Of a DNA stretch of 64,000 nucleotides, positions 1-64,000 are shown piece after piece. Positions within the stretch are counted from its first letter, which is position 1. Every line of letters starts with the position of its first letter. Made by a program: the position numbers and the translations under genes. The stretch is from positions 2,671 through 66,670 of the forward strand of contig PBMH01000047.1 in the NCBI GenBank assembly GCA_002722515.1. Direction: 5' to 3'. Origin of the DNA: Alphaproteobacteria bacterium (lineage in GTDB: Bacteria; Pseudomonadota; Alphaproteobacteria; UBA6615). The notes beneath the pieces are model-generated. The model was given only the letters and a program-made list of their open reading frames with translations, searched no databases and had not been told where the DNA came from.

Positions 1-691
1 AAAACCAGACGTGATTTTTCACCTCGCGGCAAGGTTCGCCAGCATGCACAACGCCAACGATATTGCCGGACTGATAACCGACAATGTGACCCTCACGGCA
101 CAGCTTTGTGAGGCCGCAATTGCCGCTAAATGCTCATCGCTCGTGGCGGCTGGCACCGGCTGGCAAAATGCCGGAAGTCCGGCTAACGACCCAACCCCTG
201 CACCGAATACCCTCTACGCAGCGAGCAAACAGGCCGCCGACGATATCATCGACTATTACAGCGCAATGGCAGGGCTGAATGCGGTGACCCTAAAGATCTA
301 CGACAGCTACGGCCCTGAGGACCCACGCCGTAAATTCCTGGCAATCCTGCGCGAGGCAGCGATAAAAAACGAAGTGATCGATGCTAGCCCCGGCAATCAA
401 CGCCTGTATATGGTGCACGTCGACGACCTAGTCGACGGTTTCATCCACGCCGGTAATCTGCTCACAATAGGAGAACTTCGAGGACGCACCAGCCACACCC
501 TGCCGTCGCCAACTGCAATGACGTTGCGCGAGATTGCCGAAATCTGGATGCGAGTGAACAGGCAGCAGGTAAACATCAACTGGGGTAGCAAGCCGCATCG
601 CCCCGGAGAGGTCATGGTGCCCTGGGACGGGGTCCCCCTGCCGGGCTGGTCACCCCACACCAGCCTCAATACTGGGCTTCACGGCTGCTAG
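1..691 (+). CDS. NAD-dependent epimerase/dehydratase (extended SDR) family protein, 3' part; 5' end outside the window
   Basis: The frame of ORF 11..691 stays open to the window edge. It has a YxxxK-type motif 'YAASKQAAD' and an epimerase-like C-terminal substrate domain. Confidence 0.6.
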   Translation, partial: KPDVIFHLAARFASMHNANDIAGLITDNVTLTAQLCEAAIAAKCSSLVAAGTGWQNAGSPANDPTPAPNTLYAASKQAADDIIDYYSAMAGLNAVTLKIYDSYGPEDPRRKFLAILREAAIKNEVIDASPGNQRLYMVHVDDLVDGFIHAGNLLTIGELRGRTSHTLPSPTAMTLREIAEIWMRVNRQQVNINWGSKPHRPGEVMVPWDGVPLPGWSPHTSLNTGLHGC

Positions 692-888
692 AGCGCCACC
701 CTCGGCAGGTATAGGCCGGCGCCGAAATTAATAGTTTCATGCAGCAGATACACGCTAAACTAGAAAATGAAATCTCCGACACCGCGAGCGCCACGCCCGC
801 TCACGATACTAAAGATTGTTATTTCATTAATTGAACCTCTTCCCGCAGTCTATTTCCCGCGGATTAAAAGCGTATTAACCGTGAACCG

Positions 889-1899
889 TTAGCCGTTCAC
901 GTCAATCACGGTGCGACCGCGCACCTCACCCTTTAGGATCGCCTTTGCCAACTCTGGTACGTCCGCTAGCGTTGCCAGATTGGTCATCGCATCCAGCTTG
1001 TCGAGCGGAAGATCTTCTGCGATCCGTCGCCAGATGTGCCTGCGGTTTTCAGCCGGCTGCATCACCGAATCAATGCCTAGGATATTTACGCCGCGCAGTA
1101 GAAACGGTAGCACGGTCGTCTCGAGCGTGTTGCCGCCGGCCAGCCCACACGACGCGACGGAACCTCCATATTTCATCTGCGCCAGCACCGCTGCGAGCGT
1201 CTTCCCTGCGACCACATCGATACAACCCGCCCAGCGCTCGCGCTCAAGCGGCCGGCTCTCGATCCCCGATAAACCAGCACGATCAAGAACTTCAGCCGCC
1301 CCAAGCTCCATTAGGTAATCAGTGAGCTCGCGCCGCCCCGACGAAGCCGCAACGGTGTAGCCACGCTTAGCCAGAATGGCGATAGCGACACTGCCGACAC
1401 CCCCCGCACCGCCGGTCACGAGTACTTCGCCGTTTTCGGGTGCAAGACCGTGGGCTTCAAGCGCGTCGACACAGAGCATCGATGTGAAGCCAGCCGTTCC
1501 AACGGCCATTGCCTGGCGCGTATTCAGCGCATCGGGCAGCGCTACCAGCCAATCACCCTTAACCCGCACCTTCTGTGAAAGTCCGCCCCAATAAATTTCA
1601 CCAACACGCCAGCCAGTCAGCACAACCTTATCACCGGGTACAAACATCGAATTATCGGACGCCTCGACGGTGCCTGCAAAATCAATACCCGGTACATGGG
1701 GAAACTCGCGCACGAGGCGCCCCACATTGCCGTTTATAACGAGACCGTCCTTAAAGTTTACAGTCGAGTATTCGACCGCAACCGTCACCTCACCTTCGGG
1801 CAGAGCATCGCTCGCCACATCGGTAATCGATGCGGACACCTCATCGTTTTCGTCCTGCTCAAGCAGGACGGCCTTGAACGTATCACTCATGACGTTCAT
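889..1899 (-). CDS. acuI: YhdH/AcuI-family MDR oxidoreductase (acrylyl-CoA reductase-like)
   Basis: The 336-aa protein shows 'FKAVLLEQ...EGEVTVAVEYSTVNFKDGL...PGIDFAGTV...VVLTGW.VGE..WGG' and the NAD(P) site 'VTGGAGGVGS'. This matches the YhdH/AcuI family along its length. Confidence 0.75.
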   Translation of the reverse strand: MNVMSDTFKAVLLEQDENDEVSASITDVASDALPEGEVTVAVEYSTVNFKDGLVINGNVGRLVREFPHVPGIDFAGTVEASDNSMFVPGDKVVLTGWRVGEIYWGGLSQKVRVKGDWLVALPDALNTRQAMAVGTAGFTSMLCVDALEAHGLAPENGEVLVTGGAGGVGSVAIAILAKRGYTVAASSGRRELTDYLMELGAAEVLDRAGLSGIESRPLERERWAGCIDVVAGKTLAAVLAQMKYGGSVASCGLAGGNTLETTVLPFLLRGVNILGIDSVMQPAENRRHIWRRIAEDLPLDKLDAMTNLATLADVPELAKAILKGEVRGRTVIDVNG

Positions 1900-1914
1900 T
1901 CCGGTTCGCAGGCG

Positions 1915-3075
1915 CTAACGCAGCGGCTCGAGGATCGAGACATAGCTAGAAACCGCAGAGCCACCCATGTTGAAGACCGCCCCGAGATTTGGACTGTCTA
2001 GCTGCAGGTCGCCTGCCGTGCCTGTGAGCTGCATAGACGCAATTGCGTGCATCGACAGTCCGGTCGCGCCTAGCGGATGTCCCTTCGCCTTCAGTCCGCC
2101 CGAGCGGTTAACCGGCAACTTGCCGTCGGCGTGCGTCCAGCCCTCCTTGATAGCCGTCTCGCCCTCTCCCTTCGCCGTGAGCCCCATAGCCTCGTAGGAT
2201 AATAGTTCGGCTGAGGTGAAGCAGTCATGGACCTCGGCGAAGCCAAGATCCGCGACCGACACACCAGCCTCGGAGAACGCGCGGGCGAACGCTTCAGCGG
2301 GGCCTTCGAAATCGATCACGGTGCGTCGTGACATGGGCAGATAATCCTGCACATGCTGGGCAGCCCGAAAATACACGGCCTTGTCCATCTTGAGCGCGGT
2401 GTCAACGTCCGTCAGAACAATTGCCGCTGCACCATCGGAAACCAATGAGCAGTCCGTCCGCTTCAGCGGTCCGGCCACCACGGGATTCTTCTCCGAGACA
2501 TTGCGACAGAACTCGTAACCGAGATCCTTTTGCAGTTGAGCATAGGGATTATCACAACCATTTTTGTGATTCTTCGCTGCAATCATCGCCAGCGCATCCG
2601 ACTTATCGCCGTATTTCTGGAAATAGATATCGGTAATTTGGCCAAAGATTTCCGCGAAGCTCGATGCCGATTCCTCTCGCAGGTAGGAAGCCTTCGACAG
2701 GATGCCGCCAAGCACCTCTCCCGAGACCTCAGTCATCTTTTCGACACCAACCACCAGAACAACACGGCCCTTCTTTGCTGCAAGATGGTTTAGCCCTTGA
2801 TAGATTGCCGCGGAGCCAGTTGCGCATGCATTCTCTACATGGGTCGAAGGCTTGAAGCGTAGATCCTCATGGGTCTGCAGAACCAAGGATGCTGGAAACT
2901 CCTGGCTCACAAAGCCGCCACCGAAAGTCCCGAGGTAGATCGCATCTACATCCCTCGGTTCGACGCCTGCATCGCGCATCGCGCCTGCCGCTACGCTAAC
3001 TATCATATCTTCGATGTCGTCGTCTTCGCGTTTACCGAATTTCAGATGATCCCAGCCAACGATGCATGCGCTCAT
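1915..3075 (-). CDS. Thiolase-domain protein (SCP-x / lipid-transfer type acetyl-CoA acetyltransferase-like)
   Basis: 386 aa. It has a thiolase-like active-site Cys context 'VENACATGSAA' and a C-terminal 'GHPLGATG...NMGG' thiolase signature. Confidence 0.7.
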   Translation of the reverse strand: MSACIVGWDHLKFGKREDDDIEDMIVSVAAGAMRDAGVEPRDVDAIYLGTFGGGFVSQEFPASLVLQTHEDLRFKPSTHVENACATGSAAIYQGLNHLAAKKGRVVLVVGVEKMTEVSGEVLGGILSKASYLREESASSFAEIFGQITDIYFQKYGDKSDALAMIAAKNHKNGCDNPYAQLQKDLGYEFCRNVSEKNPVVAGPLKRTDCSLVSDGAAAIVLTDVDTALKMDKAVYFRAAQHVQDYLPMSRRTVIDFEGPAEAFARAFSEAGVSVADLGFAEVHDCFTSAELLSYEAMGLTAKGEGETAIKEGWTHADGKLPVNRSGGLKAKGHPLGATGLSMHAIASMQLTGTAGDLQLDSPNLGAVFNMGGSAVSSYVSILEPLR

Positions 3076-3312
3076 TTCTTTCTCTCCCTTGAATCAATGG
3101 GCGTTCGTAGACGCCAAACTTTTAGCTGCACTGCACAATATTTGATTAAATATAGGCCCACTGTAACTCGAAGTCAGCCAAAACGGCGAGCGCATACCCA
3201 CACCTTAAGAAACACTTTAAATTGTTTAAAATTTTTTCCTGGAATTCTCCGACTGTACCTTAACCTAAAGACCTTAAGAGCCACTCATCGGGGACCCGAT
3301 GCCTCCGCGGTG

Positions 3313-5088
3313 TCAGGCGCTGCAGCGAACGGTTTCGAGCGTCTCGCGAACGCTACCGCATTCCCGAATACCGAGAATGTGATGGGCGTGCCAGAGCGCA
3401 TAGAAGAGCAGCACCCAGGTAGCAAACCCTTGACGTTTTCCACCCTTGGAGAATAACGCCTCCACAGCCCTCGGCTCACAAACCTCCAGGACACCAGGCT
3501 GAAGCGCAACCAGGGGCCCAATGACCGATGCTCTTGCGGCGATCCATTCGGCGACCGGAACACTAAAACCGCGTTTCTCCTTGAATGGGTTCGCCTCGGG
3601 CAGTGACCGGGCAAGCCATTTCCGCAAGATCCACTTGCCGAGCCCGTCCCGAACCTTGAGCCTGTCGGGCAGACGGAATGCGACCGCAGCAACCTCTGGA
3701 TCCAGAAACGGTGTACGTCCTTCGATCCCGTGCGCCATCAGGCAACGGTCAAGCTTGATCAGCAAGTCATTCGGCAGCCAGTCAGCGCAATCCACCGCCT
3801 GCGCGGACTGCAGGCGACTATAGTCGCCTGCGTCGGCGGTCTGTTGCGCGGCAGCAATCCCGTCTCGCCAGCCCGCCGATTGGTGTCGCAACACCCCTAG
3901 GCCATCGAAAACGCCACGCATGCGCATGCTCCGGCCACCGCGCCACCACGGTCGCATGGCACTGCGGTAACGGCCATATCCAGCGAACATCTCGTCACCG
4001 CCTTCACCGGTAAGGACAACCTTGAGCCCTGCTGCCCTTACCGCCTCGGCCAAAAAGTAGGTTGGAATCATCGCATAATCGGCCGTCGGATCATCCATTG
4101 CTGCAGCGATTTTCGGAAGCTCACGCCAGAACATATCCGCATCGATCGACAGCTCAGTCATCTCGGCCCCTGCAATGCGCGCGACTTCTCGGGCATGGGC
4201 CCGCTCATCAGGAACGGAAGCACCAGAAAACCCGGCGGCAAAAGCCTGCACCGGCTTGTCGTTGAGATCGGCCATAAGTGCAAGCAGTGCGGAACTGTCG
4301 ACACCGCCCGACAGGAACATGCCGTACGGCACGTCGGAACGTTGATGCACTTCAACACTGTCCCGCAGGGCGGTCTCAATTATCTCCAGTGCTTGCTCCT
4401 CCGACCAGTCGGCAACACCATCAGACGACAGAACCGAACGACGACGCCTGGCAACAACGCGGCCACCTCGGACCACAACAGATTCTCCAGGCAGGACACG
4501 CATGATTTTATCGAACACCGTCCCTGCGCCGGTCGTGAATTGCAACTGCAGAAGTTCTGCGCGCGCGGTTTCGTTGATAAGGGGCACGATCATGCCAGAC
4601 TCGATCAGCGCCTGGGGCTCTGACGCAAAGACGAAGCCATAATCGGTCTGGGCGTAGTAGAGCGGTTTGATTCCGAACGGATCACGCGCCAGCACGAGTT
4701 GGCCCTCGATCGGATCATAAAGAGCGATGGCATACATACCGCGTAAATGGTCGACAAAATCTAAACCGTATTTTCGATATAGGTGCAGCGGCGGTTCGCA
4801 GTCGGATCGGGTCACAACCTCTTCACTGTCGAGCTGTCCATGCAGCTCAACATAGTTGTAGATTTCTCCATTCGCGACCAAGACAGCCCCACCCGACTCG
4901 TAAAGCGGCTGGTTCCCAGTCTCCAGGTCGATGATCGCCAGACGGGTCTGCCCGAGAGCCACGTTCCGCGCAGTGTAGGCACCGTCACCGTCGGGTCCAC
5001 GGTGGCGCAGAGAATCCACGAGTCGCCTGAGCACATCCGCGTCTGCGGTCGCTTCATCTGCCCCCATGAAACCTGCTATTCCGCACAT
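3313..5088 (-). CDS. asnB: Asparagine synthase (glutamine-hydrolysing) family amidotransferase
   Basis: It has the N-terminal 'MCGIAG' Ntn-amidotransferase start and the 'SGGVDSS' PP-loop. It is the last gene of a four-gene glycosyltransferase operon. Confidence 0.85.
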   Translation of the reverse strand: MCGIAGFMGADEATADADVLRRLVDSLRHRGPDGDGAYTARNVALGQTRLAIIDLETGNQPLYESGGAVLVANGEIYNYVELHGQLDSEEVVTRSDCEPPLHLYRKYGLDFVDHLRGMYAIALYDPIEGQLVLARDPFGIKPLYYAQTDYGFVFASEPQALIESGMIVPLINETARAELLQLQFTTGAGTVFDKIMRVLPGESVVVRGGRVVARRRRSVLSSDGVADWSEEQALEIIETALRDSVEVHQRSDVPYGMFLSGGVDSSALLALMADLNDKPVQAFAAGFSGASVPDERAHAREVARIAGAEMTELSIDADMFWRELPKIAAAMDDPTADYAMIPTYFLAEAVRAAGLKVVLTGEGGDEMFAGYGRYRSAMRPWWRGGRSMRMRGVFDGLGVLRHQSAGWRDGIAAAQQTADAGDYSRLQSAQAVDCADWLPNDLLIKLDRCLMAHGIEGRTPFLDPEVAAVAFRLPDRLKVRDGLGKWILRKWLARSLPEANPFKEKRGFSVPVAEWIAARASVIGPLVALQPGVLEVCEPRAVEALFSKGGKRQGFATWVLLFYALWHAHHILGIRECGSVRETLETVRCSA

Positions 5089-5090
5089 CG

Positions 5091-6122
5091 TCAGGAGATC
5101 CTTTCAAAAAATTTCTGATACTGCGTGACGACAGAAGCCTGGGTGTACCCATCCTCGAACCGTCGGCGCCCTTCACCCGCGAGCCGCGCGGCACTCGCCG
5201 GATCGGCTATAAAATCGCGAATGCCCTCGGTCAGGCTATTAACGTCGTCGACAGGAACGATGACGCCAGCCGCATTGTCACCAATCAGGCTGGCCGGACC
5301 CGCCGCAGCAGCAGCAACGACAGGTTTCTCAGCGGCCCATGCTTCCAGAACGATGTTCCCCAAGGGCTCGTGGCGAGACGAACACACGAAGATATCGCAG
5401 GCTTGCATAAGCGCATCGGGGTCATCGCGCCAGCCGAGAAAACGGACCCGGTCAGCTACCCCAAGTTCCGCCGCGAGCTTCGACAGGTTCGCTGCTTCCG
5501 GTCCCTCACCAGCAATCCAAAGCCAAACGTCGGAAAGATCAACCAGCGCGCGCAGAAGGATGTCGAACGCCTTGTTCTCATGCAGCCGCCCCATACCCAG
5601 CAATAGCGGCACGTCGAGTGGAGTATCGAAGCCGATCCGTGACGCCTTGGGTCGTGTTGGTGGATGAACGAAGTTTGGCAGGTAAACGACTCGGTCCCTG
5701 TCGAAACCCTGTTTAGCAATATGAGCCACAATGTCTTCAGTGTTGCCAATAAGGTAGTCGCAATGCCGGTAAAATTTTAGATCATAGTACCCGCCGAGCC
5801 GCGCGACCAACTTATAGCCATCGGGGCGTTCAGACTTTGGTGTCGCCCAGCTAGCACGGCTCATCCAGCTTAGAACAATATCCGGTTTGTAACGATCAAT
5901 CTCACGCTGCAACGCCGGCCGAGTTCGAAAGTCCATCCTACCGCCGAAGGGTAGTTCCAGAGGATCGACACCGCCGCTACGCAATGCTCGGGCACGAACC
6001 GGATCCCGGCGGATAACGACCCTCTGATCCATATCTATATTCGCAAACGCGACAGCTAGGCGAACGAAGAAGGCCTCCGCACCACCAACCTCGGCACCGG
6101 CCATCGCTTGGAGTAATCGCAC
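5091..6122 (-). CDS. Glycosyltransferase family 4 (GT-B, GT1-type)
   Basis: 343 aa with a C-terminal 'E..G.....EA.A...PVV' motif ('HEPLGNIVLEAWAAEKPVVA'). It sits 2 nt from both neighbouring genes. Confidence 0.75.
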   Translation of the reverse strand: MRLLQAMAGAEVGGAEAFFVRLAVAFANIDMDQRVVIRRDPVRARALRSGGVDPLELPFGGRMDFRTRPALQREIDRYKPDIVLSWMSRASWATPKSERPDGYKLVARLGGYYDLKFYRHCDYLIGNTEDIVAHIAKQGFDRDRVVYLPNFVHPPTRPKASRIGFDTPLDVPLLLGMGRLHENKAFDILLRALVDLSDVWLWIAGEGPEAANLSKLAAELGVADRVRFLGWRDDPDALMQACDIFVCSSRHEPLGNIVLEAWAAEKPVVAAAAAGPASLIGDNAAGVIVPVDDVNSLTEGIRDFIADPASAARLAGEGRRRFEDGYTQASVVTQYQKFFERIS

Positions 6123-6124
6123 GA

Positions 6125-6907
6125 TTAGTCATCCTCCAGATGTGCTTTGAGGTAGCTAAGGATCGGGTATAATCCGGCCATAAGCGCGATCAGAAATCCG
6201 TACTGACCCTCTCGATACCCGCGGCGCGATACATAGCATTTCCAGAAGCGAGAAAAGATCCGCCGCACATTTCGCCCGAAACTTCCAAGTTCGCCACTCT
6301 CGCGCAGATCGCGAGCGCGCGCACTCGTATATCGATCGAGGCGATGGATCATGTCCGAGATGTTGCGATCAACAAAGTGAAGCATCGGGACTTCGAGCCG
6401 ACCTGGTTCACCTTTTAGCTCAAGCGCCGGATGAATGCGTTGGTCACCCCAGATCTTGGCTGGGCCGAGCACGGTGTTTTTAGCGAACAGGCGAACGGTC
6501 GCACTCACTCCCCAGGACGCTCCCCAGCCAAACTCGACCAAACGATCGCCGACATAGTTGTGATAGGGGATAAGAAAATACCCATAGGGCGCCACGGCAA
6601 TCGCAGAACGGATATTCTCTGCCAATGCATCGGTTATCCGCTCATCCGCGTCAACCTCGAGGATCCAGTCACCGCTACAAATCTCGATTCCGCGATTTCG
6701 CCGCGCCCCCTCGATTTCCCAAGCACCTGCCTCAATCTTCGCACCATGGGCCTGCGCGACATCCTCGGACCGATCTGTGCAGCGGTCGAGAACCACTACG
6801 ATTTCGTCCGCGAAGCGCAACGCTGTCAGACAGTCGCCGAGCTGATCCTCTTCGTTATGCGCCACCACCAGAGCAGATAGGCGCGGCGTTTGCATTCGCA
6901 CACTCAT
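6125..6907 (-). CDS. Glycosyltransferase family 2
   Basis: 'LSALVVAHNEE...DRCTDRS...EVDADE' matches a GT-A fold with a DxD motif. The ATG at 6907 forms an ATGA overlap with the stop of the upstream GT9 gene. The ORF track starts it earlier, at 6934. Confidence 0.7.
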   Translation of the reverse strand: MSVRMQTPRLSALVVAHNEEDQLGDCLTALRFADEIVVVLDRCTDRSEDVAQAHGAKIEAGAWEIEGARRNRGIEICSGDWILEVDADERITDALAENIRSAIAVAPYGYFLIPYHNYVGDRLVEFGWGASWGVSATVRLFAKNTVLGPAKIWGDQRIHPALELKGEPGRLEVPMLHFVDRNISDMIHRLDRYTSARARDLRESGELGSFGRNVRRIFSRFWKCYVSRRGYREGQYGFLIALMAGLYPILSYLKAHLEDD

Positions 6908-7887
6908 TTTTTTTCTTCGCCCATCCGTTGCCACAAGGTCGTAGACGCCCTGACTACGTCGTCCACGGACAGGCTATCCATCAGCGTGTCCGTCGTCCGA
7001 TGATCATAGCCCGTCCCGCCCACAAGCTCAGAAAATGGTTTCGTCGTCGTTACCCAGGTTGCCCGAGACCCCCAAGGGGCATAACGCTCCGGTCGGCTTG
7101 GTCCGAACAACCCGACGGTCGGCACACCCGCGGCAGCGGACATATGCATAAGTCCCGAGTCATTACCCACAAACAGCGATGATTGTGTCAGACAGGCCCC
7201 TATCGTCGGCAAGTCTTGGGTTCCGACCAAGTCAATTACACGGTCCGCGGGAAACGCCTTCAGCACAGGGGTCGCCGCCGCGCGTTCACTACCCGCACCT
7301 AGAACCGCGACCATGGCGCCTGGCAAGATGGCTTCCGCCGAGGTGTTACCCACCACGGTGAGCCGTCGGATAGCCTTAACAAATCGTTCCGCCGGCCAAA
7401 TTTTCCCTTTCCAGTTCGCAGTTGGGGCAACGGCAACAACCGGCACATCCTTAGGCATTAATTTGGCAGCGGCCGCATGATGCTTCTCACCCATCCATAG
7501 ATGCGGGATCAGCGGTGATTCCGACAGACCTAAAGTCCGCGAAAATGAGACAACCGCGTGCTCTTCCCGGCCCGAACTCGAAGGCGCGATAGCACGGCGG
7601 GTATTCCACACGGTCCACGGAATGGGCGAGCGTCGTAAATCCACCACGAGCGACCAGCGCTGCCCTACCACATCCCGCCAGAGTTTCAGCCAGTGGCCAC
7701 CTCGCGGCTTCTTGTGCACCGGGATCAAGCGTTCCAGACCGGGCAACGCCTCAAACAGAGGGGCAGCCGGCGCTCCACAGGCGACTGTAAATCGCGCCTC
7801 GGGATAGTTGCGGCACAGAAAATTCAACAGACCGGACGAGAGAACGGCATCACCAATCCGGTTTGGACCGACATAGAGTATTCGCAT
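6904..7887 (-). CDS. Glycosyltransferase family 9 (LPS heptosyltransferase-like)
   Basis: 'MRILYVGPNRIGDAV' start and a C-terminal 'VGNDSGLMHMSAAAGVPTVGLFGPS' GT9 signature. The ORF-track start at 8079 adds 64 implausible residues, so I prefer the ATG at 7887. Confidence 0.75.
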   Translation of the reverse strand: MRILYVGPNRIGDAVLSSGLLNFLCRNYPEARFTVACGAPAAPLFEALPGLERLIPVHKKPRGGHWLKLWRDVVGQRWSLVVDLRRSPIPWTVWNTRRAIAPSSSGREEHAVVSFSRTLGLSESPLIPHLWMGEKHHAAAAKLMPKDVPVVAVAPTANWKGKIWPAERFVKAIRRLTVVGNTSAEAILPGAMVAVLGAGSERAAATPVLKAFPADRVIDLVGTQDLPTIGACLTQSSLFVGNDSGLMHMSAAAGVPTVGLFGPSRPERYAPWGSRATWVTTTKPFSELVGGTGYDHRTTDTLMDSLSVDDVVRASTTLWQRMGEEKK

Positions 7888-7983
7888 GACGGTGAGGCTT
7901 ATACGCGCGCACTCGGCAACACGCCAATTTCTTTGAAAAAAAGTATCGACGCATGGCTTGCCAGAACGGCACAACGAGCCAAC

Positions 7984-8023
7984 TATTAAATGAACGACAC
8001 CAGTATTAAATGAACGACACCAG
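7984..8023. repeat. Perfect 20-bp tandem duplication 'tattaaatgaacgacaccag' x2 spanning the ygfZ start region
   Basis: Read directly: 7984..8003 equals 8004..8023. Each copy carries an ATG (7990 and 8010). Confidence 0.95.
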
Positions 8024-8948
8024 CGGTTTCCGCGCCAACAAATTACAAAGGCCCTCGATGCCCAACTTTTACGTTCCATTGCCTCGAGACGTCATCGCAC
8101 TCGACGGCATTGACGCTCAGAGCTTCCTGCAGGGGCTTGTCTCCCAAGACATGGAACAGGTTACGAAAACCAGATCAGTCTACACAGCTTTGCTGACACC
8201 ACAGGGAAAGTTCCTGCACGATTTCTTCGTGATGAGATCGGGTGATCGCATGTGGCTAGACTGCGAGGCAAAACGCGGACCGGACTTGATTGAGAGATTG
8301 TCGGCGTTTCGTCTGCGTAGCGACGTGCAGTTTGAAATACTGCACAAGCATGCAGTGTGCGCAGTCATAGGACCGACTGCCAATTCAACTCTGGGCCTTA
8401 CTACCACTGCTGGTGACACACGACCCGCAACCGAAATGCTCGCCTACACCGACCCGCGCAATCCCGCTATCGGGTGCCGTGTGGTGGGGCCAAACTCCAC
8501 CATCAAGGCCTTGATGGCCGAATACGAAATCTCCGCAGGGGGTTTTGAGACGTACGACACCCTACGCATCTCTCTGGAAATACCTGATGGTTCCCGGGAT
8601 ATGGAGATCGAAAAATCCACGCTCCTGGAATCAAACTTCGCTGACCTGAATGGAATCGACTGGGAGAAGGGCTGCTACATGGGCCAAGAGTTGACGGCCC
8701 GCACCAAGTATCGCGGCCTCGTCAAACGACGCCTGTGCGCTTTCCAAGCTACTGATGACCGCCAGACCGTTGGCGAACCAGTATATAAGGCCGACCATAA
8801 GGTCGGGGAAATTCGATCTCGCAGCAGAGATCATCTGCTTGTGTCGATCAAGATCGACGCCCTTGAATCCGGAATGGAAAGCCTTATCGCAGCTGGTCAA
8901 CCATTAATACACCTCCAGAACACAAGCGGATTACAAGCTACCCCATGA
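8010..8948 (+). CDS. ygfZ: YgfZ-type folate-binding protein (aminomethyltransferase-fold, Fe-S cluster repair / tRNA modification associated)
   Basis: It shows 'DAQSFLQGLVSQD' and the diagnostic 'KGCYMGQELTARTKYRG' motif. An alternative start is the ATG at 8058 ('MPNFYVPL'). Confidence 0.75.
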   Translation: MNDTSGFRANKLQRPSMPNFYVPLPRDVIALDGIDAQSFLQGLVSQDMEQVTKTRSVYTALLTPQGKFLHDFFVMRSGDRMWLDCEAKRGPDLIERLSAFRLRSDVQFEILHKHAVCAVIGPTANSTLGLTTTAGDTRPATEMLAYTDPRNPAIGCRVVGPNSTIKALMAEYEISAGGFETYDTLRISLEIPDGSRDMEIEKSTLLESNFADLNGIDWEKGCYMGQELTARTKYRGLVKRRLCAFQATDDRQTVGEPVYKADHKVGEIRSRSRDHLLVSIKIDALESGMESLIAAGQPLIHLQNTSGLQATP

Positions 8949-9156
8949 GAAGCTGCCTAAACTGTAAGCTGACTCAGTAGGCCCCGCGCTCATCCGCACA
9001 AGGGCGCGCGAAGATCATAGGCAGCTACCTCCATGTGCAGTTCATTGAACGCTAACAAACTCGATGAGACCACCAAACGGATAGCGTCTCTACCAAATAG
9101 CCAAAACAAAAAACTGAAAACAAAGAAAGCCGAGTTGGTACTACCCATTTGGTCCG

Positions 9157-11835
9157 TTAGTCTCCTGACTCGACGCTTGCCTGGGCCGCGGCGAGGCGGG
9201 CGATCGGCACCCGATATGGCGAGCAGGATACATAATCTAGGCCCGCACGGTCACAGAATTTAACCGACGCGGGATCACCACCATGCTCTCCACAGATTCC
9301 GAGCTTGATATCCCGCCGAGCCTTGCGCCCCCGGTCAGCAGCAATCGTAATTAGTTCACCCACACCATCGACGTCGATCGAAACGAACGGATCGACCTCG
9401 ATGATCCCCTGATGCTCATAGTCGGTCAAAAAGCTCGACGCATCGTCCCGGCTGATTCCGAATGTTGTCTGAGTTAGATCGTTGGTTCCAAAGCTAAAGA
9501 ACTCTGCTGATTCCGCAATCTCCCCCGCGCGCAGAGCTGCTCGCGGCAACTCGATCATCGTGCCAACCTGATACTCGATCCGCACTCCTGCCTCCCGGAA
9601 AACCGATTCGGCGACGTGGTCTATACGGTCCCTGAGAATATCGATTTCCTTACGTGTGGCAGCAAGCGGAATCATGATTTCCGGGAGAACCGTTTCGTCC
9701 GCATCCTTTGCGACGCTCACGGCGGCCTCGAAAATCGCGCGGGCCTGCATCTCATAAATTTCAGGATAAGTGATGCCCAACCGGCAACCGCGATGGCCCA
9801 ACATCGGATTGGACTCGTGCAGCTGCATGGCCCGATCGGTCATTGCAGAAGAATCAGAACCAGCTGCACGCGCAACCTCCGCAACCTCCGCCTCTGATTT
9901 CGGCAGGAATTCGTGGAGCGGCGGATCGAGCAATCGGATAGTGACCGGTAGACCAGACATGATCGTGAACAACTCCACGAAGTCCTGTCGTTGAAACGGC
10001 AAAAGCTCGTCCAGTGCGGCGCAGCGACCGGTCAAATCCTCAGCCAAGATCATCCGACGCACTGCAACGATCCGCTCGGGATCGAAGAACATATGCTCGG
10101 TGCGGCACAGGCCAATCCCTTCTGCGCCGAAGTCACGCGCGGTGCGCGCGTCGACAGGTGTCTCCGCATTGGTCCGAATATCGAGGCGACGAATACCGTC
10201 AGCCCAAGTCATCAGCTTTGTAAAATCCCCCGACATCTCTGGTTCGATCGTCGCCACCTCACCGTCAATGATTTCTCCCGTCGCACCATCGATTGTAATT
10301 GGTTCGCCGACTTTCAGTATTCGGTTTCCGACCCGTACCTGGCCCTTGCCATAATCAACATTGATCTCGCCCGCACCGGCAACACATGGTCGCCCCATAC
10401 CACGCGCAACAACTGCCGCGTGGCTGGTCATCCCGCCGCGGGTTGTCAGGATACCGCGCGCGGCATGCATGCCATGAATGTCTTCCGGGCTGGTCTCTAT
10501 CCGCACCAGGATGACGTCTTCGCCCCTGCGAGCCATATCCTCGGCTAGGTCAGCGCTCAGAACAATCCGACCGGACGCAGCGCCCGGTGATGCGGGCAAC
10601 CCCTTGCTTAAAATATTGCGCGGTGCATCCGGGTCTAAGCGCGGGTGTAACAGCTGATCTAACTGCCCAGCCTCGACCCGCAGGATGGCATCCGACTGGC
10701 TGATCAATCCCTCATCAACCATATCCACGGCAATGCGGATAGCCGCGGCCGCAGTCCTTTTTCCCGCTCGGGTCTGCAGCATGTAGAGCTTGTTGTTCTG
10801 CACTGTGAACTCTATATCCTGCATGTCCTTATAATGAAATTCTAGCCGGCTGCGTACCTCGGATAGTTGCTCGAAGACCTCGGGCATCACCTCTTCCATA
10901 GCCGGCAGATCAGAGCCGTTCCGTTCCTTGCCCGCGACAGTCAGATGCTGCGGTGTCCGAATTCCAGCCACCACATCCTCGCCCTGCGCATTAACTAAAT
11001 ACTCACCGTAAAAAATATTTTCTCCCGTCGATGGGTCACGGCTAAAGGCTACGCCAGTCGCGCAATCATCGCCCATGTTGCCGAACACCATTGCCTGTAC
11101 ATTCACCGCGGTACCCCACTCCGCGGGAATGTTCTGCAGACGCCGATAGGTAATCGCACGCTGATTCATCCACGAACCGAATACGGCACCTATCGCACCC
11201 CACAACTGCTCGTGCGGATCCTGAGGGAACGGCGCGTCAAGCTCACGTTCCACAATTTTCTTGTAATGAACTACGATGGATTTCCAGTCGTCCGCAGCTA
11301 GGTCGGTGTCAAGGACCAGACCGCTATCCATCTTGTGCTGCTCCAAGACCTCCTCGAACATGTAGTGATCGACCCCAAGAACGACGTCCGAATACATCTG
11401 GATGAAGCGGCGATAGCTGTCGAAAGCGAAACGCGCATCGCCCGATCTCGCGGCCAGTCCCGCTACAGTTTCGTCATTCAGGCCGAGGTTCAGAACAGTA
11501 TCCATCATACCCGGCATTGACGCCCGTGCGCCGGACCGGACCGAGACGAGCAGCGGATTGTCCGAGTCGCCAAACACCGTGCCGACATCTATCTCGATCG
11601 CCTCCAACGCGGTCTTGACCTGACCGCGCAGCGCGTCCGGATACGTCTGATCATTGGCATAGTAGTAGTTGCACAGGTCGGTCGTAATGGTAAAACCAGG
11701 CGGCACAGGTAGTCCTAGACTGCTCATCTCCGCGAGATTGGCGCCCTTTCCACCGAGCAGGTTGCGCATACCAGCGCCGCCATCCGAGGCGCCTGCGGCG
11801 AAGCTGTAGACCCACTTAGGGGAATTTCCGTTCAT
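9157..11835 (-). CDS. ppdK: Pyruvate, phosphate dikinase
   Basis: 'KWVYSFAAG...MRNLLGGKGANLAEM', the phospho-His motif 'GGMTSHAAVVARG' and a C-terminal PEP-utilising TIM barrel 'GICGEHGGDP'. The ATG at 11835 lies just after the glyS stop. The ORF track starts it at 11877. Confidence 0.95.
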   Translation of the reverse strand: MNGNSPKWVYSFAAGASDGGAGMRNLLGGKGANLAEMSSLGLPVPPGFTITTDLCNYYYANDQTYPDALRGQVKTALEAIEIDVGTVFGDSDNPLLVSVRSGARASMPGMMDTVLNLGLNDETVAGLAARSGDARFAFDSYRRFIQMYSDVVLGVDHYMFEEVLEQHKMDSGLVLDTDLAADDWKSIVVHYKKIVERELDAPFPQDPHEQLWGAIGAVFGSWMNQRAITYRRLQNIPAEWGTAVNVQAMVFGNMGDDCATGVAFSRDPSTGENIFYGEYLVNAQGEDVVAGIRTPQHLTVAGKERNGSDLPAMEEVMPEVFEQLSEVRSRLEFHYKDMQDIEFTVQNNKLYMLQTRAGKRTAAAAIRIAVDMVDEGLISQSDAILRVEAGQLDQLLHPRLDPDAPRNILSKGLPASPGAASGRIVLSADLAEDMARRGEDVILVRIETSPEDIHGMHAARGILTTRGGMTSHAAVVARGMGRPCVAGAGEINVDYGKGQVRVGNRILKVGEPITIDGATGEIIDGEVATIEPEMSGDFTKLMTWADGIRRLDIRTNAETPVDARTARDFGAEGIGLCRTEHMFFDPERIVAVRRMILAEDLTGRCAALDELLPFQRQDFVELFTIMSGLPVTIRLLDPPLHEFLPKSEAEVAEVARAAGSDSSAMTDRAMQLHESNPMLGHRGCRLGITYPEIYEMQARAIFEAAVSVAKDADETVLPEIMIPLAATRKEIDILRDRIDHVAESVFREAGVRIEYQVGTMIELPRAALRAGEIAESAEFFSFGTNDLTQTTFGISRDDASSFLTDYEHQGIIEVDPFVSIDVDGVGELITIAADRGRKARRDIKLGICGEHGGDPASVKFCDRAGLDYVSCSPYRVPIARLAAAQASVESGD

Positions 11836-11845
11836 GACCTTCCTG

Positions 11846-13918
11846 TCAGCCTTCAATTTTTGAGAAGTCAGCGACATCGTTCATTACCCCTTGGATGCGC
11901 GCGAGGAGACGTAATCGATTTCCCCTGATAGAGGGGTCGTCAGCATTAACTGTCACCTGTTCAAAAAATTCGTCGACCGGCTGGCGTAATTCAGCGAGCC
12001 CCTGCATAGCAGTCTCAAACAGCTCTACCGTAAGCGCCGTCGCAATTTCAGCCTCAGTGCGAGACAAAACCTTCCACAACACGGCCTCAACATCGTCGGT
12101 GCCGTCCAGACCCGGTTTATATTGGTCGCCGTTGTAGGCAACATCATCTTGCTTTTCTTCCGAGCGCAAAATATTCGACGCACGCCGATAAGCTACCAGA
12201 AGGTTGGTACCGTCGTCAGTGCCCAGAAACGCGTCCAGCGCATGAACTCGGGCGACGACCTCTACGAGGTCGCCCGCGGATTGGAGGCCAATGACGGCCT
12301 CGATATGGTCGTGGCGCACGCCGTGATCACGGAGATAGACCTTTAGCCTATCGGCAAAGAAAGACAACAGATCGGCGTCGATCGCCTCGTCCGTGCATTC
12401 GTGCAGCCTGCGCGCCTCGGCAAAAGCATCGCGCAGGCTGATGCGTAGGCCGTTCTCGAGTAAAATTCGGATCACACCAAGCGCGGCTCGGCGCAACGCG
12501 AATGGATCCTTAGAGCTGGTTGGCTTCTCGTCAGCCAACCAAAAGCCAACTAGTGTGTCGACTTTATCAGCAAGCGCGACGGCCATACTCATGGGCGCTG
12601 AGGGACAGACATCCGAAGGCCCTTGAGGAGCATAATGGTCTGCGATCGCATTGGCTACGTCCACAGGCTCGCCCTGAGCAACTGCATAATAGCGGCCGAT
12701 AACACCCTGCAGATCTGGGAATTCTCCTACCATGCCGCTGACTAAGTCCGCCTTGGCGAGCCGGGCGGCACGAATAACCGATGCCGCGTCCACACCCGGA
12801 ATAGCCGCTCCGAACCAGCCGGCCAGCCCTTCTATCCGCGCGACCTTGTCACCTACGCTGCCCAGCTTCGCATGGAACACGATCTCGCTTAGCGCGTCCT
12901 GCATCTCCGCAAGCGGCGTCTCCAAGTCATGGTCCCAAAAATACTTGGCATCGGACAGGCGCGCACGCAGAACACGCTCGTTACCCGCAATCACAGCCGC
13001 CGGATCATCGGCCTCGATGTTCGACACAAAAGCGAAGGACGAAGCGAGCTCACCCGCCCCGTCGGTCAGGCCGAAGTACTTCTGATGCTCTCGCATGGAC
13101 GAGATCAATACTTCAGCCGGCAGGTCCATGAAGGACGGGTCGATCGCGCCGATCAGCACCCGCGGCCATTCCACTAAGCCCGCGACTTCGGCATACAACC
13201 CGTCGTCATCGGGAAACTGGAAGCCTCCGTCTGCACAGGCTAACGCCATCTGCTCGCGTATGACGTCTTCGCGCTGCTGCGAATCCGCAATGACGAATGC
13301 GTTGCGTAACTTGGTGTCATAGTCGGCGAGACCGCCAACCGCGAAGTTGTCCGGCGCATGAAACCTGTGCCCGACCGTCTGATCCGTAAAAGCGAGCACC
13401 CCGCCCCCGGTTTCGAGGCCACCCTCTAGCGGCACGCCATCGAATATGGCGAGCACCGCGTGCAGGGGCCGCACCCAACGGAACCTTGTGTCCGCCCAGC
13501 GCATCGACTTCGGCCATGGCAAGTCCGCCGCCAGCGCCACCACTATCTCTGAGAGCACATCGCGCGTTGGTCGGCCTGCCTCTTCCCAGACTGCCATGTA
13601 GAAGCTGCCTTTCTTATCGTCGCAGACTTTGCATTCCTCCAAGGAAACCCGGGTCGACCTGACAAAACCCTCAAGTGCCTCCTCCGGCGCATCTGTGCGC
13701 GGCCCCTTGCGCTCGACGGTGCGCGATGGCTGCATATCGGGCAAACTGTCGACGCAGATTGCAAGGCGCCTCGGGGTCGCACGCAGAGCGATCGGTCCAT
13801 GTTTGAGATTATTTTCCATTAGCGCCGCCGTCAGCAGCCGCTCAAGCTCCATCGCCGCACGACGCTGCATACGCGCAGGGATTTCTTCGGACCGGAATTC
13901 GATAAGGAGCTCTGCCAT
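11846..13918 (-). CDS. glyS: Glycine--tRNA ligase beta subunit
   Basis: 'MAELLIEFRSEEIPARMQ' is a typical GlyS N-terminus, and the size is right for the family. The ATG at 13918 sits 5 nt after the glyQ stop. The ORF-track start at 14068 lies inside glyQ. Confidence 0.9.
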   Translation of the reverse strand: MAELLIEFRSEEIPARMQRRAAMELERLLTAALMENNLKHGPIALRATPRRLAICVDSLPDMQPSRTVERKGPRTDAPEEALEGFVRSTRVSLEECKVCDDKKGSFYMAVWEEAGRPTRDVLSEIVVALAADLPWPKSMRWADTRFRWVRPLHAVLAIFDGVPLEGGLETGGGVLAFTDQTVGHRFHAPDNFAVGGLADYDTKLRNAFVIADSQQREDVIREQMALACADGGFQFPDDDGLYAEVAGLVEWPRVLIGAIDPSFMDLPAEVLISSMREHQKYFGLTDGAGELASSFAFVSNIEADDPAAVIAGNERVLRARLSDAKYFWDHDLETPLAEMQDALSEIVFHAKLGSVGDKVARIEGLAGWFGAAIPGVDAASVIRAARLAKADLVSGMVGEFPDLQGVIGRYYAVAQGEPVDVANAIADHYAPQGPSDVCPSAPMSMAVALADKVDTLVGFWLADEKPTSSKDPFALRRAALGVIRILLENGLRISLRDAFAEARRLHECTDEAIDADLLSFFADRLKVYLRDHGVRHDHIEAVIGLQSAGDLVEVVARVHALDAFLGTDDGTNLLVAYRRASNILRSEEKQDDVAYNGDQYKPGLDGTDDVEAVLWKVLSRTEAEIATALTVELFETAMQGLAELRQPVDEFFEQVTVNADDPSIRGNRLRLLARIQGVMNDVADFSKIEG

Positions 13919-13923
13919 CGCTA

Positions 13924-14718
13924 TCAGCCATCCCCCTCGGCCTGGAGCCAAACCTGGCAACAGCCCTTCGCGAGATCGCGTACACGCAGTATGTAGGCCT
14001 GCCGCTCGGTGACCGAGATCACACCGCGCGCATCCAGAAGATTGAAGATGTGGCTCGCCTTGATGCACTGGTCATAGGCTGGCAAAGCGAGATTCTTATC
14101 GGTCAGAGATTGGCACTCCGCTTCGGCATCGGCGAAATGACGGAAAAGAATATCCGTGCTGGCATGCTCGAAATTATAGGCACTGAATTCCCGCTCGGGG
14201 CGCAGGAACACATCGCCATAGCGCGTGCCAGCGCCGTTGAAATCCAGTTCGTAGACATTCTCGACGCCCTGAACATACATCGCCAGGCGTTCCAGCCCAT
14301 AAGTCAATTCGACCGCAACCGGGTCGCAGTCGAATCCACCAACCTGCTGAAAATAGGTGAACTGGCTAACCTCCATACCATCGCACCAGACCTCCCAGCC
14401 CAGCCCCCAAGCGCCAAGGGTCGGACTTTCCCAGTCATCCTCGACGAAACGAATATCATGGGACATGGGATCGATGCCCAGCGCTGCTAGGCTCTGCAGG
14501 TAGAGTTCCTGGCTGTCCTTCGGCGACGGCTTCAGGATAACCTGAAACTGGTAATAATGCTGGAGCCGGTTCGGATTCTCTCCATAACGCCCATCGGTCG
14601 GGCGGCGCGACGGCTGCACGAAGGCGGCACACCAAGGATCCGGGCCCAGTGCGCGCAGCGTCGTCGCCGGATGAAAGGTGCCTGCGCCGACCTCCATGTC
14701 ATACGGCTGCAGAATCAA
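13924..14718 (-). CDS. glyQ: Glycine--tRNA ligase alpha subunit. Coordinates are the ORF-track TTG start; conserved coding sequence continues upstream to at least 14775.
   Basis: '[18 protein letters not shown]...[22 protein letters not shown]' is unmistakably GlyQ. The in-frame upstream codons read '...[19 protein letters not shown]', which is the conserved GlyQ N-terminus (see findings). Confidence 0.9.
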
Positions 14719-14985
14719 GCAGCCCCGCTCGGCCCAGAACCTCTGCAGGGCAAGGATCAGGTCTTGAAAGCTCAGCGGCGGCGGCGCAGAGCGAGCTACA
14801 ACGGGTTGGTTAATCGGCTTCTTCCGGAGTGTTGCTCACGAGCCTTTCGGCGTGGGAAAAATAGAAGCGGTCCCAGCCCCGGTCAAGGCGCGGGACTGCC
14901 CCTCCTGTGTGCAATATACGTGGCAATCAGAAGCCCGATTTCGCGGATCGCAAATCCGCTCATCTGCCGGTTTCAGGCCGGGTCA

Positions 14986-15192
14986 TCAGTCTTGCTTCGT
15001 CCTGTCGTTCCGCACCACGTATGTATCGGTTTCCTTGTCATATTCGGTTTCGAACGCCGCAGCCGCTGATTTGTCGCCAACCGGGGCCTGTTCACCTGCG
15101 CTGGTGAGCCGCCCAAATATTCGAAAACCGACGATTACAGCTCCAATAATCAGGGCTAGGATGAGAAGCTTCGTGAGCGAGAATCCGAACAT
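14986..15192 (-). CDS. Small membrane protein (single N-terminal TM helix), hypothetical
   Basis: 68 aa with the hydrophobic helix 'LLILALIIGAVIVGF' and a charged tail. It lies in an otherwise empty gap and is co-oriented with its neighbours. Confidence 0.45.
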   Translation of the reverse strand: MFGFSLTKLLILALIIGAVIVGFRIFGRLTSAGEQAPVGDKSAAAAFETEYDKETDTYVVRNDRTKQD

Positions 15193-15292
15193 ACGGCAAT
15201 TTTACAGTTACAGGGCGCAACCTCAACTATCTACTCCGCTACATTCATAGCATCCGCCGGCGGGTTGCCGCCATCGGCGCGTGCCGTATTAC

Positions 15293-16054
15293 TCAATCAA
15301 CAGCATCAGAGAATAATAGGGGCGCCCCGTCCTCGATCACTCGACGCGCTGCCGGCGTGTAACCGCCCCCCGTATCATGCAACACCAGCCCCGGGTAAAG
15401 GCTAGTAGGCGCACGAACTCCTACCCGTCCGGATATGATAACGCGCCGGGCCGACACGCCCGCACGCGGCCAAATCGGTTGGACCCGGATTTCTCCAGCC
15501 AGGGTGGAGAAGACCGCGAGCAGCTCATCTAGCCTATCGGCGCGATGCACGAATGTGATCCTCCCCTTGGGACGGCAGGACGCTGCCATGAAAGACAGCC
15601 ACGCGTCGAGCGGCACGGACTCGATCATTGCCCGATGCCGACGCTCATCTAGTTCCCGCACGTCAGCCCGGCCGAGTGGCAAATAGGGCGGATTGGAGAA
15701 CACATGGTCGAACGCACCGCGCAGACGTTGCGGCACACCGTCGGCAATATCGACGATCTCATCTACAATCCTGCCGTCAAACCCGTTGGCGGCCACGTTC
15801 GCGCGTAGGCCGCAGGTCATTTTCGAATCGCGATCGATACCAACCAACGAGGCATCTGCGACCCGAGATGCGAGACATAGCGTCGCACCGCCGGTCCCGC
15901 AGCCCACATCCAGCGCTCGCGCGCCAGGCTCTAGCACAACGGCTGCAGCCAGTAGAACAGCATCCACCGACACCCGAAACCCCGAAGCCGGTTGCCGCAG
16001 CACTACCCGGCCACCCAGCAGACTATCCGTCGTGTCCAAAGTCTCAGTGGTCAC
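15293..16054 (-). CDS. SAM-dependent methyltransferase (tRNA1(Val) m6A37 / N6-adenine MTase-like, NPPY motif)
   Basis: SAM motif I 'ALDVGCGTGG' and the catalytic 'FSNPPYLP'. Confidence 0.7.
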   Translation of the reverse strand: MTTETLDTTDSLLGGRVVLRQPASGFRVSVDAVLLAAAVVLEPGARALDVGCGTGGATLCLASRVADASLVGIDRDSKMTCGLRANVAANGFDGRIVDEIVDIADGVPQRLRGAFDHVFSNPPYLPLGRADVRELDERRHRAMIESVPLDAWLSFMAASCRPKGRITFVHRADRLDELLAVFSTLAGEIRVQPIWPRAGVSARRVIISGRVGVRAPTSLYPGLVLHDTGGGYTPAARRVIEDGAPLLFSDAVD

Positions 16055-16239
16055 AGGAAAGTATTCATCTGTTCCTTGAAATCGAGGATTTCCGTGCCCA
16101 CCAACAACGCTCGCACCACATCATAGTCTTCATCTAGTACCATCATACAATGATGGGTCACGGAAATACTGCCTTCAATGAACTTCGAATGGGTGCCGAA
16201 CATGGCCGATTCGATCCTGGTATTTTTCAACAGTTTCAT
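16051..16239 (-). CDS. DUF2007-like small protein (short form)
   Basis: 'IEGSISVTHHCMMVLDEDYDVVRALL' resembles the DUF2007 C-terminal consensus. Its position between ispB and the methyltransferase is the usual alphaproteobacterial arrangement. I chose the ATG at 16239. Confidence 0.45.
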   Translation of the reverse strand: MKLLKNTRIESAMFGTHSKFIEGSISVTHHCMMVLDEDYDVVRALLVGTEILDFKEQMNTFL

Positions 16240-16428
16240 TGCCAGTGATAGGCAACATGATCGTTCGTCCTCAGAAACTTCCACAAGCCCCACTCCACCA
16301 GACAACGGAAATTGATTGGTGTGTTACTTGACGACCCATTCAAACATCATATGCTCGGCTTTCGCCAATTGCGCAGACGTTTCGTACCCGCGCATAACTG
16401 TTCCGGCTAACAATTTCGGGAGAATCTC

Positions 16429-17451
16429 TTGGCCGTTGTTGCCCGACTGGGGGGGGGTCAATCGAAAGACCCTAAAAACGCGCTCGAAGACCTGCACGAT
16501 CTCTGCGCTGCGGATATGGCACGTGTCAACCAGCTGATTGTCGACAACATGCAATCAGATGTGCCGCTAATTCCCGAGCTCGCAGGCCATCTGGTGTCAG
16601 CCGGCGGGAAACGCCTACGCCCACTCCTAACCTTGGCCAGTGCCCAGCTATGCGGCTATGACGGAGACAAGCATATAGGCCTCGCTGCCGCAGTTGAGTT
16701 CATCCACACCGCCACCCTGCTGCATGACGATGTGGTCGACGAGTCAGATTTACGGCGTGGGCGTGACACAGCAAACGCTGTATGGGGAAACCAGGCTAGC
16801 GTCCTAGTCGGCGACTTCTTATTCAGCCGATCCTTCCGCCTCATGGTCGAAAGCGAATCCCTCAAGGTCCTCGATATTCTCGCCAGCGCAAGCGCAATCA
16901 TCGCCGAGGGCGAGGTCGCACAGCTGACCACCGCCAACGACACCGCGACAACCGAAGAAAATTACCTCTATGTTATCCGCTCCAAGACCGCGGCCCTATT
17001 CGCTGCCGCCTGCCAAGTCGGTGCCCAAATAGCCGGACGCAACGCAGACGATGAAGACGCACTCGAGCAATATGGAGCAAATCTCGGTATCGCTTTCCAG
17101 TTGGTCGATGACTATCTGGACTATTCCGCAACCAATAAGGCCTTCGGCAAGGGCGTTGGTGATGATTTTCGCGAAGGCAAGATTACTCTACCGATCGTCT
17201 TGGCAATGCGACGGGGCGACGATGACGAGCATGCATTCTGGCGCCGTACGCTCGAGGACATGGACCAGAAGGACGGCGATTTAGAGCATGCAGTCACGGT
17301 ACTCAAAACCCATGATGCGCTCTCCGACACGCTGATCCGCGCCCGCGGCTATGCGGACACCGCTCGCGCCGCGCTGGCAGAACTGCCGGACAACACATAC
17401 CGGACGGCACTTGAGAATATCGTCGATTTCTGCGTCGAGCGTGCTTATTAG
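16429..17451 (+). CDS. ispB: Polyprenyl (octaprenyl/decaprenyl) diphosphate synthase
   Basis: It has 'GGKRLRP', the first 'LLHDDVVDESDLRRG' motif and the second 'QLVDDYLD' Asp-rich motif. Confidence 0.9.
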   Translation: MAVVARLGGGQSKDPKNALEDLHDLCAADMARVNQLIVDNMQSDVPLIPELAGHLVSAGGKRLRPLLTLASAQLCGYDGDKHIGLAAAVEFIHTATLLHDDVVDESDLRRGRDTANAVWGNQASVLVGDFLFSRSFRLMVESESLKVLDILASASAIIAEGEVAQLTTANDTATTEENYLYVIRSKTAALFAAACQVGAQIAGRNADDEDALEQYGANLGIAFQLVDDYLDYSATNKAFGKGVGDDFREGKITLPIVLAMRRGDDDEHAFWRRTLEDMDQKDGDLEHAVTVLKTHDALSDTLIRARGYADTARAALAELPDNTYRTALENIVDFCVERAY

Positions 17452-18374
17452 GCCAGTGCAGCCTGGCGCTGCGGTAGGGTCAAGAACCCGAGCAAAACAT
17501 GAAAAAAGCGGTGTCGATTCACACCAAGCGTTCCCACATGGGCCTGGTCGGGAAGCACGATCATCTGCTTATCGTCGGACTTCAGTTTGCTGAAGAACGC
17601 GACTAGGTCTTCCTCGGTTGCTATCCCGTCGTGTTCCCCACGTAGAATCAGAACAGGACAAGAAATCCGTTCGGGGTCAACCAATGGCAGGTTCGCGCAC
17701 ATATCGAGATAGGTACCCGTCGGCATTGTCTTGCCATATTGCAGCTCGGCATCGGCGAAAGCATCAGCCACTCCAGCCTCAACTAACCCGGGACGGTCGC
17801 GATTGAAGATCGAGTGGAAGAAGGCGCGATCAACAGCGCGGGTCGCGTGATTTCGAAAATAATCGAGATTCTCAGACCTCTTTGCCAGAGTAGGTGAGCC
17901 CTCACCAGTCCAAACAAAGGCGTCGAGTGTCAGGGACCGGACATGTTCGTGGTGATTCATGGCGAACAGGCCGACCCGTAGGGCGCCCGACGAGCTACCA
18001 AAAAAATGGAACGTCGACTGGCCGGTCTTGTCCACAACTATGGGTGTCGCGGCGGCCAGGTCTTCGGCCCCACTAGCGATATCGGAATTACTGTTAGTCC
18101 GATCCGAACATCCGTAATTTTCATGATCCATCGTCCAAACATCGAAACCGCGTGCGACGAACCAATCCATCATCGAATAGCCCGACTTTCCGGGCACATC
18201 GAGATCAAACCCAGTACGCGCGCAGAGCGAAGAGCCGTGTACCAAGAACAGGACCGGTGCATTCGCGACCTCGACCGGGCGCTTACGGAACACAAACAGC
18301 TGCACATCACCTTTCCGGACCCAATATTCTTCCTTCAAAGCTCCCACTCGGGCAGTCGCATCTTCGGCCATCAT
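17448..18374 (-). CDS. Alpha/beta hydrolase fold protein
   Basis: 308 aa with an 'HG' oxyanion region ('LFLVHGSS') and a nucleophile elbow 'FGSSSG'. Confidence 0.65.
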   Translation of the reverse strand: MMAEDATARVGALKEEYWVRKGDVQLFVFRKRPVEVANAPVLFLVHGSSLCARTGFDLDVPGKSGYSMMDWFVARGFDVWTMDHENYGCSDRTNSNSDIASGAEDLAAATPIVVDKTGQSTFHFFGSSSGALRVGLFAMNHHEHVRSLTLDAFVWTGEGSPTLAKRSENLDYFRNHATRAVDRAFFHSIFNRDRPGLVEAGVADAFADAELQYGKTMPTGTYLDMCANLPLVDPERISCPVLILRGEHDGIATEEDLVAFFSKLKSDDKQMIVLPDQAHVGTLGVNRHRFFHVLLGFLTLPQRQAALA

Positions 18375-18387
18375 CAGTCTCGGTTAG

Positions 18388-19806
18388 CTAGAGATAAGGG
18401 GAGAACAATCTTGCCATACCGTCGCGTAGCCGCACAGCGAGAGGCCGGCGTTTTAGCTCATCCACCGTTAACTCTCGTGCGCGTCGGCACTCATCATCGA
18501 ATTCCTCTGATAGCTCATTGAGCAGGGCCACGCTGCGGCATTCAACGTTCAGCTCGAAGTTCAGCCTTAGACTGCGCGGATCCCAGTTCGACGAACCTAT
18601 CAACGCCCATTCTTCATCCACAAGAAACAGCTTGGCATGGTTAAACGGTGCCGGGCCCAACAAAACGCGGCAACCGTCCGTCAGCAACTCGTCAAGGCGC
18701 GCGCGCACAGCCCAGTCGACGAAACGCAGGTTGCTACGTTCGGGAATCACTATATCGACCGCCACACCTTTGATTGAGGCAATCCGAAGCGCGGAGTGAA
18801 GAATTTCGTCGGGCAGGAAATACGGGGTTAGGATTGAGACCCTTTTGCGCGCCTCAAGAATTGCCGCATGAAGGATCCAACGCGTACGATCAATCGGCTC
18901 ATGCGGACCGGTGGGGATTGCCCGTGCAATCACATCACCACGCGATGCAAGTTCGGGGAACCAGCGTGGTCCTTGGAGATTTTCACCAGCAGTGAAATTC
19001 CAATCGTCGGCGAACGCATCCGACAATTGTCCTACTAACGGTCCGTCAATCCGAAAATGAAGATCACGCACCGCACGGTTTGGGTTATCTGCAACTCGGT
19101 TGTTATGCGAGATGTTGATACCGCCGGTGAACCCCACAATACCATCGACGACCATTACTTTCCGGTGACTACGCAAGTTCAGATAGGGCATCCGCCAGGG
19201 TAGAAAAGAGTGCATGTAACGCGCGAACGGAATTCCGGCATCACGCAGTGCGCCCGCGATTGTCGGGAGGGAATAAGCCTGCCCTACCCCGTCAATAAGC
19301 ACCCGCACCTCAACACCACGTACCTTCGCCCGGGATAACGCGTCGACGAAGGCCAAGCCGACAGTATCGCGCTTAAAAATATAGGTAGACAGCGCCACCG
19401 AACGGGTCGCCGCGTCAATAGCCGCAATCATTGCTGGATAGGTTGCATCGCCATTGCGCAGTAGCTCCACGCGGTTACCCGCGACGGCCGAATTTATCGC
19501 GAAACTGTCGATCAGGCGATCGAGCGGGGCCTCCGCACCCACACGCTGGTCAAGAACACCATCTCGGTGCATGCGCACAGTACTAGGCGCTCGGGTACGT
19601 GCGGCGCGGCGGCGAATGCGGTTGATTCCGAACAAGAGGTAGGTGATAGAGCCCATGACCGGTGACAGCAGGATCAGTCCAACCCAAGCGATCGCGGCGT
19701 TTTCATTGCGCTTGTAGAGGATAACAGTCGCCGCGAGGACAATCGCGACAGCAGCAACCACGATGATCGTGGCGAAGCGCCAATAGAACGCAAACAGTTC
19801 CGGCAT
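18388..19806 (-). CDS. cls: Cardiolipin synthase (PLD superfamily)
   Basis: Two N-terminal TM helices and two HKD motifs ('HRKVMVVDG' and 'NHAKLFLVD'). Confidence 0.85.
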   Translation of the reverse strand: MPELFAFYWRFATIIVVAAVAIVLAATVILYKRNENAAIAWVGLILLSPVMGSITYLLFGINRIRRRAARTRAPSTVRMHRDGVLDQRVGAEAPLDRLIDSFAINSAVAGNRVELLRNGDATYPAMIAAIDAATRSVALSTYIFKRDTVGLAFVDALSRAKVRGVEVRVLIDGVGQAYSLPTIAGALRDAGIPFARYMHSFLPWRMPYLNLRSHRKVMVVDGIVGFTGGINISHNNRVADNPNRAVRDLHFRIDGPLVGQLSDAFADDWNFTAGENLQGPRWFPELASRGDVIARAIPTGPHEPIDRTRWILHAAILEARKRVSILTPYFLPDEILHSALRIASIKGVAVDIVIPERSNLRFVDWAVRARLDELLTDGCRVLLGPAPFNHAKLFLVDEEWALIGSSNWDPRSLRLNFELNVECRSVALLNELSEEFDDECRRARELTVDELKRRPLAVRLRDGMARLFSPYL

Positions 19807-20113
19807 CGATCCAACAGTTTTAGGTGTTCAGAGCTCAACTGTTCCGTAGAATAAACAGACTGACGACGACATGCGCAGGATTCAAGCTTGCTGTTCCCTG
19901 ACCAACCAGACATTAGCTATGGCACGCACCGCAGCGCTTACCGATCTCGTCCGCAAAGTTATGCAAATCCATAAACTACGAGGGCGATAATGTCCTCAAG
20001 TAGTTCGCGCGGATGTTAGCGACGCGCGGGAAAATCGAGAAAATATTCGGGTTTCCTCTAAGTTGGGTCGGCTGGCCATTGCCCCCGACCCGCGCCGGTG
20101 CTTTGATCAGTCC

Positions 20114-20560
20114 ATGAGTTTAGTCGACAGATACTTGGCGCTTTTCCAGCGCGGGTTCTACCCCCGCACGCACACGCCTGCCTTCGCACTCGAAGCCATG
20201 CGCAACGCGACCATCGGCGGCTGGATCATGGTCGCGATACATTTCCTGACCGGCGCAGTTATCCTGATTCACCTGTCAGGCGATCCACGCGTAACCAGCG
20301 GCGATTGGCTCATTCCGGCAACCATCCAGCTCTTCTTCGCTCTGATATATGGTGGGTTAGCAACGGCCAACTGGAAGGGCTCGCGCGTAGCAGCAGTCAC
20401 GATCCTGATCTTCGTTCTGTTCGACATGTTCGTGGTTATGTCGCGCGTGGACGGATTCGACCTGCAGGCTATTATACAGTTCGTCCCTCTTTTGCTCGCC
20501 GTCGGCGGCGTACGTGGCGCGTTCGCCTATGCCCAATTCGTGAAGTCAGGAGAAGCCTAG
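20114..20560 (+). CDS. Hypothetical integral membrane protein (about 4 TM)
   Basis: There are four hydrophobic stretches. I chose the ATG at 20114; the ORF track starts at TTG 20063. I recognise no family. Confidence 0.45.
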   Translation: MSLVDRYLALFQRGFYPRTHTPAFALEAMRNATIGGWIMVAIHFLTGAVILIHLSGDPRVTSGDWLIPATIQLFFALIYGGLATANWKGSRVAAVTILIFVLFDMFVVMSRVDGFDLQAIIQFVPLLLAVGGVRGAFAYAQFVKSGEA

Positions 20561-20715
20561 CACCTAGTGGTGGTGAGGCTCAGGCTGTGCGCAATGCGAA
20601 AATTGCAGGCGCTGACCGCAACGATGTGCATCCCACGCCAGCCCCGAGTTTCTGGCCCGGCGCTATCGATTTACTAGCGCCCAACCCACTTCGCCTTGAG
20701 GTGCTCCGAAATCAG

Positions 20716-21105
20716 TTACTGCTCCGTCCAGAACATGCCGGTCGGCTTCACTTGGCTGCGGCGGGAAAGGCCCTGACCCCAATCCTCATAACGGCGACCG
20801 GCATATAGCCGGGCAATCGCAATCTTATTGCTTTGCCTTTCCAGTCGGCATTCACACACCCGAGTGCGTTTCTTCCGCGCCACGGACGGTACCCCGAACT
20901 TAATGCGTTGGCCGTAGATACTGGCGCGGCTCAAGCCGAGCAGTCGGGCAATCTCCAGATCGGTTCCCACGGCCCGCTGCCACTCCAGCATTTCATCATC
21001 AGATTGCGGCGGCCAACGCAGGTCAGGCAGATTGCAATGAAATTTCGACACGGAACATATCCCCTTGTTAAAACGCACTTCCGAAATAGAACAAAAGATG
21101 AACAC
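20716..21105 (-). CDS. Hypothetical helix-turn-helix protein (start uncertain)
   Basis: 'DDEMLEWQRAVGTDLEIARLLGLSRASIYGQRIKFGVP' looks like a W-x-D...IA..LG.S..a....R HTH module. It lies in a sparsely coding stretch that looks AT-rich by eye. Confidence 0.3.
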   Translation of the reverse strand: MFIFCSISEVRFNKGICSVSKFHCNLPDLRWPPQSDDEMLEWQRAVGTDLEIARLLGLSRASIYGQRIKFGVPSVARKKRTRVCECRLERQSNKIAIARLYAGRRYEDWGQGLSRRSQVKPTGMFWTEQ

Positions 21106-21885
21106 TTTAAGTATTCCAACAGCTGATGCACACAGAAATTTAGATCCCGGTGCTGGGGTACCCTCTATGATTCATCAATATCGTTTCTGCACTGACATGC
21201 TCCTACCAATCCATCGAACACCTAGCACTCGGAGATGCACACAACGACGCCGCCTAGATACTGTGCGGCCTCAACCCGGCCGTTGAGAAAATTGGTGGTG
21301 CGCCGCAAGCTCGCGGTTGTTACACCGTCCAATCAAATCCGAGTGGTTGCCTGTCCTTGCGGGTTACAGAAACATCCATAAAGTAGACGCTTGCGTGTCC
21401 GTCGAAAGACCACTCCCATGGGGACCAAATAAAATACGATTCACCCAACGGCGACGCCGTCCTTTAGGCCTTCAACAGTCTCGGGATAGACAGTGTGATA
21501 TCCTCGCACGTTTCGGAGTGGGGCCCAGTCCGGGAGGCAACGCCCCAGTAGAAACTCGCGAACGAGCCCAGCCCACAAGCCGAAACGGGCGCGATGTCAA
21601 TCTACGAGGACGCTATAACCTTGGCCACGCCTGTCGTATGCTGCCAACCTGAGTTAAAGCCCGCTGGCACAGCGTCACGAAGGATCGCAGCCATGCCGAA
21701 GAAAGCCCCCATGAACAATTCCTGCCCGCACGATTCTCCACTTAATCGTGGCGCGGCAGACATCCGGCTCGAAATCGACCAGGCAGTCCGGACCGATACC
21801 GCGTCCCCCTCTGCATCGCCAAAAGCAGTGCACACGGCAAACGTTCGCCGCAAGTCACGAATTTCTAGATTGGGGGATTGACGCG

Positions 21886-23511
21886 ATGGCGGACGAATTC
21901 GACTATATCATCGTCGGAACAGGATCCGCCGGGTCGATTCTCGCCAACCGGCTGTCCGCCGGCGACGCCACGGTCTGCGCGCTGGAAGCCGGCCCGCCCG
22001 ATCGCAACCCGTGGATTCATATCCCGGCAGGCTTTACCCGAACCCTCACCAACCCGAAAGTAAACTGGCTATTTGAATCTGAGCCAAGCGCCGGTACCGC
22101 CGGACGGCCGGTCTATGTACCCCGCGGCAAGACATTGGGTGGCTCCAGCTCCATCAACGGCCATATCTACAATCGCGGCCAGCGGATGGACTATGATAGC
22201 TGGGCCCAGGAGGGGAACCGCGGCTGGGGCTACGCTGACATCCTGCCCTACTTCAAGCGCAGCGAGCGCCGCATTGGCGGCGGTGATACCGAATTTCGCG
22301 GACGCGACGGCGAACTCCCGGTCACCGACATCGACGGCCCTGAACCTATCTGCGAAGCTTTCATCGCCAGCGCCGTGGGTATCGGTATCCCTCGCAACGA
22401 TGATTATAACGGCGCCACCCAGGCCGGTGTCGGCTACTTCCAGCGGGCCATCGAGAATGGACGCAGGGTAAGCGCAGCACGCGCCTTCTTGTACCCGATC
22501 AAAAACAGACCCAATCTCGACATTCGCACCGGAGCCCATACTCAGCGCGTCTTGTTCGCGGGTAAACGCGCCGTTGGCGTCTGCTACAGGAGCGGAGAGA
22601 AAGAAAAAGAAGTGCGCGCCCGGCGCGAGGTCATTCTGGCTAGTGGCTCTGTCGGATCGCCTCACCTCCTACAAGTCTCCGGCGTCGGCCCGGCGGCCCT
22701 GCTGAAGGATCTTGGCGTCGCGGTCGTTCACAACCTCCCCGGAGTCGGCGATAATCTGTCGGATCACTATCTGGCTCGCATGACGAGCCGGGTAAAGAAT
22801 GCGCGCACCATCAACGAACGCGCCCGCGGACTGTCTCTGATCAGGGAGGTCGCTGCATACGCACTCCGCCGCAAGGGGCTGCTCGCCATGTCGCCGAGTC
22901 AGGTCTTCGTTTTCTGGAAGTCCCACCCGGCTATGGAACAACCCGACATGCAGCTCATCTTCACCCCGGCGACCTACAAGGCGGGCATGATCGCCCAGCT
23001 GGAGGACGAGCCAGGTATGACGGCTGCGACCTTCGCGCTAAGACCACTCAGCCGCGGATACATCCGCGCGCAAACGGCAAACATCATAGATAAGCCAATC
23101 ATTCAGCCCAACTATCTGGATCATGAAACAGACCAGCAGGTTACAATCGCCGGGCTGCGACTCGACCGACAGCTTTTGACCGCCCCCGAGCTCGCTCAAT
23201 ATTATGACTACGAAATCATGCCGGGTTCCGACCTCCAGAGCGACGACGAACTCCTCGACTTCGCCCGCGGCTATGGCACCACCGTGTTTCATCTGGTTGG
23301 CACATGCCGCATGGGCGCCGCCGAGCGCAACAATGTGGTAAGCGACGAACTCAAGGTTCACGGAGTCGATGGACTTCGCGTCGTCGACGCCTCGGTCATG
23401 CCGACTATGCCCTCGGCTAACACCAACGCAGCCACCATGATGATCGCCGAAAAGGGTGCAGATCTAATTCTGGGCAAAACCCCGCCGCCCGCTGCAAACC
23501 CAGGCAGCTAA
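21886..23511 (+). CDS. GMC-family FAD oxidoreductase (choline dehydrogenase-like)
   Basis: 'FDYIIVGTGSAGS' Rossmann motif, 'GGSSSINGHIYNRG' and a C-terminal 'VVDASVMPTMPSANTNA' GMC signature. The ATG at 21886 follows the SD-like 'ggggga'. Confidence 0.85.
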   Translation: MADEFDYIIVGTGSAGSILANRLSAGDATVCALEAGPPDRNPWIHIPAGFTRTLTNPKVNWLFESEPSAGTAGRPVYVPRGKTLGGSSSINGHIYNRGQRMDYDSWAQEGNRGWGYADILPYFKRSERRIGGGDTEFRGRDGELPVTDIDGPEPICEAFIASAVGIGIPRNDDYNGATQAGVGYFQRAIENGRRVSAARAFLYPIKNRPNLDIRTGAHTQRVLFAGKRAVGVCYRSGEKEKEVRARREVILASGSVGSPHLLQVSGVGPAALLKDLGVAVVHNLPGVGDNLSDHYLARMTSRVKNARTINERARGLSLIREVAAYALRRKGLLAMSPSQVFVFWKSHPAMEQPDMQLIFTPATYKAGMIAQLEDEPGMTAATFALRPLSRGYIRAQTANIIDKPIIQPNYLDHETDQQVTIAGLRLDRQLLTAPELAQYYDYEIMPGSDLQSDDELLDFARGYGTTVFHLVGTCRMGAAERNNVVSDELKVHGVDGLRVVDASVMPTMPSANTNAATMMIAEKGADLILGKTPPPAANPGS

Positions 23512-23529
23512 GACCAGGGGGAGAATGCA

Positions 23530-25119
23530 ATGGCAAACTATGATGGCATCATCATCGGCGCGGGCCATAACGGCCTGACCACCGCCGCCTATCTGTCGCG
23601 TAGTGGCCAGAAAATCATGGTGCTGGAGGCCAACCCGGAAATCGGTGGTGGCACCGCAACGGAGGAGCCAACACTTCCGGGATACCGCGCCAACCTGCAC
23701 GCAAACTTCTTCATGGGCCTAAGCCAAGCACCCCTGATGCACGACCTAGAACTGCAGCGCTTCGGATTCTCCTATTTAGAACCTGAGGTCCAGCAAGCCG
23801 GTGTATTCCGCGACGGAAGCTGTGTAGTGATCCACAAGAATCTAGACAAAACCTGCGACTCACTCGCTCGCTTTTCCAAGCACGATGCCGATACATTCCG
23901 TGAGCTCCACCACCGATATGTGGTCGAGCTGAGGCCGCTGCTATTATCGCTTACTTACAATGCGCCTCTGTCTCCAGATCAGCTGCGGGACAGGCTCTCG
24001 GGTCCGAAGGCAAAGGAACTACTCAGCCACGCAAAGCATGACTTGTTCTCCGTCGTATCAGAGTATTTCAATGATGATCGTATCAAGACTCTTTTTACCT
24101 CTTACATGCATGTCATAACGACGGAAAACGAGCCCGGCAGCGGCATGGTCTTCCCTGGCATCTTCGCCAATGTGACGGGTTTTACCCTGCCCGTAGGCGG
24201 TGCCATAGCGTATCCGCTTGCCTGCGCGCGCATTGTGACCGCCGGCGGCGGCGCGGTGCGCACAAATGCCCGCGTTCGTGAGATTACGACCAGCGGCTCA
24301 CGCGCTACCGGCGTAGTACTCGACGACGGCACAACGATCACCGCCGATCGCTTTATCGCCAGTTCCATCGATACGCCAACGACAGTCGCCATGACGGGGC
24401 GCGATTTTTTTGATGATGACGTTATCGGCAAGCTCGATAATTGGCACTGGGGAAACCACAGCTTGGTCACCCTTCATCTCGCCCTAAAGCAGGCGCCAAT
24501 ATACAAGGCGCGCGACTTCGATCCGGATATAGATGCAGCCTTTAATGTCTTCTTCGGGATGGAGGATCTTGACGAGGTACGCAGCTGCTTCCGCGACTGC
24601 GAAAGAAACCGATTCCCCGACGTGCTAATGGGCAATGGAGCGTGCAATAGTGCCTTCGACCCATCCTATGCGCCGACCGATCGCCACTCGGCCTTCTGGT
24701 GGCCGTTTGCACCCTATGCTACGGATGGCGATCCGACTAACTGGGACGCGAAGCGCGAACACTATACCCGTCGGGTCCTCGACGTGTGGCGAGAATACGC
24801 CGTCAATCTCGGCGACGAGAATGTAGAGGCGCGCTACCTATACACGCCTCTCGATATCGCACGGCAGAACACGAATATGGTCCAGGGTGCGGTGCGCATG
24901 GGCGCCTATATACCCGATCAGCTGGGCGTCAACCGGCCTCACCCTTGCCTGTCGGGCACACGTACGCCTGTCGAGGGGCTGTATATATGCGGGTCGGGCG
25001 TGGGGAATGGCGGCGGCATGAACGGCGCACCGGGCTATATTGCTGCCAACGCCATCGTTGACGATCTCGGTCTGACGCGCGATTGGACCCCCGTCGCGCC
25101 GCCCGAATGGAGTGAGTGA
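23530..25119 (+). CDS. NAD(P)/FAD-dependent oxidoreductase, phytoene-desaturase (CrtI)-like family
   Basis: '[38 protein letters not shown]' is a dinucleotide-binding start typical of CrtI-like amine-oxidase-fold proteins. The protein is 529 aa. Confidence 0.7.
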
Positions 25120-25151
25120 TTCAGTTCTCTGCGCCAGAATATCAAGGAAAT

Positions 25152-25228
25152 TGGTCGGGAAGAGAGGATTCGAACCTCCGGCCCCTACGTCCCGAACGTA
25201 GTGCTCTACCAGGCTGAGCTACTTCCCG
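25152..25228 (-). tRNA. tRNA-Pro (anticodon CGG)
   Basis: The reverse complement folds as a 77-nt cloverleaf. Acceptor stem is CGGGAAG/CTTCCCG followed by A-CCA, and the D arm is GCTC..GAGC. The anticodon stem CTACG/CGTAG carries loop TTCGGGA, and the T arm is GGAGG-TTCGAAT-CCTCT. Confidence 0.9.
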
Positions 25229-25279
25229 ACGGCGGATTTCTTACAATGCCCGGCACGGCTTTGCAAACACGCAGAGCAC

Positions 25280-26902
25280 TCACCTGCCGCGCGCGTCTTC
25301 GAGGATAATGTCGGACGCCTTCTCCGCGATCATGATCGTCGGCGCGTTGGTGTTACCGCTGGTAACCGTCGGCATAATCGACGCATCCACCACGCGCAAA
25401 GCCCCTAACCCATGGACACGCAACCTAGGGTCAACCACAGCCTTTTCGTCTACTCCCATACGGCAAGTACTGGTTGGGTGGAAGCCGGTGTTACCGAAAT
25501 TGCGCAGATACTCGATCACATCCTCGTTGCTCACCACGTCTGCACCCGGCTCGATTTCTGCACCAACAAACGGCTCCAGCGCCGGCTGACGCATGATCTT
25601 TTGCACCGCGCGCACGCCACGCATAAGGGCTCGCGCGTCGTGCTCAGATTCTAGATAACGGCTCTTGATTAGCGGGGCTGCGCAAGGATCAGCCGATCCG
25701 ATCTCGACCGTGCCGCGGCTTTCCGGGCGCAGCATAATTACTGTCGCCGACAGGCCCGAGAATTCATGCAGGGTTGATCCATGCTTACCTGTTGCCCCTC
25801 CGTTTGAGTACAGCACGATGTGATGCTGTAGGTCTGGCGCAACAAGGCTGGGGTCGCTACGGAAAAACCCACCAGTCGGCACAGCGGCCATTGCCATCAT
25901 ACCCCGGCGAAACAAAGCGTAGCGCAGCAGAGTCCCAACTTGACGCACACGGCTCTGCATCACGTCGTTCAGGGTAACCGGCTGTTTGCAGCGATAAACC
26001 ATGCGGACCAGGAAGTGGTCCTGCATGTCCGTGCCCACACCGGGCATGTCAACCACCACGTCAATTCCGTGTTCACGCAGCAAAGCGGCCGGTCCTACGC
26101 CGGATAGCTGAAGAAGCTGGGGCGAGTTGAAAGCCCCCAGCGCAAGGATAACCTCGCGCCGCGGGCGTACGATACGAACTTTGTCCCTCACCGTGTATTC
26201 GATCCCGACAGCGCGACGTCCTTCGAACAGCACCCGGTTTGCCAATGCGCACGTTTCCACCGTCAGGTTGGCTCGCTTGCGCGCCGGGCGCAGATAGCCC
26301 CGTGCAGTCGACCAACGCCGCCCAGTCCGTTGGGTCACTTGGTAGCGCCCGAAACCTTCCTGTATTGCACCGTTGAAGTCTGGGTTGAGCGGATAGCCAG
26401 CCTCTACCGCGGCCCTCAGATGGGCCCGGCCCAGCGGATGAAAATCTCGCTGCTCGGACACCACCTGTGGGCCGCTATTGCCATGAAATTCGTTCTCACC
26501 ACGCGCATTGTCCTCGAGCTTTCGGAAATAGGGTAGCACGTCGTGATAGCTCCAGCCCGGGTTGCCGAGTTGGCGCCAGTGGTCAAAGTCCGCAGCATTA
26601 CCGCGAATATAGACCATACCGTTGATCGAGCTGGACCCGCCTAGAACCTTACCGCGGGGTTGGACGATCTGTCGCCCGTTACAGGTCGGGTCTGGCTCGG
26701 TCGAATAGCACCAGTTAACATTAGGGTCGTCGAAGACCTTGCCGTAGCCAAGCGGGATGTGAAGCCACGGATTGCGGTCGGGACCGCCCGCTTCGAGCAA
26801 CAGCACATTATGCACACCACTCTCGGTCAGGCGGTTAGCGAGCACACAGCCGGCGCTCCCCGCGCCGACGATCACATAATCAAAGAAGTCGTCTTCTGGC
26901 AT
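25280..26902 (-). CDS. GMC-family FAD oxidoreductase (choline dehydrogenase-like), paralogue of 21886..23511
   Basis: 'FDYVIVGAGSAGC', 'GGSSSINGMVYIRG' and 'VVDASIMPTVTSGNTNA'. I prefer the ATG at 26902 over the ORF-track start at 26995. Confidence 0.85.
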   Translation of the reverse strand: MPEDDFFDYVIVGAGSAGCVLANRLTESGVHNVLLLEAGGPDRNPWLHIPLGYGKVFDDPNVNWCYSTEPDPTCNGRQIVQPRGKVLGGSSSINGMVYIRGNAADFDHWRQLGNPGWSYHDVLPYFRKLEDNARGENEFHGNSGPQVVSEQRDFHPLGRAHLRAAVEAGYPLNPDFNGAIQEGFGRYQVTQRTGRRWSTARGYLRPARKRANLTVETCALANRVLFEGRRAVGIEYTVRDKVRIVRPRREVILALGAFNSPQLLQLSGVGPAALLREHGIDVVVDMPGVGTDMQDHFLVRMVYRCKQPVTLNDVMQSRVRQVGTLLRYALFRRGMMAMAAVPTGGFFRSDPSLVAPDLQHHIVLYSNGGATGKHGSTLHEFSGLSATVIMLRPESRGTVEIGSADPCAAPLIKSRYLESEHDARALMRGVRAVQKIMRQPALEPFVGAEIEPGADVVSNEDVIEYLRNFGNTGFHPTSTCRMGVDEKAVVDPRLRVHGLGALRVVDASIMPTVTSGNTNAPTIMIAEKASDIILEDARGR

Positions 26903-27265
26903 TACCGTATCAGATGATAACCAGTGCCGACCACTTGGGATCATGCACAACTTTCGCGGCGTTGGAGCGGAGCACGCAACCGCCGGCATCCGCACGACAT
27001 GCGAACAGTATAATCAGATCGCTACCACTCTTCCCCTTTTTGGATATCTGATCGCACACTGCGCACATAGCCCCTGGGTCCATTCTGGTTTTCTAGTGAA
27101 AATGCAAAGGTTCAGCCGTTCCTCAAAATCAGAAAACAACTGTTTCAGATCTTGGACAAGCGGAAAAATAAGTCCAGTGCGCGTATTTTTATACTACCTA
27201 ATTGTTTCATCGCCAGGCGAGCGCTAGCATCCAAAAAGGGTTTCCGTACTTCAGGATTCTGGAAC

Positions 27266-27781
27266 ATGAACATTGCTGAGCATATCCGAACAATCCCCGA
27301 TTTCCCAAAACCTGGGATTCTCTTCTATGATATCTCGACTCTGCTCGCATATCCCCCAGCCTGGCGGCATACGGTGGACCTGCTGGCGGGTGCCATCCGC
27401 AAACACGAGCCCGACGTTATCGCCGGCATCGAGAGTCGCGGCTTCCTAGTAGGCGCGCCGGTGGCCCTAGAGCTGGGCTGCAGCTTCATTATGCTGCGCA
27501 AGGAGGGTAAACTGCCGGGCGAGACAGCTTCCTACACATATGACTTAGAATACGGCTCAGACACCGTGGAGATGCAGGTCGATGCGATCGCCTCGGGTCA
27601 GAAAGTAGTGATCATCGACGATCTTCTGGCCACCGGCGGCACGGCCGGTGGCGCGCTGCATCTCCTGCGCCAGGCTGAAGCAGATGTGCGCGCTGCAGCC
27701 TTCATCATCGAGCTAAACGGCCTAGGCGGGCGCGAGCATCTCGACGCACCGGTCACCGCGCTTGTTGAGTTCGACGCCTAA
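27266..27781 (+). CDS. apt: Adenine phosphoribosyltransferase
   Basis: '[17 protein letters not shown]' and the PRPP loop '[13 protein letters not shown]'. The ATG at 27266 gives the usual length of about 171 aa. Confidence 0.9.
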
Positions 27782-27793
27782 CCGGCGCCTTCG

Positions 27794-28780
27794 TTAGATA
27801 AGAAAAGCGCCGCCCAACTCATCGTTGATGAAGCTCTTGATAATCTCCCCGACCGAGGCATCCGGCTCCATTCCCAATGCCCGCGCGCGCGCGCCATCCG
27901 CATACCAGGGCCAGGCATCTACGATCGATTGGACCATGGTATCAGGCTCGTCGCGTACCCGGTCGGCCACCGCATCCCCGGCGCAACCCCGCAGCGCATC
28001 CAGCATCTCACCGATAGAGGGTGAGATACCGTTCATCATCACCGCCCGGTTAGACCCCAGCATATCACTGTCGGCATTGTGTATATCGATGAACCCCTGC
28101 ACAGCCCGTCCAGGGGAAAGTATTAGCATGCGCGTGTCTCGGTTCACGGGATTCACAGCAGCATTGCCTTGTAGAGGCTCGCGCAGGATTGAACTGGCAA
28201 ATCCCGATGCAGCACTATTTGGTTTGCCCGGGCGAACCACGATGGTTGGAAGGCGGAGAGTACGCCCATCAACAAAGCCCTTACGGGTATAGTCGTTGAT
28301 CAGAAGTTCACCGATCGCCTTTTGCACACCGTACGAGGTCTTCGGGGTAAGCGCTGTTGTGTCGTCGACAGAACGTTCACCGCCATAGACCGCGAGCGAG
28401 CTAGTGAACACGATCCGCGGGCAACGGCCCGCCCGCCTGCTCGCCTCCAGCACGTTTCGCCCGCCTTGGAGATTAACCATATAGCCGAGATCAAAATTGG
28501 CTTCCGCTCCGCCGCTAACTATGGCAGCAAAATGAAACACCCCGTCTGTCTCGCTATCAATCAGCGCGTCTACGGCAGCACTATCGCAGATATCGCCAGT
28601 CACGACTTCGACCCTCGGATCATCGGGCAGCGGTTCGACTGGTTCGAACGCATCGAACAAAACCAGCTTGTCGATAGTTTCGAGATTACCGTCGGGGCCA
28701 ACCAGTTCAGCGCTCGACAACAGGCGCAGCGCCAAGCGTCGGCCTAGCATCCCCGCACCCCCAGTAATTACCACCTTCAT
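27794..28780 (-). CDS. NAD-dependent epimerase/dehydratase family protein (D-erythronate dehydrogenase-like SDR)
   Basis: 'MKVVITGGAGMLG' and the catalytic 'YGVQKAIGE'. I prefer the ATG at 28780. Confidence 0.7.
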   Translation of the reverse strand: MKVVITGGAGMLGRRLALRLLSSAELVGPDGNLETIDKLVLFDAFEPVEPLPDDPRVEVVTGDICDSAAVDALIDSETDGVFHFAAIVSGGAEANFDLGYMVNLQGGRNVLEASRRAGRCPRIVFTSSLAVYGGERSVDDTTALTPKTSYGVQKAIGELLINDYTRKGFVDGRTLRLPTIVVRPGKPNSAASGFASSILREPLQGNAAVNPVNRDTRMLILSPGRAVQGFIDIHNADSDMLGSNRAVMMNGISPSIGEMLDALRGCAGDAVADRVRDEPDTMVQSIVDAWPWYADGARARALGMEPDASVGEIIKSFINDELGGAFLI

Positions 28781-28799
28781 CGCCGCGCTGCCCGACCGC

Positions 28800-29990
28800 T
28801 TAAGAGAGCATTGGATCGAGACGATCCATCGCCGCCGACAACGTATTTGCCTCGGCCGCGAAACATAACCGCAGCCAGCCCTCTCCGTCCTCACCGAAGG
28901 CACGTCCCGGTGCAAGGCCAACGCCGGTTTCAGCAATCAATTTTCGGGCATATTCGACGCTGTCAGTCATTCCGTCGACCTTGAAGAAAGCATAGAAGGC
29001 CCCTTCTGGTTTCGACAAAGTGACTCGGCCCATCGATTCCAGGCGCTGGAACACAAGGTCTCGGTTACACCTGTAGCGTTCAACCATTTCCTTAACGAAG
29101 GACTCTCCCTCTCGGATGGCGACTACGCCAGCTCGTTGAACAAAGGTAGTCGGCGAAGCAATGTTGAACTCATTTAACTTGGACAAATCCGGGCCCAGAT
29201 CGGGCGGGTGAGTCAGCCAGCCCAGCCGCCAGCCCGTCATCGACCAGGTCTTCGAGAAGCTGTTGATGACGATCACTCGGTCGTCGGGTTCTGCAATATC
29301 GAGGAATGACGGTGCGCGCGGCCGATCGTAGATTAGCCTTATATAGACCTCGTCAGAGATCAGGTATATCCCTCTCTCCCGGGTGAATTCGAGAAGCTCT
29401 CTCTGCTGCTCCTGCTCCATGATCCAGCCGGTAGGGTTTCCAGGAGAATTGATGAACACCGCCCGGGTGCGTCCATCGCAACGACTGCGAATATCGTCTA
29501 GGTCGAGGTGCCACTGGCCGCTGAAATCTGCGCGCAGAGGCGCGGTGCGGGCCTCGCCACCCATAATAAAGACCGTACCTTTGCAGTTAGGCCAAACTGG
29601 CCCAACCACCACGACATTGTCGCCATTGTCGACCAGCACCTCGGAGGTGAGCATGATCGCCGCCATCCCAGACACCGATGCGGTGATTCGATCGACGCCA
29701 ATCTGGCGTCCGATCATATTTTCCGAATAGTCCGCGATCGCTTCGCGCAGCTCTGGAATACCGCGATTCTGAGCATAAAAGACATGGTCATCCGCAATCG
29801 CTTTGACGACCGCATCTTTGATATAGAGCGGCGTCGGCAAGTCAGGCTCGCCGAACCACAGCGGAATCAAGTCGTCACGACCAATATTTGTTTCCGCCAC
29901 CTTGCGGATAAGCGAGCCTTCGAGATTATCAACGGCTGGCCTCAGCCGCCGCCCACCATTCGCCATTTTCACCATCTGGTCCAATTCCAT
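28800..29990 (-). CDS. Class I/II PLP-dependent aminotransferase (start uncertain: 29990, 29975 or 29966)
   Basis: 'INSPGNPTG' and the PLP-lysine context 'NSFSKTWSMTGWRLGW'. Confidence 0.8.
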   Translation of the reverse strand: MELDQMVKMANGGRRLRPAVDNLEGSLIRKVAETNIGRDDLIPLWFGEPDLPTPLYIKDAVVKAIADDHVFYAQNRGIPELREAIADYSENMIGRQIGVDRITASVSGMAAIMLTSEVLVDNGDNVVVVGPVWPNCKGTVFIMGGEARTAPLRADFSGQWHLDLDDIRSRCDGRTRAVFINSPGNPTGWIMEQEQQRELLEFTRERGIYLISDEVYIRLIYDRPRAPSFLDIAEPDDRVIVINSFSKTWSMTGWRLGWLTHPPDLGPDLSKLNEFNIASPTTFVQRAGVVAIREGESFVKEMVERYRCNRDLVFQRLESMGRVTLSKPEGAFYAFFKVDGMTDSVEYARKLIAETGVGLAPGRAFGEDGEGWLRLCFAAEANTLSAAMDRLDPMLS

Positions 29991-30099
29991 CCTCCGATTA
30001 TGGCACCACCGTAACTCCGCGCACGGGAATTGCCCTACATGCTGCAATCGGGCATATCAGAGCATTTATACGATTTGCCTCCAACAGAGATTTCCTATC

Positions 30100-30525
30100 A
30101 TGCCTGACTTTGAAGCACGCAATCTGACCGAGGGACTGAACGGCTTCCTTGGCTTCCGACTGATTGACTGGCGCGATGGGATAGCGCAGATCTCCGTCAA
30201 CATCGCCGATAAACATCGCAACCGCCAAGGCGGCATACATGGAGGTGTCACCGCATCACTGATCGACGCTGCGACAGGCTTCTGCGGGGTCTATGAGCCA
30301 GACCCTGAGAAGCGCCGCGGTAACGTCACCGTGTCTCTTAACGTCAACTTTGTAGGCAGAGCCAAGGGCAGCACCCTGACTTGTAAAGCCAAGGTCATCC
30401 GCGCGGGACGGCGTCTTTATTTCGCGTCGGGTGAGGTACATGATGAACATAGCAACCTCATCGCATCCGCCGAGGCGGTCTACGCCTATGTAGACCGAGA
30501 CGCTCAACGGCGCGCAGTGTCTTAG
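30100..30525 (+). CDS. PaaI-family hotdog-fold thioesterase
   Basis: 'GGIHGGVTASLIDAATGF' is the PaaI/YbgC-like signature. I prefer the ATG at 30100 over the ORF-track start, which lies inside the antisense aminotransferase. Confidence 0.75.
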   Translation: MPDFEARNLTEGLNGFLGFRLIDWRDGIAQISVNIADKHRNRQGGIHGGVTASLIDAATGFCGVYEPDPEKRRGNVTVSLNVNFVGRAKGSTLTCKAKVIRAGRRLYFASGEVHDEHSNLIASAEAVYAYVDRDAQRRAVS

Positions 30526-30940
30526 GGTTGTTCAACTTATCCACTCCAGCACCCACTTCGATGCGAGCTAGGTAATCCGTCGCCACATCTTTTGCTATCG
30601 TAGCGCGCTGCTTGACTAGTACCACTCCACGCATTTGATCTAAGCGAAGCTCGAGACGGCACAGAATGATAACCCTATGCCCGGGTTTTTCGATCTTCAG
30701 GACGGCATCCGCTGCCTGCCAGGCAAAAAACAAACTAAACGACGCCCGTCATAACTTGACACATTGGCGTGCGCAAACCATCGTTCCCTCGTTCGTGACG
30801 CTGGGGTGCCTTGAAATCAAGGCTGAGAAGAAACCCAATCACCTGATCCGGATCATGCCGGCGGAGGGAGTTGTCACGGGTCGTCTCCAGCAGACGCTCC
30901 AGCCGCCACAACATCTGGTTCATTACTTCGGAGGCTATAC

Positions 30941-32086
30941 ATGTCAGTCAACGCGTGCCGCTTCACCACCGCCGCAGTGATCACCGCAATACTTCTGCTG
31001 ACCGACTTACAGTCGCCGAGCGTGGCCGAGCCACCGCGCATCCCAGTCTTAGTGCCTATCACCGGCTTTCTATCGCTAGAGGGGACAAGCCAGCGTAACG
31101 GCGCCGCGCTAGCACTAGAAGGGTCCGGCATCGCACTCGAGGTTGATGACACCGCCACCTCGCCGGAGGTCGCAATCAATGCCTTCGAACGCACCATAAC
31201 CTCCGGCCGCGCACGCGATGATATAGTCGCGATCGTAGCGCCCATGCTCGGCACTCAAATGCTGGCGCTCGTGCCTCTGGCTGACGAATTCGCCGTACCC
31301 ATGATCACGATCTCAGGTACTGCCCGGATCACCGAGTTAGGTAGCCCCAACGTTTTCCGCTTTTTTCCCGGCGACGCAGTCGTTAAGGCGGCCCATGCCC
31401 GTTATGCAGTTAAAGAGCTGGGTGTGACACGGCCCGCCGTGCTCTTCCAAACTACTGCGTATGGCCAAAGCGGGCGCACCGAGCTTGACCGCAACCTAAC
31501 TGGGCTAAACGCACCACCTGTCCTTAGCGAGGGCCTAGATGTGTCGGTCAAGGATATGCTGCCCATACTATCAAAAGTCCGGGAAACGCGAGCCGACGCA
31601 CTACTACTTCATCTTCACGCCGGGCCGTCGGCCCTCGTCATCCGACAGGCCCGTGCGATGGGGCTGGATATCCCCATCGTTGCAGGATCAGCGATGCACC
31701 AGCCCGAGACAGCGGCATTGCTCGAACCGTCGGAGCTGGCTGGCGTATGTGCCGAATCAGGTGCCTCGCCGATCTCGGAATCGGACCCAGCCATGCGCGC
31801 ATTTGTGGAGCACTACCGCGATACCTTCGATCGCGAGCCCGATGCATTCGCACTAGCCCAGTATGATGGGGTGAAGATGCTACTCGCTGCAATCGGGAGC
31901 GGCGCCCACGATGCCGCAGCCATCCGCGACTATCTCAAAACCAATAGCTATAATGGCTTAGCTATGCGCTACGAATCCGACGGAAAGGGCAACATGGCCC
32001 ATTCTGCGGTGATTCTCTGCTACGATGGCAATGGACGGGTACCGGCCATCGTCAAGCGGTACAACAACATCACGGGCGCACTCTAG
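30941..32086 (+). CDS. ABC transporter substrate-binding protein, LivJ/LivK (Peripla_BP_6) type
   Basis: It has a signal peptide, a 'PVLVPITGFLSLEGTSQRNGAALA' start typical of branched-chain/amide binding proteins, and is followed by livHMGF-type genes. Confidence 0.75.
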   Translation: MSVNACRFTTAAVITAILLLTDLQSPSVAEPPRIPVLVPITGFLSLEGTSQRNGAALALEGSGIALEVDDTATSPEVAINAFERTITSGRARDDIVAIVAPMLGTQMLALVPLADEFAVPMITISGTARITELGSPNVFRFFPGDAVVKAAHARYAVKELGVTRPAVLFQTTAYGQSGRTELDRNLTGLNAPPVLSEGLDVSVKDMLPILSKVRETRADALLLHLHAGPSALVIRQARAMGLDIPIVAGSAMHQPETAALLEPSELAGVCAESGASPISESDPAMRAFVEHYRDTFDREPDAFALAQYDGVKMLLAAIGSGAHDAAAIRDYLKTNSYNGLAMRYESDGKGNMAHSAVILCYDGNGRVPAIVKRYNNITGAL

Positions 32087-32096
32087 CCCCACGCTT

Positions 32097-32987
32097 ATGC
32101 TCGTAGCCCAACTCGCCCTAAATGCCGTCGCGCTTGGTGCAGCCTACGCGCTAGTTGCAATCGGCTTCGTCCTCGTCCTGAATGCCACTACTGCGGTTAA
32201 CTTCGCGCATGGCGAGAGCGTTGTAGCCGGCGGTTTTATTGCCGTCGCGCTTACTGGCGTGGCATCGGGGATTTGGCCGAGTAGCCTGCCAGGAATTATT
32301 TTCCTACCCGGCGTACTGCTCCTCACCGCACTCCTCGGGCTGGCCATCGCCAGCCTGGCCTACCTCCCCATCCGCAACAAACCTCCGGTCTCGGTATTCG
32401 TCACCACGATCGCTTTTGGCATCATTGTCACTAACGGTCTCAATGCCGGCTTCGGAGCAGCACCACGCACCGTACCCGCCTTGCTTGGAAGCGGCACAGT
32501 CGAGATATTTGGCATCACCGCCAGCAGACAGTCTCTCGCGATCATCGCGACGGCGACATTGCTAATTGGTATGCTCGCCATCCTCCTGCAACGTACGCAG
32601 CTCGGTCGCAAGTTCCGCGCGAGCGCGCAAGACCCCGAAATGGCTCGCGCGCTCGGTATCCGGCTGACTCGGATCACCCTGCTCGGCTTTGCTCTGGGTA
32701 CGGCCTTTGCCGGGGCAGCCGGGCTGTTGCTCGCCCACCAGTTCTTCATCACACCATTCGACGGTGTAGGCCTAATCCTCAAGGCCTATGTCGCCGTCGT
32801 CATCGGCGGCTGGGGTAGCCTGCGGGGTGCAACCCTTGGGGCCATGCTGATCGCGACCTTCGAGGTCGCCGTCGCGTCGGTTTCGTCCCAATCGCTAGCT
32901 GAGGGCCTGCTCTACATTGCGGTTCTACTAGTCTTACTAATACGACCGGAGGGCATTTTCGGCGAAACCCAAAGGCTGCGAGCATGA
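32097..32987 (+). CDS. livH: Branched-chain amino acid ABC transporter permease (LivH type)
   Basis: 'LNAVALGAAYALVAIGFVLVLNATTAVNFAHGE' is the canonical LivH N-terminus. The ATG at 32097 lies just after the SBP stop. Confidence 0.8.
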   Translation: MLVAQLALNAVALGAAYALVAIGFVLVLNATTAVNFAHGESVVAGGFIAVALTGVASGIWPSSLPGIIFLPGVLLLTALLGLAIASLAYLPIRNKPPVSVFVTTIAFGIIVTNGLNAGFGAAPRTVPALLGSGTVEIFGITASRQSLAIIATATLLIGMLAILLQRTQLGRKFRASAQDPEMARALGIRLTRITLLGFALGTAFAGAAGLLLAHQFFITPFDGVGLILKAYVAVVIGGWGSLRGATLGAMLIATFEVAVASVSSQSLAEGLLYIAVLLVLLIRPEGIFGETQRLRA

Positions 32988-34690
32988 GTCCCGATCGAAC
33001 TGAGTTGATCCAAAGGCAATCGCCATTGCTGGCCGGCGGCGGCGCACTAGTCGTCTACGCAATGTTCATCGCATCTTCCTATGATCAGAGATTGCTCACC
33101 ATTTCCGGAATCTATGTGATCATGGTGCTCGGCTATCAGTTTATCTTCGGCCATGCTGGCGCGCTCAGCCTTGCCCAAGGTGCTTTCTTCGGGGTTGGCG
33201 CCTACGTTACGGGCATCCTCGGCAGTCAGCTCGGCGCGGGCTTCCTTGCCACCTTCCCCGCGTCAATCGCCATAGCTGCGGGGCTCGCTCTTATCGTCGG
33301 CATCCCCGTCCTGCGCCTCGCCTCGCACTATTTCGCGCTGGCCACCCTGGCCCTCAGCCAGCTACTCCTGCTACTCGCAATTAATTGGGAGCCCGTAACA
33401 GGCGGCGCCAACGGACTACCCGGAGTTCCTCCCATACAAATCGGTGACTTGAGGATTGACCGCGGCGTGCCTCAGCTCGCCTTCGTCTGGGGCCTAGCAG
33501 GCGTAGCCATCCTCATCGCCAGCCGACAGCTCAGACCGATACGTGTGGCGATGTTCACGGTGATGCGCGAATCCCCGCTCGCTGTGCCCGCTTTCGGGAT
33601 CGACGCTGGACTTCTGCGCCTGCGTGCCTTCCTACTTTCCGCAGCCTTCGGGGGAGCGGCTGGAGCGCTATTCGTCCACACGAACCGGGTAGTCTCACCG
33701 GAGACCCTCGGCTTCGGAACCATGGTTACCTGCCTGACCATGACAGTAGTAGGCGGACGCTTCCGAATTTCGGGTGCCATCATTGGTGCGCTACTGCTAA
33801 CCCATCTACCCGAATGGTTTAGGGGTTTTGATGAGTATTACCTGGTCATGGTTGGCGTTTTGCTGCTGGCCATGGTCATATTCGTCCCCGACGGGCTCGC
33901 ATCCTTCCTCAAGGACAGCTCGTGGGCCGGACAAATCCGTACCCGTGCGCGCCCTGCCGAGCCAACGGACGTGTTAGATGCCGCCAAGCCCACACTGAAT
34001 ATTACAAATGTTTCAAAACGGTATGGTGGAATCCAGGCGCTCGACCGGGTAGGCATGAGCATCGAGACCGGAGAAATCGTGGGACTGATTGGCCCCAACG
34101 GAGCCGGAAAGACCACGCTTGCCAACATCATTACCGGTATCGACAGGGCTGATAGTGGCAGCTCGAAGTCTGCGCATATCGATCTGGCCGCAGCCACTCC
34201 GACGGCGATCGCCCGAAACGGAATCGCCCGCACCTTTCAGACGCCCCAACTGCCCAACGAGTTGACGGTCCGCACCGCCATCGAGGTCGCTGCCGCAAAC
34301 AACGGTGGGCATTGCCTGACAGATACGGTCATCACTAGTTGCCAACTAATTAACATCCTTGACGCGCCGTGTGGAACCTTGCCCCATGGCGTCCGCCGCC
34401 GGGTGGAAATCGCCCGGGCGCTAGCCGGCCAGCCTCACCTATTGATTCTCGACGAGCCGGCAGCGGGCCTGGCTCCGGACGAACAGACGGTGGTGGCAGA
34501 AATTCTTCGTGCACACGCTGCCAAAGGTCTCGCAATCCTCGTGATTGATCACAACATCGACTTCCTACAGCCGCTGGCCACGCGTCTAGCCTGCCTGGAC
34601 AGCGGGCGGCTGATCGCCGACGGATCCGTCGCAGATGTGCTCGCTGACGACGCAGTGCTGACGGCCTATTTTGGAATTTTAAGGCAATGA
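32984..34690 (+). CDS. Fused LivM-type permease / LivG-type ATP-binding protein
   Basis: The N-terminal roughly 320 aa is polytopic (LivM-like 'GHAGALSLAQGAFFGVGAY'). The C-terminal half is an ABC ATPase with Walker A 'GPNGAGKTT' and Walker B 'LLILDEPAAG'. Confidence 0.8.
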   Translation: MSPDRTELIQRQSPLLAGGGALVVYAMFIASSYDQRLLTISGIYVIMVLGYQFIFGHAGALSLAQGAFFGVGAYVTGILGSQLGAGFLATFPASIAIAAGLALIVGIPVLRLASHYFALATLALSQLLLLLAINWEPVTGGANGLPGVPPIQIGDLRIDRGVPQLAFVWGLAGVAILIASRQLRPIRVAMFTVMRESPLAVPAFGIDAGLLRLRAFLLSAAFGGAAGALFVHTNRVVSPETLGFGTMVTCLTMTVVGGRFRISGAIIGALLLTHLPEWFRGFDEYYLVMVGVLLLAMVIFVPDGLASFLKDSSWAGQIRTRARPAEPTDVLDAAKPTLNITNVSKRYGGIQALDRVGMSIETGEIVGLIGPNGAGKTTLANIITGIDRADSGSSKSAHIDLAAATPTAIARNGIARTFQTPQLPNELTVRTAIEVAAANNGGHCLTDTVITSCQLINILDAPCGTLPHGVRRRVEIARALAGQPHLLILDEPAAGLAPDEQTVVAEILRAHAAKGLAILVIDHNIDFLQPLATRLACLDSGRLIADGSVADVLADDAVLTAYFGILRQ

Positions 34691-35346
34691 GTTCTGCGTT
34701 GCATGTAAGCGGTCTTACCGTGCGCCACGGCTCCGTAGTTGCGGTGCGCGATGCCACTCTCATAGCACCGACTGGCGGGATTACTAGCGTTGTTGGCGCT
34801 AACGGTGCGGGCAAGTCGAGCCTGCTTCGCGCCATCGTCGGGCTTACAACAACCGAGGGGACCATTCACCTAGGCGATCGCGATATAACGCGGCTCTCCA
34901 TCGAGGCGCGTATTCATTCAGGAATCGCCTATGTACCCGAAGGCCGGCGCGTTTTTCCAGGCATGACGGTGGCGGAGAATCTTCTGGTTGCCGGCCCCTC
35001 TGGCAGGCGGGTACGCAGTGCTCGCCTCGATGCCGCCTTCGATCTGTTTCCCCAGCTGGCGGCACGGATGACACATCATGCATGGCAACTTTCGGGGGGA
35101 CAGCAGCAAATGTTAGCCATCGGTCGCGCCCTAATGGCAAGCCCCGCCGTTTACCTTCTCGATGAACCTACACTGGGCCTCGCACCGACAGTGGTCGATG
35201 ACGTCGCGAACAGCCTGATTCGTCTAGCTGATTCAGGCGCTACAATCCTGATGGCAGAACAGAACGCCGGCTTTGCTGCACGTGTATCGAGAAATTTGGT
35301 GACGATACGAACCGGACGAATTCAATCGGCACCCGTCGAGAACTAA
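34687..35346 (+). CDS. livF: Branched-chain amino acid ABC transporter ATP-binding protein (LivF type)
   Basis: Walker A 'GANGAGKSS', signature 'LSGGQQQMLAIGRAL' and Walker B 'YLLDEPTLGLAP'. It overlaps the upstream gene by 4 nt. Confidence 0.85.
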   Translation: MSSALHVSGLTVRHGSVVAVRDATLIAPTGGITSVVGANGAGKSSLLRAIVGLTTTEGTIHLGDRDITRLSIEARIHSGIAYVPEGRRVFPGMTVAENLLVAGPSGRRVRSARLDAAFDLFPQLAARMTHHAWQLSGGQQQMLAIGRALMASPAVYLLDEPTLGLAPTVVDDVANSLIRLADSGATILMAEQNAGFAARVSRNLVTIRTGRIQSAPVEN

Positions 35347-35351
35347 ACCGG

Positions 35352-35906
35352 TTAAGAACAGCGTGCCTGACCCAACCAGCTATCACTGCGTCTTGCGCTC
35401 GACCACACTGTCACCGTCACATCAAACTTAGGATCAAAAAGGTCACGCCACGCACAAGCCACCTCTCGTGCTATCGTGTGCACCAGATAAGCATCGACCC
35501 CGTACTCGAGAACGATTGAAACCTGGTCGTCCGCCTCGACAGACACCTCGGAGAGATCACCGCGCTGCGAAACCCATTCGAGAAAGGCATTCTCGGCGTC
35601 ACCGAAGGTCGGCGCCATAAAATCCTTCGGCAGCCGAACGAAAAACCGGTGCACCCAGCCTGTTCTATCACTTCCATCAAAATCGCGGACATGAACCCAG
35701 CGGCCATCCTCATCGAAGGCACGCACCTTACTCCCGCGCTTTAGCTTACCAACAATCGGATGTTCTTCGCCCGGACCAGAACGCACGTTAAGAACCCGCA
35801 CATATACGGACGCTTCCCAGCTGCGCCGGGCCTCATTAGACACACCCGCACCACCCGCCAACAGCGGGACCGCGCAAAGAAACATGGCACATAAATATTT
35901 GTACAT
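35352..35906 (-). CDS. Secreted SH3-domain (SH3_3, bacterial) protein
   Basis: Signal peptide 'MYKYLCAMFLCAVPLLAGG' and 'VLNVRSGPGEEHPIVGKLKRGSKVRAFDEDGRWVHV', a bacterial SH3 pattern. Confidence 0.6.
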   Translation of the reverse strand: MYKYLCAMFLCAVPLLAGGAGVSNEARRSWEASVYVRVLNVRSGPGEEHPIVGKLKRGSKVRAFDEDGRWVHVRDFDGSDRTGWVHRFFVRLPKDFMAPTFGDAENAFLEWVSQRGDLSEVSVEADDQVSIVLEYGVDAYLVHTIAREVACAWRDLFDPKFDVTVTVWSSARRSDSWLGQARCS

Positions 35907-36330
35907 ATCCGGGTCCGTCTCCAGCAGACTGCCGGCGAGTCCCGAATGCACGGGCGTCATTTAAAAAGCGCCGACGCCTCGACCGACGTGCCGGAAACTA
36001 TGATTATGACACGGCCAACGAGTATCACATAATACACACGCAGAATCTATAAATTCGACACCTCCCGGTCTGGAGTTTGGGTATTTATACACGTCCGTCG
36101 GAAATGAAACGGAAAGGCCTATTTCAGCCTCACCGGGTAGCCTGTGATGCGTCTAATACGGGACCGCGCAACGTCAGGACAGACGAGGTCTTTGCGACCC
36201 TCTCGCCGAATTATCTGAAGACGCCCCCTATAGCAATCAAAGTCACGACTCACGTGAACCCGTTACCTTTGGCGCGGACACGGTACGCTTGAGCTAATTA
36301 TTGGTAACCAGAACTGAACGGGGAACGAAC

Positions 36331-37017
36331 ATGGCACGTCCAGACAAAATGCAGCATGCTGGCCAGGCGGCTGTCGACGCGGCGCGCGACACGGCGCATC
36401 ATCTACTAAATATTGGTGCAGTAAACTTCCGCCCGGAAGATCCCTACACATTCACATCGGGGCGGGTTAGCCCGAGTTATATCGACTGCCGCCATGTTAT
36501 CGCCTTCCCTTTAGCACGAGAGGCCATGACCGCACACGCGGTGGAACTAATCGACCGCGAGATCGGCCGCGATAATATCGATGTGATCGCGGGCGGTGAG
36601 ACGGCCGGCATCCCCTACGCTTCCTTCGTCGCAGTAGCGCTCGGAAAGCCTATGGTCTATGTCCGCAAGGAACCGAAGGGTTTTGGCCGAATGGCGCAGA
36701 TCGAGGGTGCCCTCGACGATGAGGCCCGTGTGCTGCTCGTGGAGGACCTCACCACAGACGGGGGTAGCAAGGTCCGGTTTATTGAAGCATTGCGCGCCGC
36801 AAGCGCACGGGTCGAGCACACCTACGTTGTCTTCCATTACGGGATTTTCACCGAGAGCCAAGCGACCATGGATGAACTCGGCGTCGAATTACACGCGCTA
36901 GCCACATGGTGGGATGTGCTCGATGCTGCCCGCGAGCAGAAAGCCTTCTCGGTTGAGCAACTCGATAGCGTCGAGTCCTATCTGCACGATCCCGATGGCT
37001 GGAAACCCATGGCATAA
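36331..37017 (+). CDS. pyrE: Orotate phosphoribosyltransferase
   Basis: 'FTSGRVSPSYIDCR' and the PRPP motif 'VLLVEDLTTDGGS'. I chose the ATG at 36331. Confidence 0.9.
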   Translation: MARPDKMQHAGQAAVDAARDTAHHLLNIGAVNFRPEDPYTFTSGRVSPSYIDCRHVIAFPLAREAMTAHAVELIDREIGRDNIDVIAGGETAGIPYASFVAVALGKPMVYVRKEPKGFGRMAQIEGALDDEARVLLVEDLTTDGGSKVRFIEALRAASARVEHTYVVFHYGIFTESQATMDELGVELHALATWWDVLDAAREQKAFSVEQLDSVESYLHDPDGWKPMA

Positions 37018-37061
37018 GCACCAATCGCTCGTTAGACCCGTGCGCCATTAAGCGGCAGGGG

Positions 37062-38015
37062 TCATCGGGGCAACGCTACGAAAGTGCCGTTGTTCCGCCG
37101 CGTGACCTCACGCATCAATGTTTCGAACCGACCTTTGGTCTGCAGCGAAATAAACCCGATCGCATGGACACGAGCCTTAGGCTCGCCGGTGATCCGGTTT
37201 TTGTTGAGCCGAGACAAAGTGTTGATCACCGGGTCATAGGATGACCCAGTGTAATCGTCACCGAAGATGTAGATAGAGACCTTCTCGTTTGCCTTCACAT
37301 AGCGCTTGAGCGCAACCTCTAACCCCTCGACCGGGCTCGAGTTGGATGCACTCGTCCACGACCGAAATACGTGAATTGCCCGATCGCGCGCGCCAGCAGT
37401 GTCCGGGATCCAGCGCCCACGATAACCGCTGATCAGATGGAAACCATTGTCGTTTAGCATCTGGAATCCTTTGATACGCGGATGGATACGGATGATTTTC
37501 TCGATCTCGCGGGTAACCCGGTCCCAAATGGACTGCATACTGCCCGAGGTGTCGACAACGAAGACGACATATTCGCTATCTACCGGAATGCCACCGACCT
37601 CACTATCGCGCGCAGCCGCCAAGGGTGCCGTGACCCCGGCGCGAGCTTGTTTCCGGAGCGCACGCTCCACGTTCCTCAGCCCCTCGACATCACGCGCGCG
37701 CTGTGCGGATTCGTTGCTCGCGGCCGTCAGCGCCCGTTCTGCCGCGTCGACCGACACGTCCTCTGCCCTGAGCCTAGCTCGGGCCTCCTCAAGGCGCACA
37801 GTTTCGCGCGCCAAAGCTACTTCCAATTGCTCGATACGCGCCTCGGTACCAATCAGACTTTGCAGAAGAGATGGAACCTCGTCAGCGCCCCCCGCTTCAT
37901 CCGATATTCCGAAGGGCGAGATCAGGACAAGCAGCACGATTGCTCCAAAACCGCAGGAGATGATATCGAGAAAGGAGAGGTTGAAAATCTCGAACTCAGA
38001 GCGTTTTCGCCTCAT
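37062..38015 (-). CDS. ExbD/TolR-like TM anchor + coiled coil + vWA (MIDAS) domain protein, paralogue 1 (system gene G)
   Basis: N-terminus 'MRRKRSEFEIFNLSFLDIISCGFGAIVLLVLI', then an A/E/R/L-rich helical region. The vWA domain has 'VVFVVDTSGSM' (DxSxS), 'IYIFGDD' and the C-terminal 'NNGTFVALP'. Confidence 0.75.
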   Translation of the reverse strand: MRRKRSEFEIFNLSFLDIISCGFGAIVLLVLISPFGISDEAGGADEVPSLLQSLIGTEARIEQLEVALARETVRLEEARARLRAEDVSVDAAERALTAASNESAQRARDVEGLRNVERALRKQARAGVTAPLAAARDSEVGGIPVDSEYVVFVVDTSGSMQSIWDRVTREIEKIIRIHPRIKGFQMLNDNGFHLISGYRGRWIPDTAGARDRAIHVFRSWTSASNSSPVEGLEVALKRYVKANEKVSIYIFGDDYTGSSYDPVINTLSRLNKNRITGEPKARVHAIGFISLQTKGRFETLMREVTRRNNGTFVALPR

Positions 38016-38028
38016 CGCAATATTCCGA

Positions 38029-39033
38029 TCATGGCCAGCTCCCGGCGGGACTGATCAGAATACCACCTGTTTCTGATGTCCACTTCCAGAACTCGTGCGA
38101 TGCCTGAGGGTCGCCCTCGATGGGTAGCAGAACCACGTTGACTCGCGCCGTTCCCAACCCAGTATTTCCGATCGTATGGCGAAGCAAACGAACCCGGCAA
38201 GCACCGGATATGGACGTCGCCCCACCCCATAACGCGCTGCAGTTGGAGAAGGGATTTAAGCTCCGGTAAACGCTATTACCCGCCGTCGGCAACCCGTCTG
38301 TGATCACATAGATATCAGTCGGCTGGAACGCGACCAGTGCAGCCAACCCCGCAGCCAAGTTCGTCGGGCCGCTAGGAACGACCGCATCGAGATCAGCCAG
38401 CACCCGGCCGAGACCAGTGGCATCATCACCGCGGACCACGTTGCCGAGGGGCCGGGCCTTGTCGCTAAACGCCACCACCCGTATTTCAGAGCGTTGGGGA
38501 ACGCGGGCGAGGAACCAGTTAACCACGCGCCGGGTCCGCACCCATTTGGGGCCTACCTGTTTGGCCGCAGAACCCATATTTTTGCGGCGGATCACGTCGA
38601 TCAAAAGCTCGTCAGTCATAGACGCGCTGGAATCCACCAGTACACCGATCCGCGTACCCTCGACCCGCAGCCCGACGATATAATTCTCGCTACTCGTAGG
38701 CACCGTTTTGATCACGTCGGGGTCCAGGGGAGCCTCAATCGCCGTGATGACCTGCTCCAGCGCATGGGCCACACGACCGCTGGCTGCAAGATTTTGGCGC
38801 TCCTGGTCAACCAAAGTCTTTAATCGCAAAAGTTCCGCGGCACGTGCGTCGAATTTCTCGGAGGTAATAGTATTTGCCTGCAAAACTGCCGTAATCTTTG
38901 CGTTCAGGTCGGCCTCGGTAGCTTCCATCCGAGTTAGATCCTCTCGCAGCCGGTCGCTCTCGACGGAGACGCTTTCGGTGTCAAGCTTCACCAGCATCAG
39001 CACAAGAATAATCGCCCCCAGCCCGCAGGACAT
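38029..39033 (-). CDS. ExbD/TolR-like TM anchor + coiled coil + vWA (MIDAS) domain protein, paralogue 2 (system gene F). The ATG at 39033 is the minimal ORF; the conserved frame extends to about 39084.
   Basis: 'MSCGLGAIILVLMLV', a helical region, then a vWA domain with 'GVLVDSSASM' (DxSxS) and 'IYVITDGLPT'. In-frame upstream codons read 'RRRRTPQGFNLAFLDI', matching the paralogue 1 N-terminus. Confidence 0.75.
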   Translation of the reverse strand: MSCGLGAIILVLMLVKLDTESVSVESDRLREDLTRMEATEADLNAKITAVLQANTITSEKFDARAAELLRLKTLVDQERQNLAASGRVAHALEQVITAIEAPLDPDVIKTVPTSSENYIVGLRVEGTRIGVLVDSSASMTDELLIDVIRRKNMGSAAKQVGPKWVRTRRVVNWFLARVPQRSEIRVVAFSDKARPLGNVVRGDDATGLGRVLADLDAVVPSGPTNLAAGLAALVAFQPTDIYVITDGLPTAGNSVYRSLNPFSNCSALWGGATSISGACRVRLLRHTIGNTGLGTARVNVVLLPIEGDPQASHEFWKWTSETGGILISPAGSWP

Positions 39034-39080
39034 GATGTCAAGGAAGGCAAGATTAAACCCCTGAGGTGTGCGCCGCCGCC

Positions 39081-39857
39081 TCAGTTCGAACCTGCTTTCG
39101 GGTCTCTAATCACACCGATTCGATTGAGCAGGAAGGATTCGCAATATTCCTGAGTGTCGACCAGCACCCCATCCTGCAGCCGCTGCAGCTGGTGTAGCAG
39201 AAACATCAGGACGATACTGATCAGGAGGGCAACGAAGGTGGAGTTGAAGGCCACCCCAAGGCTCTCAGTCATGCCAGATATATCACCCGCAAGCGCTTGG
39301 TCGGCTTGGGATAGCGCCTCGCCTATGCCACGCACAGTGCCGATGAAGCCGATCGCCGGGATCGCCCAGATCAGGTAGCGGATCAGAGAATTCTCGGCCT
39401 CCTGCTTCTGTGCTAGCGCATCTACACTCGCCTCGATTGTCTCAGACGTGCTGTGCACGTCGCCAGTGATTAAGAAGCGCCGCAGGCTCGCGGTCAGGGT
39501 ACGAAGTAGGTGCGCCCTACGAATTTTGTTCGGCAATGCCTCCAGAGTAGCCAAGGTCGCGGTCATGTCTTTGCCCTCGGCTCCATCAAGGAGATCGACA
39601 TTGAACAGATAACGCTCCCTCAGGAGCGCCAAACTTTTCTCAAAGATAAGGTATAGCCCCCAGAACATCAGGATGATCGAGATCTCCTGTTCCCAGTCCT
39701 TAAGGATTACCACTATGTTACGCGGCGCGCTCTGAGCAGCCGCTCGGGAAGCTTCGATCAGCGCAGTCGATTCCGGCCAGACATAGCCAACATAAAAAAT
39801 GTGCACAACGATGATCGAGACGATCAACGCGAGGGCATTCTTGGCGGCTTCAGGCAT
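39081..39857 (-). CDS. MotA/TolQ/ExbB-family proton channel protein (system gene E)
   Basis: 258 aa with three or more TM segments. The C-terminal 'WAIPAIGFIGTVRGIGEAL ... GVAFNSTFVALLISIVLMFL' matches the MotA_ExbB channel core pattern. Confidence 0.8.
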   Translation of the reverse strand: MPEAAKNALALIVSIIVVHIFYVGYVWPESTALIEASRAAAQSAPRNIVVILKDWEQEISIILMFWGLYLIFEKSLALLRERYLFNVDLLDGAEGKDMTATLATLEALPNKIRRAHLLRTLTASLRRFLITGDVHSTSETIEASVDALAQKQEAENSLIRYLIWAIPAIGFIGTVRGIGEALSQADQALAGDISGMTESLGVAFNSTFVALLISIVLMFLLHQLQRLQDGVLVDTQEYCESFLLNRIGVIRDPKAGSN

Positions 39858-39885
39858 TATGTGATCCCTGTTTTTGGCGTGGCGG

Positions 39886-40059
39886 CTAAATGTCGACCGG
39901 GAAGGAGACGGGAGAATTCAGGCTTAGTGAGATTGAGGACTGAGCATAAGCGACCCCGAGAACTCCCAATGCTGCAGCGAGGGCCACGAATATTACCAGC
40001 GCGCGACGGCCGCGAGGCGACCAATTATTTAATTCTCTATTCTGGCGTGATTTCGCCAT
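39886..40059 (-). CDS. Small (57 aa) signal-peptide/TM protein, not listed as its own ORF in the track (system small ORF)
   Basis: 'MAKSRQNRELNNWSPRGRRALVIFVALAAALGVLGVAYAQSSISLSLNSPVSFPVDI'. The ATG at 40059 is preceded by GGGAGA at 7-nt spacing. The ORF fills the only sizeable gap in the operon, and its basic-hydrophobic-AxA pattern is signal-peptide-like. Confidence 0.5.
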   Translation of the reverse strand: MAKSRQNRELNNWSPRGRRALVIFVALAAALGVLGVAYAQSSISLSLNSPVSFPVDI

Positions 40060-42079
40060 GCAGATATCTCCCGATTCTGAAACCAACATCGTCGCGCTCG
40101 TTAGATACTCCGTCTCGGTAGGCTGCACGTAGCGTCGACCGGTTGCCCGACCGCCAACTCGATCCTCGTACCACATGAGAATCGCCAAAGGCGGGACCGA
40201 GCGGATCACGCACAACAACACCCTTCGCCGGCGGCTTCAACGAATACCAGTCATGGACCCACTCGCTGACATTTCCTGTTAGGTCGAAAAGACCCGATGC
40301 CTCAGCCGCAAAACGCCCGACCGGAGCAATCCGTGCATATCCGTCATTGTAGTTGGGGACGAAACTACGGACTAAGCCGTTGGCGGATTCATCCGCAATA
40401 TTGCCCGTGCCGAGCTGCACCGTCGCCACGTTACCCCACGGGAAGATGGTGCGAACCGGACGTCCAGCCTTTCGGGCGAGCCATTCCCATTCGGCCTCAC
40501 TCAACAGCCGGTAGCCGTCTGCGCGCGGGTTGATCCCGCGCATCCGACCACCTGCAAGATCATAAAAGGGCACGAGCCCTTCTTTTGTGCTCAACCAATT
40601 GGCGAATGTCGCAGCATCTTGCCAACTTACCCCGCTCACAGCGTGGTCCGGAGGGCCTCCGCGACCACCTCGAAACAACGCCACCTGTCCGTTGGTCGTC
40701 TCATGCTTTGCGGCATAGAACGGACGTGTCAACCAAACATGACGCTCGAACTCGTTAGCCCGCTGGCCAATCTCGTGGCGCGGTGCACCCATGACGAATT
40801 TATCGTTGGGCTCGAACAGCACGAGCTCCATACCTATGCTGTTGGTGTAGACGCGCGGGGCCTCGGCGAGCAGGACCGTCGCCTCGGGAAGCAACGTCTC
40901 ACGAATTGCCAACGGACGGGTAGACGACGGCACCACGTTCCGGATGATTTCTCTATAGCCGTCCCGGCGTAATTCGATCTTTACGGGTACCGCAGGCAGC
41001 TCGAGTGTTGCGCTTCCTTTGCCCTGCAGTCTGTTATCTACATAAATCTCCGCCGCCGGATCAGTCACAATCTCAACCAACCCAAGGTCCACAGCAAGCC
41101 CCAGTCTTATAGTTCTCACCTCGTCTGGATGGAGCTGCACCGTCAGGGTTTTACCCTTATAACCATCAAGCAGATACACGATCGTGTGGTCCGTTGAGGC
41201 GCTAACCTGATAAGCTTTTTCCGGGTCCACCCGGCGTCCATCAACCAGCAATTCACCACCCGACGGCGCAACATCAAACTGCAGCGTCGCCGCGAAGGGC
41301 AGCAGTCGATAATCGCGCGCCACATTCGGCTGATCGTTGGTGATCCGAACCACATCCCCCAATGTTTTCCGGCCCGGCGCAGTGACCGTAACACTATATT
41401 CACCACCATCTAGACTACGGTTGAGTGGCGTAGTTCCGGCATCCACACCTGCGATCTTTACCGCTGCGCCAGCCGGTTGTGAGACGACCGTCAGTTGCCC
41501 AACGACCGGCGTCAACGCAATCGCGACCTCGGTCGTTTCGCCCCGAACCAGTTCAACCGTCCGGCTGACCGGGATGAAAAACGGATGGTCAACCGTCACG
41601 TCGTGTGAGCCAGCTTGACCCTTCACATCGAGCATCGGGCCGACCATGATACGTCGTCCGTCGAACGACCAGCGGCTGTCATCACGTGGCGGCAGTGTCC
41701 TCGCAAGAACCCGACCGGGCAGCGGCATGAGAGTCACAGTGACCCGCCGCCCTCTTTCCTCGGGCAAAATGGTACGTCGGATCTCCTTAAACCCCGGTGC
41801 CGAGATCCGCAGCAACGGTGTCCGGGAGATGGTGTATACCGCGTCGCCTACTGTCACACCGATGCCCTCCGCGAGCACTATCTTGCTCGCCGGTTCGGCC
41901 TCGGGCGGTAGTATCGTCACTCGGATCGCATTGGTCGAGGGAAGAACCAACGCGACAGCCGCTACCGCCACCAACAAAACGACCAAAGCGATGATATAAA
42001 GCCGCACTTGGCGTGCGCGCGCGGTGCGCAGACCTTTCTCAAACTCAAGCTCGGGCTCAAATTCGTTCATTTGGAACAA
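40037..42079 (-). CDS. TM-anchored PEGA-repeat protein with a C-terminal FGE-sulfatase (SUMF1/EgtB/PvdO-type) domain (system gene D)
   Basis: TM helix 'LYIIALVVLLVAVAAVALVL' and four or five PEGA-like beta-sandwich repeats (for example 'LTVVSQPAGAAVKIAGVDAGTTPL...GEYSVTVTAPG'). The C-terminal domain shows 'GVSWQDAATFANWLS...GYRLLSEAEWEW...TGNVSEWVHDWY...VVRGSSW...DVGFRIGR'. An alternative start is the ATG at 42070. Confidence 0.8.
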   Translation of the reverse strand: MFQMNEFEPELEFEKGLRTARARQVRLYIIALVVLLVAVAAVALVLPSTNAIRVTILPPEAEPASKIVLAEGIGVTVGDAVYTISRTPLLRISAPGFKEIRRTILPEERGRRVTVTLMPLPGRVLARTLPPRDDSRWSFDGRRIMVGPMLDVKGQAGSHDVTVDHPFFIPVSRTVELVRGETTEVAIALTPVVGQLTVVSQPAGAAVKIAGVDAGTTPLNRSLDGGEYSVTVTAPGRKTLGDVVRITNDQPNVARDYRLLPFAATLQFDVAPSGGELLVDGRRVDPEKAYQVSASTDHTIVYLLDGYKGKTLTVQLHPDEVRTIRLGLAVDLGLVEIVTDPAAEIYVDNRLQGKGSATLELPAVPVKIELRRDGYREIIRNVVPSSTRPLAIRETLLPEATVLLAEAPRVYTNSIGMELVLFEPNDKFVMGAPRHEIGQRANEFERHVWLTRPFYAAKHETTNGQVALFRGGRGGPPDHAVSGVSWQDAATFANWLSTKEGLVPFYDLAGGRMRGINPRADGYRLLSEAEWEWLARKAGRPVRTIFPWGNVATVQLGTGNIADESANGLVRSFVPNYNDGYARIAPVGRFAAEASGLFDLTGNVSEWVHDWYSLKPPAKGVVVRDPLGPAFGDSHVVRGSSWRSGNRSTLRAAYRDGVSNERDDVGFRIGRYLHGEITPE

Positions 42080-43556
42080 TCTCCAGTACCAAGTCTGTCC
42101 GCCCCGGGGCGATGTCGATACGGATCAAAATCGCCTGAAACCCTGCACGAATACCCTCAAATGTGTAACGCCCCGGTCGTAACTCGATGGTCCTGTCGGT
42201 CACAAAGCCAACAATGCCCACCCCGCGCACGGTGATGTTAGTCACTCCATCCGACAAGATCCGTACCGGAACTTTAACGGCATAAGCTTTCACAAGGGTC
42301 GCAAGTTCATCGGCCCGGGCCGCAAGGCGCGGACTAAACTCGCGATACTCGGCAACCGCTGATACAATTGCGCTAGCATCTTTGGAAACCGCTGCGGAGG
42401 CTAGCCGTTCGGGCGCGGCCAGGTGCCGGCCGGTGCGCGCATCGAGACCATTTATCGACTGAGCACGGGCCAGTTCGTCAGCAATCATACGTCCAGCCGG
42501 GGTAAGGCGCCGGGCCTTCACATATGCCTGTTCCGCTGCACGCCAATCATCAACCTGCGCAGCCGCACGCGCGGTTTCGATCAGTCGCTCGATCATCAGT
42601 TCGACCTGTAATGCTGCAATCTTTTCGTCCAATACACCTATCTCGGTGCGACCGGCATAGATAGCGCGAGCCGCCGCCAAGCTGCGCCGGGCCGCCACAA
42701 GATCGCGCCCGTCCACTCGTTTCAGGCCATCCGCGATATGCCGGGTAAACTTCTCCTCACCAATCAGGCGGCGTACCTCATCCGCTCTCTGCACCAATCC
42801 CATCCGCGCGGGATCGATATTGAGGGCCTCCGCGAGATGACTTGCCTCGGCGGTGAGGTTGTTCTCGACCCGTGCAACGGCGGCCGCCGCAATTTTCTTT
42901 AGAAGCGCTGGTAACGCATCGATACGTATCTTTAAGGCTGCCGCAGGTTTGGATTCGGGCCGTAGGTCGAGGGCGCGGTCAATTGCCAGCGAGGCACTGT
43001 CATAATTATCCTCCGCGAAAGCTGCGTCCGCCGCTGCGAACGCATCACCAAACGCCCTATCGCGCTCGGCCAAAACCGTCTCGGCATCCTCTCGCACAGC
43101 CGCAAGTGCGGTTGTCGCTTCGCTATAGGATCCCGAGCTAAACAGGAAGATCGCCTGATCCTTAGCATCAAGAATCCTGAGCTGGGAAACGGGATCCCAG
43201 CTAGCGAAATTATTATGGACTATGCGCGGTTCTATCTCCGCCTGAAAAGCGGCTAGACCGACCTTAAATACCGCACGAGCCGATTCTTTCGTAGCAGTAT
43301 TGGTGAGGTTCTGCACAGAAACCAACGGATCAGGGATGACCGGTGGCACGGGCGTCAAACCCATTATAGGAGTTTTTGGCGTCTTGGACATGCCTTCCGC
43401 CACGGGCATGGAATCCGGCCGGAGGAACTCGCGAATAACAAGGATCCCAGTATAGGCCAATACCAGAACCGCCAAACCCAAGGCTATGCCAATTGTGAGC
43501 TGCAAACGGCGGTGTCGAACCGCTCGGCCTTCCTGTTCTAACTTGTCTTTCAGCAT
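42057..43556 (-). CDS. TM-anchored helical-repeat (TPR-like) protein with a C-terminal PEGA-like beta-sandwich (system gene C)
   Basis: TM helix 'LTIGIALGLAVLVLAYTGILVI' and an Ala-rich helical region with TPR-like units ('DNYDSASLAIDRALDLRP', 'DDWRAAEQAYVKARRLTP'). The C-terminus reads 'VPVRILSDGVTNITVRGVG...LRPGRYTFEGIRAGF'. Confidence 0.6.
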   Translation of the reverse strand: MLKDKLEQEGRAVRHRRLQLTIGIALGLAVLVLAYTGILVIREFLRPDSMPVAEGMSKTPKTPIMGLTPVPPVIPDPLVSVQNLTNTATKESARAVFKVGLAAFQAEIEPRIVHNNFASWDPVSQLRILDAKDQAIFLFSSGSYSEATTALAAVREDAETVLAERDRAFGDAFAAADAAFAEDNYDSASLAIDRALDLRPESKPAAALKIRIDALPALLKKIAAAAVARVENNLTAEASHLAEALNIDPARMGLVQRADEVRRLIGEEKFTRHIADGLKRVDGRDLVAARRSLAAARAIYAGRTEIGVLDEKIAALQVELMIERLIETARAAAQVDDWRAAEQAYVKARRLTPAGRMIADELARAQSINGLDARTGRHLAAPERLASAAVSKDASAIVSAVAEYREFSPRLAARADELATLVKAYAVKVPVRILSDGVTNITVRGVGIVGFVTDRTIELRPGRYTFEGIRAGFQAILIRIDIAPGRTDLVLEIVPNERI

Positions 43557-43570
43557 AGGCGTTGAGTGGT

Positions 43571-44809
43571 CTAGAGCTTGACGTTAGGGGTACGTTCTTC
43601 CTCGAAGACTCTTTGCAGGAAGGCTCGCCACTGTGCGAACTGCTCCTTGGCTGTACCGGTTAACTCGACGGTCTTCTCTTCAAACGCCACCACCCGTGGC
43701 GCAAGATCGATGTCGATCGACTGACCAAGCTCCTCAAGCGCTTCGCGATGGACTTCAGCTTCCTTGCTAGTTTGGAAGCTATTCGACAGCAGGGTCGCAC
43801 CGACCGTGCCAGCAACCACGCCGCCAGTCAGGCCAGCAGTCTGTCCAGCATACGAACCCGAATTAGCTCCAGCAATAATAGCCAACACACCCAAGCCGAT
43901 TGTTAATGCACCGAGAACTGCCTCACCGACAGCCTCCTCATTGGCCTCCCGGCGTGCTTCAACTTCCAATAGGCTCTGTTCCTGCCAAATCAGGTAGCTG
44001 TCCTGCATCTCAACGCTGAACGCTCGGTAGTGCTCCTGCAAACCGTCCACGAACAACTGATCTCGTACCCGAACAGCCCTTGTGCGCTCCAGCATCGGAT
44101 CGCTATCACTGGGAAAGCTCAACAGAGAGACCGTATTTCGTCCCGCCTTGAGATGCTCCGCGAACGCCTCCTCGGTGAAGTTTGAGCCGAACCGCAGTTC
44201 AGTTAGACGGCTCAAATTGTTCAGCTCGGCGATCGAATAATCATCCAACTCTAGGGCCACGCGGTTTGCAGCCTCCTCGAACACCGGGTCATAGGGGTCC
44301 ACCCCCTCATTGCGCGTGTTCTTGTGAAATCCTGATGACACCGAGTGATCGAAATCACGAACGAACCAGCGCGTGCCGGAAATATCGGTAACTTCGATCC
44401 TAATCTCGACGTCCCCGCCGTTAGATTCGAGTATCTCTCCCTCCACATACAAGTCGCCTGTGGCGCTGGCATCCGGGGTCACACGCACCGCCCCGAAGGC
44501 ACCGGTCTTCTCCAGCGCCTCCTTAAGCTTAAGCGCGAAACGGTTCGCCTCGGCCCGGCGCAACTCCGGCCAGACGCCCTCTTCCTCATAGCTTTGCCCT
44601 GCATCCGAGAGACCGGGATCAAACACGGGCACGACCACATCCAGGCGCGGCTTCGCCGGATCAACCCGCGCCTTACCCTTGGGGTCGAAAAGGGACGATA
44701 ACTGCGGTCCGACGCTCGGGCCGGGCCCGGTTCCGTTCGTCACGCAGCCCGTCAGTATGAAGCAGGCGCAAAGAGTATAGACGCCGATCTTGCGAAGTAA
44801 CGATTGCAT
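43571..44809 (-). CDS. Lipoprotein with a C-terminal glycine-zipper segment (system gene B)
   Basis: Lipobox 'ILTGC' at residues 18-22 and the Gly-zipper 'GALTIGLGVLAIIAGANSGSYAGQTAGLTGGVVAGTVGA'. I recognise no catalytic motif. Confidence 0.6.
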   Translation of the reverse strand: MQSLLRKIGVYTLCACFILTGCVTNGTGPGPSVGPQLSSLFDPKGKARVDPAKPRLDVVVPVFDPGLSDAGQSYEEEGVWPELRRAEANRFALKLKEALEKTGAFGAVRVTPDASATGDLYVEGEILESNGGDVEIRIEVTDISGTRWFVRDFDHSVSSGFHKNTRNEGVDPYDPVFEEAANRVALELDDYSIAELNNLSRLTELRFGSNFTEEAFAEHLKAGRNTVSLLSFPSDSDPMLERTRAVRVRDQLFVDGLQEHYRAFSVEMQDSYLIWQEQSLLEVEARREANEEAVGEAVLGALTIGLGVLAIIAGANSGSYAGQTAGLTGGVVAGTVGATLLSNSFQTSKEAEVHREALEELGQSIDIDLAPRVVAFEEKTVELTGTAKEQFAQWRAFLQRVFEEERTPNVKL

Positions 44810-44830
44810 GTTTATCTCCGTCGATCCGGC

Positions 44831-45616
44831 CTAGTTTGATATAGGTAGTCCCTTATAGCGACGATACTCGTCCCACAGGCGTTTTTTAAGCTCCAGATCA
44901 GTCTCTTCCATGGCCGCCTTACGTATCTGCATCTCCAGCGCGCTGTCATTATCAGCAGATGGAATATCCTCCGGCAGCTTGCCGTTGTCCTGAGTACGCA
45001 TGGCCTTGAGCTCGGGTTCATCGCCCGGTAGCTGGTCAGCCTCAACCGTGCTACCCGGTGTCGTGTTATCCACGCCTTCCGTGAGCTCCCCGCTGGCTTC
45101 CGTATTCGCCGGCGTCGACGCCATGACAGCGGCTTCATCACCCGATATATCGCCGGTCACCGCAGAATCACCTACCTGTGGGCCTTCCGCCTCCAGTTCA
45201 CTGGAGCCCGAGATATCGCCCGCCGCGGTCGAAGTCTGGCTGCCGTCGTGCTCAGCGCTATCCGCCGTGCCCGAGATACCGGATACACCACGACCGTTAT
45301 GATCCAAACCGCCACCAGTCAAACTAGCGCCTGTCGCGGCACCTAACCGTTGGGTTTGGCATTCCTCGAACCGGCTCAGGGAGTACTGAAAAGCGCGGTC
45401 CATCCGCGCAATCCGTTCCGCGCGAGTTAGGCCCGGCTCGTCAACATAGTCGACGGAGATCTCAGTACAGTCATGGGAGAGTCCGCCCGGACCGCGGTTC
45501 ACCGCTTCGGACCATGGGGAATCCGCCTGCGACCAAACAGGCGTAACACCTATGGTCAATAGGCATAACAGAGCCAGCAGAATCTTGAGTTGTCCGGACT
45601 TAGACCCAATTGTCAT
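44831..45616 (-). CDS. Secreted protein with a long acidic Ser/Gly/Thr/Glu/Asp-rich low-complexity centre (system gene A)
   Basis: Signal peptide 'LKILLALLCLLTIGVTPVWS', a short Cys-containing folded N-terminal region, an acidic low-complexity stretch with repeated 'GDISG', and the C-terminal helix 'LELKKRLWDEYRRYKG'. Confidence 0.55.
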   Translation of the reverse strand: MTIGSKSGQLKILLALLCLLTIGVTPVWSQADSPWSEAVNRGPGGLSHDCTEISVDYVDEPGLTRAERIARMDRAFQYSLSRFEECQTQRLGAATGASLTGGGLDHNGRGVSGISGTADSAEHDGSQTSTAAGDISGSSELEAEGPQVGDSAVTGDISGDEAAVMASTPANTEASGELTEGVDNTTPGSTVEADQLPGDEPELKAMRTQDNGKLPEDIPSADNDSALEMQIRKAAMEETDLELKKRLWDEYRRYKGLPISN

Positions 45617-45648
45617 CTCAACACTCTAATCCAATGTCCATTTAAGAG

Positions 45649-45678
45649 ATTGTAACGCCATCGTCGCGGAAACCCCAA
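45649..45678 (-). promoter_or_regulatory. Possible sigma-70-type promoter for the eight-gene operon (TTGGGG-18 nt-TACAAT on the minus strand)
   Basis: On the minus strand, TACAAT (plus-strand 45649..45654) and TTGGGG (45673..45678) are separated by an 18-nt spacer. They lie about 30 nt upstream of the ATG at 45616. This is pattern match only. Confidence 0.3.
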
Positions 45679-45836
45679 AAGACGTCGGCTATATACACGG
45701 GACCGCCGAAATAAGGCTATTTTCCGGCTACCACGCTCTACGATCTTGGCTTTTCGCGTAATCCCGTGCTAGAAGGCGCCTCCCCCTTGGGGACGGCATC
45801 GGAAATCGCGTAAAAACGCGGGGTTCGGGCTGAGGT

Positions 45837-46064
45837 TTGCGGAAGGGGGTGATTCCTATCGTCCAGGTCGTAGTTCGTGACAACAATGTCGACCAGGCGC
45901 TGAAGGCGCTAAAAAAGAAAATGCAGCGCGAAGGCGTATTTCGCGAGATGAAGCTGCGGCGCTCCTATGAGAAGCCGTCGGAAAAACGCGCCCGCGAAAA
46001 GGCGGAAGCAGTTCGTCGGGCTCGGAAGCTCGCGCGCAAACGTAAGGAACGCGACGGGTTTTGA
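45837..46064 (+). CDS. rpsU: 30S ribosomal protein S21
   Basis: '[56 protein letters not shown]' is canonical S21. The start is uncertain: TTG 45837, GTG 45849, or closer to the 'QVVVRD' core. Confidence 0.9.
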
Positions 46065-46100
46065 TCCCTAGCTAACACCCCTCCTGTATTTAGGAGACAC

Positions 46101-46133
46101 AAAAACGCACGACCCAACGGGTCGTGCGTTTTG
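46101..46133. terminator. Bidirectional rho-independent terminator between convergent rpsU and pntB
   Basis: A 10-bp perfect stem acgcacgacc/ggtcgtgcgt (46105..46114 / 46120..46129) with a 5-nt loop. It is flanked by AAAAA on the left and TTTT on the right. Confidence 0.8.
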
Positions 46134-46173
46134 CATTTCACTGTCGTGAGCAAGCGCACGCTCGGCATAGGCT

Positions 46174-47577
46174 CTAGTGGCCGCCGCCTTTGAGCGCTTT
46201 GACTATATCCTCGCACATCTTCTTTGCATCAGCGAATAGCATCATTGTGTTGTCTTCGTAGAAGAGCGGGTTATCGATGCCGGCATAGCCAGAGGCCAGA
46301 GATCGCTTGATAAACAGTACTGTGCCCGATTCCTCAACGTTAAGAACCGGCATGCCGTAGATTGGGCTCGACTTATCGGTCTTAGCAGATGGGTTGGTGA
46401 TGTCGTTGGCGCCGATCACAAAGGTTACGTCAGTGCCGGAGAAGTCCGAGTTGATCTCATCCAACTCGAAGACCACATCATACGGCACGCTAGCCTCGGC
46501 CAGAAGAACATTCATATGACCAGGCATGCGACCCGCGACGGGATGGATTGCATAGCGCACCTCCACGCCCTTTTCTTCCAACACCTGCGCCATCTCTGCT
46601 AGAGCGTGCTGCGCTTGGGCCACCGCCATGCCGTAACCCGGTACGATGATGACTTTGTCGGCCTGCTCCATGATGAAGGCGGCATCATCCGCTGCACCTT
46701 GGCGCACCGTCCGGTCGCCGAGATCCTCCAAGCCGGGTGCCACCGTCTCGCCGCCGAAGCCTCCCAAAATCACGTTGAAGAAAGAGCGGTTCATGCCTTT
46801 GCACATGACGTAGCTAAGTATCGCGCCCGATGAGCCGACCAATGCGCCGACGATAATCAGCGCCGGATTTCCAAGGGTGAAGCCGATACCGGCCGCTGCC
46901 CAGCCCGAATAAGAGTTGAGCATCGAGACGACGACCGGCATGTCGGCGCCGCCGATGGGTACAATGATCAGGACGCCGATCACCAGCGACAGCACGACGA
47001 TCACCCAGAACGCGGTCTCGGACTGGCTGACCGACAGCCAGGCGACGCAAAAGATGAGTGCAATGCCAAGGCACAGATTGACGATGTGCTGACCCGGGAA
47101 CACCAGCGGCTTGCCCGGCAGGATGCCCTGCAGCTTGCCGAATGCGATAATGGAACCGGTGAAGGTGATCGCACCGATAGCCGTGCCTATCGACATCTCG
47201 ATCAGGCTGGCGATTTTAATATCGCCCACCGAGCCAATGCCGTAGGCCTCAGGCGAGAAGAACGCCGCGCCGGCGACGAACACCGCGGCCAAGCCAACCA
47301 ACGAATGGAAGGCGGCGACCAGCTGCGGCAGCGCGGTCATGGCGATTTTTAGCGCGATGATAGCACCTAGAACGCCGCCGATGGCGATGCCGAGAGCTAT
47401 GGTGCCGAGCGAGGTCACGCTGGGCAGTGCCAGGGTTGTCAGGATGGCAATAACCATGCCGGCGATGCCGTAGACGTTGCCCATCCGCGCGGTCTTGGGC
47501 GAGCTCAGCCCACGCAGCGCCATGATGAAACACACGCTGGCGATCAGGTATGCGAAAGCTGTCATTGAAGCGGACAT
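46174..47577 (-). CDS. pntB: NAD(P) transhydrogenase subunit beta
   Basis: 467 aa with a polytopic N-terminal half and the C-terminal NADP(H) domain 'IIVPGYGMAVAQAQH...VRYAIHPVAGRMPGHMNVLLAEA'. Confidence 0.95.
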   Translation of the reverse strand: MSASMTAFAYLIASVCFIMALRGLSSPKTARMGNVYGIAGMVIAILTTLALPSVTSLGTIALGIAIGGVLGAIIALKIAMTALPQLVAAFHSLVGLAAVFVAGAAFFSPEAYGIGSVGDIKIASLIEMSIGTAIGAITFTGSIIAFGKLQGILPGKPLVFPGQHIVNLCLGIALIFCVAWLSVSQSETAFWVIVVLSLVIGVLIIVPIGGADMPVVVSMLNSYSGWAAAGIGFTLGNPALIIVGALVGSSGAILSYVMCKGMNRSFFNVILGGFGGETVAPGLEDLGDRTVRQGAADDAAFIMEQADKVIIVPGYGMAVAQAQHALAEMAQVLEEKGVEVRYAIHPVAGRMPGHMNVLLAEASVPYDVVFELDEINSDFSGTDVTFVIGANDITNPSAKTDKSSPIYGMPVLNVEESGTVLFIKRSLASGYAGIDNPLFYEDNTMMLFADAKKMCEDIVKALKGGGH

Positions 47578-47590
47578 GTCTGGCGCTCTG

Positions 47591-48004
47591 CTACTTTTTC
47601 GCGCGGAACATCGCGAGCATGCGCTGCGTCACGATAAATCCGCCAAAAATGTTCACCGATGCGAGGATTACAGCGATGAACCCGAAAGTCTTGGAGATGT
47701 TCCACTCGTCCGGACCGGCCGCAATCAACGCACCGACGATGATCACCGAAGAGATAGCATTGGTAACAGCCATCAATGGCGAATGCAGCGCCGGAGTGAC
47801 GCTCCAGACCACGTAGTAGCCGACGAAGACGGCCAGCACGAAGACAGTGAAAAGGAAGACGAAGGGATCGCCGCCACCTGCGGTCTGGGCCAACGCAAGC
47901 TGGGTCGCGTCTTGGGCCAGCGCGCCGGCTCTGTCCGCAATGCTCTGCGCCTCGCTGGCGAGCTGGGCGGCGTTCTCGGAAAGAGTCGAAGGTTCCATGA
48001 TCAA
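47591..48004 (-). CDS. pntAB: NAD(P) transhydrogenase subunit alpha, part 2 (membrane)
   Basis: 137 aa with '[39 protein letters not shown]', typical of the small alpha-2 subunit. It overlaps pntAA by 4 nt. Confidence 0.9.
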
Positions 48005-49194
48005 GCTCCCGATTCGGATGAAGTGTCGTCGTCGCTTTCGGCCTCGGCCGGAACCAGGGCCGGATGCACCAACTTGCCGTCGCGCGTCAAGCAGCTGCCA
48101 ACGATAATTTCATCTTCCCAGTCGATCACGATCTTCTTCTCGTCCTTGTCTACAATCAGCTCAACGAAATTCAATAGGTTACGCGAATAAAGCGCCGAGG
48201 TGTCCGCGGCCAACTGCGAAGGCAGGTTGAGTTCGGCCAGGATCGTTACGCCGTTCTCGGTCGTGTGCTTCTCACCCGGCTTCGTCTGGGTGCAGTTGCC
48301 ACCCTGCTCCGCAGCGATGTCGACAATCACCGAACCGGATTTCATCGACGCGACCATATCGTCATTGACCAGCACCGGCGCAGGGCGCCCGGGAATCAGA
48401 GCCGTCGTGATAACGATGTCTTGGTCCTTGATATGGTCCGCGATCAGTTCGGCTTGGCGGCGCTTATAGTCGTCCGACATCTCCTTGGCATAGCCGTCCT
48501 CGGTCTGTCCTGTGTCACCCTCGTCGGGCTCGACCATTACAAAAGACGCACCGAGGCTCTCGACCTCTTCCTTGGCGGCCATGCGCACGTCCGTAGCAGA
48601 CACGATCGCGCCCATGCGGCGCGCAGTGGCGATCGCCTGAAGGCCGGCGACGCCAGCCCCCATGACGAAGACCTTGGCTGGATTGATACGACCGGCGGCA
48701 GTCATCAGCATCGGCATGCCGCGGCCGTAATTGGCAGCACCGTCGATCACAGCCTTATAGCCGGTCAGGTTCGACTGGGAACTTAGCACATCCATCGACT
48801 GGGCCCGACTGATGCGCGGCAGCATCTCCATGGAAAATGCGGTGATGTAGCGCTTTGCGTAGGCCTCGACACCTGACCGGTCGCCATAGGGATTCTGCAG
48901 CGCAATCAGAATCGCGCCCTCGGGCACGTCCGACAGGCCGTCATCGCCTTCGGCCTCGGTCAGCGGCCGCTGCACCTTGAGCACGATGTCCGCGCCGGTC
49001 AGCGCATCGGCGCGACCCGACACAACGGTCGCACCGGCGTCACTGTAGTCGACGTCGGAAATTGATGCCCCTTCGCCGGCGCCGCTCTCTACGGTGACAT
49101 CGAAGCCCCATTGTAGGTAGCGTTTGATCGTATCGGGGGTCGCAGCCACGCGGCGTTCATGCGGGCGGCGTTCCTTTGCAATCGCGATCTTCAT
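48001..49194 (-). CDS. pntAA: NAD(P) transhydrogenase subunit alpha, part 1 (dI, AlaDH/PNT domain)
   Basis: '[21 protein letters not shown]' start and the Rossmann motif '[22 protein letters not shown]'. I prefer the ATG at 49194. Confidence 0.9.
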
Positions 49195-49414
49195 GATGAG
49201 AAGAACCTCGGTTCGAACCAAATTACGCAGGGATGTTAAACACCCGTGCCACGCAGTTTTCAACGCGGGGCGAATATGCAGCGCTGCGGCACGCAGGGCA
49301 AGCGGCAACCCGGTGCGGTTCCCTCATTCTTTCAGGTCCTCGCGGCCTGTTCTTCGTGTGTCGAGCCTGCTAGTCAGGTCCACAGAGCATTGCGCGACCC
49401 ATGCGGAGGAATCC

Positions 49415-49825
49415 ATGCCCGAGAATGTCATCCTAAAATTCGCTGAGACACCCACCATCGAGCGCGGCGGCAGCGTCGCCACTACGCCACTTGTTATCCC
49501 GCCCGTGCGCCCGAATGCGGCTTTCACCACCGGCATCAGCTCGTTTCCTGTCGACCGCTCGGCGCCACTGCACAAGCATAACTGCGATGAGCAGGTAACC
49601 CTACTCTCGGGCCGCGCCGAGGCCGAGATAGACGGCGAGACGACCGAGCTCTCCGCTTACGACACAACGTATGTGACCGCCGGGATCGACCATTGCTTCC
49701 GCAACATCGGCGACGAGCCGATGGTGATCCTCTGGATCTACGGCTCCAACAAGGTGACGCGGACCTTCGTCGGATCTGACGAGGAGGTGCAGCACCTGTC
49801 CGACGCCGACATGCTGGTGCGCTAG
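49415..49825 (+). CDS. Cupin-domain protein
   Basis: 'HKHNCDEQVTLLSGRAEAEIDGE...YVTAGIDHCFRN' is a two-motif cupin pattern. The ATG at 49415 is preceded by GGAGGA. Confidence 0.65.
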   Translation: MPENVILKFAETPTIERGGSVATTPLVIPPVRPNAAFTTGISSFPVDRSAPLHKHNCDEQVTLLSGRAEAEIDGETTELSAYDTTYVTAGIDHCFRNIGDEPMVILWIYGSNKVTRTFVGSDEEVQHLSDADMLVR

Positions 49826-49971
49826 CCGGCGCGCCACCCAACACCGAACGGGAACCCATCATTCTCCGATACCCACCAACGATACCGCTGCTAACCGCCC
49901 TGATCTCCAGTAGCGCCATTGCCTACAATCTCTTCCTGCCGTCGATCCCCGACATCGGCCGGGCCTTTGAA

Positions 49972-51048
49972 GTGCCCTCAACTACGGTACAAGGCTCGCT
50001 GATCGCCTTCCTTATCCCCTACGCCATCGCGCAGCTCTTCTATGGCGGCGTGTCCGACCGGTTCGGCCGCCGGCCGACACTGCTCTGGGCGCTGGCAATT
50101 TATGTCCTCGCCAGCCTTGCCTGCGCCGCATCGACCTCAATGACCATGCTGGTCTTCGCCCGCATGGCTCAAGGGGTCGGTGCGGCGGGATCGATGGTGA
50201 TGGTCCGATCCATAGTGCGCGACCTTTATGACCGCAAGCAGTCGGCTCGGGCACTGGCTATCATTTCCACCGTCATGGTGTTCGCGCCCGCAACCGCGCC
50301 TGCAATCGGAGGTTATCTGCACATCCAGTTCGGCTGGCAGGCTTCCTTCATCTTCTTGGCGATCATGGGTGCGGCCCTATTTTCCTACTGCGCACTGTGG
50401 ATGGCCGAAACGAACGTAGTTCAAGGCGCAAGTCTGCTAGGCAATCTCCGCGCGCTGGTCGGCGGTTACCGGGTGCTAATATGGGAGCGGACGTTCGTCG
50501 CTTACAGCCTCAACATCGGCTTCATCGCCAGCGGAATGTTTGCTTGGTTCGCTGGCGTACCAGTGGTTTTGATCGATAGCTATGACGTCGCCCCAGACCG
50601 GTTTGGATACCTCATGCTGACCGGTACCCTAGGCGCCTTCTTTGGCTATGCGAGCGCCATCTGGCTAACCGGGAAGCTAGGGGTGAACAGGATGATTGTC
50701 CTCGGTACTTTCATTGGCCTACTCGGCGCGGCGCTCTACCTAGCGCTGCCGCTCTCCGGGGTACTCACGCCGCTCGCAGCAATCGCGCCCATGTCACTCT
50801 TCGGGATCGGGCTTGCCATTGCGTTCCCCTCCCTAATGGCGGCAGCAGTCAGCGTCCGACCCGACTATGCGGGCACGGCAGCCTCGATAAACGGCCTTGT
50901 CCAATACGGCACGGCGGCTATTGCGACCCTGCTGGTCGGCGCGCTGTCGAGCGCTACCCACCTGCCGCTCGCCTGGGTTATCTTCACCACCCAATCTCTG
51001 GCGATGGTCGCTGCCTGGGTTGGCTGGCTCGGGCGACCCGCAGAGTAA
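49972..51048 (+). CDS. MFS transporter, Bcr/CflA drug-resistance type. The conserved TM1 continues upstream of the listed GTG start.
   Basis: 'AQLFYGGVSDRFGRRP' is the MFS motif A region and there are about 11 further TM segments. In-frame upstream codons read 'IPLLTALISSSAIAYNLFLPSIPDIGRAFEV', a typical TM1-loop (see findings). Confidence 0.75.
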   Translation: MPSTTVQGSLIAFLIPYAIAQLFYGGVSDRFGRRPTLLWALAIYVLASLACAASTSMTMLVFARMAQGVGAAGSMVMVRSIVRDLYDRKQSARALAIISTVMVFAPATAPAIGGYLHIQFGWQASFIFLAIMGAALFSYCALWMAETNVVQGASLLGNLRALVGGYRVLIWERTFVAYSLNIGFIASGMFAWFAGVPVVLIDSYDVAPDRFGYLMLTGTLGAFFGYASAIWLTGKLGVNRMIVLGTFIGLLGAALYLALPLSGVLTPLAAIAPMSLFGIGLAIAFPSLMAAAVSVRPDYAGTAASINGLVQYGTAAIATLLVGALSSATHLPLAWVIFTTQSLAMVAAWVGWLGRPAE

Positions 51049-51063
51049 GCGTAGGCTAATTAT

Positions 51064-51127
51064 TTATCAATTGATAATTTAACTTGACGCCACAGAACCG
51101 CTCCCTTATTTATCGTATGATAAATAA
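51064..51127. promoter_or_regulatory. Two related palindromic operator candidates (TTATC..GATAA half-sites) flanking a TTGACG -35-like hexamer
   Basis: There is a perfect 14-bp palindrome ttatcaattgataa at 51064..51077. A perfect 9-bp inverted repeat ttatttatc-gtat-gataaataa lies at 51106..51127. ttgacg is at 51085..51090. Confidence 0.55.
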
Positions 51128-51150
51128 TAAAATACACTCGAGAGAAGCTC

Positions 51151-52197
51151 ATGACCGCCGAATCCGCACCCAAGATTTTTGATTACCGCAACGTCGACCG
51201 AGCGGACGAATATGAGGACATCCCGGTCCTAGACATTGGGCCCTACCTGGCCGGTAAGCTCGGTGCAGCCGAAGAGCTCGCCGCCAATATACGATTCATC
51301 CAGGAGACCATCGGGTTCTATGTGATTATCAATCACGGCATCCCGCGCGACGCGATCGCGGATGCCTATGCTGCGCTCGGCGACTTCTTCACCCTGTCCA
51401 CGGACGAGAAACTTACGCTGAGATTCGATAAAACCTCGGTCGGCTTCATTCCACCCAAATCAACGGTCTACGTCACATCGAAGATCAACAAGAACACCAA
51501 GCAAGACCTGAACGAAACGCTTGTTCTTGCCCTCGAGCGCGACGCCGACCATCCCTACATCAAAGACGGCGTACGCTTCACCGGCCCCAACAAGTGGCCA
51601 GGCCAGTTGCCGGACTTCCGCGCGCCCATGGTCCGCTATCAGAATGCCTGCGCAAATCTGGGCCGCAAGATCGTGCCGCTCTACGCGCTGGCCCTAGACA
51701 AACCCCGGGACTTCTTCGACGCCTATTTCAAGGAGCCGATCATGTGGACTCGCAACGCCCACTATCCGGCGGTCGAGGCGGAGGAGAACCAGTTCGGTAT
51801 CTCACCCCACAGCGACCATTCCTTCCTGACCATCTTACCGCTAACAGAGGTAGCCGGTCTGCAGGTGCTGACCCATCAGGGCAACTGGCTGCCGGCACGC
51901 TATATTGAGGACGCGCTCGTCATCAACACCGGTGAATTCCTGAACCTCTGGTCGAACGGTCGATTCATCGCCTCGCCCCACAGGGTGATCCCCCCTTCCG
52001 AGGATCGCATCTCTATGGCGACCTTCTTCGACGCCGCGCCCGAGACCATCGCCGACCCGGCCGACTTCGCCCAAGACGGCGAAGAGTTAAAGTATGAGCC
52101 GATTAGCCAGATCGATTATGTGTGCTGGTATATCGACCGGAACTACTCGTCCAAGGCTGGCGGCAAGGCCGAGGGGATCGAGCCCGATGCGGCCTGA
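51151..52197 (+). CDS. 2-oxoglutarate/Fe(II)-dependent oxygenase (isopenicillin N synthase family)
   Basis: 'HSDHSFLTIL' (HxD) and a distal 'ASPHRV' His/Arg motif. Size and layout match 2OG-Fe(II) oxygenases. Confidence 0.75.
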   Translation: MTAESAPKIFDYRNVDRADEYEDIPVLDIGPYLAGKLGAAEELAANIRFIQETIGFYVIINHGIPRDAIADAYAALGDFFTLSTDEKLTLRFDKTSVGFIPPKSTVYVTSKINKNTKQDLNETLVLALERDADHPYIKDGVRFTGPNKWPGQLPDFRAPMVRYQNACANLGRKIVPLYALALDKPRDFFDAYFKEPIMWTRNAHYPAVEAEENQFGISPHSDHSFLTILPLTEVAGLQVLTHQGNWLPARYIEDALVINTGEFLNLWSNGRFIASPHRVIPPSEDRISMATFFDAAPETIADPADFAQDGEELKYEPISQIDYVCWYIDRNYSSKAGGKAEGIEPDAA

Positions 52198-52242
52198 GCG
52201 CCGTGGAACTAACCCCCTCCCCCTCACGCAGGAAGATCCGGT

Positions 52243-52929
52243 ATGGCATCGACCACAACCAAGACGGCCGATAGGCCGAAGCGCCAGCGCTTCTCGCCTG
52301 CCGAGCGCGAGCGACTAATCGTCGACGGCGCCATCCAGTTCTTCGCGAAAGTCGGATTCGCGGGCCAGACCCGCGAGCTGGCCCAACGGCTAGGGATCAG
52401 CCAGCCCCTGCTCTACCGGTATTTCCCAACCAAGAAGGACCTGATCGAGCGGGTTTATGATGAAGTATTCATGGGACGTTGGAAGTCTGAATGGGAAGAT
52501 ATAATCGTTGATCGTGCTGCGCCCCTGCGAGATCGGCTGGTTGGTTTCTACGATGCCTATGCCAGCGAAGTCCTGACCTATGAATGGATTCGCATCTACA
52601 TGTTCGCGGGCCTAGCGGACGAAGACATTAACCGGCGCTATATCGACCTTCTGGAGCAAAGGCTGCTTATCCCTGTTTGCACCGAGATACGAGCGGCAGC
52701 GGGCGTGGTAGATCCGGAGGCGGCCTCGATCTCGGACCTAGAGATCGAGGCCGCCTGGAACATCCATGCCGCCATCTTCTATTACTTCGTACGAAAGTTC
52801 ATATACCGCACCCCGGTTGAACCGGATCTTGCAGCTTACATCAGAGATACGGTTGACCGTACGCTGGAAGGTGCGTTTGTAGTGATCCGTAAGGCGGACA
52901 ACACGAACAGCCCGAAGGCCAAAAACTAG
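52243..52929 (+). CDS. TetR/AcrR-family transcriptional regulator
   Basis: The N-terminal HTH 'RERLIVDGAIQFFAKVGFAGQTRELAQRLGISQPLLYRYFPTKKDL' is canonical TetR_N. Confidence 0.85.
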   Translation: MASTTTKTADRPKRQRFSPAERERLIVDGAIQFFAKVGFAGQTRELAQRLGISQPLLYRYFPTKKDLIERVYDEVFMGRWKSEWEDIIVDRAAPLRDRLVGFYDAYASEVLTYEWIRIYMFAGLADEDINRRYIDLLEQRLLIPVCTEIRAAAGVVDPEAASISDLEIEAAWNIHAAIFYYFVRKFIYRTPVEPDLAAYIRDTVDRTLEGAFVVIRKADNTNSPKAKN

Positions 52930-53260
52930 CCGTTTCTGCTGGTGTATTTCTTGATCTCAATCGCTAGAGAAACGACATCCGTGTCGCCGAGTTCCAACGC
53001 CGTACGTCGAAGTACTAAGGTCGAGCCATGGGTGGTAAATTCGCTTAGAATAATTACTGCTCCCGGACAAAATTCGCAGGTAGCGCTTCCGGTATGGTCG
53101 CCAGGTTTTGTGCAGACTTCATAAGCGGTCCCTCGAGCCAGCGCAGAGCCACCTTCAGATCAACCGTACTCCTCTCTGGGTCCGGCGAGCTCCCGAGATA
53201 ATATTGCCCGGCATAAGGACGATCAGGTGTCCGACATCATTAATCTGCGGACGCCTATGT

Positions 53261-55126
53261 TCACCCGTCGAGCGCCTCAAGCTCATCGATCAGGCCCGAG
53301 ACCACGCCCAGCCCGCGTTGCCAGAAGGCGGGATCGGAGGCGTTTAGCCCGAATGGCGCCAGCAACTCCCTGTGCCGCAGCGTACCACCCGCGCGCAGCA
53401 TCTCGAGATAGCGTTCGGTGAATCCGTCCGCCTCATTCTCGTAGACCGCATAGAGTGAGTTCACTAGGCAGTCGCCGAAGGCGTATGCGTAGACATAGAA
53501 GGGCGAGTGGATAAAGTGGGGGATATAGGTCCAAAAATACCTGTATTCTTCAGAAAAACGGATCGCCGGCCCGAGGCTCTCAGCCTGGACATCCATCCAG
53601 ATCTGGCAGATTTCATCGGTCAGCAGTTCGCCCTCAATGCGCTTGTCATGGAGGCGGCTCTCGAACTCGTGAAACGCGATCTGCCGCACCACCGTATTGA
53701 GCATATCCTCGACCTTGGAGGCGAGCATGGTTTTACGCAGTCGCGGGTCATCGGCTTCGGCCAGCAGCTTGCGGAATGTCAGCATCTCGCCGAACACCGA
53801 CGCCGTCTCGGCCAAAGTCAGCGGCGTATCGGACATCAAATGTCCCTGCCCACCAGCCAACACCTGGTGCACCCCATGGCCCAACTCGTGGGCCAGTGTC
53901 ATCACGTCGCGGGTCTTGCCCTGATAATTCAGCAGCAGATAGGGGTGCACGCTGGGTACGGTCGGATGGGCGAATGCACCTGGCGACTTACCCGGACGCA
54001 CCGGCGTGTCGATCCAGTCATTGTCGAAGAAGTTACGAGCTTCATCGGCCAAGTCCGGGGAGAAGGCAGCATAGGCATCCAGCACCTTGGCAACTGCATC
54101 GCTCCAGCCGATCGAGGTTTCGTCGTCATCGGGTAGCGGCGCGTTGCGATCCCAATAGTCGAGCTGATCGACGCCGAACCATTTCGCCTTTAGCGCGTAG
54201 TAACGATGGGAAAGGTTGGGATAAGCCCCCCGCACCGCTGCCACCAATGCGTCGACGACCTCGTCTTCGACCACGTTGGCAAGGTTCCGACTCGAGACTG
54301 GACGCGCGTAACCACGCCACTTGTCCTCGATCCCCTTGTCCTTCGCTAGAGTGTTGGTGATGTGGGTAAAGGTTCGTACGTTCGCTCCTAGAACGGCTCC
54401 GAGAGATTTTGCAGCCGCCTTGCGCACCGCGCCGTCGACGTCAGATAGGAGGTTGAGTACCTCGGCGCTGGTCATCTCACAGTCGCCGTCCGGCAGCGCC
54501 ACGTTGAATCGCAGATCGGCCATGGTTTCGTCGAACAGGCGATTCCACGCCGCACGGCCAGCGACGCTCTTCTCGAGAAGTAGCTTCTCAAGCTGGTCAT
54601 CGAGCTGATGATCACGATAGACCCGGCTTTCGCGCAGCCAGGGCGCGTAGCGGCACAAGGAGTTGGATTCCGCCAGCTGCACTTCGAGCCGGTCATCCGA
54701 GATCCGATTAATCTCGAGCGCGAAGAACAGCAGATTCGCCGAGATCTCTGTAACCGTCTCCTGCATCGACTGCATGAATCGGCCATTCTCCGGATCGTTC
54801 ATATCGCCGGCGTAGAGCAAGCCGGCATAGCTCATAACCCGCGACAGAGCCTCGTCGAGCGCTTCATATTCCGCGATTGCCGCGGCCAGCGCATCACCAT
54901 CGAGGTCAGCCAGCTTCTCTTTGTAGCGTTTCTCAAACGCTTTGGCATCCTTGCGCGCGCCGGCAAGCGTCGCGGCTAGTTCGGGGCTGTCAGGGGACCG
55001 AAACAGGTCGGTCAGATCCCACTCTGGAAGCTTTTCGCACTTGGTGCGTGCGGGGCTCCCCTCGGGGGCCAGAATCAGAACAGGATCACAGATGTTTGCG
55101 GGCATGCAGGTAGCTCCTTGAATCAC
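53261..55126 (-). CDS. pepF: M3-family oligoendopeptidase (PepF type)
   Basis: Zinc motif 'HELGHGVH' within a roughly 600-aa protein, and the N-terminal 'LPEWDLTDLF' typical of alphaproteobacterial PepF. Confidence 0.85.
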   Translation of the reverse strand: MIQGATCMPANICDPVLILAPEGSPARTKCEKLPEWDLTDLFRSPDSPELAATLAGARKDAKAFEKRYKEKLADLDGDALAAAIAEYEALDEALSRVMSYAGLLYAGDMNDPENGRFMQSMQETVTEISANLLFFALEINRISDDRLEVQLAESNSLCRYAPWLRESRVYRDHQLDDQLEKLLLEKSVAGRAAWNRLFDETMADLRFNVALPDGDCEMTSAEVLNLLSDVDGAVRKAAAKSLGAVLGANVRTFTHITNTLAKDKGIEDKWRGYARPVSSRNLANVVEDEVVDALVAAVRGAYPNLSHRYYALKAKWFGVDQLDYWDRNAPLPDDDETSIGWSDAVAKVLDAYAAFSPDLADEARNFFDNDWIDTPVRPGKSPGAFAHPTVPSVHPYLLLNYQGKTRDVMTLAHELGHGVHQVLAGGQGHLMSDTPLTLAETASVFGEMLTFRKLLAEADDPRLRKTMLASKVEDMLNTVVRQIAFHEFESRLHDKRIEGELLTDEICQIWMDVQAESLGPAIRFSEEYRYFWTYIPHFIHSPFYVYAYAFGDCLVNSLYAVYENEADGFTERYLEMLRAGGTLRHRELLAPFGLNASDPAFWQRGLGVVSGLIDELEALDG

Positions 55127-55248
55127 ATTCAGAGATAGGGTCCATTAAACACCTCAACAAGCGCCCATCAAAAATTTCACATTAACGTGCAGGCCCACTG
55201 GCCGAGCAAACCAACGTAACGGGCGACGCGAACGACGGGACTCTGGCG

Positions 55249-57063
55249 ATGAAGTACTCCGAACGATACGAGCGCTGGAATAACCTACCCCAGGTATTCT
55301 TTGAAAAAGCCGAGGAGCTCGGAGACTCGCCGATGCTATGGGCGAAACGCTATGGCTCCTGGCATCCTATTAGCTGGGCCGAAGCGCGCGACACAGTGAG
55401 CTCGGTCTCCCGCGGCCTGCGCCAGCTCGGCGTCGCACGCGGCGACAGGGTTCTCCTAGTCTCGGAGAACCGGCCAGAATGGGGGCTGGCGGACCTCGCC
55501 ATCATGTCCGCCGGGGCCATCACCGTTCCCGCCTACATCACCAATACGGTGGCCGATCATATCCATATCGTCTCGGACAGCGATCCGCGCGTGGCTATCG
55601 TGTCGAACGCGCGACTAGCCGAACGGCTGCTACCCGCGATCCGCAACACCAGCTCAATCAACAACGTTGTTATCATGGAGGGTGCGACCGGCGAGAACGA
55701 AGGCGTCTCGATCATCAGCTGGCGCAACCTTTATGATTCTGGTGTCAAGGCCGTGGACGACGTCGCCGAAGTTGTCGCGGCAACCCAACGGACAGATACG
55801 TCTTGCCTGATCTATACCTCTGGAACCGGCGGCGCACCCAAGGGGGTAATGCTTTCGCACGGTGCGATCCTTTGCAACTGTGCCGGGGCCTACCATCTGT
55901 TCGAGGCAGACGGGATGCTGGAACTCGACAACGAAACGTTCCTGTCCTTCCTGCCGCTGAGTCATTCCTACGAGCACACGGCCGGCCTGCACTTCCCGAT
56001 CACGATCGGCGCCCAGATCTACTACGCCGAAAACGCCGATAAGTTGGCCACCAATATGGGCGAGATGCGCCCGACCATTATGACTGCGGTCCCCCGGCTA
56101 TATGAATCCATGCACCAGCGCATCATGGCAGGGATTGCACGCAAGGGCGGGTTATCGGAAACGTTGTTCCGCAAAGCCGTCACACTCGGTATCAAGCGCT
56201 ATGAAAGCGGCGGCCTCTCGCTGTTCGAACGGCTGCAGGACGTGCTACTCGAGAAGCTGGTGCGCAAGAAGGTCGCCAAACAGTTCGGCGGGCGACTCAA
56301 GGCATTCGTATCGGGTGGCGCGCCGCTAAACTACGACATCGGCGTCTTCTTCCTGGCGCTGGGGGTCCGCCTGCTCCAAGGTTATGGTCAGACCGAGACT
56401 GCCCCCGTAATCAGCGCCAACCCGCCCTCAAAGATCAAGATCGACACGGTCGGCCCCGCCTTCCCCGGTGTGGAACTGCGCATCGCCGAGGATGGCGAAA
56501 TCCTGATCAGGGGCGAGCTCACCATGCAAGGCTATTGGAACGCACCTGACCTGACGGCAGAGACCCTGCGCGAGGGTTGGATCCACACCGGCGATATCGG
56601 CGTTAGAGACGCCGATGGCTACATCAAAATTACCGACCGCAAGAAGGACATTATTGTCAACTCTGGCGGCGACAATATCTCGCCCCAGCGGGTCGAGGGG
56701 GCACTGGTCTTCGAGCCAGAGATCAACCAGGCGATGGTGTATGGCGACAAGCGACCCCATCTGGTGGCGCTGCTGGTGCCGGACGACGAGTTTTTTCGAA
56801 GTTGGACCAATGATAATGATCGCGATGTGGACCTCGCAGAGCTAACCGACCTCAAGCCGCTCTACGAGGCTCTACGCGCGGCTATCGAGCGAACGAATGA
56901 GCGCCTGCCCCAGACCGAGCAGATTCGCCGCTTCCTCGTCGCTGAGGAGCCGTTCACAACCGAGAACGGGCTGATGACCCCGTCCCTGAAGATCCGGCGC
57001 CATGAGATTAACAAAATCTACGGCGAACGCCTCGAGGCGCTGTACGGCCGCGCAAAGACGTAG
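55249..57063 (+). CDS. AMP-dependent synthetase/ligase (long-chain fatty-acid--CoA ligase-like)
   Basis: AMP-binding motif 'LIYTSGTGGAPKGV', plus 'GYGQTE' and 'GWIHTGDIG...DRKKD'. Confidence 0.85.
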   Translation: MKYSERYERWNNLPQVFFEKAEELGDSPMLWAKRYGSWHPISWAEARDTVSSVSRGLRQLGVARGDRVLLVSENRPEWGLADLAIMSAGAITVPAYITNTVADHIHIVSDSDPRVAIVSNARLAERLLPAIRNTSSINNVVIMEGATGENEGVSIISWRNLYDSGVKAVDDVAEVVAATQRTDTSCLIYTSGTGGAPKGVMLSHGAILCNCAGAYHLFEADGMLELDNETFLSFLPLSHSYEHTAGLHFPITIGAQIYYAENADKLATNMGEMRPTIMTAVPRLYESMHQRIMAGIARKGGLSETLFRKAVTLGIKRYESGGLSLFERLQDVLLEKLVRKKVAKQFGGRLKAFVSGGAPLNYDIGVFFLALGVRLLQGYGQTETAPVISANPPSKIKIDTVGPAFPGVELRIAEDGEILIRGELTMQGYWNAPDLTAETLREGWIHTGDIGVRDADGYIKITDRKKDIIVNSGGDNISPQRVEGALVFEPEINQAMVYGDKRPHLVALLVPDDEFFRSWTNDNDRDVDLAELTDLKPLYEALRAAIERTNERLPQTEQIRRFLVAEEPFTTENGLMTPSLKIRRHEINKIYGERLEALYGRAKT

Positions 57064-57075
57064 GGGATCGACGCG

Positions 57076-58050
57076 TTACCCGTGGTACTCGCGGTACCAT
57101 CTAACGAATTTGGGAATTCCTACGTCAATCGGCGTCTTGGGTTCGAATCCAAAGTCACGCTGACTGGCAGCAATATCTGCATAGGTCACCTGCACATCAC
57201 CGGGCTGCATGGGCTGAAAGTCGATCTGGGCCTCGGTGCCGAGTGCGTCCTCGATGAGGCCTATAAAACGCATCAGCGGCTCAGACTGATTGTTGCCCAG
57301 ATTGTAGACCCGGTGTATTGGTTTACCCTTGTCATCGGTCTTCGACGGCAAGTCTAGAACCGCCAGCACGCCGGCGACGATATCGTCGACATAGGTGAAG
57401 TCGCGCTGCATATCACCGTGGTTAAAGACCGGAATTGGTTCGCCCGCCACGATCTTGCGGGTAAAGATGTAGGCGGACATGTCCGGTCGTCCCCAAGGTC
57501 CATAAACGGTAAAAAAGCGAAGGCCAGTCAGCGGGATACCATAAGTAACCGCGTAGGCGTTGCTCATTAGCTCGTCAGATTTCTTGGTCGCAGCGTAAAG
57601 TGACACTGGCTTGTCCACTTGGTCCTCAACCGAGAATGGCAGCTTGGTATTCGCCCCATAGACGGATGAAGAGCTGGCATAAACCATTTGGCGCAGTTCC
57701 TTACCCAAGCTGCGCGCCACCTCAAGCACATTCATATGCCCGACGATATTAGCCTGAATATAGGCGCCCGGATTCTCGAGGCTGTAGCGGACCCCGGCCT
57801 GGGCTGCCAGATGAACGATCCGGTCAACACCTCTGCCCGCTGCCATCACCGTACTGAGGTCTGCAATGTCGCCGCGTACAAAGGAAAAATCCTCGTGCGA
57901 AGTTAAGTGTGCGAGCCGCGCTTCCTTAAGGGAAACATCGTAATAGTCATTGAGGTTGTCGATACCGACCACGCGCTCACCGCGATTGAGCAAGGCAAGG
58001 CTGACATGCATGCCTATAAAACCGGCCGCACCGGTGAGAAGAACTGTCAT
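57076..58050 (-). CDS. NAD-dependent epimerase (UDP-glucuronate 4-epimerase-like)
   Basis: 'MTVLLTGAAGFIG...VVGIDNLNDYYDVSLK' and the catalytic 'YAATKKSDE'. Confidence 0.75.
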   Translation of the reverse strand: MTVLLTGAAGFIGMHVSLALLNRGERVVGIDNLNDYYDVSLKEARLAHLTSHEDFSFVRGDIADLSTVMAAGRGVDRIVHLAAQAGVRYSLENPGAYIQANIVGHMNVLEVARSLGKELRQMVYASSSSVYGANTKLPFSVEDQVDKPVSLYAATKKSDELMSNAYAVTYGIPLTGLRFFTVYGPWGRPDMSAYIFTRKIVAGEPIPVFNHGDMQRDFTYVDDIVAGVLAVLDLPSKTDDKGKPIHRVYNLGNNQSEPLMRFIGLIEDALGTEAQIDFQPMQPGDVQVTYADIAASQRDFGFEPKTPIDVGIPKFVRWYREYHG

Positions 58051-58287
58051 GGGCCCGTGATATCCCGATCAATTCGCCACGCACGAAGACGCGCGTCAGC
58101 AACGCTGTTCATATAGATGACCACAACCATTATTGCACGCGACCGGATAAACCGCGCAGAATGAAGCCACTAGGCGATCATCCGAAATGCAAGTGCACCC
58201 AATGGCAGAGTGAATAGACAAATAGGACAGCAATACTTACATTTCTATTCTGGACGTTGATCTAACGTCTTATAGGGAGAGATATTC

Positions 58288-61200
58288 ATGGCCGAAACTG
58301 CCGTCAGCCTAGACGACAAATATGCCCTTGAATCAGGCCGCGTGTACCTTACCGGGACTCAGGCGCTGGTGCGCCTGCCGATGATACAGCGGCAGCGTGA
58401 CGCCGCAGCCGGGCTTGACACTGCAGCCTATGTTACCGGCTACCGTGGCTCGCCGCTGGGCGCACTGGACCAGCAGATGCTGCGTGCTAAACCGTTCCTT
58501 GAGCGCAACGACATCGTGTTTAGCCCCGGCGTAAATGAAGACATGGCTGCCACGGCCGCATGGGGCACCCAACAGCTGAACCTCTATCCCGACGCAAAAA
58601 AGCAGGGTGTGTTCTCCATGTGGTACGGGAAGGGCCCAGGGGTCGACCGCTCGGGCGACGTATTAAAGCATGGCAATCTGGCTGGTACCTCTCCCCATGG
58701 GGGCGTGTTGCTGCTAGCCGGCGACGACCATACTTGCAAGTCGTCGACCACCGCGCACCAGTCCGAATACGCCTTCGTCGACGCCATGATCCCCGTCCTG
58801 AATCCAGCCGGGGTGCAGGAGTTCCTAGATCTTGGAATTTATGGCTGGGCGATGTCGCGCTACAGTGGTTGCTGGGTCGCCTACAAGACCGTCGCAGAGA
58901 CAGTCGATAGCTCGGCTTCGGTCTATGTCGACCCGCAACGGATAAAGGTTGCGCTGCCGACAGATTTCATGATGCCAGAGGGTGGCCTGAACATCCGCTG
59001 GCCCGACGATTTCTTGGCCCAGGAGGAGCGCCTCCACAAGCACAAACTATCCGCAGCGCTGGCGTTCGCGCGCGCCAATCAGCTCGACCGGACGACAATC
59101 AACAGCCCGAAGAAGCATCTCGGTATCGTAACCACGGGTAAAAGCTATCTCGATGTCCGCCAGGCCCTGGACGATCTAGGCATCAGCGAGGCGATGGCCG
59201 TTGACATCGGCATCAGCATCTACAAGGTCGCCATGCCTTGGCCACTAGAGCACGAGGGCGTGCGCGCATTTGCCGAGGGCATGGAAGAACTTCTAGTCGT
59301 TGAAGAAAAAAGAGCGCTTATAGAGAACCAGCTGAAGGAGAACCTATACAATTGGCCCGCCAACGTGCGCCCGCGGATCCTAGGAAAGTTCGATGACGCA
59401 GGTAACTGGATCTTGCCGTCGGCAGGCGAACTAAGCCCGGCACAGATCGCCCGGGTGATCGCCAAACAGCTGGCCCAGTGGCATAGATCCGATGCCATCG
59501 AGCAGCGCTTGGCCTTCCTCGAGGCAAAGGAAGCCTCGATGGCCCAGCAACCGCCAGGCGCAAAGCGCATCCCCTATTTTTGCTCGGGCTGCCCGCACAA
59601 TAGCTCTACTAGGGTACCTGACGGTAGCCGTGCTCTGGCCGGCATCGGCTGCCACTTCATGGCGCTATGGATGGACCGCGACACCGAGACCTTCACTCAT
59701 ATGGGTGGCGAAGGCGTGACCTGGCTCGGTCAGGCTCCGTTCAGCGACACCGAACACGTGTTCGTCAACCTAGGCGACGGAACTTATTATCATTCCGGCT
59801 ATATGGCGATCCGACAAGCCGTAGCGGCAAATGTAAACGTTACCTACAAGATTCTATTTAATGACGCGGTTGCGATGACCGGCGGTCAGCCCGTCGACGG
59901 CTCCCTCACTGTGCCGGCCATCACCAGACAGGTCGAGGCCGAGGGGGTCCGTCGTATTGCGGTCGTCAGTGACGAGCCTTACAAGTATCCAAAGGGAGCG
60001 CCCTTTGCACCGGACGTTAGCATCCACCACCGCAAAGATTTAGACAGGGTACAGCGCGATCTCCGAGAATTCCCCGGGGTCTCGGTGCTAATCTACGATC
60101 AGACCTGCGCTGCCGAGAAGCGCCGCCGGCGCAAGCGGGGCACCTTTCCCGACCCAGCCAAGCGGGTGATGATCAATGAGGCAGTGTGCGAGGGCTGCGG
60201 CGACTGCTCGGTCCAATCTAACTGCCTATCGGTGGTACCGGTCGAGACCGAGTTTGGGCGCAAGAGAGCCATCGACCAGTCGAACTGTAATAAGGACTTT
60301 TCCTGCGTGCAGGGCTTCTGCCCCAGTTTCGTCACCGTCGAGGGCGGGCATCTGCGCACACCGGACACCGCTGCACCAGCTGGCGGGGATTCAGCATTCG
60401 ACGATATTAGACTCCCCGAGCCCCGCCTGCCCAACCTAGACAAACCCTACGGAATCCTGGTAACCGGTGTTGGCGGGACCGGAGTGGTCACGATCGGCGC
60501 GCTGCTCGGCATGGCTGCCCATATTGAAGGCAAGGGCGTGTCGGTGCTCGACATGACCGGTCTCGCCCAGAAGGGTGGTGCGGTGATCAGCCACGTGCGC
60601 GTCGGCAAGCGACCGGAAGACCTTCACGCTGTGCGGATCGCAGCGGGCAGCGCCGATCTAGTGCTTGGCTGCGATTTAGTAGTAGCAGCCGGGACGGATG
60701 CGGTAGCGCGGATGCAGACAAGCCACACGCGCGCAGTAATCAACAGCCACGAGACAGTGACCGGCGACTTTACCCGGGACCCGGACTTCGAAATCAACTC
60801 AAATGCGATGCGTCAGACCATTGAGGTAGCAGTCGGCGAGGATGCAGCGGACTTTGTCCCTGCAACGCGTTTTGCAACAGCCCTGCTCGGAGACTCGATC
60901 GCCACCAACCTGTTCATGCTCGGATATGCTTGGCAGAAGGGCCTGATCCCAATTTCCGACGCAGCTATTGACGAAGCGATCGAGCTTAATGCCGTCGCCG
61001 TTGACTTTAACCGCGAGGCCTTCCTTTGGGGCCGCCGGACAGCCGTCGACGAAGCGCGGGTGGGAATTGCCGCCGAGCCTGTGACGCCGCTCCGGCTGAA
61101 AGCGCCGGACATCGCTACCACTTTGGAGGAAATGGTCGAGCGGCGTATCAACTTCCTTTGCGAGTATCAAGACAAGGCCTACGCTAGGCGCTACAAGGAT

Positions 61201-61782
61201 CTGGTCGTACGGGTGCAAAAGGCCGAAGGCGAGCGCGCCAAAGGCAAGGTTGGGCTCGCCAGCGCAGTCGCTCGTTACTATTACAAACTACTAGCCTACA
61301 AAGATGAATACGAGGTGGCGCGACTCTATACCGACGGCCAATTTTCGCGCAAGCTCGCCGAACAGTTCGCAGGCAATTACAAGTTAAAGTTCCATATGGC
61401 CCCACCACTTTTCGCGAGGCATAACCCAGATACGGGCCTTGTAGAGAAGCAGGTGTTTGGCCCCTGGGTGATGCTTGCCTTTCGGGCGCTGGCGCGGATG
61501 AAATTTCTGCGGGGCACTGCCCTCGACCCGTTTGGCTGGACAACCGAGCGTAAACGCGAGCAGGCACTGATTACGAATTACGAAAAGGTAGTTGAAGAGA
61601 TTTGTGACGGCCTCAATCGGGGCAACCACGACTTGGCTGTAGCAATCGCCTCGATCCCCGAGCATATCCGTGGCTACGGGCATGTGAAAGACCAGCACTT
61701 GCAGAAAGCAAAGGACGAGGAAGCGGCACTATTGCGCGCATTTCGTGACCCGAAAGCGCCTCAAGCTCAAGCGGCGGAATGA
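58288..61782 (+). CDS. Indolepyruvate ferredoxin oxidoreductase family protein (fused alpha/beta, about 1160 aa)
   Basis: TPP region 'GDGTYYHSG', ferredoxin-like 'CEGCGDCSVQSNC ... CNKDFSCVQGFCPSF', and the typical length for the fused family. Confidence 0.85.
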   Translation: MAETAVSLDDKYALESGRVYLTGTQALVRLPMIQRQRDAAAGLDTAAYVTGYRGSPLGALDQQMLRAKPFLERNDIVFSPGVNEDMAATAAWGTQQLNLYPDAKKQGVFSMWYGKGPGVDRSGDVLKHGNLAGTSPHGGVLLLAGDDHTCKSSTTAHQSEYAFVDAMIPVLNPAGVQEFLDLGIYGWAMSRYSGCWVAYKTVAETVDSSASVYVDPQRIKVALPTDFMMPEGGLNIRWPDDFLAQEERLHKHKLSAALAFARANQLDRTTINSPKKHLGIVTTGKSYLDVRQALDDLGISEAMAVDIGISIYKVAMPWPLEHEGVRAFAEGMEELLVVEEKRALIENQLKENLYNWPANVRPRILGKFDDAGNWILPSAGELSPAQIARVIAKQLAQWHRSDAIEQRLAFLEAKEASMAQQPPGAKRIPYFCSGCPHNSSTRVPDGSRALAGIGCHFMALWMDRDTETFTHMGGEGVTWLGQAPFSDTEHVFVNLGDGTYYHSGYMAIRQAVAANVNVTYKILFNDAVAMTGGQPVDGSLTVPAITRQVEAEGVRRIAVVSDEPYKYPKGAPFAPDVSIHHRKDLDRVQRDLREFPGVSVLIYDQTCAAEKRRRRKRGTFPDPAKRVMINEAVCEGCGDCSVQSNCLSVVPVETEFGRKRAIDQSNCNKDFSCVQGFCPSFVTVEGGHLRTPDTAAPAGGDSAFDDIRLPEPRLPNLDKPYGILVTGVGGTGVVTIGALLGMAAHIEGKGVSVLDMTGLAQKGGAVISHVRVGKRPEDLHAVRIAAGSADLVLGCDLVVAAGTDAVARMQTSHTRAVINSHETVTGDFTRDPDFEINSNAMRQTIEVAVGEDAADFVPATRFATALLGDSIATNLFMLGYAWQKGLIPISDAAIDEAIELNAVAVDFNREAFLWGRRTAVDEARVGIAAEPVTPLRLKAPDIATTLEEMVERRINFLCEYQDKAYARRYKDLVVRVQKAEGERAKGKVGLASAVARYYYKLLAYKDEYEVARLYTDGQFSRKLAEQFAGNYKLKFHMAPPLFARHNPDTGLVEKQVFGPWVMLAFRALARMKFLRGTALDPFGWTTERKREQALITNYEKVVEEICDGLNRGNHDLAVAIASIPEHIRGYGHVKDQHLQKAKDEEAALLRAFRDPKAPQAQAAE

Positions 61783-61984
61783 ACACCAAGGAAAAAGAGC
61801 CTAGAGATCCATAGCCATCGGCACCTCCTCTGATTTATTGAGGTAACGCGATATGCTTGGGCTGTTTTTCTTAAACGTTAGAAGTGGAGTGAGGGCATTC
61901 CTCTGGGAAAGACGACGGCGAGGAAAACTAACGTTAAACATTTAGAGCACAACTCAAAATGCGGCCCGGGCAATCAATTAAACT

Positions 61985-62185
61985 TTATTTCAGTATCGTC
62001 GAAAGATTGATTGAACCGTTGCTGGCCCCTGTTCTTAGTCGAACAGAACCATTTCCCTTATCCGTTGCTTTCACGAATACAGAAGTATCCTTATTGACCT
62101 GTATACGCTCGGTATAAACTACACCTCGACCTTTGGAGACACATCCTGTCAAGGCGATGAGGCCAATCAATAATAAAACCCGCAT
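61985..62185 (-). CDS. Small lipoprotein, hypothetical
   Basis: 66 aa with the lipobox 'ALTGC'. Confidence 0.5.
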   Translation of the reverse strand: MRVLLLIGLIALTGCVSKGRGVVYTERIQVNKDTSVFVKATDKGNGSVRLRTGASNGSINLSTILK

Positions 62186-62267
62186 CTTCTAATCCTGTTT
62201 TTCAGACTGGTTCCCTCGCCTTTAGCCGGGTGGATTGCAACCAAGGGTTAGCGAAAATAGTTCGAAA

Positions 62268-62510
62268 TCAGACCCCTACCGCGTTCCGATAAACCTCGAG
62301 CAGATGCTCTTGCTCCTGACGCTCCGCCGGTTCAAGCTTTCGAAGCCTGATAAGTTGACGCATTGTCTTGGCATCAAAGCCAGAGGACTTGGCCTCGGCA
62401 TAAACCTCACGGATATCCGCGTTGAGGTTCGCGCGGTCTTCCTCCAAGCGTTCGACCCGTTCGATGAAGCTGCGTAAACGCTCGGTAGCGATTCCCCCGG
62501 TATCGGACAT
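62268..62510 (-). CDS. gapR: DUF2312 / UPF0335 protein (GapR-like nucleoid-associated protein)
   Basis: 'LRSFIERVERLEEDRANLNADIREVYAEAKSSGFDAKTMRQLIRLRK' is the family consensus almost verbatim. Confidence 0.8.
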   Translation of the reverse strand: MSDTGGIATERLRSFIERVERLEEDRANLNADIREVYAEAKSSGFDAKTMRQLIRLRKLEPAERQEQEHLLEVYRNAVGV

Positions 62511-62649
62511 CTCATGTTCTCCAGACAGAATTCCGCCCGCGCAGTTTCGCGGCGCTTATGCCGTTTAGCCTGATTTCCTGTGGAAAGGCAAAGGCCGCGT
62601 TCCCGGTATACCGCCGCAGCTATTGGAGCGGCGTCTCTGACAGCGCCGC

Positions 62650-62958
62650 TCAGTGGTCCGCCTTTTCCTTCATCTTGGTCAACTTTTCGGATGTCGCCGC
62701 GGTCTGATATTTTTCCTTCCACTCCGCGTACGGCATGCCATAGATCAACTCACGAGCACCTTCGTAATCGAGATCGACGCCCTTCGCGTCGGCCGCAGCC
62801 TTGTACCATTTAGACAGGCAATTACGGCAAAAGTTAGCTAGGTTCATTAAGTCAATGTTTTGAATGTCAGTATTGTCACGCAGATGCTGCACCAAGGTTC
62901 GGAACGCAGCAGCTTCCAGTTCGGTCCTAGTCTGGTTATCGAGTTCGGCCATGGTCAT
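62650..62958 (-). CDS. DUF1244-domain protein
   Basis: 'AAAFRTLVQHLRDNTDIQNIDLMNLANFCRNCLSKWY' matches the DUF1244 signature. Confidence 0.75.
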   Translation of the reverse strand: MTMAELDNQTRTELEAAAFRTLVQHLRDNTDIQNIDLMNLANFCRNCLSKWYKAAADAKGVDLDYEGARELIYGMPYAEWKEKYQTAATSEKLTKMKEKADH

Positions 62959-63295
62959 CTCCCGTTCGATCTATGCCAGCCAGTATAGACGCGCGGCTCG
63001 GGCTTACAATGGCGAGGGCTAGAGGTCGACTCGGTTTCGGCAAGGATGAGGGTTTCCTCGAGCGGAAGGCCGAGCGGCAAGATCTCGTCCTTCCCTTAGT
63101 TAACCAACCCTCTGATAGTCCACTGCAATGGCCGCGCCAGCGATTCTCTTTGATTAAGATATTGCCTTACGTCCGCAAAAGCAGATTTGTACGACGAGGA
63201 AAAAGTGGAGCCCATCAGTTTATCGGAGGCTCTCAGCCGGTAGCTCTTATGGCCCTATTTCTAGATCTAGCCGAAGGACAATGGGGTCGGGACGG

Positions 63296-64000
<705 letters not shown>

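Follow-up and report, generated by a model that had tools for sequence, protein, structure and literature searches.

Motors in which a TolQ-like protein is combined with paired trans-pore-helix vWA proteins were predicted computationally by Williams-Jones et al. in 2025, with Idiomarina as the seed (PMC12204202). In independent AF3 models of the homologues from Idiomarina, two vWA trans-pore helices lie within a TolQ-like pentamer, with their Asp residues in a Thr ring, and the vWA proteins were classed beside TonB and TolA as putative force transducers (PMC12204202). That a single motor may contain two unlike B-type subunits has a precedent in AglR5QS (PMC11761067). The eight genes described here (Table 1) lie in a window of 64,000 nucleotides from an alphaproteobacterial contig (PBMH01000047.1), and we consider it reasonably probable that their products form a single trans-envelope machine with an ion-driven motor of MotA/ExbB type at its center. 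The first-pass annotation of this DNA regarded the system as undescribed. This does not hold for the E-F-G core, which is the one previously predicted in the 2025 computational paper (PMC12204202), and the same cluster is present in Idiomarina genomes; for A to D, the microprotein s and a longer variant containing an Hsp70-like/FHA protein, no description was found in the literature searched.

Organization of the locus

Eight same-strand reading frames run from 45616 to 37062 and end convergently with pyrE (end at 37017), as had been annotated, while rpsU diverges from the cluster (start at 45837) and pntB/pntA are located farther out. The GC content of the cluster equals that of its flanks. 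From A to G the genes are separated by gaps of 21 and 14 nt, a C/D overlap, a D/s overlap, and gaps of 28 and 13 nt, all in agreement with the earlier description except for a 47-nt gap between E and F. The conserved N-terminus of F, including an invariant Asp, extends upstream of the first ATG (39033); between the upstream stop and this ATG the frame contains no ATG, GTG or TTG, and since CTG 39084 is the sole start there the E-F gap is unreal. A start at the first ATG was rejected because the invariant Asp would be lost. Among 77 non-redundant loci the codon at the homologous position is CTG in 33, ATG in 27, GTG in five and TTG in four, and in 19 of the 33 CTG loci it overlaps the stop of E. 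The CTGA overlap suggests coupled translation of the motor subunits E and F.

Table 1. Coordinates of the cluster genes and associated features within the window
Feature	Position	Strand	Remarks
A	44831..45616	(-)	261 aa; in ORF list
B	43571..44809	(-)	412 aa; in ORF list
C	42057..43556	(-)	499 aa; in ORF list
D	40037..42079	(-)	680 aa; in ORF list
s	39886..40059	(-)	57-aa microprotein ORF
E	39081..39857	(-)	258 aa; in ORF list
F, revised start	38029..39084	(-)	351 aa; first listed as 38029-39033
CTGA overlap, E stop/F start	39081..39084	(-)	
G	37062..38015	(-)	317 aa; in ORF list
A-rpsU divergent intergenic region	45617..45836	no strand	220 nt; sequence read

The divergent intergenic region is presumed to hold the promoter of the operon. 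A single plausible promoter had been proposed upstream of A; a consensus scan revealed no sigma-70-like match there. No Rfam family was found in this region, and no terminator was detected after G.

Conservation and distribution

Colinearity was assessed in 119 non-redundant loci for which sufficient upstream DNA was available. In 104 of them the seven larger genes all occur in colinear order, which bears out the expectation that the neighborhood is conserved; D, E and F are each found in 117 loci, B as well as C in 115, and A, adjoining B, in 106. The conserved loci belong to Alpha-, Gamma- and Zetaproteobacteria, Nitrospirales, Binatia, Desulfobacterota and Acidobacteriota, and at least seven major lineages are represented. 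The eight genes are a real cluster and probably an operon, kept across many Gram-negative lineages, and their co-occurrence is far above chance. An exception is a Verrucomicrobia locus (L171), where a G homologue has no E nearby. In close relatives the cluster has an identical housekeeping setting, adjoining pyrE and pntAB; since the flanking genes are conserved in these relatives only, A and G mark the operon boundaries. Homologues of G were found in none of 72,556 plasmids and none of 50,697 phage records. A large subset of loci carries the longer variant, in which an extra cytoplasmic protein is inserted between E and F; it joins an N-domain of Hsp70/actin-like type to a phosphopeptide-binding FHA domain.

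The channel subunit and its vWA partners

E matches Pfam MotA_ExbB with 51.2 bits (1.4e-13; cut-off 22.9) and is thus predicted to be a channel subunit of the MotA/ExbB/TolQ superfamily, as originally annotated. Hydropathy analysis reveals four family-conserved hydrophobic segments (residues 8-26, 61-79, 157-179 and 202-220), by which it looks more MotA-like than ExbB- or TolQ-like. When its profile was searched against PDB, MotA (6YSL) was weakly matched (E 0.08) and no ExbB or TolQ structure was matched, so that E represents a divergent subfamily. Thr174 and Thr207 are invariant (alignment A9); their spacing of 33 is presumably that of E. coli ExbB (T148/T181) and TolQ (T145/T178).

F starts with an Arg-rich N-terminus, which is followed by a TM helix where Asp16 is invariant (FLDIMSCGLGA), by a coiled coil of approximately 90 residues and by a vWA domain, in which the MIDAS residues D151-x-S153-x-S155, T241 and D263 are all invariant (alignment A8). 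Against VWA_2 it scores 26.3 bits, just under the cut-off of 27 (1.2e-5); the homologue in locus L169 reaches 4.6e-7, and that in L184 has a precomputed VWA_2 assignment. G similarly possesses a TM helix in which Asp17 is invariant (FLDIISCGFGA), a single long helix (46-126) and a C-terminal domain (140-317) with conserved MIDAS-type residues D155-T-S157-x-S159, S226/S227 and D253 (alignments A4 and A6). By profile the vWA match of G is weak only. Its AF2 model has a pLDDT of 85-92 in this domain, and the best Foldseek matches are vWA domains (E ≤2.7e-7, TM up to 0.69), so that G is predicted to carry the vWA fold. Alignment of the two families using hhalign (probability 99.4%, E 2.8e-21) indicates that F and G, which co-occur obligatorily, are paralogues, and both the paralogy and the intact MIDAS motifs proposed at the outset are upheld.

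The accompanying assignment of F and G to the ExbD family failed in the profile test, the sole match to the Pfam model (13.3 bits) lying outside the TM helix; their likeness to ExbD is limited to the Asp-bearing helix. Neither the ORF list nor the profile searches contain another ExbD/TolR/MotB-like gene in the cluster. The remainder of the proposed domain architecture stood: MotA_ExbB, PEGA and FGE-sulfatase, TPR at family level, and vWA by profile for F and by predicted fold for G. It was also confirmed that the cluster lacks TonB/TolA, OmpA-like, ZorC/D, nuclease and ATPase genes. Profile searches support the MotA/ExbB and vWA calls, and the cluster matches no characterized named system.

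Periplasmic and outer-membrane proteins

C and D are predicted to be bitopic periplasmic proteins anchored in the inner membrane. C starts with an N-terminal TM helix (22-40), continues with TPR repeats in the periplasm and ends in a conserved β domain, for which hhalign against PEGA gave 9.9%. The TPR call applies at family level only: as a profile (A2), the family hits consensus TPR structures at E values from 2.4e-18 to 1e-12, and TPR_2 and TPR_14 are matched by 14/44 and 10/44 members, respectively, the window copy alone being below threshold. D carries a TM helix (27-45), PEGA β-sandwich repeats (85.9 bits, 1.8e-24) and a C-terminal FGE-sulfatase (C-type-lectin-like) domain (104.4 bits, 1.1e-29). 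The FGE-sulfatase-type call thus stands as a domain; D contains no cysteine, and a formylglycine-generating enzyme was rejected in favor of a binding module since the catalytic cysteines are missing. Its PDB sequence matches are fold-generic (FGE 1e-11, PvdO, TvpA and PorK 7.6e-9), and against the GldK model it scores 59 bits (cut-off 350).

B is a lipoprotein: it has a lipobox (LTGC) with invariant Cys22 and no Asp following the Cys, and is probably anchored in the outer membrane. An N-terminal α/β domain is followed by long helices and a Gly-rich hydrophobic "zipper" (~295-350). Mean pLDDT of its AF2 model is 71 (≥90 in the N-domain); Foldseek gave weak matches only, LptE at E 1e-3 and the N-domain of TolB at 0.01-0.04. 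B has no Pfam or PDB sequence match, and its homologues are all annotated as "hypothetical." A is a secreted acidic protein with a net charge of -23. Besides its signal peptide it possesses a helical module near the N-terminus, in which a pair of Cys residues is conserved, a Gly/Ser/acidic linker of variable sequence and the conserved C-terminal motif NGKxPEDIPPxDNDSVLEAQIRxAAxxETDPxxKxKLWNEYRKYKGLP (alignment A3), and has no Pfam, NCBIfam or PDB match.

The microprotein s, previously listed as a 57-aa signal/TM ORF, combines a basic N-terminus with a helix resembling a signal peptide (AYA|Q) and a motif confined strictly to the C-terminus, SLNSPVSFPVDI. Its ORF runs from the end of D, which it overlaps, to a stop 28 nt ahead of E. 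A D-E gap ORF of the same build and C-terminus (...SFPVDI) is found in 77/78 non-redundant loci, and longer versions with this ending in 51/64 distant loci; s is thus a real gene and a universal component of the cluster.

Proposed function

The operon most likely encodes a proton-powered inner-membrane motor with two arms, each of which terminates in a vWA domain for metal-dependent binding. Five E subunits would surround one F-G heterodimer, a 5:2 stoichiometry that we infer, with the Asp pair opposite the conserved Thr174/Thr207 ring, the arrangement of MotAB, ExbBD and TolQR; proton flow, the presumed energy source, would turn or displace the pair. The helical stalk of ~80 residues (~12 nm) could carry both vWA heads toward the peptidoglycan and outer membrane, where their MIDAS sites may grip an acidic ligand, candidates being the conserved acidic C-terminal module of A and the ...SFPVDI-COOH tail of s. 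C and D would form a peptidoglycan- or glycan-binding scaffold and B an outer-membrane anchor. Co-location, signal sequences and generic domains are the only grounds on which these roles are assigned to A, B, C, D and s. Motor, stalk and vWA grip together would therefore subject a target in the outer envelope to force derived from PMF, much as Tol-Pal and Agl-Glt do; possible processes are outer-membrane tethering or remodeling and the handling of surface polymers or adhesins.

It is unlikely that E-F-G is instead an ion-gated switch or sensor for trans-envelope signaling, its vWA heads informing the cytoplasm that a ligand in the periplasm (A, s, or a D-bound glycan) has been bound. The Hsp70/actin-like and FHA protein of the longer variant fits such a role, FHA being a typical signaling module. 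Furthermore, vWA and lectin-like FGE-fold domains sense ligands in other systems (PMC7159879). However, in the window's version of the cluster there is neither an FHA protein nor a kinase, nor another domain for cytoplasmic output. The invariant Asp/Thr constellation of E-F-G is, moreover, the hallmark of ion-translocating motors, and in Agl-Glt a true motor likewise bears an FHA domain, carried by GltG.

A force-generating motor could also serve focal-adhesion-type surface adhesion or gliding, as in Myxococcus, by displacing a vWA adhesin module with respect to the cell wall. The parts list parallels that of Agl-Glt, which combines a TolQ-like pentamer and two distinct TolR-like subunits with TPR proteins, lipoproteins and a small disordered protein of the periplasm, and which also has a vWA adhesin and a motor-associated FHA domain (PMC11761067, PMC9946355). 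Gliding is mentioned for vWA force transducers by Williams-Jones et al. in the passage on their first (TolA/TonB-like) family (PMC12204202). We nevertheless regard this as quite improbable: the vWA domains are fused to inner-membrane subunits, on a stalk too short for the cell surface, the cluster contains no outer-membrane β-barrel (GltA/B/H-like) or MglA/AglZ-type gene, and the hosts include many planktonic marine lineages.

A slimmer chance still is given to an energizer of outer-membrane import or export, a Ton-like uptake or secretion gate with F/G in place of ExbD and TonB. The logic would be that of ExbBD-TonB, with PMF transduced to the outer membrane, and the N-domain of B weakly resembles LptE, the plug lipoprotein of an outer-membrane barrel. 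The grouping of vWA proteins with TonB/TolA (PMC12204202) is in its favor. Against it, no conserved TonB-dependent receptor, other barrel or substrate-related gene adjoins the cluster, and a TonB-box-binding domain is absent.

Zorya is likewise based on a MotA/MotB-like 5:2 complex. We give very little credence to an anti-phage or conflict system of this type, with a MotAB-like sensor of envelope perturbation, since, despite weak ZorA profile matches (E 0.002-0.04) and the recurrence of vWA and FGE-fold domains in predicted conflict systems (PMC7159879), an effector (nuclease, ATPase, ZorC/D/E) is missing from the cluster, homologues are absent from the plasmid and phage records, GC content equals that of the flanks, close relatives keep the cluster in the same housekeeping setting beside pyrE and pntAB, gene order is strict over deep phylogenetic distances, unlike in defense islands, and the accessory proteins are all periplasmic. 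PADLOC gave no significant match, the weak ZorA signal amounting to noise, in line with the first-pass annotation, which did not recognize the architecture as Zorya.

Gene organization and surroundings

All eight open reading frames of the cluster, namely A, B, C, D, the 57-residue s, the channel gene E and the vWA genes F and G, were located on the minus strand of the window. As the first-pass annotation had described, they are tightly packed, with gaps of 21, 14, 28, and 13 nt and with overlaps between C and D and between D and s. The gap of 47 nt it gave for E and F is to be replaced by an overlap of 4 nt, the start of F most likely being a CTG codon upstream of the first ATG.

The flanking genes were also correctly recognized: pyrE (orotate phosphoribosyltransferase) is convergent and ends at 37017, while rpsU (ribosomal protein S21) is divergent and starts at 45837. 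Beyond rpsU lie pntB and a split pntA; this transhydrogenase locus (46174-49308), in which pntA is divided into products of 435 and 137 amino acid residues, is ordinary housekeeping context. So is a 202-residue protein with a weak SH3-and-anchor match on the far side of pyrE from the cluster (35352-35960). The GC content of the cluster is that of its flanks. The single upstream promoter that had been proposed was not borne out, a promoter scan of the region giving nothing useful; scans for terminators and RNA families there were equally uninformative.

Coordinates of the cluster genes in the window and of examples from the longer cluster variant (L-numbers are homologous loci in other genomes)
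Feature	Location	Strand	Remark
A	44831-45616	-	ORF
B	43571-44809	-	ORF
C	42057-43556	-	ORF
D	40037-42079	-	ORF
s (small ORF)	39886-40059	-	ORF
E	39081-39857	-	ORF
F CTG start overlapping the E TGA stop (CTGA)	39081-39084	-	homologous start position
F as listed, from first ATG	38029-39033	-	ORF
G	37062-38015	-	ORF
X (Pseudoalteromonas denitrificans)	L169:7601-8896		
X	L052:10762-12054		
X	L154:7658-8914		
Genes after G in the long variant	L169:11049-13922		two lipoproteins + M48 peptidase

Conservation across genomes

The cluster is a real feature, and its conservation is strong. In species-representative genomes, three scans yielded about 180 loci, a fourth scan with a DNA pattern added at least 120, and gene-order maps were drawn using tblastn. 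The order A-B-C-D-(s)-E-F-G is found in Rhodospirillaceae and other Alphaproteobacteria, including the cultured Sneathiella, as well as in Gammaproteobacteria (Arenicellales, Alteromonadales, Cellvibrionales/Halieaceae, Steroidobacteraceae, and Nevskia), Zetaproteobacteria (Mariprofundus), Nitrospirales, Ca. Binatia, Desulfobacterota, and Acidobacteriota. Presence was counted in the 119 non-redundant loci for which 9 kb or more of sequence upstream of G was available. D, E, and F were each found in 117 of these. The count is 115 for B and for C, and 106 for A, which is the most divergent protein. All seven large genes are present in 104/119 loci and are colinear on one strand in every one of the 104, in agreement with the conserved neighborhood that had been anticipated. 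The short variant carries no extra conserved genes beyond A and G; genes outside these limits are common to close relatives only, and the unit is therefore A to G. Homologues of G fall into 307 clusters at 50% identity (E-value ≤1e-30), and none was found in plasmid and phage collections.

Two loci depart from this arrangement. A Rickettsiales MAG (L119:4076-12426) carries D-E-F-G and, next to it in inverted orientation on the other strand, C, B, and A; the halves of the cluster thus stay together even where colinearity is broken. A Verrucomicrobia MAG (L171:9992-10993) encodes a lone G homologue of 38% identity with intact FLD and DTSGS motifs, and no homologue of E, F, or A-D was found within roughly 10 kb on each side of it. 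This protein may be an orphan, or it may find its partners in trans.

The channel subunit E

E matched the Pfam model MotA_ExbB (PF01618) over residues 130-231 with a score of 51.2 bits (cut-off 22.9; E-value 1.4e-13). The match exceeds the curated cut-off and covers the C-terminal transmembrane (TM) hairpin, which upholds the assignment of E as a MotA/TolQ/ExbB-type channel; the precomputed annotation of the homologue from Thalassomonas viridans likewise names the MotA_ExbB superfamily. Residues T174 and T207, which would lie on the two pore-lining helices opposite the Asp of the partner, are invariant in 38 aligned sequences, and we take them to be the equivalents of ExbB T148 and T181 from the equal spacing of 33 residues rather than from an alignment.

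E could be placed in no named subfamily (MotA, ExbB, TolQ, ZorA, or AglR). Its best NCBIfam matches were MotA1 (E-value 0.0014), ZorA (0.008), and ExbB (0.014), all far under their cut-offs. When the E profile was compared to the PDB, the sole match was a weak one to Bacillus subtilis MotA (6YSL; E-value 0.08), and no ExbB or TolQ structure was matched. Four hydrophobic segments are conserved in the family (residues 8-26, 61-79, 157-179, and 202-220), the second being preceded by a conserved LKDWEQE motif. The number of segments suggests a MotA-like topology with four TM helices and not three as in ExbB and TolQ. Judged by its sequence, E is a divergent member of the MotA/TolQ/ExbB superfamily.

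The paired vWA subunits F and G

F scored 26.3 bits against VWA_2, just below the Pfam cut-off of 27, and its P. denitrificans counterpart (L169) 30.9 bits, whereas G gave only a weak vWA signal around its DxSxS motif. A search of the PDB with the G sequence profile returned nothing but coiled-coil noise. In the AlphaFold2 model of G, a single long helix (residues 46-126) leads to a C-terminal domain with pLDDT values of 85-92, for which Foldseek recovered the vWA domains of ANTXR2/CMG2, ITIH1, and Cav alpha2delta at E-values of 2.7e-7 (ANTXR2/CMG2) and below, with TM-scores of up to 0.69 against isolated vWA chains. The family profiles of F and G align with 99.4% probability from the TM helix through the coiled coil to the vWA core, and the two proteins are therefore paralogues.

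The MIDAS residues of F (D151-x-S153-x-S155, T241, and D263) are all invariant in the family alignment. At the metal site of G, T156, S157, S159, and D253 are invariant and D155 is at least 90% conserved, with S226/S227 occupying the position of the MIDAS Thr. The view of F and G as paralogous vWA proteins with MIDAS residues is accordingly upheld, F by a profile match just under threshold and G by its fold.

Their description as ExbD/TolR-like holds for one part of each protein. Asp16 of F and Asp17 of G are invariant within the motif FLD(I/V)(M/I)(S/A)CG(L/F)GA of the single N-terminal TM helix, but the ExbD/TolR periplasmic domain (PF02472) was not matched by F and scored 13.3 bits (cut-off 25.4) in an unrelated region of G. 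Neither an ExbD/TolR domain nor an OmpA-like peptidoglycan-binding domain was found in F or G, the periplasmic part of each consisting of the helix and the vWA domain.

The start of F deserves attention, since calling it from the first ATG (39033) is an annotation trap by which the invariant functional Asp is lost. The conserved N-terminus, (L/M)RRRRxxxGFNLAFLDIMSCGLGA, sits upstream of this ATG and includes the Asp that defines the MotB/ExbD/TolR-type helix. No in-frame ATG, GTG, or TTG precedes 39033 in the window, and the codon at the homologous start position is a CTG at 39084. On these grounds F is most likely a protein of 351 residues translated from CTG and coupled to E. Among 77 non-redundant loci, the codon at this position is CTG in 33, ATG in 27, GTG in five, and TTG in four, and the CTG overlaps the stop codon of E in 19 of the 33. 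Apparent in-frame fusions of E and F at loci L044 and L080 proved to be artefacts of ORF extension, a stop codon lying between the two genes. One representative protein, P0446, is about twice the usual length (699 residues), with its G-like part at residues 442-698, and may represent a fusion to some other component.

The associated proteins A, B, C, D, and s

A possesses a signal peptide, a conserved helical module with a Cys pair, a variable acidic Gly/Ser linker, and an acidic C-terminal module which the family alignment reveals to be highly conserved; these features agree with its designation as a secreted acidic protein. B is a lipoprotein, as it had been designated, with an invariant Cys22 and a Gly-rich hydrophobic segment, the latter poorly modeled. 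Because no Asp follows Cys22, B is probably sorted to the outer membrane. The alpha/beta domain at its N-terminus was modeled confidently, and its Foldseek matches to LptE and to the TolB N-domain were weak. Neither A nor B contains a known domain according to Pfam, NCBIfam, and PDB profiles.

C and D each have one N-terminal TM helix. For C, the predicted TPR-like region stands at the family level but not for the window copy on its own, where the Pfam repeat is sub-threshold: TPR models match up to 14 of the 44 family members, and the 44-member profile matches consensus TPR structures with an E-value of 2.4e-18. A possible relationship of the C-terminal domain of C to PEGA received an hhalign probability of 9.9%.

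In D, both of the expected Pfam domains are present alongside the TM helix, PEGA at 85.9 bits and FGE-sulfatase (PF03781) at 104.4 bits (cut-off 23.3), and FGE chains in the PDB are matched at an E-value of 1e-11. D contains no cysteine and therefore lacks the catalytic Cys pair of FGE, by which a true FGE enzyme (SUMF1) is ruled out. The C-terminal domain of D is best read, from its sequence, as a non-enzymatic lectin-like binding module.

No Pfam match was obtained for s. It is a true gene: an ORF of the same build occurs in the D-E gap in 77 of 78 non-redundant loci. Such an ORF has a basic N-terminus and a helix resembling a signal peptide, and ...SLNSPxSFPVDI stands strictly at its C-terminus. 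Among more distant loci, the ORF is longer and still ends in ...SFPVDI just before E in 51 of 64. One may speculate that the SFPVDI motif is a peptide ligand for TPR or vWA domains.

Longer variant of the cluster

Between E and F, 34 loci encode an additional protein of 415-470 residues, termed X; Nevskia, Halieaceae, Steroidobacteraceae, P. denitrificans, Acidobacteriota, and Desulfobacterota are represented among them. The X profile combines a weak Hsp70/actin-like N-terminal region with a C-terminal FHA domain, the latter matched in 12 of 33 members (best E-value 1e-13). In part of this group, genes for two lipoproteins (25 and 19 loci) and for an M48 peptidase (18 loci) lie 3′ of G. X and the further genes H, I, and J are confined to the long variant and have no counterpart in the window.

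Relationship to described systems

A family of TM-tethered vWA proteins which co-occur tightly with tolQ homologues and not with tolR or exbD was reported by Williams-Jones et al. (2025, Mol Biol Evol; PMC12204202). These TPH-vWA proteins possess a TolR/ExbD-like trans-pore helix with a conserved Asp, form mostly heterologous pairs, and, in AlphaFold3 models of Idiomarina homologues, are located inside a Thr-lined pentamer (PMC12204202). The arrangement is the same here: a TolQ/MotA-like gene adjoins two different vWA genes in the absence of tolR/exbD, a conserved Asp lies in the TM helix of both vWA proteins, Thr residues are conserved in the channel, and the distribution is mainly in Proteobacteria. 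The seed of that account, which occupies one paragraph and one figure panel (section 8, Fig. 4c-d), was Idiomarina loihiensis (PMC12204202). We found C-D-E-F-G in Idiomarina sp. A28L, I. rhizosphaerae, I. aminovorans, Aliidiomarina, and Pseudidiomarina; E-F-G therefore most likely is the TPH-vWA family, as judged from these genomes and from the shared gene arrangement.

The published account covers the three-gene core alone, without function or experiments, and its text mentions neither sulfatase, PEGA, or formylglycine nor a TPR protein, lipoprotein, acidic secreted protein, or microprotein (PMC12204202). Partners with vWA domains go unmentioned in two related surveys, of MotAB and of Ton/Tol motors, and no description of the full cluster was found in the literature searched. 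The claim that the system is undescribed thus fails for the core, which had already been predicted (PMC12204202), and appears to stand for the cluster as a whole; the overall architecture given in the first-pass annotation is, with this reservation, largely sustained. New observations appear to be the conserved partners (A to D, and s), the coupled CTG start of F, and the FHA variant.

Among characterized machines, Tol-Pal offers a close parallel, in which an inner-membrane motor of the 5:2 type likewise shares its chromosomal housekeeping setting with genes for a TPR protein, for a periplasmic protein, and for a lipoprotein of the outer membrane. The N-domain of B weakly resembles the TolB N-domain and the LptE fold, and by analogy the question arises whether C has a CpoB-like role. 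By comparison, Pfam and NCBIfam reveal no TolA, TolB beta-propeller, or OmpA-like Pal among the eight products; the periplasmic domain of TolR is replaced by a coiled coil and a vWA domain on two different inner subunits; and E is not detectably nearer to TolQ than to MotA.

The motor of the Agl-Glt gliding and focal-adhesion complex of Myxococcus, AglR5QS, contains two non-identical TolR-like subunits, AglQ and AglS (PMC11761067), and sets a precedent for a motor whose two B-type subunits differ. The complex further comprises TPR proteins and lipoproteins, a small periplasmic protein that is disordered, a vWA domain (on CglB), and an FHA domain which docks on the motor, the FHA domain in our cluster belonging to the long variant. 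The likeness is drawn at the level of parts lists rather than of sequence. In Agl-Glt the vWA domain is on a surface lipoprotein, whereas here it is on the motor subunits, and the cluster is without Glt barrels, TonB-C domains, and the cytoplasmic partners MglA/AglZ/GltI.

In type 9 secretion (T9SS), the gene order GldK/L/M/N (PorK/L/M/N) similarly brings together an FGE-sulfatase-fold protein, a motor A subunit, and a periplasm-spanning B subunit, a 5:2 motor being coupled to an FGE-fold protein. The best NCBIfam match of D is indeed GldK (TIGR03525), at 59.4 bits against a cut-off of 350 and at the domain level only. The PDB matches of D (FGE, PvdO, TvpA, and PorK) are generic for the fold, as is the NCBIfam score, so that a special relationship to GldK/PorK was rejected and GldK is kept as an analogy only. 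D is TM-anchored, with PEGA repeats and no lipobox, whereas GldK/PorK is a lipoprotein; E, unlike GldL, is a MotA_ExbB member; and no GldL/M/N genes, GldM/GldN fold, or T9SS genes are present.

Bat (BatA-E) and MoxR-vWA operons share with the cluster two TM-anchored vWA proteins alongside a TPR protein. As the first-pass annotation had remarked, the MoxR AAA+ ATPase is missing; neither it nor DUF58 is found among the eight products, housekeeping genes make up the immediate flanks, and the vWA proteins here have an Asp-bearing motor-type helix and adjoin a MotA/ExbB channel.

Zorya resembles the cluster in having a MotA/MotB-like ion-driven complex outside motility, but the long cytoplasmic tail of ZorA, the peptidoglycan-binding domain of ZorB, and the effector genes (ZorC/D, ZorE) are lacking here, and the cluster shows no association with mobile elements. 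NCBIfam and PADLOC contributed no significant match for the eight products. A defence system was rejected as the main reading given no significant match in PADLOC (where E alone matched, to ZorA at E-values of 0.002-0.04), no plasmid or phage homologues, and no effector genes. The earlier statement that the architecture is not recognizable as Tol-Pal, GldLM, or Zorya is supported, their defining models and partner domains being absent from the eight products.

Proposed function

The best-supported reading of the sequences and models is that E, F, and G would form a 5:2-type motor driven by protons or other ions. It is favored, indirectly, by the family to which E belongs, the invariance of the Asp and Thr residues, the strictness with which F and G are paired, the lack of any other B-type subunit, the probable translational coupling of E to F, and the published AlphaFold3 models of homologues. 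E would constitute the outer ring, and one F and one G would supply two Asp-bearing inner helices, whose helical stalks of about 80 residues (roughly 12 nm) would bring two different vWA heads into the periplasm. From their signals, domains, and strict co-inheritance, A, B, C, D, and s would be periplasmic or outer-membrane partners. More speculatively, a MIDAS site could bind an acidic residue of the C-terminal module of A or the C-terminal carboxylate/Asp of s, and the TPR domain of C could clamp the SFPVDI tail.

Ion-driven 5:2 motors power flagella, Ton-dependent uptake, Tol-Pal in division, gliding, type 9 secretion, and Zorya defence, and to our knowledge every newly characterized user of such a motor has revealed a new cellular process. 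The cluster amounts to a complete and strongly conserved parts list for another machine of this kind, and is unusual in that the inner subunits themselves bear integrin-like metal-dependent binding domains, two different ones. Our preference is for a mechanical role in the envelope comparable to that of Tol-Pal or Agl-Glt. A wider reading, to which we would give slightly less than an even chance, takes in the eight genes together with X, H, I, and J of the long variant as a hitherto uncharacterized kind of trans-envelope machinery that would belong to none of the flagellar Mot, Ton, Tol-Pal, Agl-Glt, T9SS, and Zorya systems. Here a pentamer of MotA-like subunits would drive a vWA-headed heterodimer which grips a dedicated secreted ligand (A or s) for mechanical work on the outer membrane or cell wall. 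If true, a new function of the envelope would be widespread among Gram-negative bacteria of marine and sediment habitats.

The cluster offers concrete hypotheses in the F-G heterodimer, Asp16/Asp17 with Thr174/Thr207, the candidate MIDAS ligands in A and s, and the CTG-coupled start of F. Since it is carried by cultured, genome-sequenced bacteria, including T. viridans, P. denitrificans, Bowmanella denitrificans, Alteromonas, Glaciecola, Idiomarina, and Sneathiella, the role of the putative vWA force transducers is directly testable. In the complete genome of T. viridans (CP059733.1; L184), all seven genes are called and their Pfam content is identical. Directly downstream of its cluster (L184:11363-12910) are a SymE-toxin-family gene and a Fic-domain gene, which are probably unrelated local context.

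Follow-up and report, generated by a model that had tools for sequence, protein, structure and literature searches.

A conserved operon pairing a MotA/ExbB/TolQ-family gene with two Asp-helix vWA paralogues, a predicted member of the TPH-vWA motor kind

Both AglR-AglQ-AglS, the system of Myxococcus gliding, and ExbD1/ExbD2 combine a MotA/TolQ-like protein with two TolR/ExbD-like partners that are thought to be heterodimeric. More generally, a near-invariant buried Asp marks the helix of an inner dimer, not that of TonB/TolA. The closest described proteins to those considered here are the “TPH-vWA” proteins, for which the same motor model was already published in 2025 (Mol Biol Evol; PMC12204202), from genome analysis only. 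In that study, pairs of vWA proteins tethered by a transmembrane (TM) helix are described beside tolQ-like genes, and AlphaFold 3 complexes, modelled for a relative, put the Asp pair in a Thr ring. According to the paper, no deletion phenotypes are reported for the family (PMC12204202). The kind so proposed, a proton-driven envelope motor with vWA heads, is widespread.

The locus described here lies in a stretch of 64,000 nucleotides (64 kb; hereafter, the window) from an Alphaproteobacteria bacterium (GCA_002722515.1 PBMH01000047.1:2671-66670), in an operon of seven genes, A to G (Table 1). E is the sole MotA/ExbB/TolQ-type gene in the window and matches the Pfam MotA_ExbB model (PF01618) at 1.4e-13 (51.2 bits; gathering cut-off 22.9). 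A profile of 68 E homologues aligned by hhalign with E. coli TolQ/ExbB at 88% probability, which places E nearer to these than to E. coli MotA (2.7%). The Thr pair of E corresponds to the pore-lining Thr of the last two helices in TolQ (T145/T178) and ExbB (T148/T181), and this pair as well as the motifs IPxIGFIGTVRGIG and LGVAFNST are at least 95% conserved; E also retains the TolQ/ExbB Pro-Gly motif. No relative of ExbD, TolR or MotB was found in the window (E <= 10), and the 6,926 ORFs that lie up to 10 kb from the gene, across 80 related loci, include none either; E is thus left without a conventional inner partner. E lies directly upstream of F.

Table 1. Positions of the operon genes and of the features predicted within E, F and G, counted from the first letter of the window
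Feature	Coordinates	Strand	Basis or content
Gene G, 317 aa	37062..38015	-	ORF; Asp-bearing helix, stalk and vWA
G TM helix, residues 11-32, FNLSFLDIISCGFGAIVLLVLI	37920..37985	-	Translation; AF2 helix 11-32
G Asp17 codon	37965-37967	-	Translation
G periplasmic helical stalk, residues 46-126	37638..37880	-	AF2, periodicity
G vWA domain, residues 149-317	37065..37571	-	Foldseek and invariant columns
Gene F, 351 aa	38029..39084	-	CTG start; paralogue of G: Asp-bearing helix, stalk and vWA
F TM helix, residues 10-32, FNLAFLDIMSCGLGAIILVLMLV	38989..39057	-	Translation, conservation
F Asp16 codon	39037-39039	-	Translation
F periplasmic helical stalk, residues 33-115	38740..38988	-	AF2, periodicity
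F vWA domain, residues 145-351	38032..38652	-	Foldseek and invariant columns
Gene E, 258 aa	39081..39857	-	MotA/ExbB/TolQ family; four hydrophobic segments (hydropathy)
E putative pore Thr T174	39336-39338	-	Aligned with TolQ T145
E putative pore Thr T207	39237-39239	-	Aligned with TolQ T178
Gene D, 680 aa	40037..42079	-	N-terminal membrane anchor, PEGA, C-terminal FGE-sulfatase fold
Gene C, 499 aa	42057..43556	-	Membrane-anchored TPR protein; one N-terminal hydrophobic segment; syntenic
Gene B, 412 aa	43571..44809	-	Lipoprotein-like N-terminus (…ILTGC); no known family; syntenic
Gene A, 261 aa	44831..45616	-	Signal-peptide-like N-terminus; acidic low-complexity middle; no known family

F and G share one layout, namely a basic N-terminus (in G, MRRKRSEFEIFNLSFLDIISCGFGAIVLLVLI), one TM helix, a heptad helix of about 80 residues, a linker and a vWA domain. 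The two had been annotated as paralogues, and comparison of the proteins bears this out: BLASTP aligns their first 165 residues at E = 1e-10, and profile-profile comparison extends the match over 244 columns that start at the helix and end with the final MIDAS Asp (99.6% probability, E = 5.5e-25). Judged by these alignments, they are true paralogues. G has more than 7,800 homologues in databases (963 clusters at 50% identity, E <= 0.001). Each protein is also predicted, from sequence and modelled structure, to have a vWA fold with a complete MIDAS. In Foldseek searches of the PDB, the F domain matched the CLCA1 VWA domain (2.6e-7, TMt 0.74) and the G domain that of ANTXR2/CMG2 (1.8e-7, TMt up to 0.69). 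F itself scores 26.1 bits against Pfam VWA_2 (cut-off 27), and VWA_2 is on record for most F homologues. The MIDAS motifs originally picked out were all found, DTSGS and GDD at G residues 155-159 and 252-254, and DSSAS and TDG at F residues 151-155 and 262-264. The predicted MIDAS residues are D155-S157-S159 (37539-37553), S226 and D253 in G, invariant in 84 homologues, and D151-S153-S155 (38620-38634), T241 and D263 in F, invariant in 47; G S226 aligns with F T241 in the profile-profile comparison. Pfam and NCBIfam searches found no ExbD/TolR-type or OmpA-type domain in either protein, as had been claimed for their periplasmic parts. The basic N-terminus and an acidic segment after the helix point to an N-in, C-out topology, and two Cys that are invariant in the F vWA domain (C282 and C296; 47 homologues) fit a periplasmic location.

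The single N-terminal helix carries an Asp near its cytoplasmic end, as the initial annotation proposed. The pattern is no product of chance. Among the N-termini of database homologues, this Asp is kept in 233 of 234 of the G type and in all 59 of the F type (one homologue has Ser instead), in contrast to the lack of conservation that would have spoken against the proposal. It is also present in both partners of all 53 F/G gene pairs from other genomes. D17, C21 and A25 of G do not vary across 84 diverse aligned homologues that are 28-55% identical to G, which places an Asp, a Cys and a small residue at i, i+4 and i+8; the invariant residues of the F helix are D16, C20, G21, L22 and G23 (47 homologues). 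In G, mean column conservation falls from 0.74 in the helix to 0.52 in the vWA domain and 0.26 in the stalk, and the F helix, at 0.93, is the highest among F segments. As no other part of either protein is so well conserved, the helix is likely to be more than a plain membrane anchor.

The initial annotation also proposed a profile comparison of this helix with ExbD, TolR and MotB as a check, and here no statistically significant relationship emerged. In hhalign, the helix reached 14% probability (P = 0.002), with 2 of 300 column shuffles equalling the score and a reversed-sequence control at 15.4 vs 16.1 for the real sequence. The Pfam ExbD model (PF02472) matched 0 of 119 F/G N-terminal fragments, an ExbD HMM recovered neither F nor G across the window and the 80 related loci, and the N-terminal profile had no PDB match at E <= 10. 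The only PF02472 match, at G residues 224-276 (E = 0.087), was judged spurious. It is important to note that common descent of the helix is unproven because about 22 residues hold too little information for a profile test. All of the best hhalign alignments, at weak scores, set Asp on Asp, with the family Asp over TolR D23, ExbD D25 or MotB D32, and the Asp lies 8 residues past the last cytoplasmic charge both in G (E9...D17) and in E. coli ExbD (D17...D25). The context gives good support to the view that the F/G helix works as those of ExbD, TolR and MotB do. Of the original wording “stator plug subunits”, the stator-type helix is thus backed by context; “plug” is loose, as no MotB-like plug was identified.

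The helical, heptad-like segment that had been noted after the TM helix is recovered in both proteins. In F, the AF2 helix is unbroken over residues 15-115 and the family hydrophobicity has a period of 3.50 residues, with that power in 3 of 1000 shuffles. In G, AF2 gives a single helix at 46-126 with pLDDT above 90, whose 81 residues would span about 12 nm in a straight line, and the period is 3.45 (0 of 1000 shuffles). Across loci, the distance from Asp to MIDAS in F varies with that in G (r = 0.91, n = 53), a correlation that is confounded by phylogeny and mostly reflects two operon subtypes; in one locus (L025) both distances are reduced, by 13 and 19 residues. Loci with both genes always have one F-type and one G-type, which indicates an old, maintained pair. 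This is the pairing expected of the F/G heterodimer that had been suggested.

The end of E and the start of F share 4 nt, and 13 nt separate F from G. The order E-F-G recurs in 64 of the 65 loci whose flanks are long enough, usually within the seven-gene operon, in Alpha-, Zeta-, Gamma- and Deltaproteobacteria and Acidobacteriota. In one locus, from Verrucomicrobia, a G-type gene stands without E or F in its surroundings. In this genome, the operon is flanked by housekeeping genes. D, which lies upstream of E in related loci and is a conserved operon partner, matches Pfam PEGA (1.8e-24) and FGE-sulfatase (1.1e-29). The TPR_2 match of C is weak, and is above cut-off in the homologues from two related loci (L008 and L066). 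In B, a stretch near residues 297-315 is hydrophobic, and A, the first gene of the operon, was found in 43 related loci.

Overall, E, F and G probably assemble into an ion-driven motor of the MotA/ExbB/TolQ class in the membrane, with the F and G helices in the E pore, a reading drawn from sequence and from analogy with known motors. E would be the outer ring, its stoichiometry that of a pentamer by analogy with solved 5:2 motors, and the N-terminal helices of one F and one G would lie side by side in the central pore, where F D16 and G D17 would face the E threonine ring (T174, T207). As protons flow, the two Asp would be protonated alternately and the ring would rotate with respect to the F/G pair. 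In the periplasm, the two proteins may run on as a parallel coiled coil, a stalk of about 12 nm that leads, via a flexible linker, to two different vWA heads, whose MIDAS could hold as ligand an acidic residue of a partner. Candidate partners are the operon products D (PEGA/FGE-fold), C (TPR), B (lipoprotein-like) and A (acidic secreted). The cellular role of such a motor would be to turn membrane energy into pull or torque on a target that is either periplasmic or located at the outer membrane. We suggest more tentatively, and with somewhat more doubt than belief, that all seven genes make one proton-driven trans-envelope machine, with a heterodimeric coiled-coil axle and two metal-dependent vWA heads that grip operon-encoded A or D. 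D could in that case build a PorK-like periplasmic assembly for the heads to grip, and the machine would be a further functional 5:2 motor class beside the flagellar, Ton/Tol, gliding/type IX and Zorya motors.

An alternative concerns the limits of F. If F began at ATG 39033, the start implied by most gene calls in databases, it would have no Asp and only G would carry an Asp helix. In support, the F frame 5′ of this ATG has no ATG, GTG or TTG, and many database homologues of F are recorded as 334-337 aa, starting MSCGLGA. However, ATG 39033 is inside the F transmembrane helix, and a protein starting there would retain only about 14 hydrophobic residues. The frame is open from 39105 and reads ...LRRRRTPQGFNLAFLDIMSCGLGAIILVLMLV before the ATG, in accordance with the upstream extension given in the initial annotation, and the 17 codons upstream encode the conserved RRRR..GFNLAFLDI. 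The sole start-like codon in this region is CTG 39084, a rare but legitimate bacterial start, here within a CTGA shared with the TGA stop of E. Related loci have ATG, GTG or TTG at the site 11 codons ahead of the LAFLD motif, and where the start codon is a conventional one, homologues open exactly at the position of CTG 39084; three close relatives (L002-L004) also have CTG there, and full-length homologues (352-356 aa) open with MRRHRKSEGFNLAFLDIMSCGLGA. Together, the upstream codons, the homologous start position and the CTGA overlap define F as 39084..38029 (351 aa), and we take CTG 39084, overlapping the E stop, to be the real start as predicted from sequence comparison. Given this start, the limits first assigned to the pair, 37062-39084, are exact, and an F without the Asp is very improbable.

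The F and G helices might also be ordinary anchors of periplasmic vWA proteins (BatA/BatB-type), with the Asp serving dimerization between helices or another purpose unconnected with ion flow, and E a mere neighbour. The profile comparisons without a significant ExbD/TolR/MotB link fit this, as does the lone G-type gene without E, but conservation in both proteins peaks in the helix, with its invariant Asp, Cys and small residues spaced i, i+4, i+8, and the E-F-G synteny and 4-nt overlap tie the pair to E, which would otherwise be left without the partner needed by every characterized member of its family. We therefore regard plain anchoring as unlikely. It is less likely still that F and G are TonB/TolA-style force transducers whose membrane helix binds the E ring from outside, with an inner dimer supplied by housekeeping ExbD/TolR encoded elsewhere. 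A separate membrane-tethered vWA family with exactly such predicted behaviour does exist, and F and G are built alike in outline, with a helix, then a long linker and a globular head; yet that family has an SHLS motif, an essential helix His and tolR-like neighbours (PMC12204202), whereas S-x3-H-x6-L-x3-S occurs in the first 70 residues of 0 of 509 F/G homologues and tolR, exbD and motB are absent near E in the 80 loci. The near-invariant buried Asp of F and G is, moreover, an inner-dimer hallmark. Least probable of all, and scarcely credible, is a Zorya-like anti-phage defence locus in which the MotAB-like complex acts as sensor. Zorya too uses a MotA/MotB-like 5:2 complex, and E weakly matches ZorA models (NCBIfam 0.0083; PADLOC 0.0022), but these matches span only the common MotA/ExbB channel region, far under the cut-offs. 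The other six operon proteins match no PADLOC model, Pfam and NCBIfam searches found no nuclease or other effector domain, and the same seven genes keep a fixed order in several phyla, here between housekeeping genes.

Compared with ExbD/TolR (PF02472), the inner dimer of the Ton/Tol systems, F and G likewise have a single helix, predicted to be N-in, an Asp equally far from the cytoplasmic boundary and weak Asp-on-Asp alignments, and their genes lie directly 3′ of an ExbB/TolQ-like gene. They differ in having a coiled coil of about 12 nm and a vWA domain instead of the ExbD/TolR periplasmic domain, and in the motif FLD(I/V)xxCG(F/L)GA vs (T/V)P(F/L)(I/L)DV(M/L)LVLL, with no significant PF02472 match. 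As in MotB/PomB, an Asp-bearing helix is placed (here by proposal) within a MotA-family ring, and E has four hydrophobic segments like MotA; unlike MotB/PomB, F and G have no OmpA-like peptidoglycan-binding domain (Pfam, NCBIfam) and no identifiable plug, and there are no flagellar genes near E-F-G. AglR-AglQ-AglS and ExbD1/ExbD2 also join one MotA/TolQ-like gene to two different partners, which are short TolR/ExbD-type proteins with no coiled-coil stalk and no vWA. GldLM/PorLM (type IX secretion/gliding) share a 5:2-type motor, an inner dimer that reaches deep into the periplasm and a co-encoded FGE-sulfatase fold, but to our knowledge GldM/PorM have neither an Asp helix nor a vWA domain. True FGE enzymes match D no less well than PorK does (PDB searches, 2.6e-10 and 3.3e-8, of similar strength), and D scores 59 bits against the GldK model (3.7e-16), far under its 350-bit cut-off, and so the likeness to GldK/PorK is one of layout, not family.

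The SHLS-type vWA transducers (PMC12204202) resemble F and G in their helix, long linker and vWA domain, as well as in an associated motor gene and TPR gene (here C); theirs is the TonB/TolA SHLS/His motif, with tolQ and two tolR-like genes, where F and G have the Asp and no tolR-like neighbours. With the TPH-vWA proteins (PMC12204202), the locus shares an unlike vWA pair, each with one N-terminal inner-membrane helix, directly beside a tolQ-like gene; the absence of tolR/exbD/motB nearby; a helix of predicted trans-pore, TolR/ExbD-like type that has a conserved Asp and lacks the SHLS motif; a Thr ring conserved in the channel protein; and an occurrence mainly in Proteobacteria and also in Verrucomicrobia. 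By these shared features, the locus appears to be a member of that published, uncharacterized kind. A search from Alteromonadales homologues returned many cultured Gammaproteobacteria, with no Idiomarina (the exemplar of the paper) among the best 120. The text of the paper does not refer to the partners A-D, with no mention of PEGA, sulfatase, GldK or PorK, nor to a CTG start, shortened gene calls or co-variation of stalk lengths (PMC12204202). New here, relative to that description, are the conserved A-G operon, the co-varying stalk lengths of F and G, and the CTG start of F together with the database F calls that lose the Asp.

The two adjacent genes F and G, each encoding a vWA protein with an Asp-bearing N-terminal helix, are the last two of seven co-directional genes on the minus strand, A to G (45616 to 37062). 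What the initial annotation had reported at 37062-39084, namely the G frame, an F frame that continues upstream of its ATG, and the motifs DTSGS and GDD in G and DSSAS and TDG in F, was reproduced in full. In the mechanical ORF list the first codon of F is ATG 39033, midway through the hydrophobic helix; the frame is open from 39105, and LRRRRTPQGFNLAFLDIMSCGLGAIILVLMLV is read upstream of that ATG. This upstream part contains no ATG, GTG or TTG, and CTG 39084 is the sole candidate start, in a CTGA shared with the TGA stop of E, the MotA/ExbB/TolQ-family gene that precedes F. At the same position in related loci from other genomes (11 codons before LAFLD) there is an ATG, GTG or TTG, and in three close relatives (L002-L004) again a CTG; database homologues of F with a normal start begin MRRHRKSEGFNLAFLDIMSCGLGA. 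Because the CTG position matches the normal starts of homologues, we take F to begin there, and this comparison across loci speaks against a shorter F that begins at ATG 39033.

Many database homologues of F (P0270-P0300 and others) are 334-337 aa long, with MSCGLGA as their first residues. These entries have been truncated by gene callers at an internal Met; with the Asp and half the helix gone, automated surveys will under-detect the F/G pair. Both the CTG start of an F-type gene (in the window and its close relatives, in a stop-start overlap with E) and the loss of the Asp from many public F gene calls are new here.

Features of the A-G operon and of its surroundings in the window
Feature	Positions	Strand	Description
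A		minus	acidic, secreted-looking
B		minus	lipoprotein-like, no known family
C		minus	membrane-anchored TPR protein
D		minus	membrane anchor, PEGA domains and FGE-sulfatase-fold domain
D, last ~100 residues	40037-40340		C-terminal FGE-fold part
E	39857..39081	minus	MotA/ExbB/TolQ family
F	39084..38029	minus	351 aa, from CTG start
F C20	39025-39027		Cys of N-terminal helix
F C282	38209-38211		Cys of vWA domain insert
F C296	38167-38169		Cys of vWA domain insert
G	38015..37062	minus	ORF, 317 aa, start exactly as quoted in the initial annotation
G C21	37953-37955		Cys of N-terminal helix
Upstream genes	45837-49308		divergent ribosomal protein S21 gene, NAD(P) transhydrogenase-like genes (named by eye)
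Downstream genes	28800-37017		convergent orotate-phosphoribosyltransferase-like gene, branched-chain amino-acid ABC transporter cluster (named by eye)

AF2 models from family alignments give G (mean pLDDT 89) a helix at residues 11-32, then a short acidic segment without structure, an unbroken helix at 46-126, a low-confidence linker and an alpha/beta domain at 149-317; in F (pLDDT 78), a helix at 15-115 is followed by a linker and an alpha/beta domain at 145-351. Foldseek searches of the PDB match the C-terminal domain of G to the vWA domain of ANTXR2/CMG2 (1.8e-7) and that of F to the VWA domain of CLCA1 (2.6e-7), and the MIDAS residues are invariant in each family (D155, S157, S159, S226 and D253 in G; D151, S153, S155, T241 and D263 in F), which bears out the placing of a vWA domain after the helical segment in both proteins. 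Their proposed paralogy also stands, and covers the sequence from the helix up to and including the last MIDAS Asp (hhalign 99.6%, E = 5.5e-25; BLASTP 1e-10). The vWA domain of F carries two invariant cysteines, C282 and C296, in an insert of the form PF..CS.L.G....ISG.CR that has no counterpart in G. They suggest a disulfide-stapled loop and fit a periplasmic location. With basic residues ahead of the helix and acidic ones behind it, both proteins are probably oriented N-in, C-out.

The segment that had been described as heptad-like behaves as such: family-averaged hydrophobicity of the stalk has a period of 3.45 residues in G and 3.50 in F over ~80 residues, a periodicity reached by 0 of 1000 shuffles for G and 3 of 1000 for F. 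Sustained over this length, the period reads as a coiled-coil signature rather than as that of an isolated amphipathic helix, and an 81-residue stalk would span roughly 12 nm. The Asp-to-MIDAS distances of F and G are correlated across 53 loci (r = 0.91). Two operon subtypes, at about 135/136 and about 154/142 residues, account for most of this; intermediate loci and L025 (122/119, both shortened) go in the same direction. The heptad periodicity of the stalks and the co-variation of their lengths are also new here.

In both F and G, conservation peaks in the N-terminal helix. For G, mean column conservation drops from 0.74 in the helix to 0.52 in the vWA domain and 0.26 in the stalk; in F, the helix has 0.93 (vs. 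0.69). Counting only sequences that include the N-terminus, the helix Asp (D17 in G, D16 in F) is kept in 233 of 234 G-type and 59/59 F-type proteins, so the residue singled out by the initial annotation is indeed retained in other genomes. Only one N-terminus of the 293, that of the database homologue P0201, has Ser for the Asp (MAFLSVITCCFGA). Among 84 diverse homologues of G (28-55% identity), D17, C21 and A25 are invariant, and F15, L16, G24 and others are >90% conserved; given their i, i+4, i+8 spacing, the three invariant residues lie on one helix face. The invariant residues of F are D16, C20, G21, L22 and G23 (47 homologues). In both proteins the invariant Cys stands one turn past the Asp and is followed by G(F/L)GA. 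This Asp-Cys-G(F/L)GA motif is lacking in ExbD, TolR and MotB. The conservation pattern of the helix is unlike that of a passive membrane anchor or signal peptide.

Profile comparison gave no significant relationship of this helix to ExbD, TolR or MotB, to which it had been likened. The Pfam ExbD model matched none of 119 N-terminal F/G fragments (~43 aa) at E <= 10, the same scan returning only scattered small-membrane-protein families; the N-terminal F/G profile had no match in the PDB at E <= 10; and neither F nor G was found with an ExbD HMM that drew on 80 metagenomic relatives. It should be noted that the sources for ExbD profiles were a viral collection, which gave one fragment, and the metagenome scan that gave the 80 relatives, and that the search patterns of the latter lay inside the helix, which makes the helix region almost invariant and the profile a poor family-wide one. 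With hhalign, the N-terminal profile aligned to the ExbD N-terminus over 16 columns with D17 on ExbD D25 (score 16.1, P = 0.002, probability 14%); 2 of 300 column shuffles equaled this, and the reversed-sequence control reached 15.4. The best local alignments to single E. coli TolR, ExbD and MotB sequences also place Asp on Asp (D23, D25 and D32; P 0.03-0.05). Because the reversed control scores almost as high, the hhalign alignments, which share the register yet fall short of significance, are not counted as evidence of homology; and since no polar column other than that of the Asp is strongly conserved on either side, a common register is weak evidence. For a segment of ~22 residues, profile comparison lacks power. 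We regard common descent of the helix as unproven, and base its functional reading on genomic context.

That context begins with E, which matches MotA_ExbB (PF01618, 1.4e-13, above cut-off). Its family aligns with E. coli TolQ/ExbB at 88% probability, placing T174 on TolQ T145 and T207 on TolQ T178, and conservation among 68 E homologues is at least 95% for both threonines and for the motifs IPxIGFIGTVRGIG and LGVAFNST. E has four hydrophobic segments, as does MotA, and in sequence it is nearer to TolQ/ExbB than to E. coli MotA. The window holds no second MotA/ExbB/TolQ-family gene. It also lacks any ExbD, TolR or MotB relative, and none occurs among 6,926 ORFs within 10 kb at 80 loci in other genomes.

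Overall, E, one F-type and one G-type gene occur in this order at 64 of the 65 loci with enough upstream sequence. The sole exception, in a Verrucomicrobia MAG (L068), is a lone G-type gene (9992-10993) with an intact FLD..CGFGA helix; within 10 kb it has no E-like or F-like gene, and its neighbors are apparently unrelated secreted-protein genes. The full order A-B-C-D-E-F-G is found in 40 loci, with partial versions at contig ends, and the operon is spread over Alpha-, Zeta-, Gamma- and Deltaproteobacteria and Acidobacteriota. That E-F-G is the tail of this conserved operon is new here; the 2025 genome analysis that proposed "TPH-vWA" proteins beside tolQ-like genes (PMC12204202) does not mention partners A-D.

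Among these partners, D resembles FGE enzymes and PorK to about the same degree, and it was rejected as a specific PorK/GldK relative because its matches to true FGE enzymes are no weaker. The last ~100 residues of D contain no Cys; this is the part in which we take the catalytic Cys pair of true formylglycine-generating enzymes to lie, and D therefore probably lacks catalytic activity, as do PorK/GldK and PvdO. Also new here is an extra gene of ~430 aa, with no obvious membrane segment, that lies between E and F in about half of the loci (32 in all; e.g., L066 7601-8896); these operons have longer F stalks (about 154 vs. about 135 residues from Asp to MIDAS). Pfam assigned no family to A, B or this extra gene. 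Scanning the operon for promoter and terminator consensus sequences was uninformative. The GC content of the region is flat (0.54-0.61), so nothing suggests a mobile island.

We propose that E would form the outer ring of a motor of the MotA/ExbB/TolQ class, into which one F and one G would contribute two central Asp helices. Ion flow via the Asp and Thr sites would make the ring rotate with respect to F and G; their paired coiled coil would bear two unlike vWA heads, reaching some 12 nm into the periplasm, and the vWA metal sites would hold a partner. We consider the core of this model likely. What the data show directly is the architecture, the conservation, the synteny and the lack of any other partner gene; stoichiometry, the heterodimer, rotation, a ligand and a cellular role are inferred. 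The earlier view of F and G as stator subunits is supported as a functional model, with common descent of the helix unproven.

If F and G instead bound the periphery of the ring, as TonB and TolA do, neither the helix Asp nor the absence of tolR-like genes would be expected, and the SHLS/His motif of TonB/TolA is found in 0 of 509 F/G homologues; we disfavour this mode. Helices serving as plain membrane anchors are similarly disfavoured, given how extreme their conservation is and given the E-F-G synteny. A Zorya-like defence role draws on a weak PADLOC match to the ZorA channel region; against this role, which we also disfavour, PADLOC gave no other matches, effectors are absent, and the operon is fixed amid housekeeping genes.

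The motor arrangement we prefer is not a new idea, as vWA proteins were already proposed as inner motor subunits (Mol Biol Evol 2025;42:msaf138; PMC12204202). The proteins described there co-occur tightly with tolQ homologues in the absence of tolR/exbD genes, lack the SHLS motif, carry a conserved Asp in a TolR/ExbD-like trans-pore helix, form mostly unlike pairs, and come from Proteobacteria and Verrucomicrobia; AlphaFold 3 models place the Asp pair inside a conserved Thr ring, and no phenotypes are reported for the system (PMC12204202). F, G and E share the sequence, gene-context and taxonomic features of this description, and the locus is thus one more case of a known, purely computationally defined kind. 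In a search for a link to that paper's Idiomarina exemplar, seeded with Alteromonadales homologues, no Idiomarina was among the best 120 matches. The paper was the only one found in literature searches on the operon or for experimental work.

Relatives of G number >7,800 in a 90%-clustered database (963 clusters at 50% identity, E <= 0.001). The family occurs in marine Alpha-, Gamma-, Zeta- and Deltaproteobacteria, Acidobacteriota and Verrucomicrobia, and its proteins are annotated just as "VWA domain-containing" or "hypothetical." Its size, its experimentally untouched state and its defined candidate partners give the system moderate-to-good interest: the partners encoded in the operon are concrete candidates for what the motor would pull on. 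Cultured carriers (Pseudoalteromonas denitrificans, Opacimonas viscosa, Sneathiella, Thalassotalea) make it testable. MotA/ExbB/TolQ-type motors are, to our knowledge, the sole route by which energy from the inner membrane reaches the periplasm and the outer membrane in Gram-negative bacteria. The known classes drive swimming, nutrient import, envelope division, gliding and secretion, or phage defence; if the model is true, a vWA head on a long stalk would be a new output device for such a motor.
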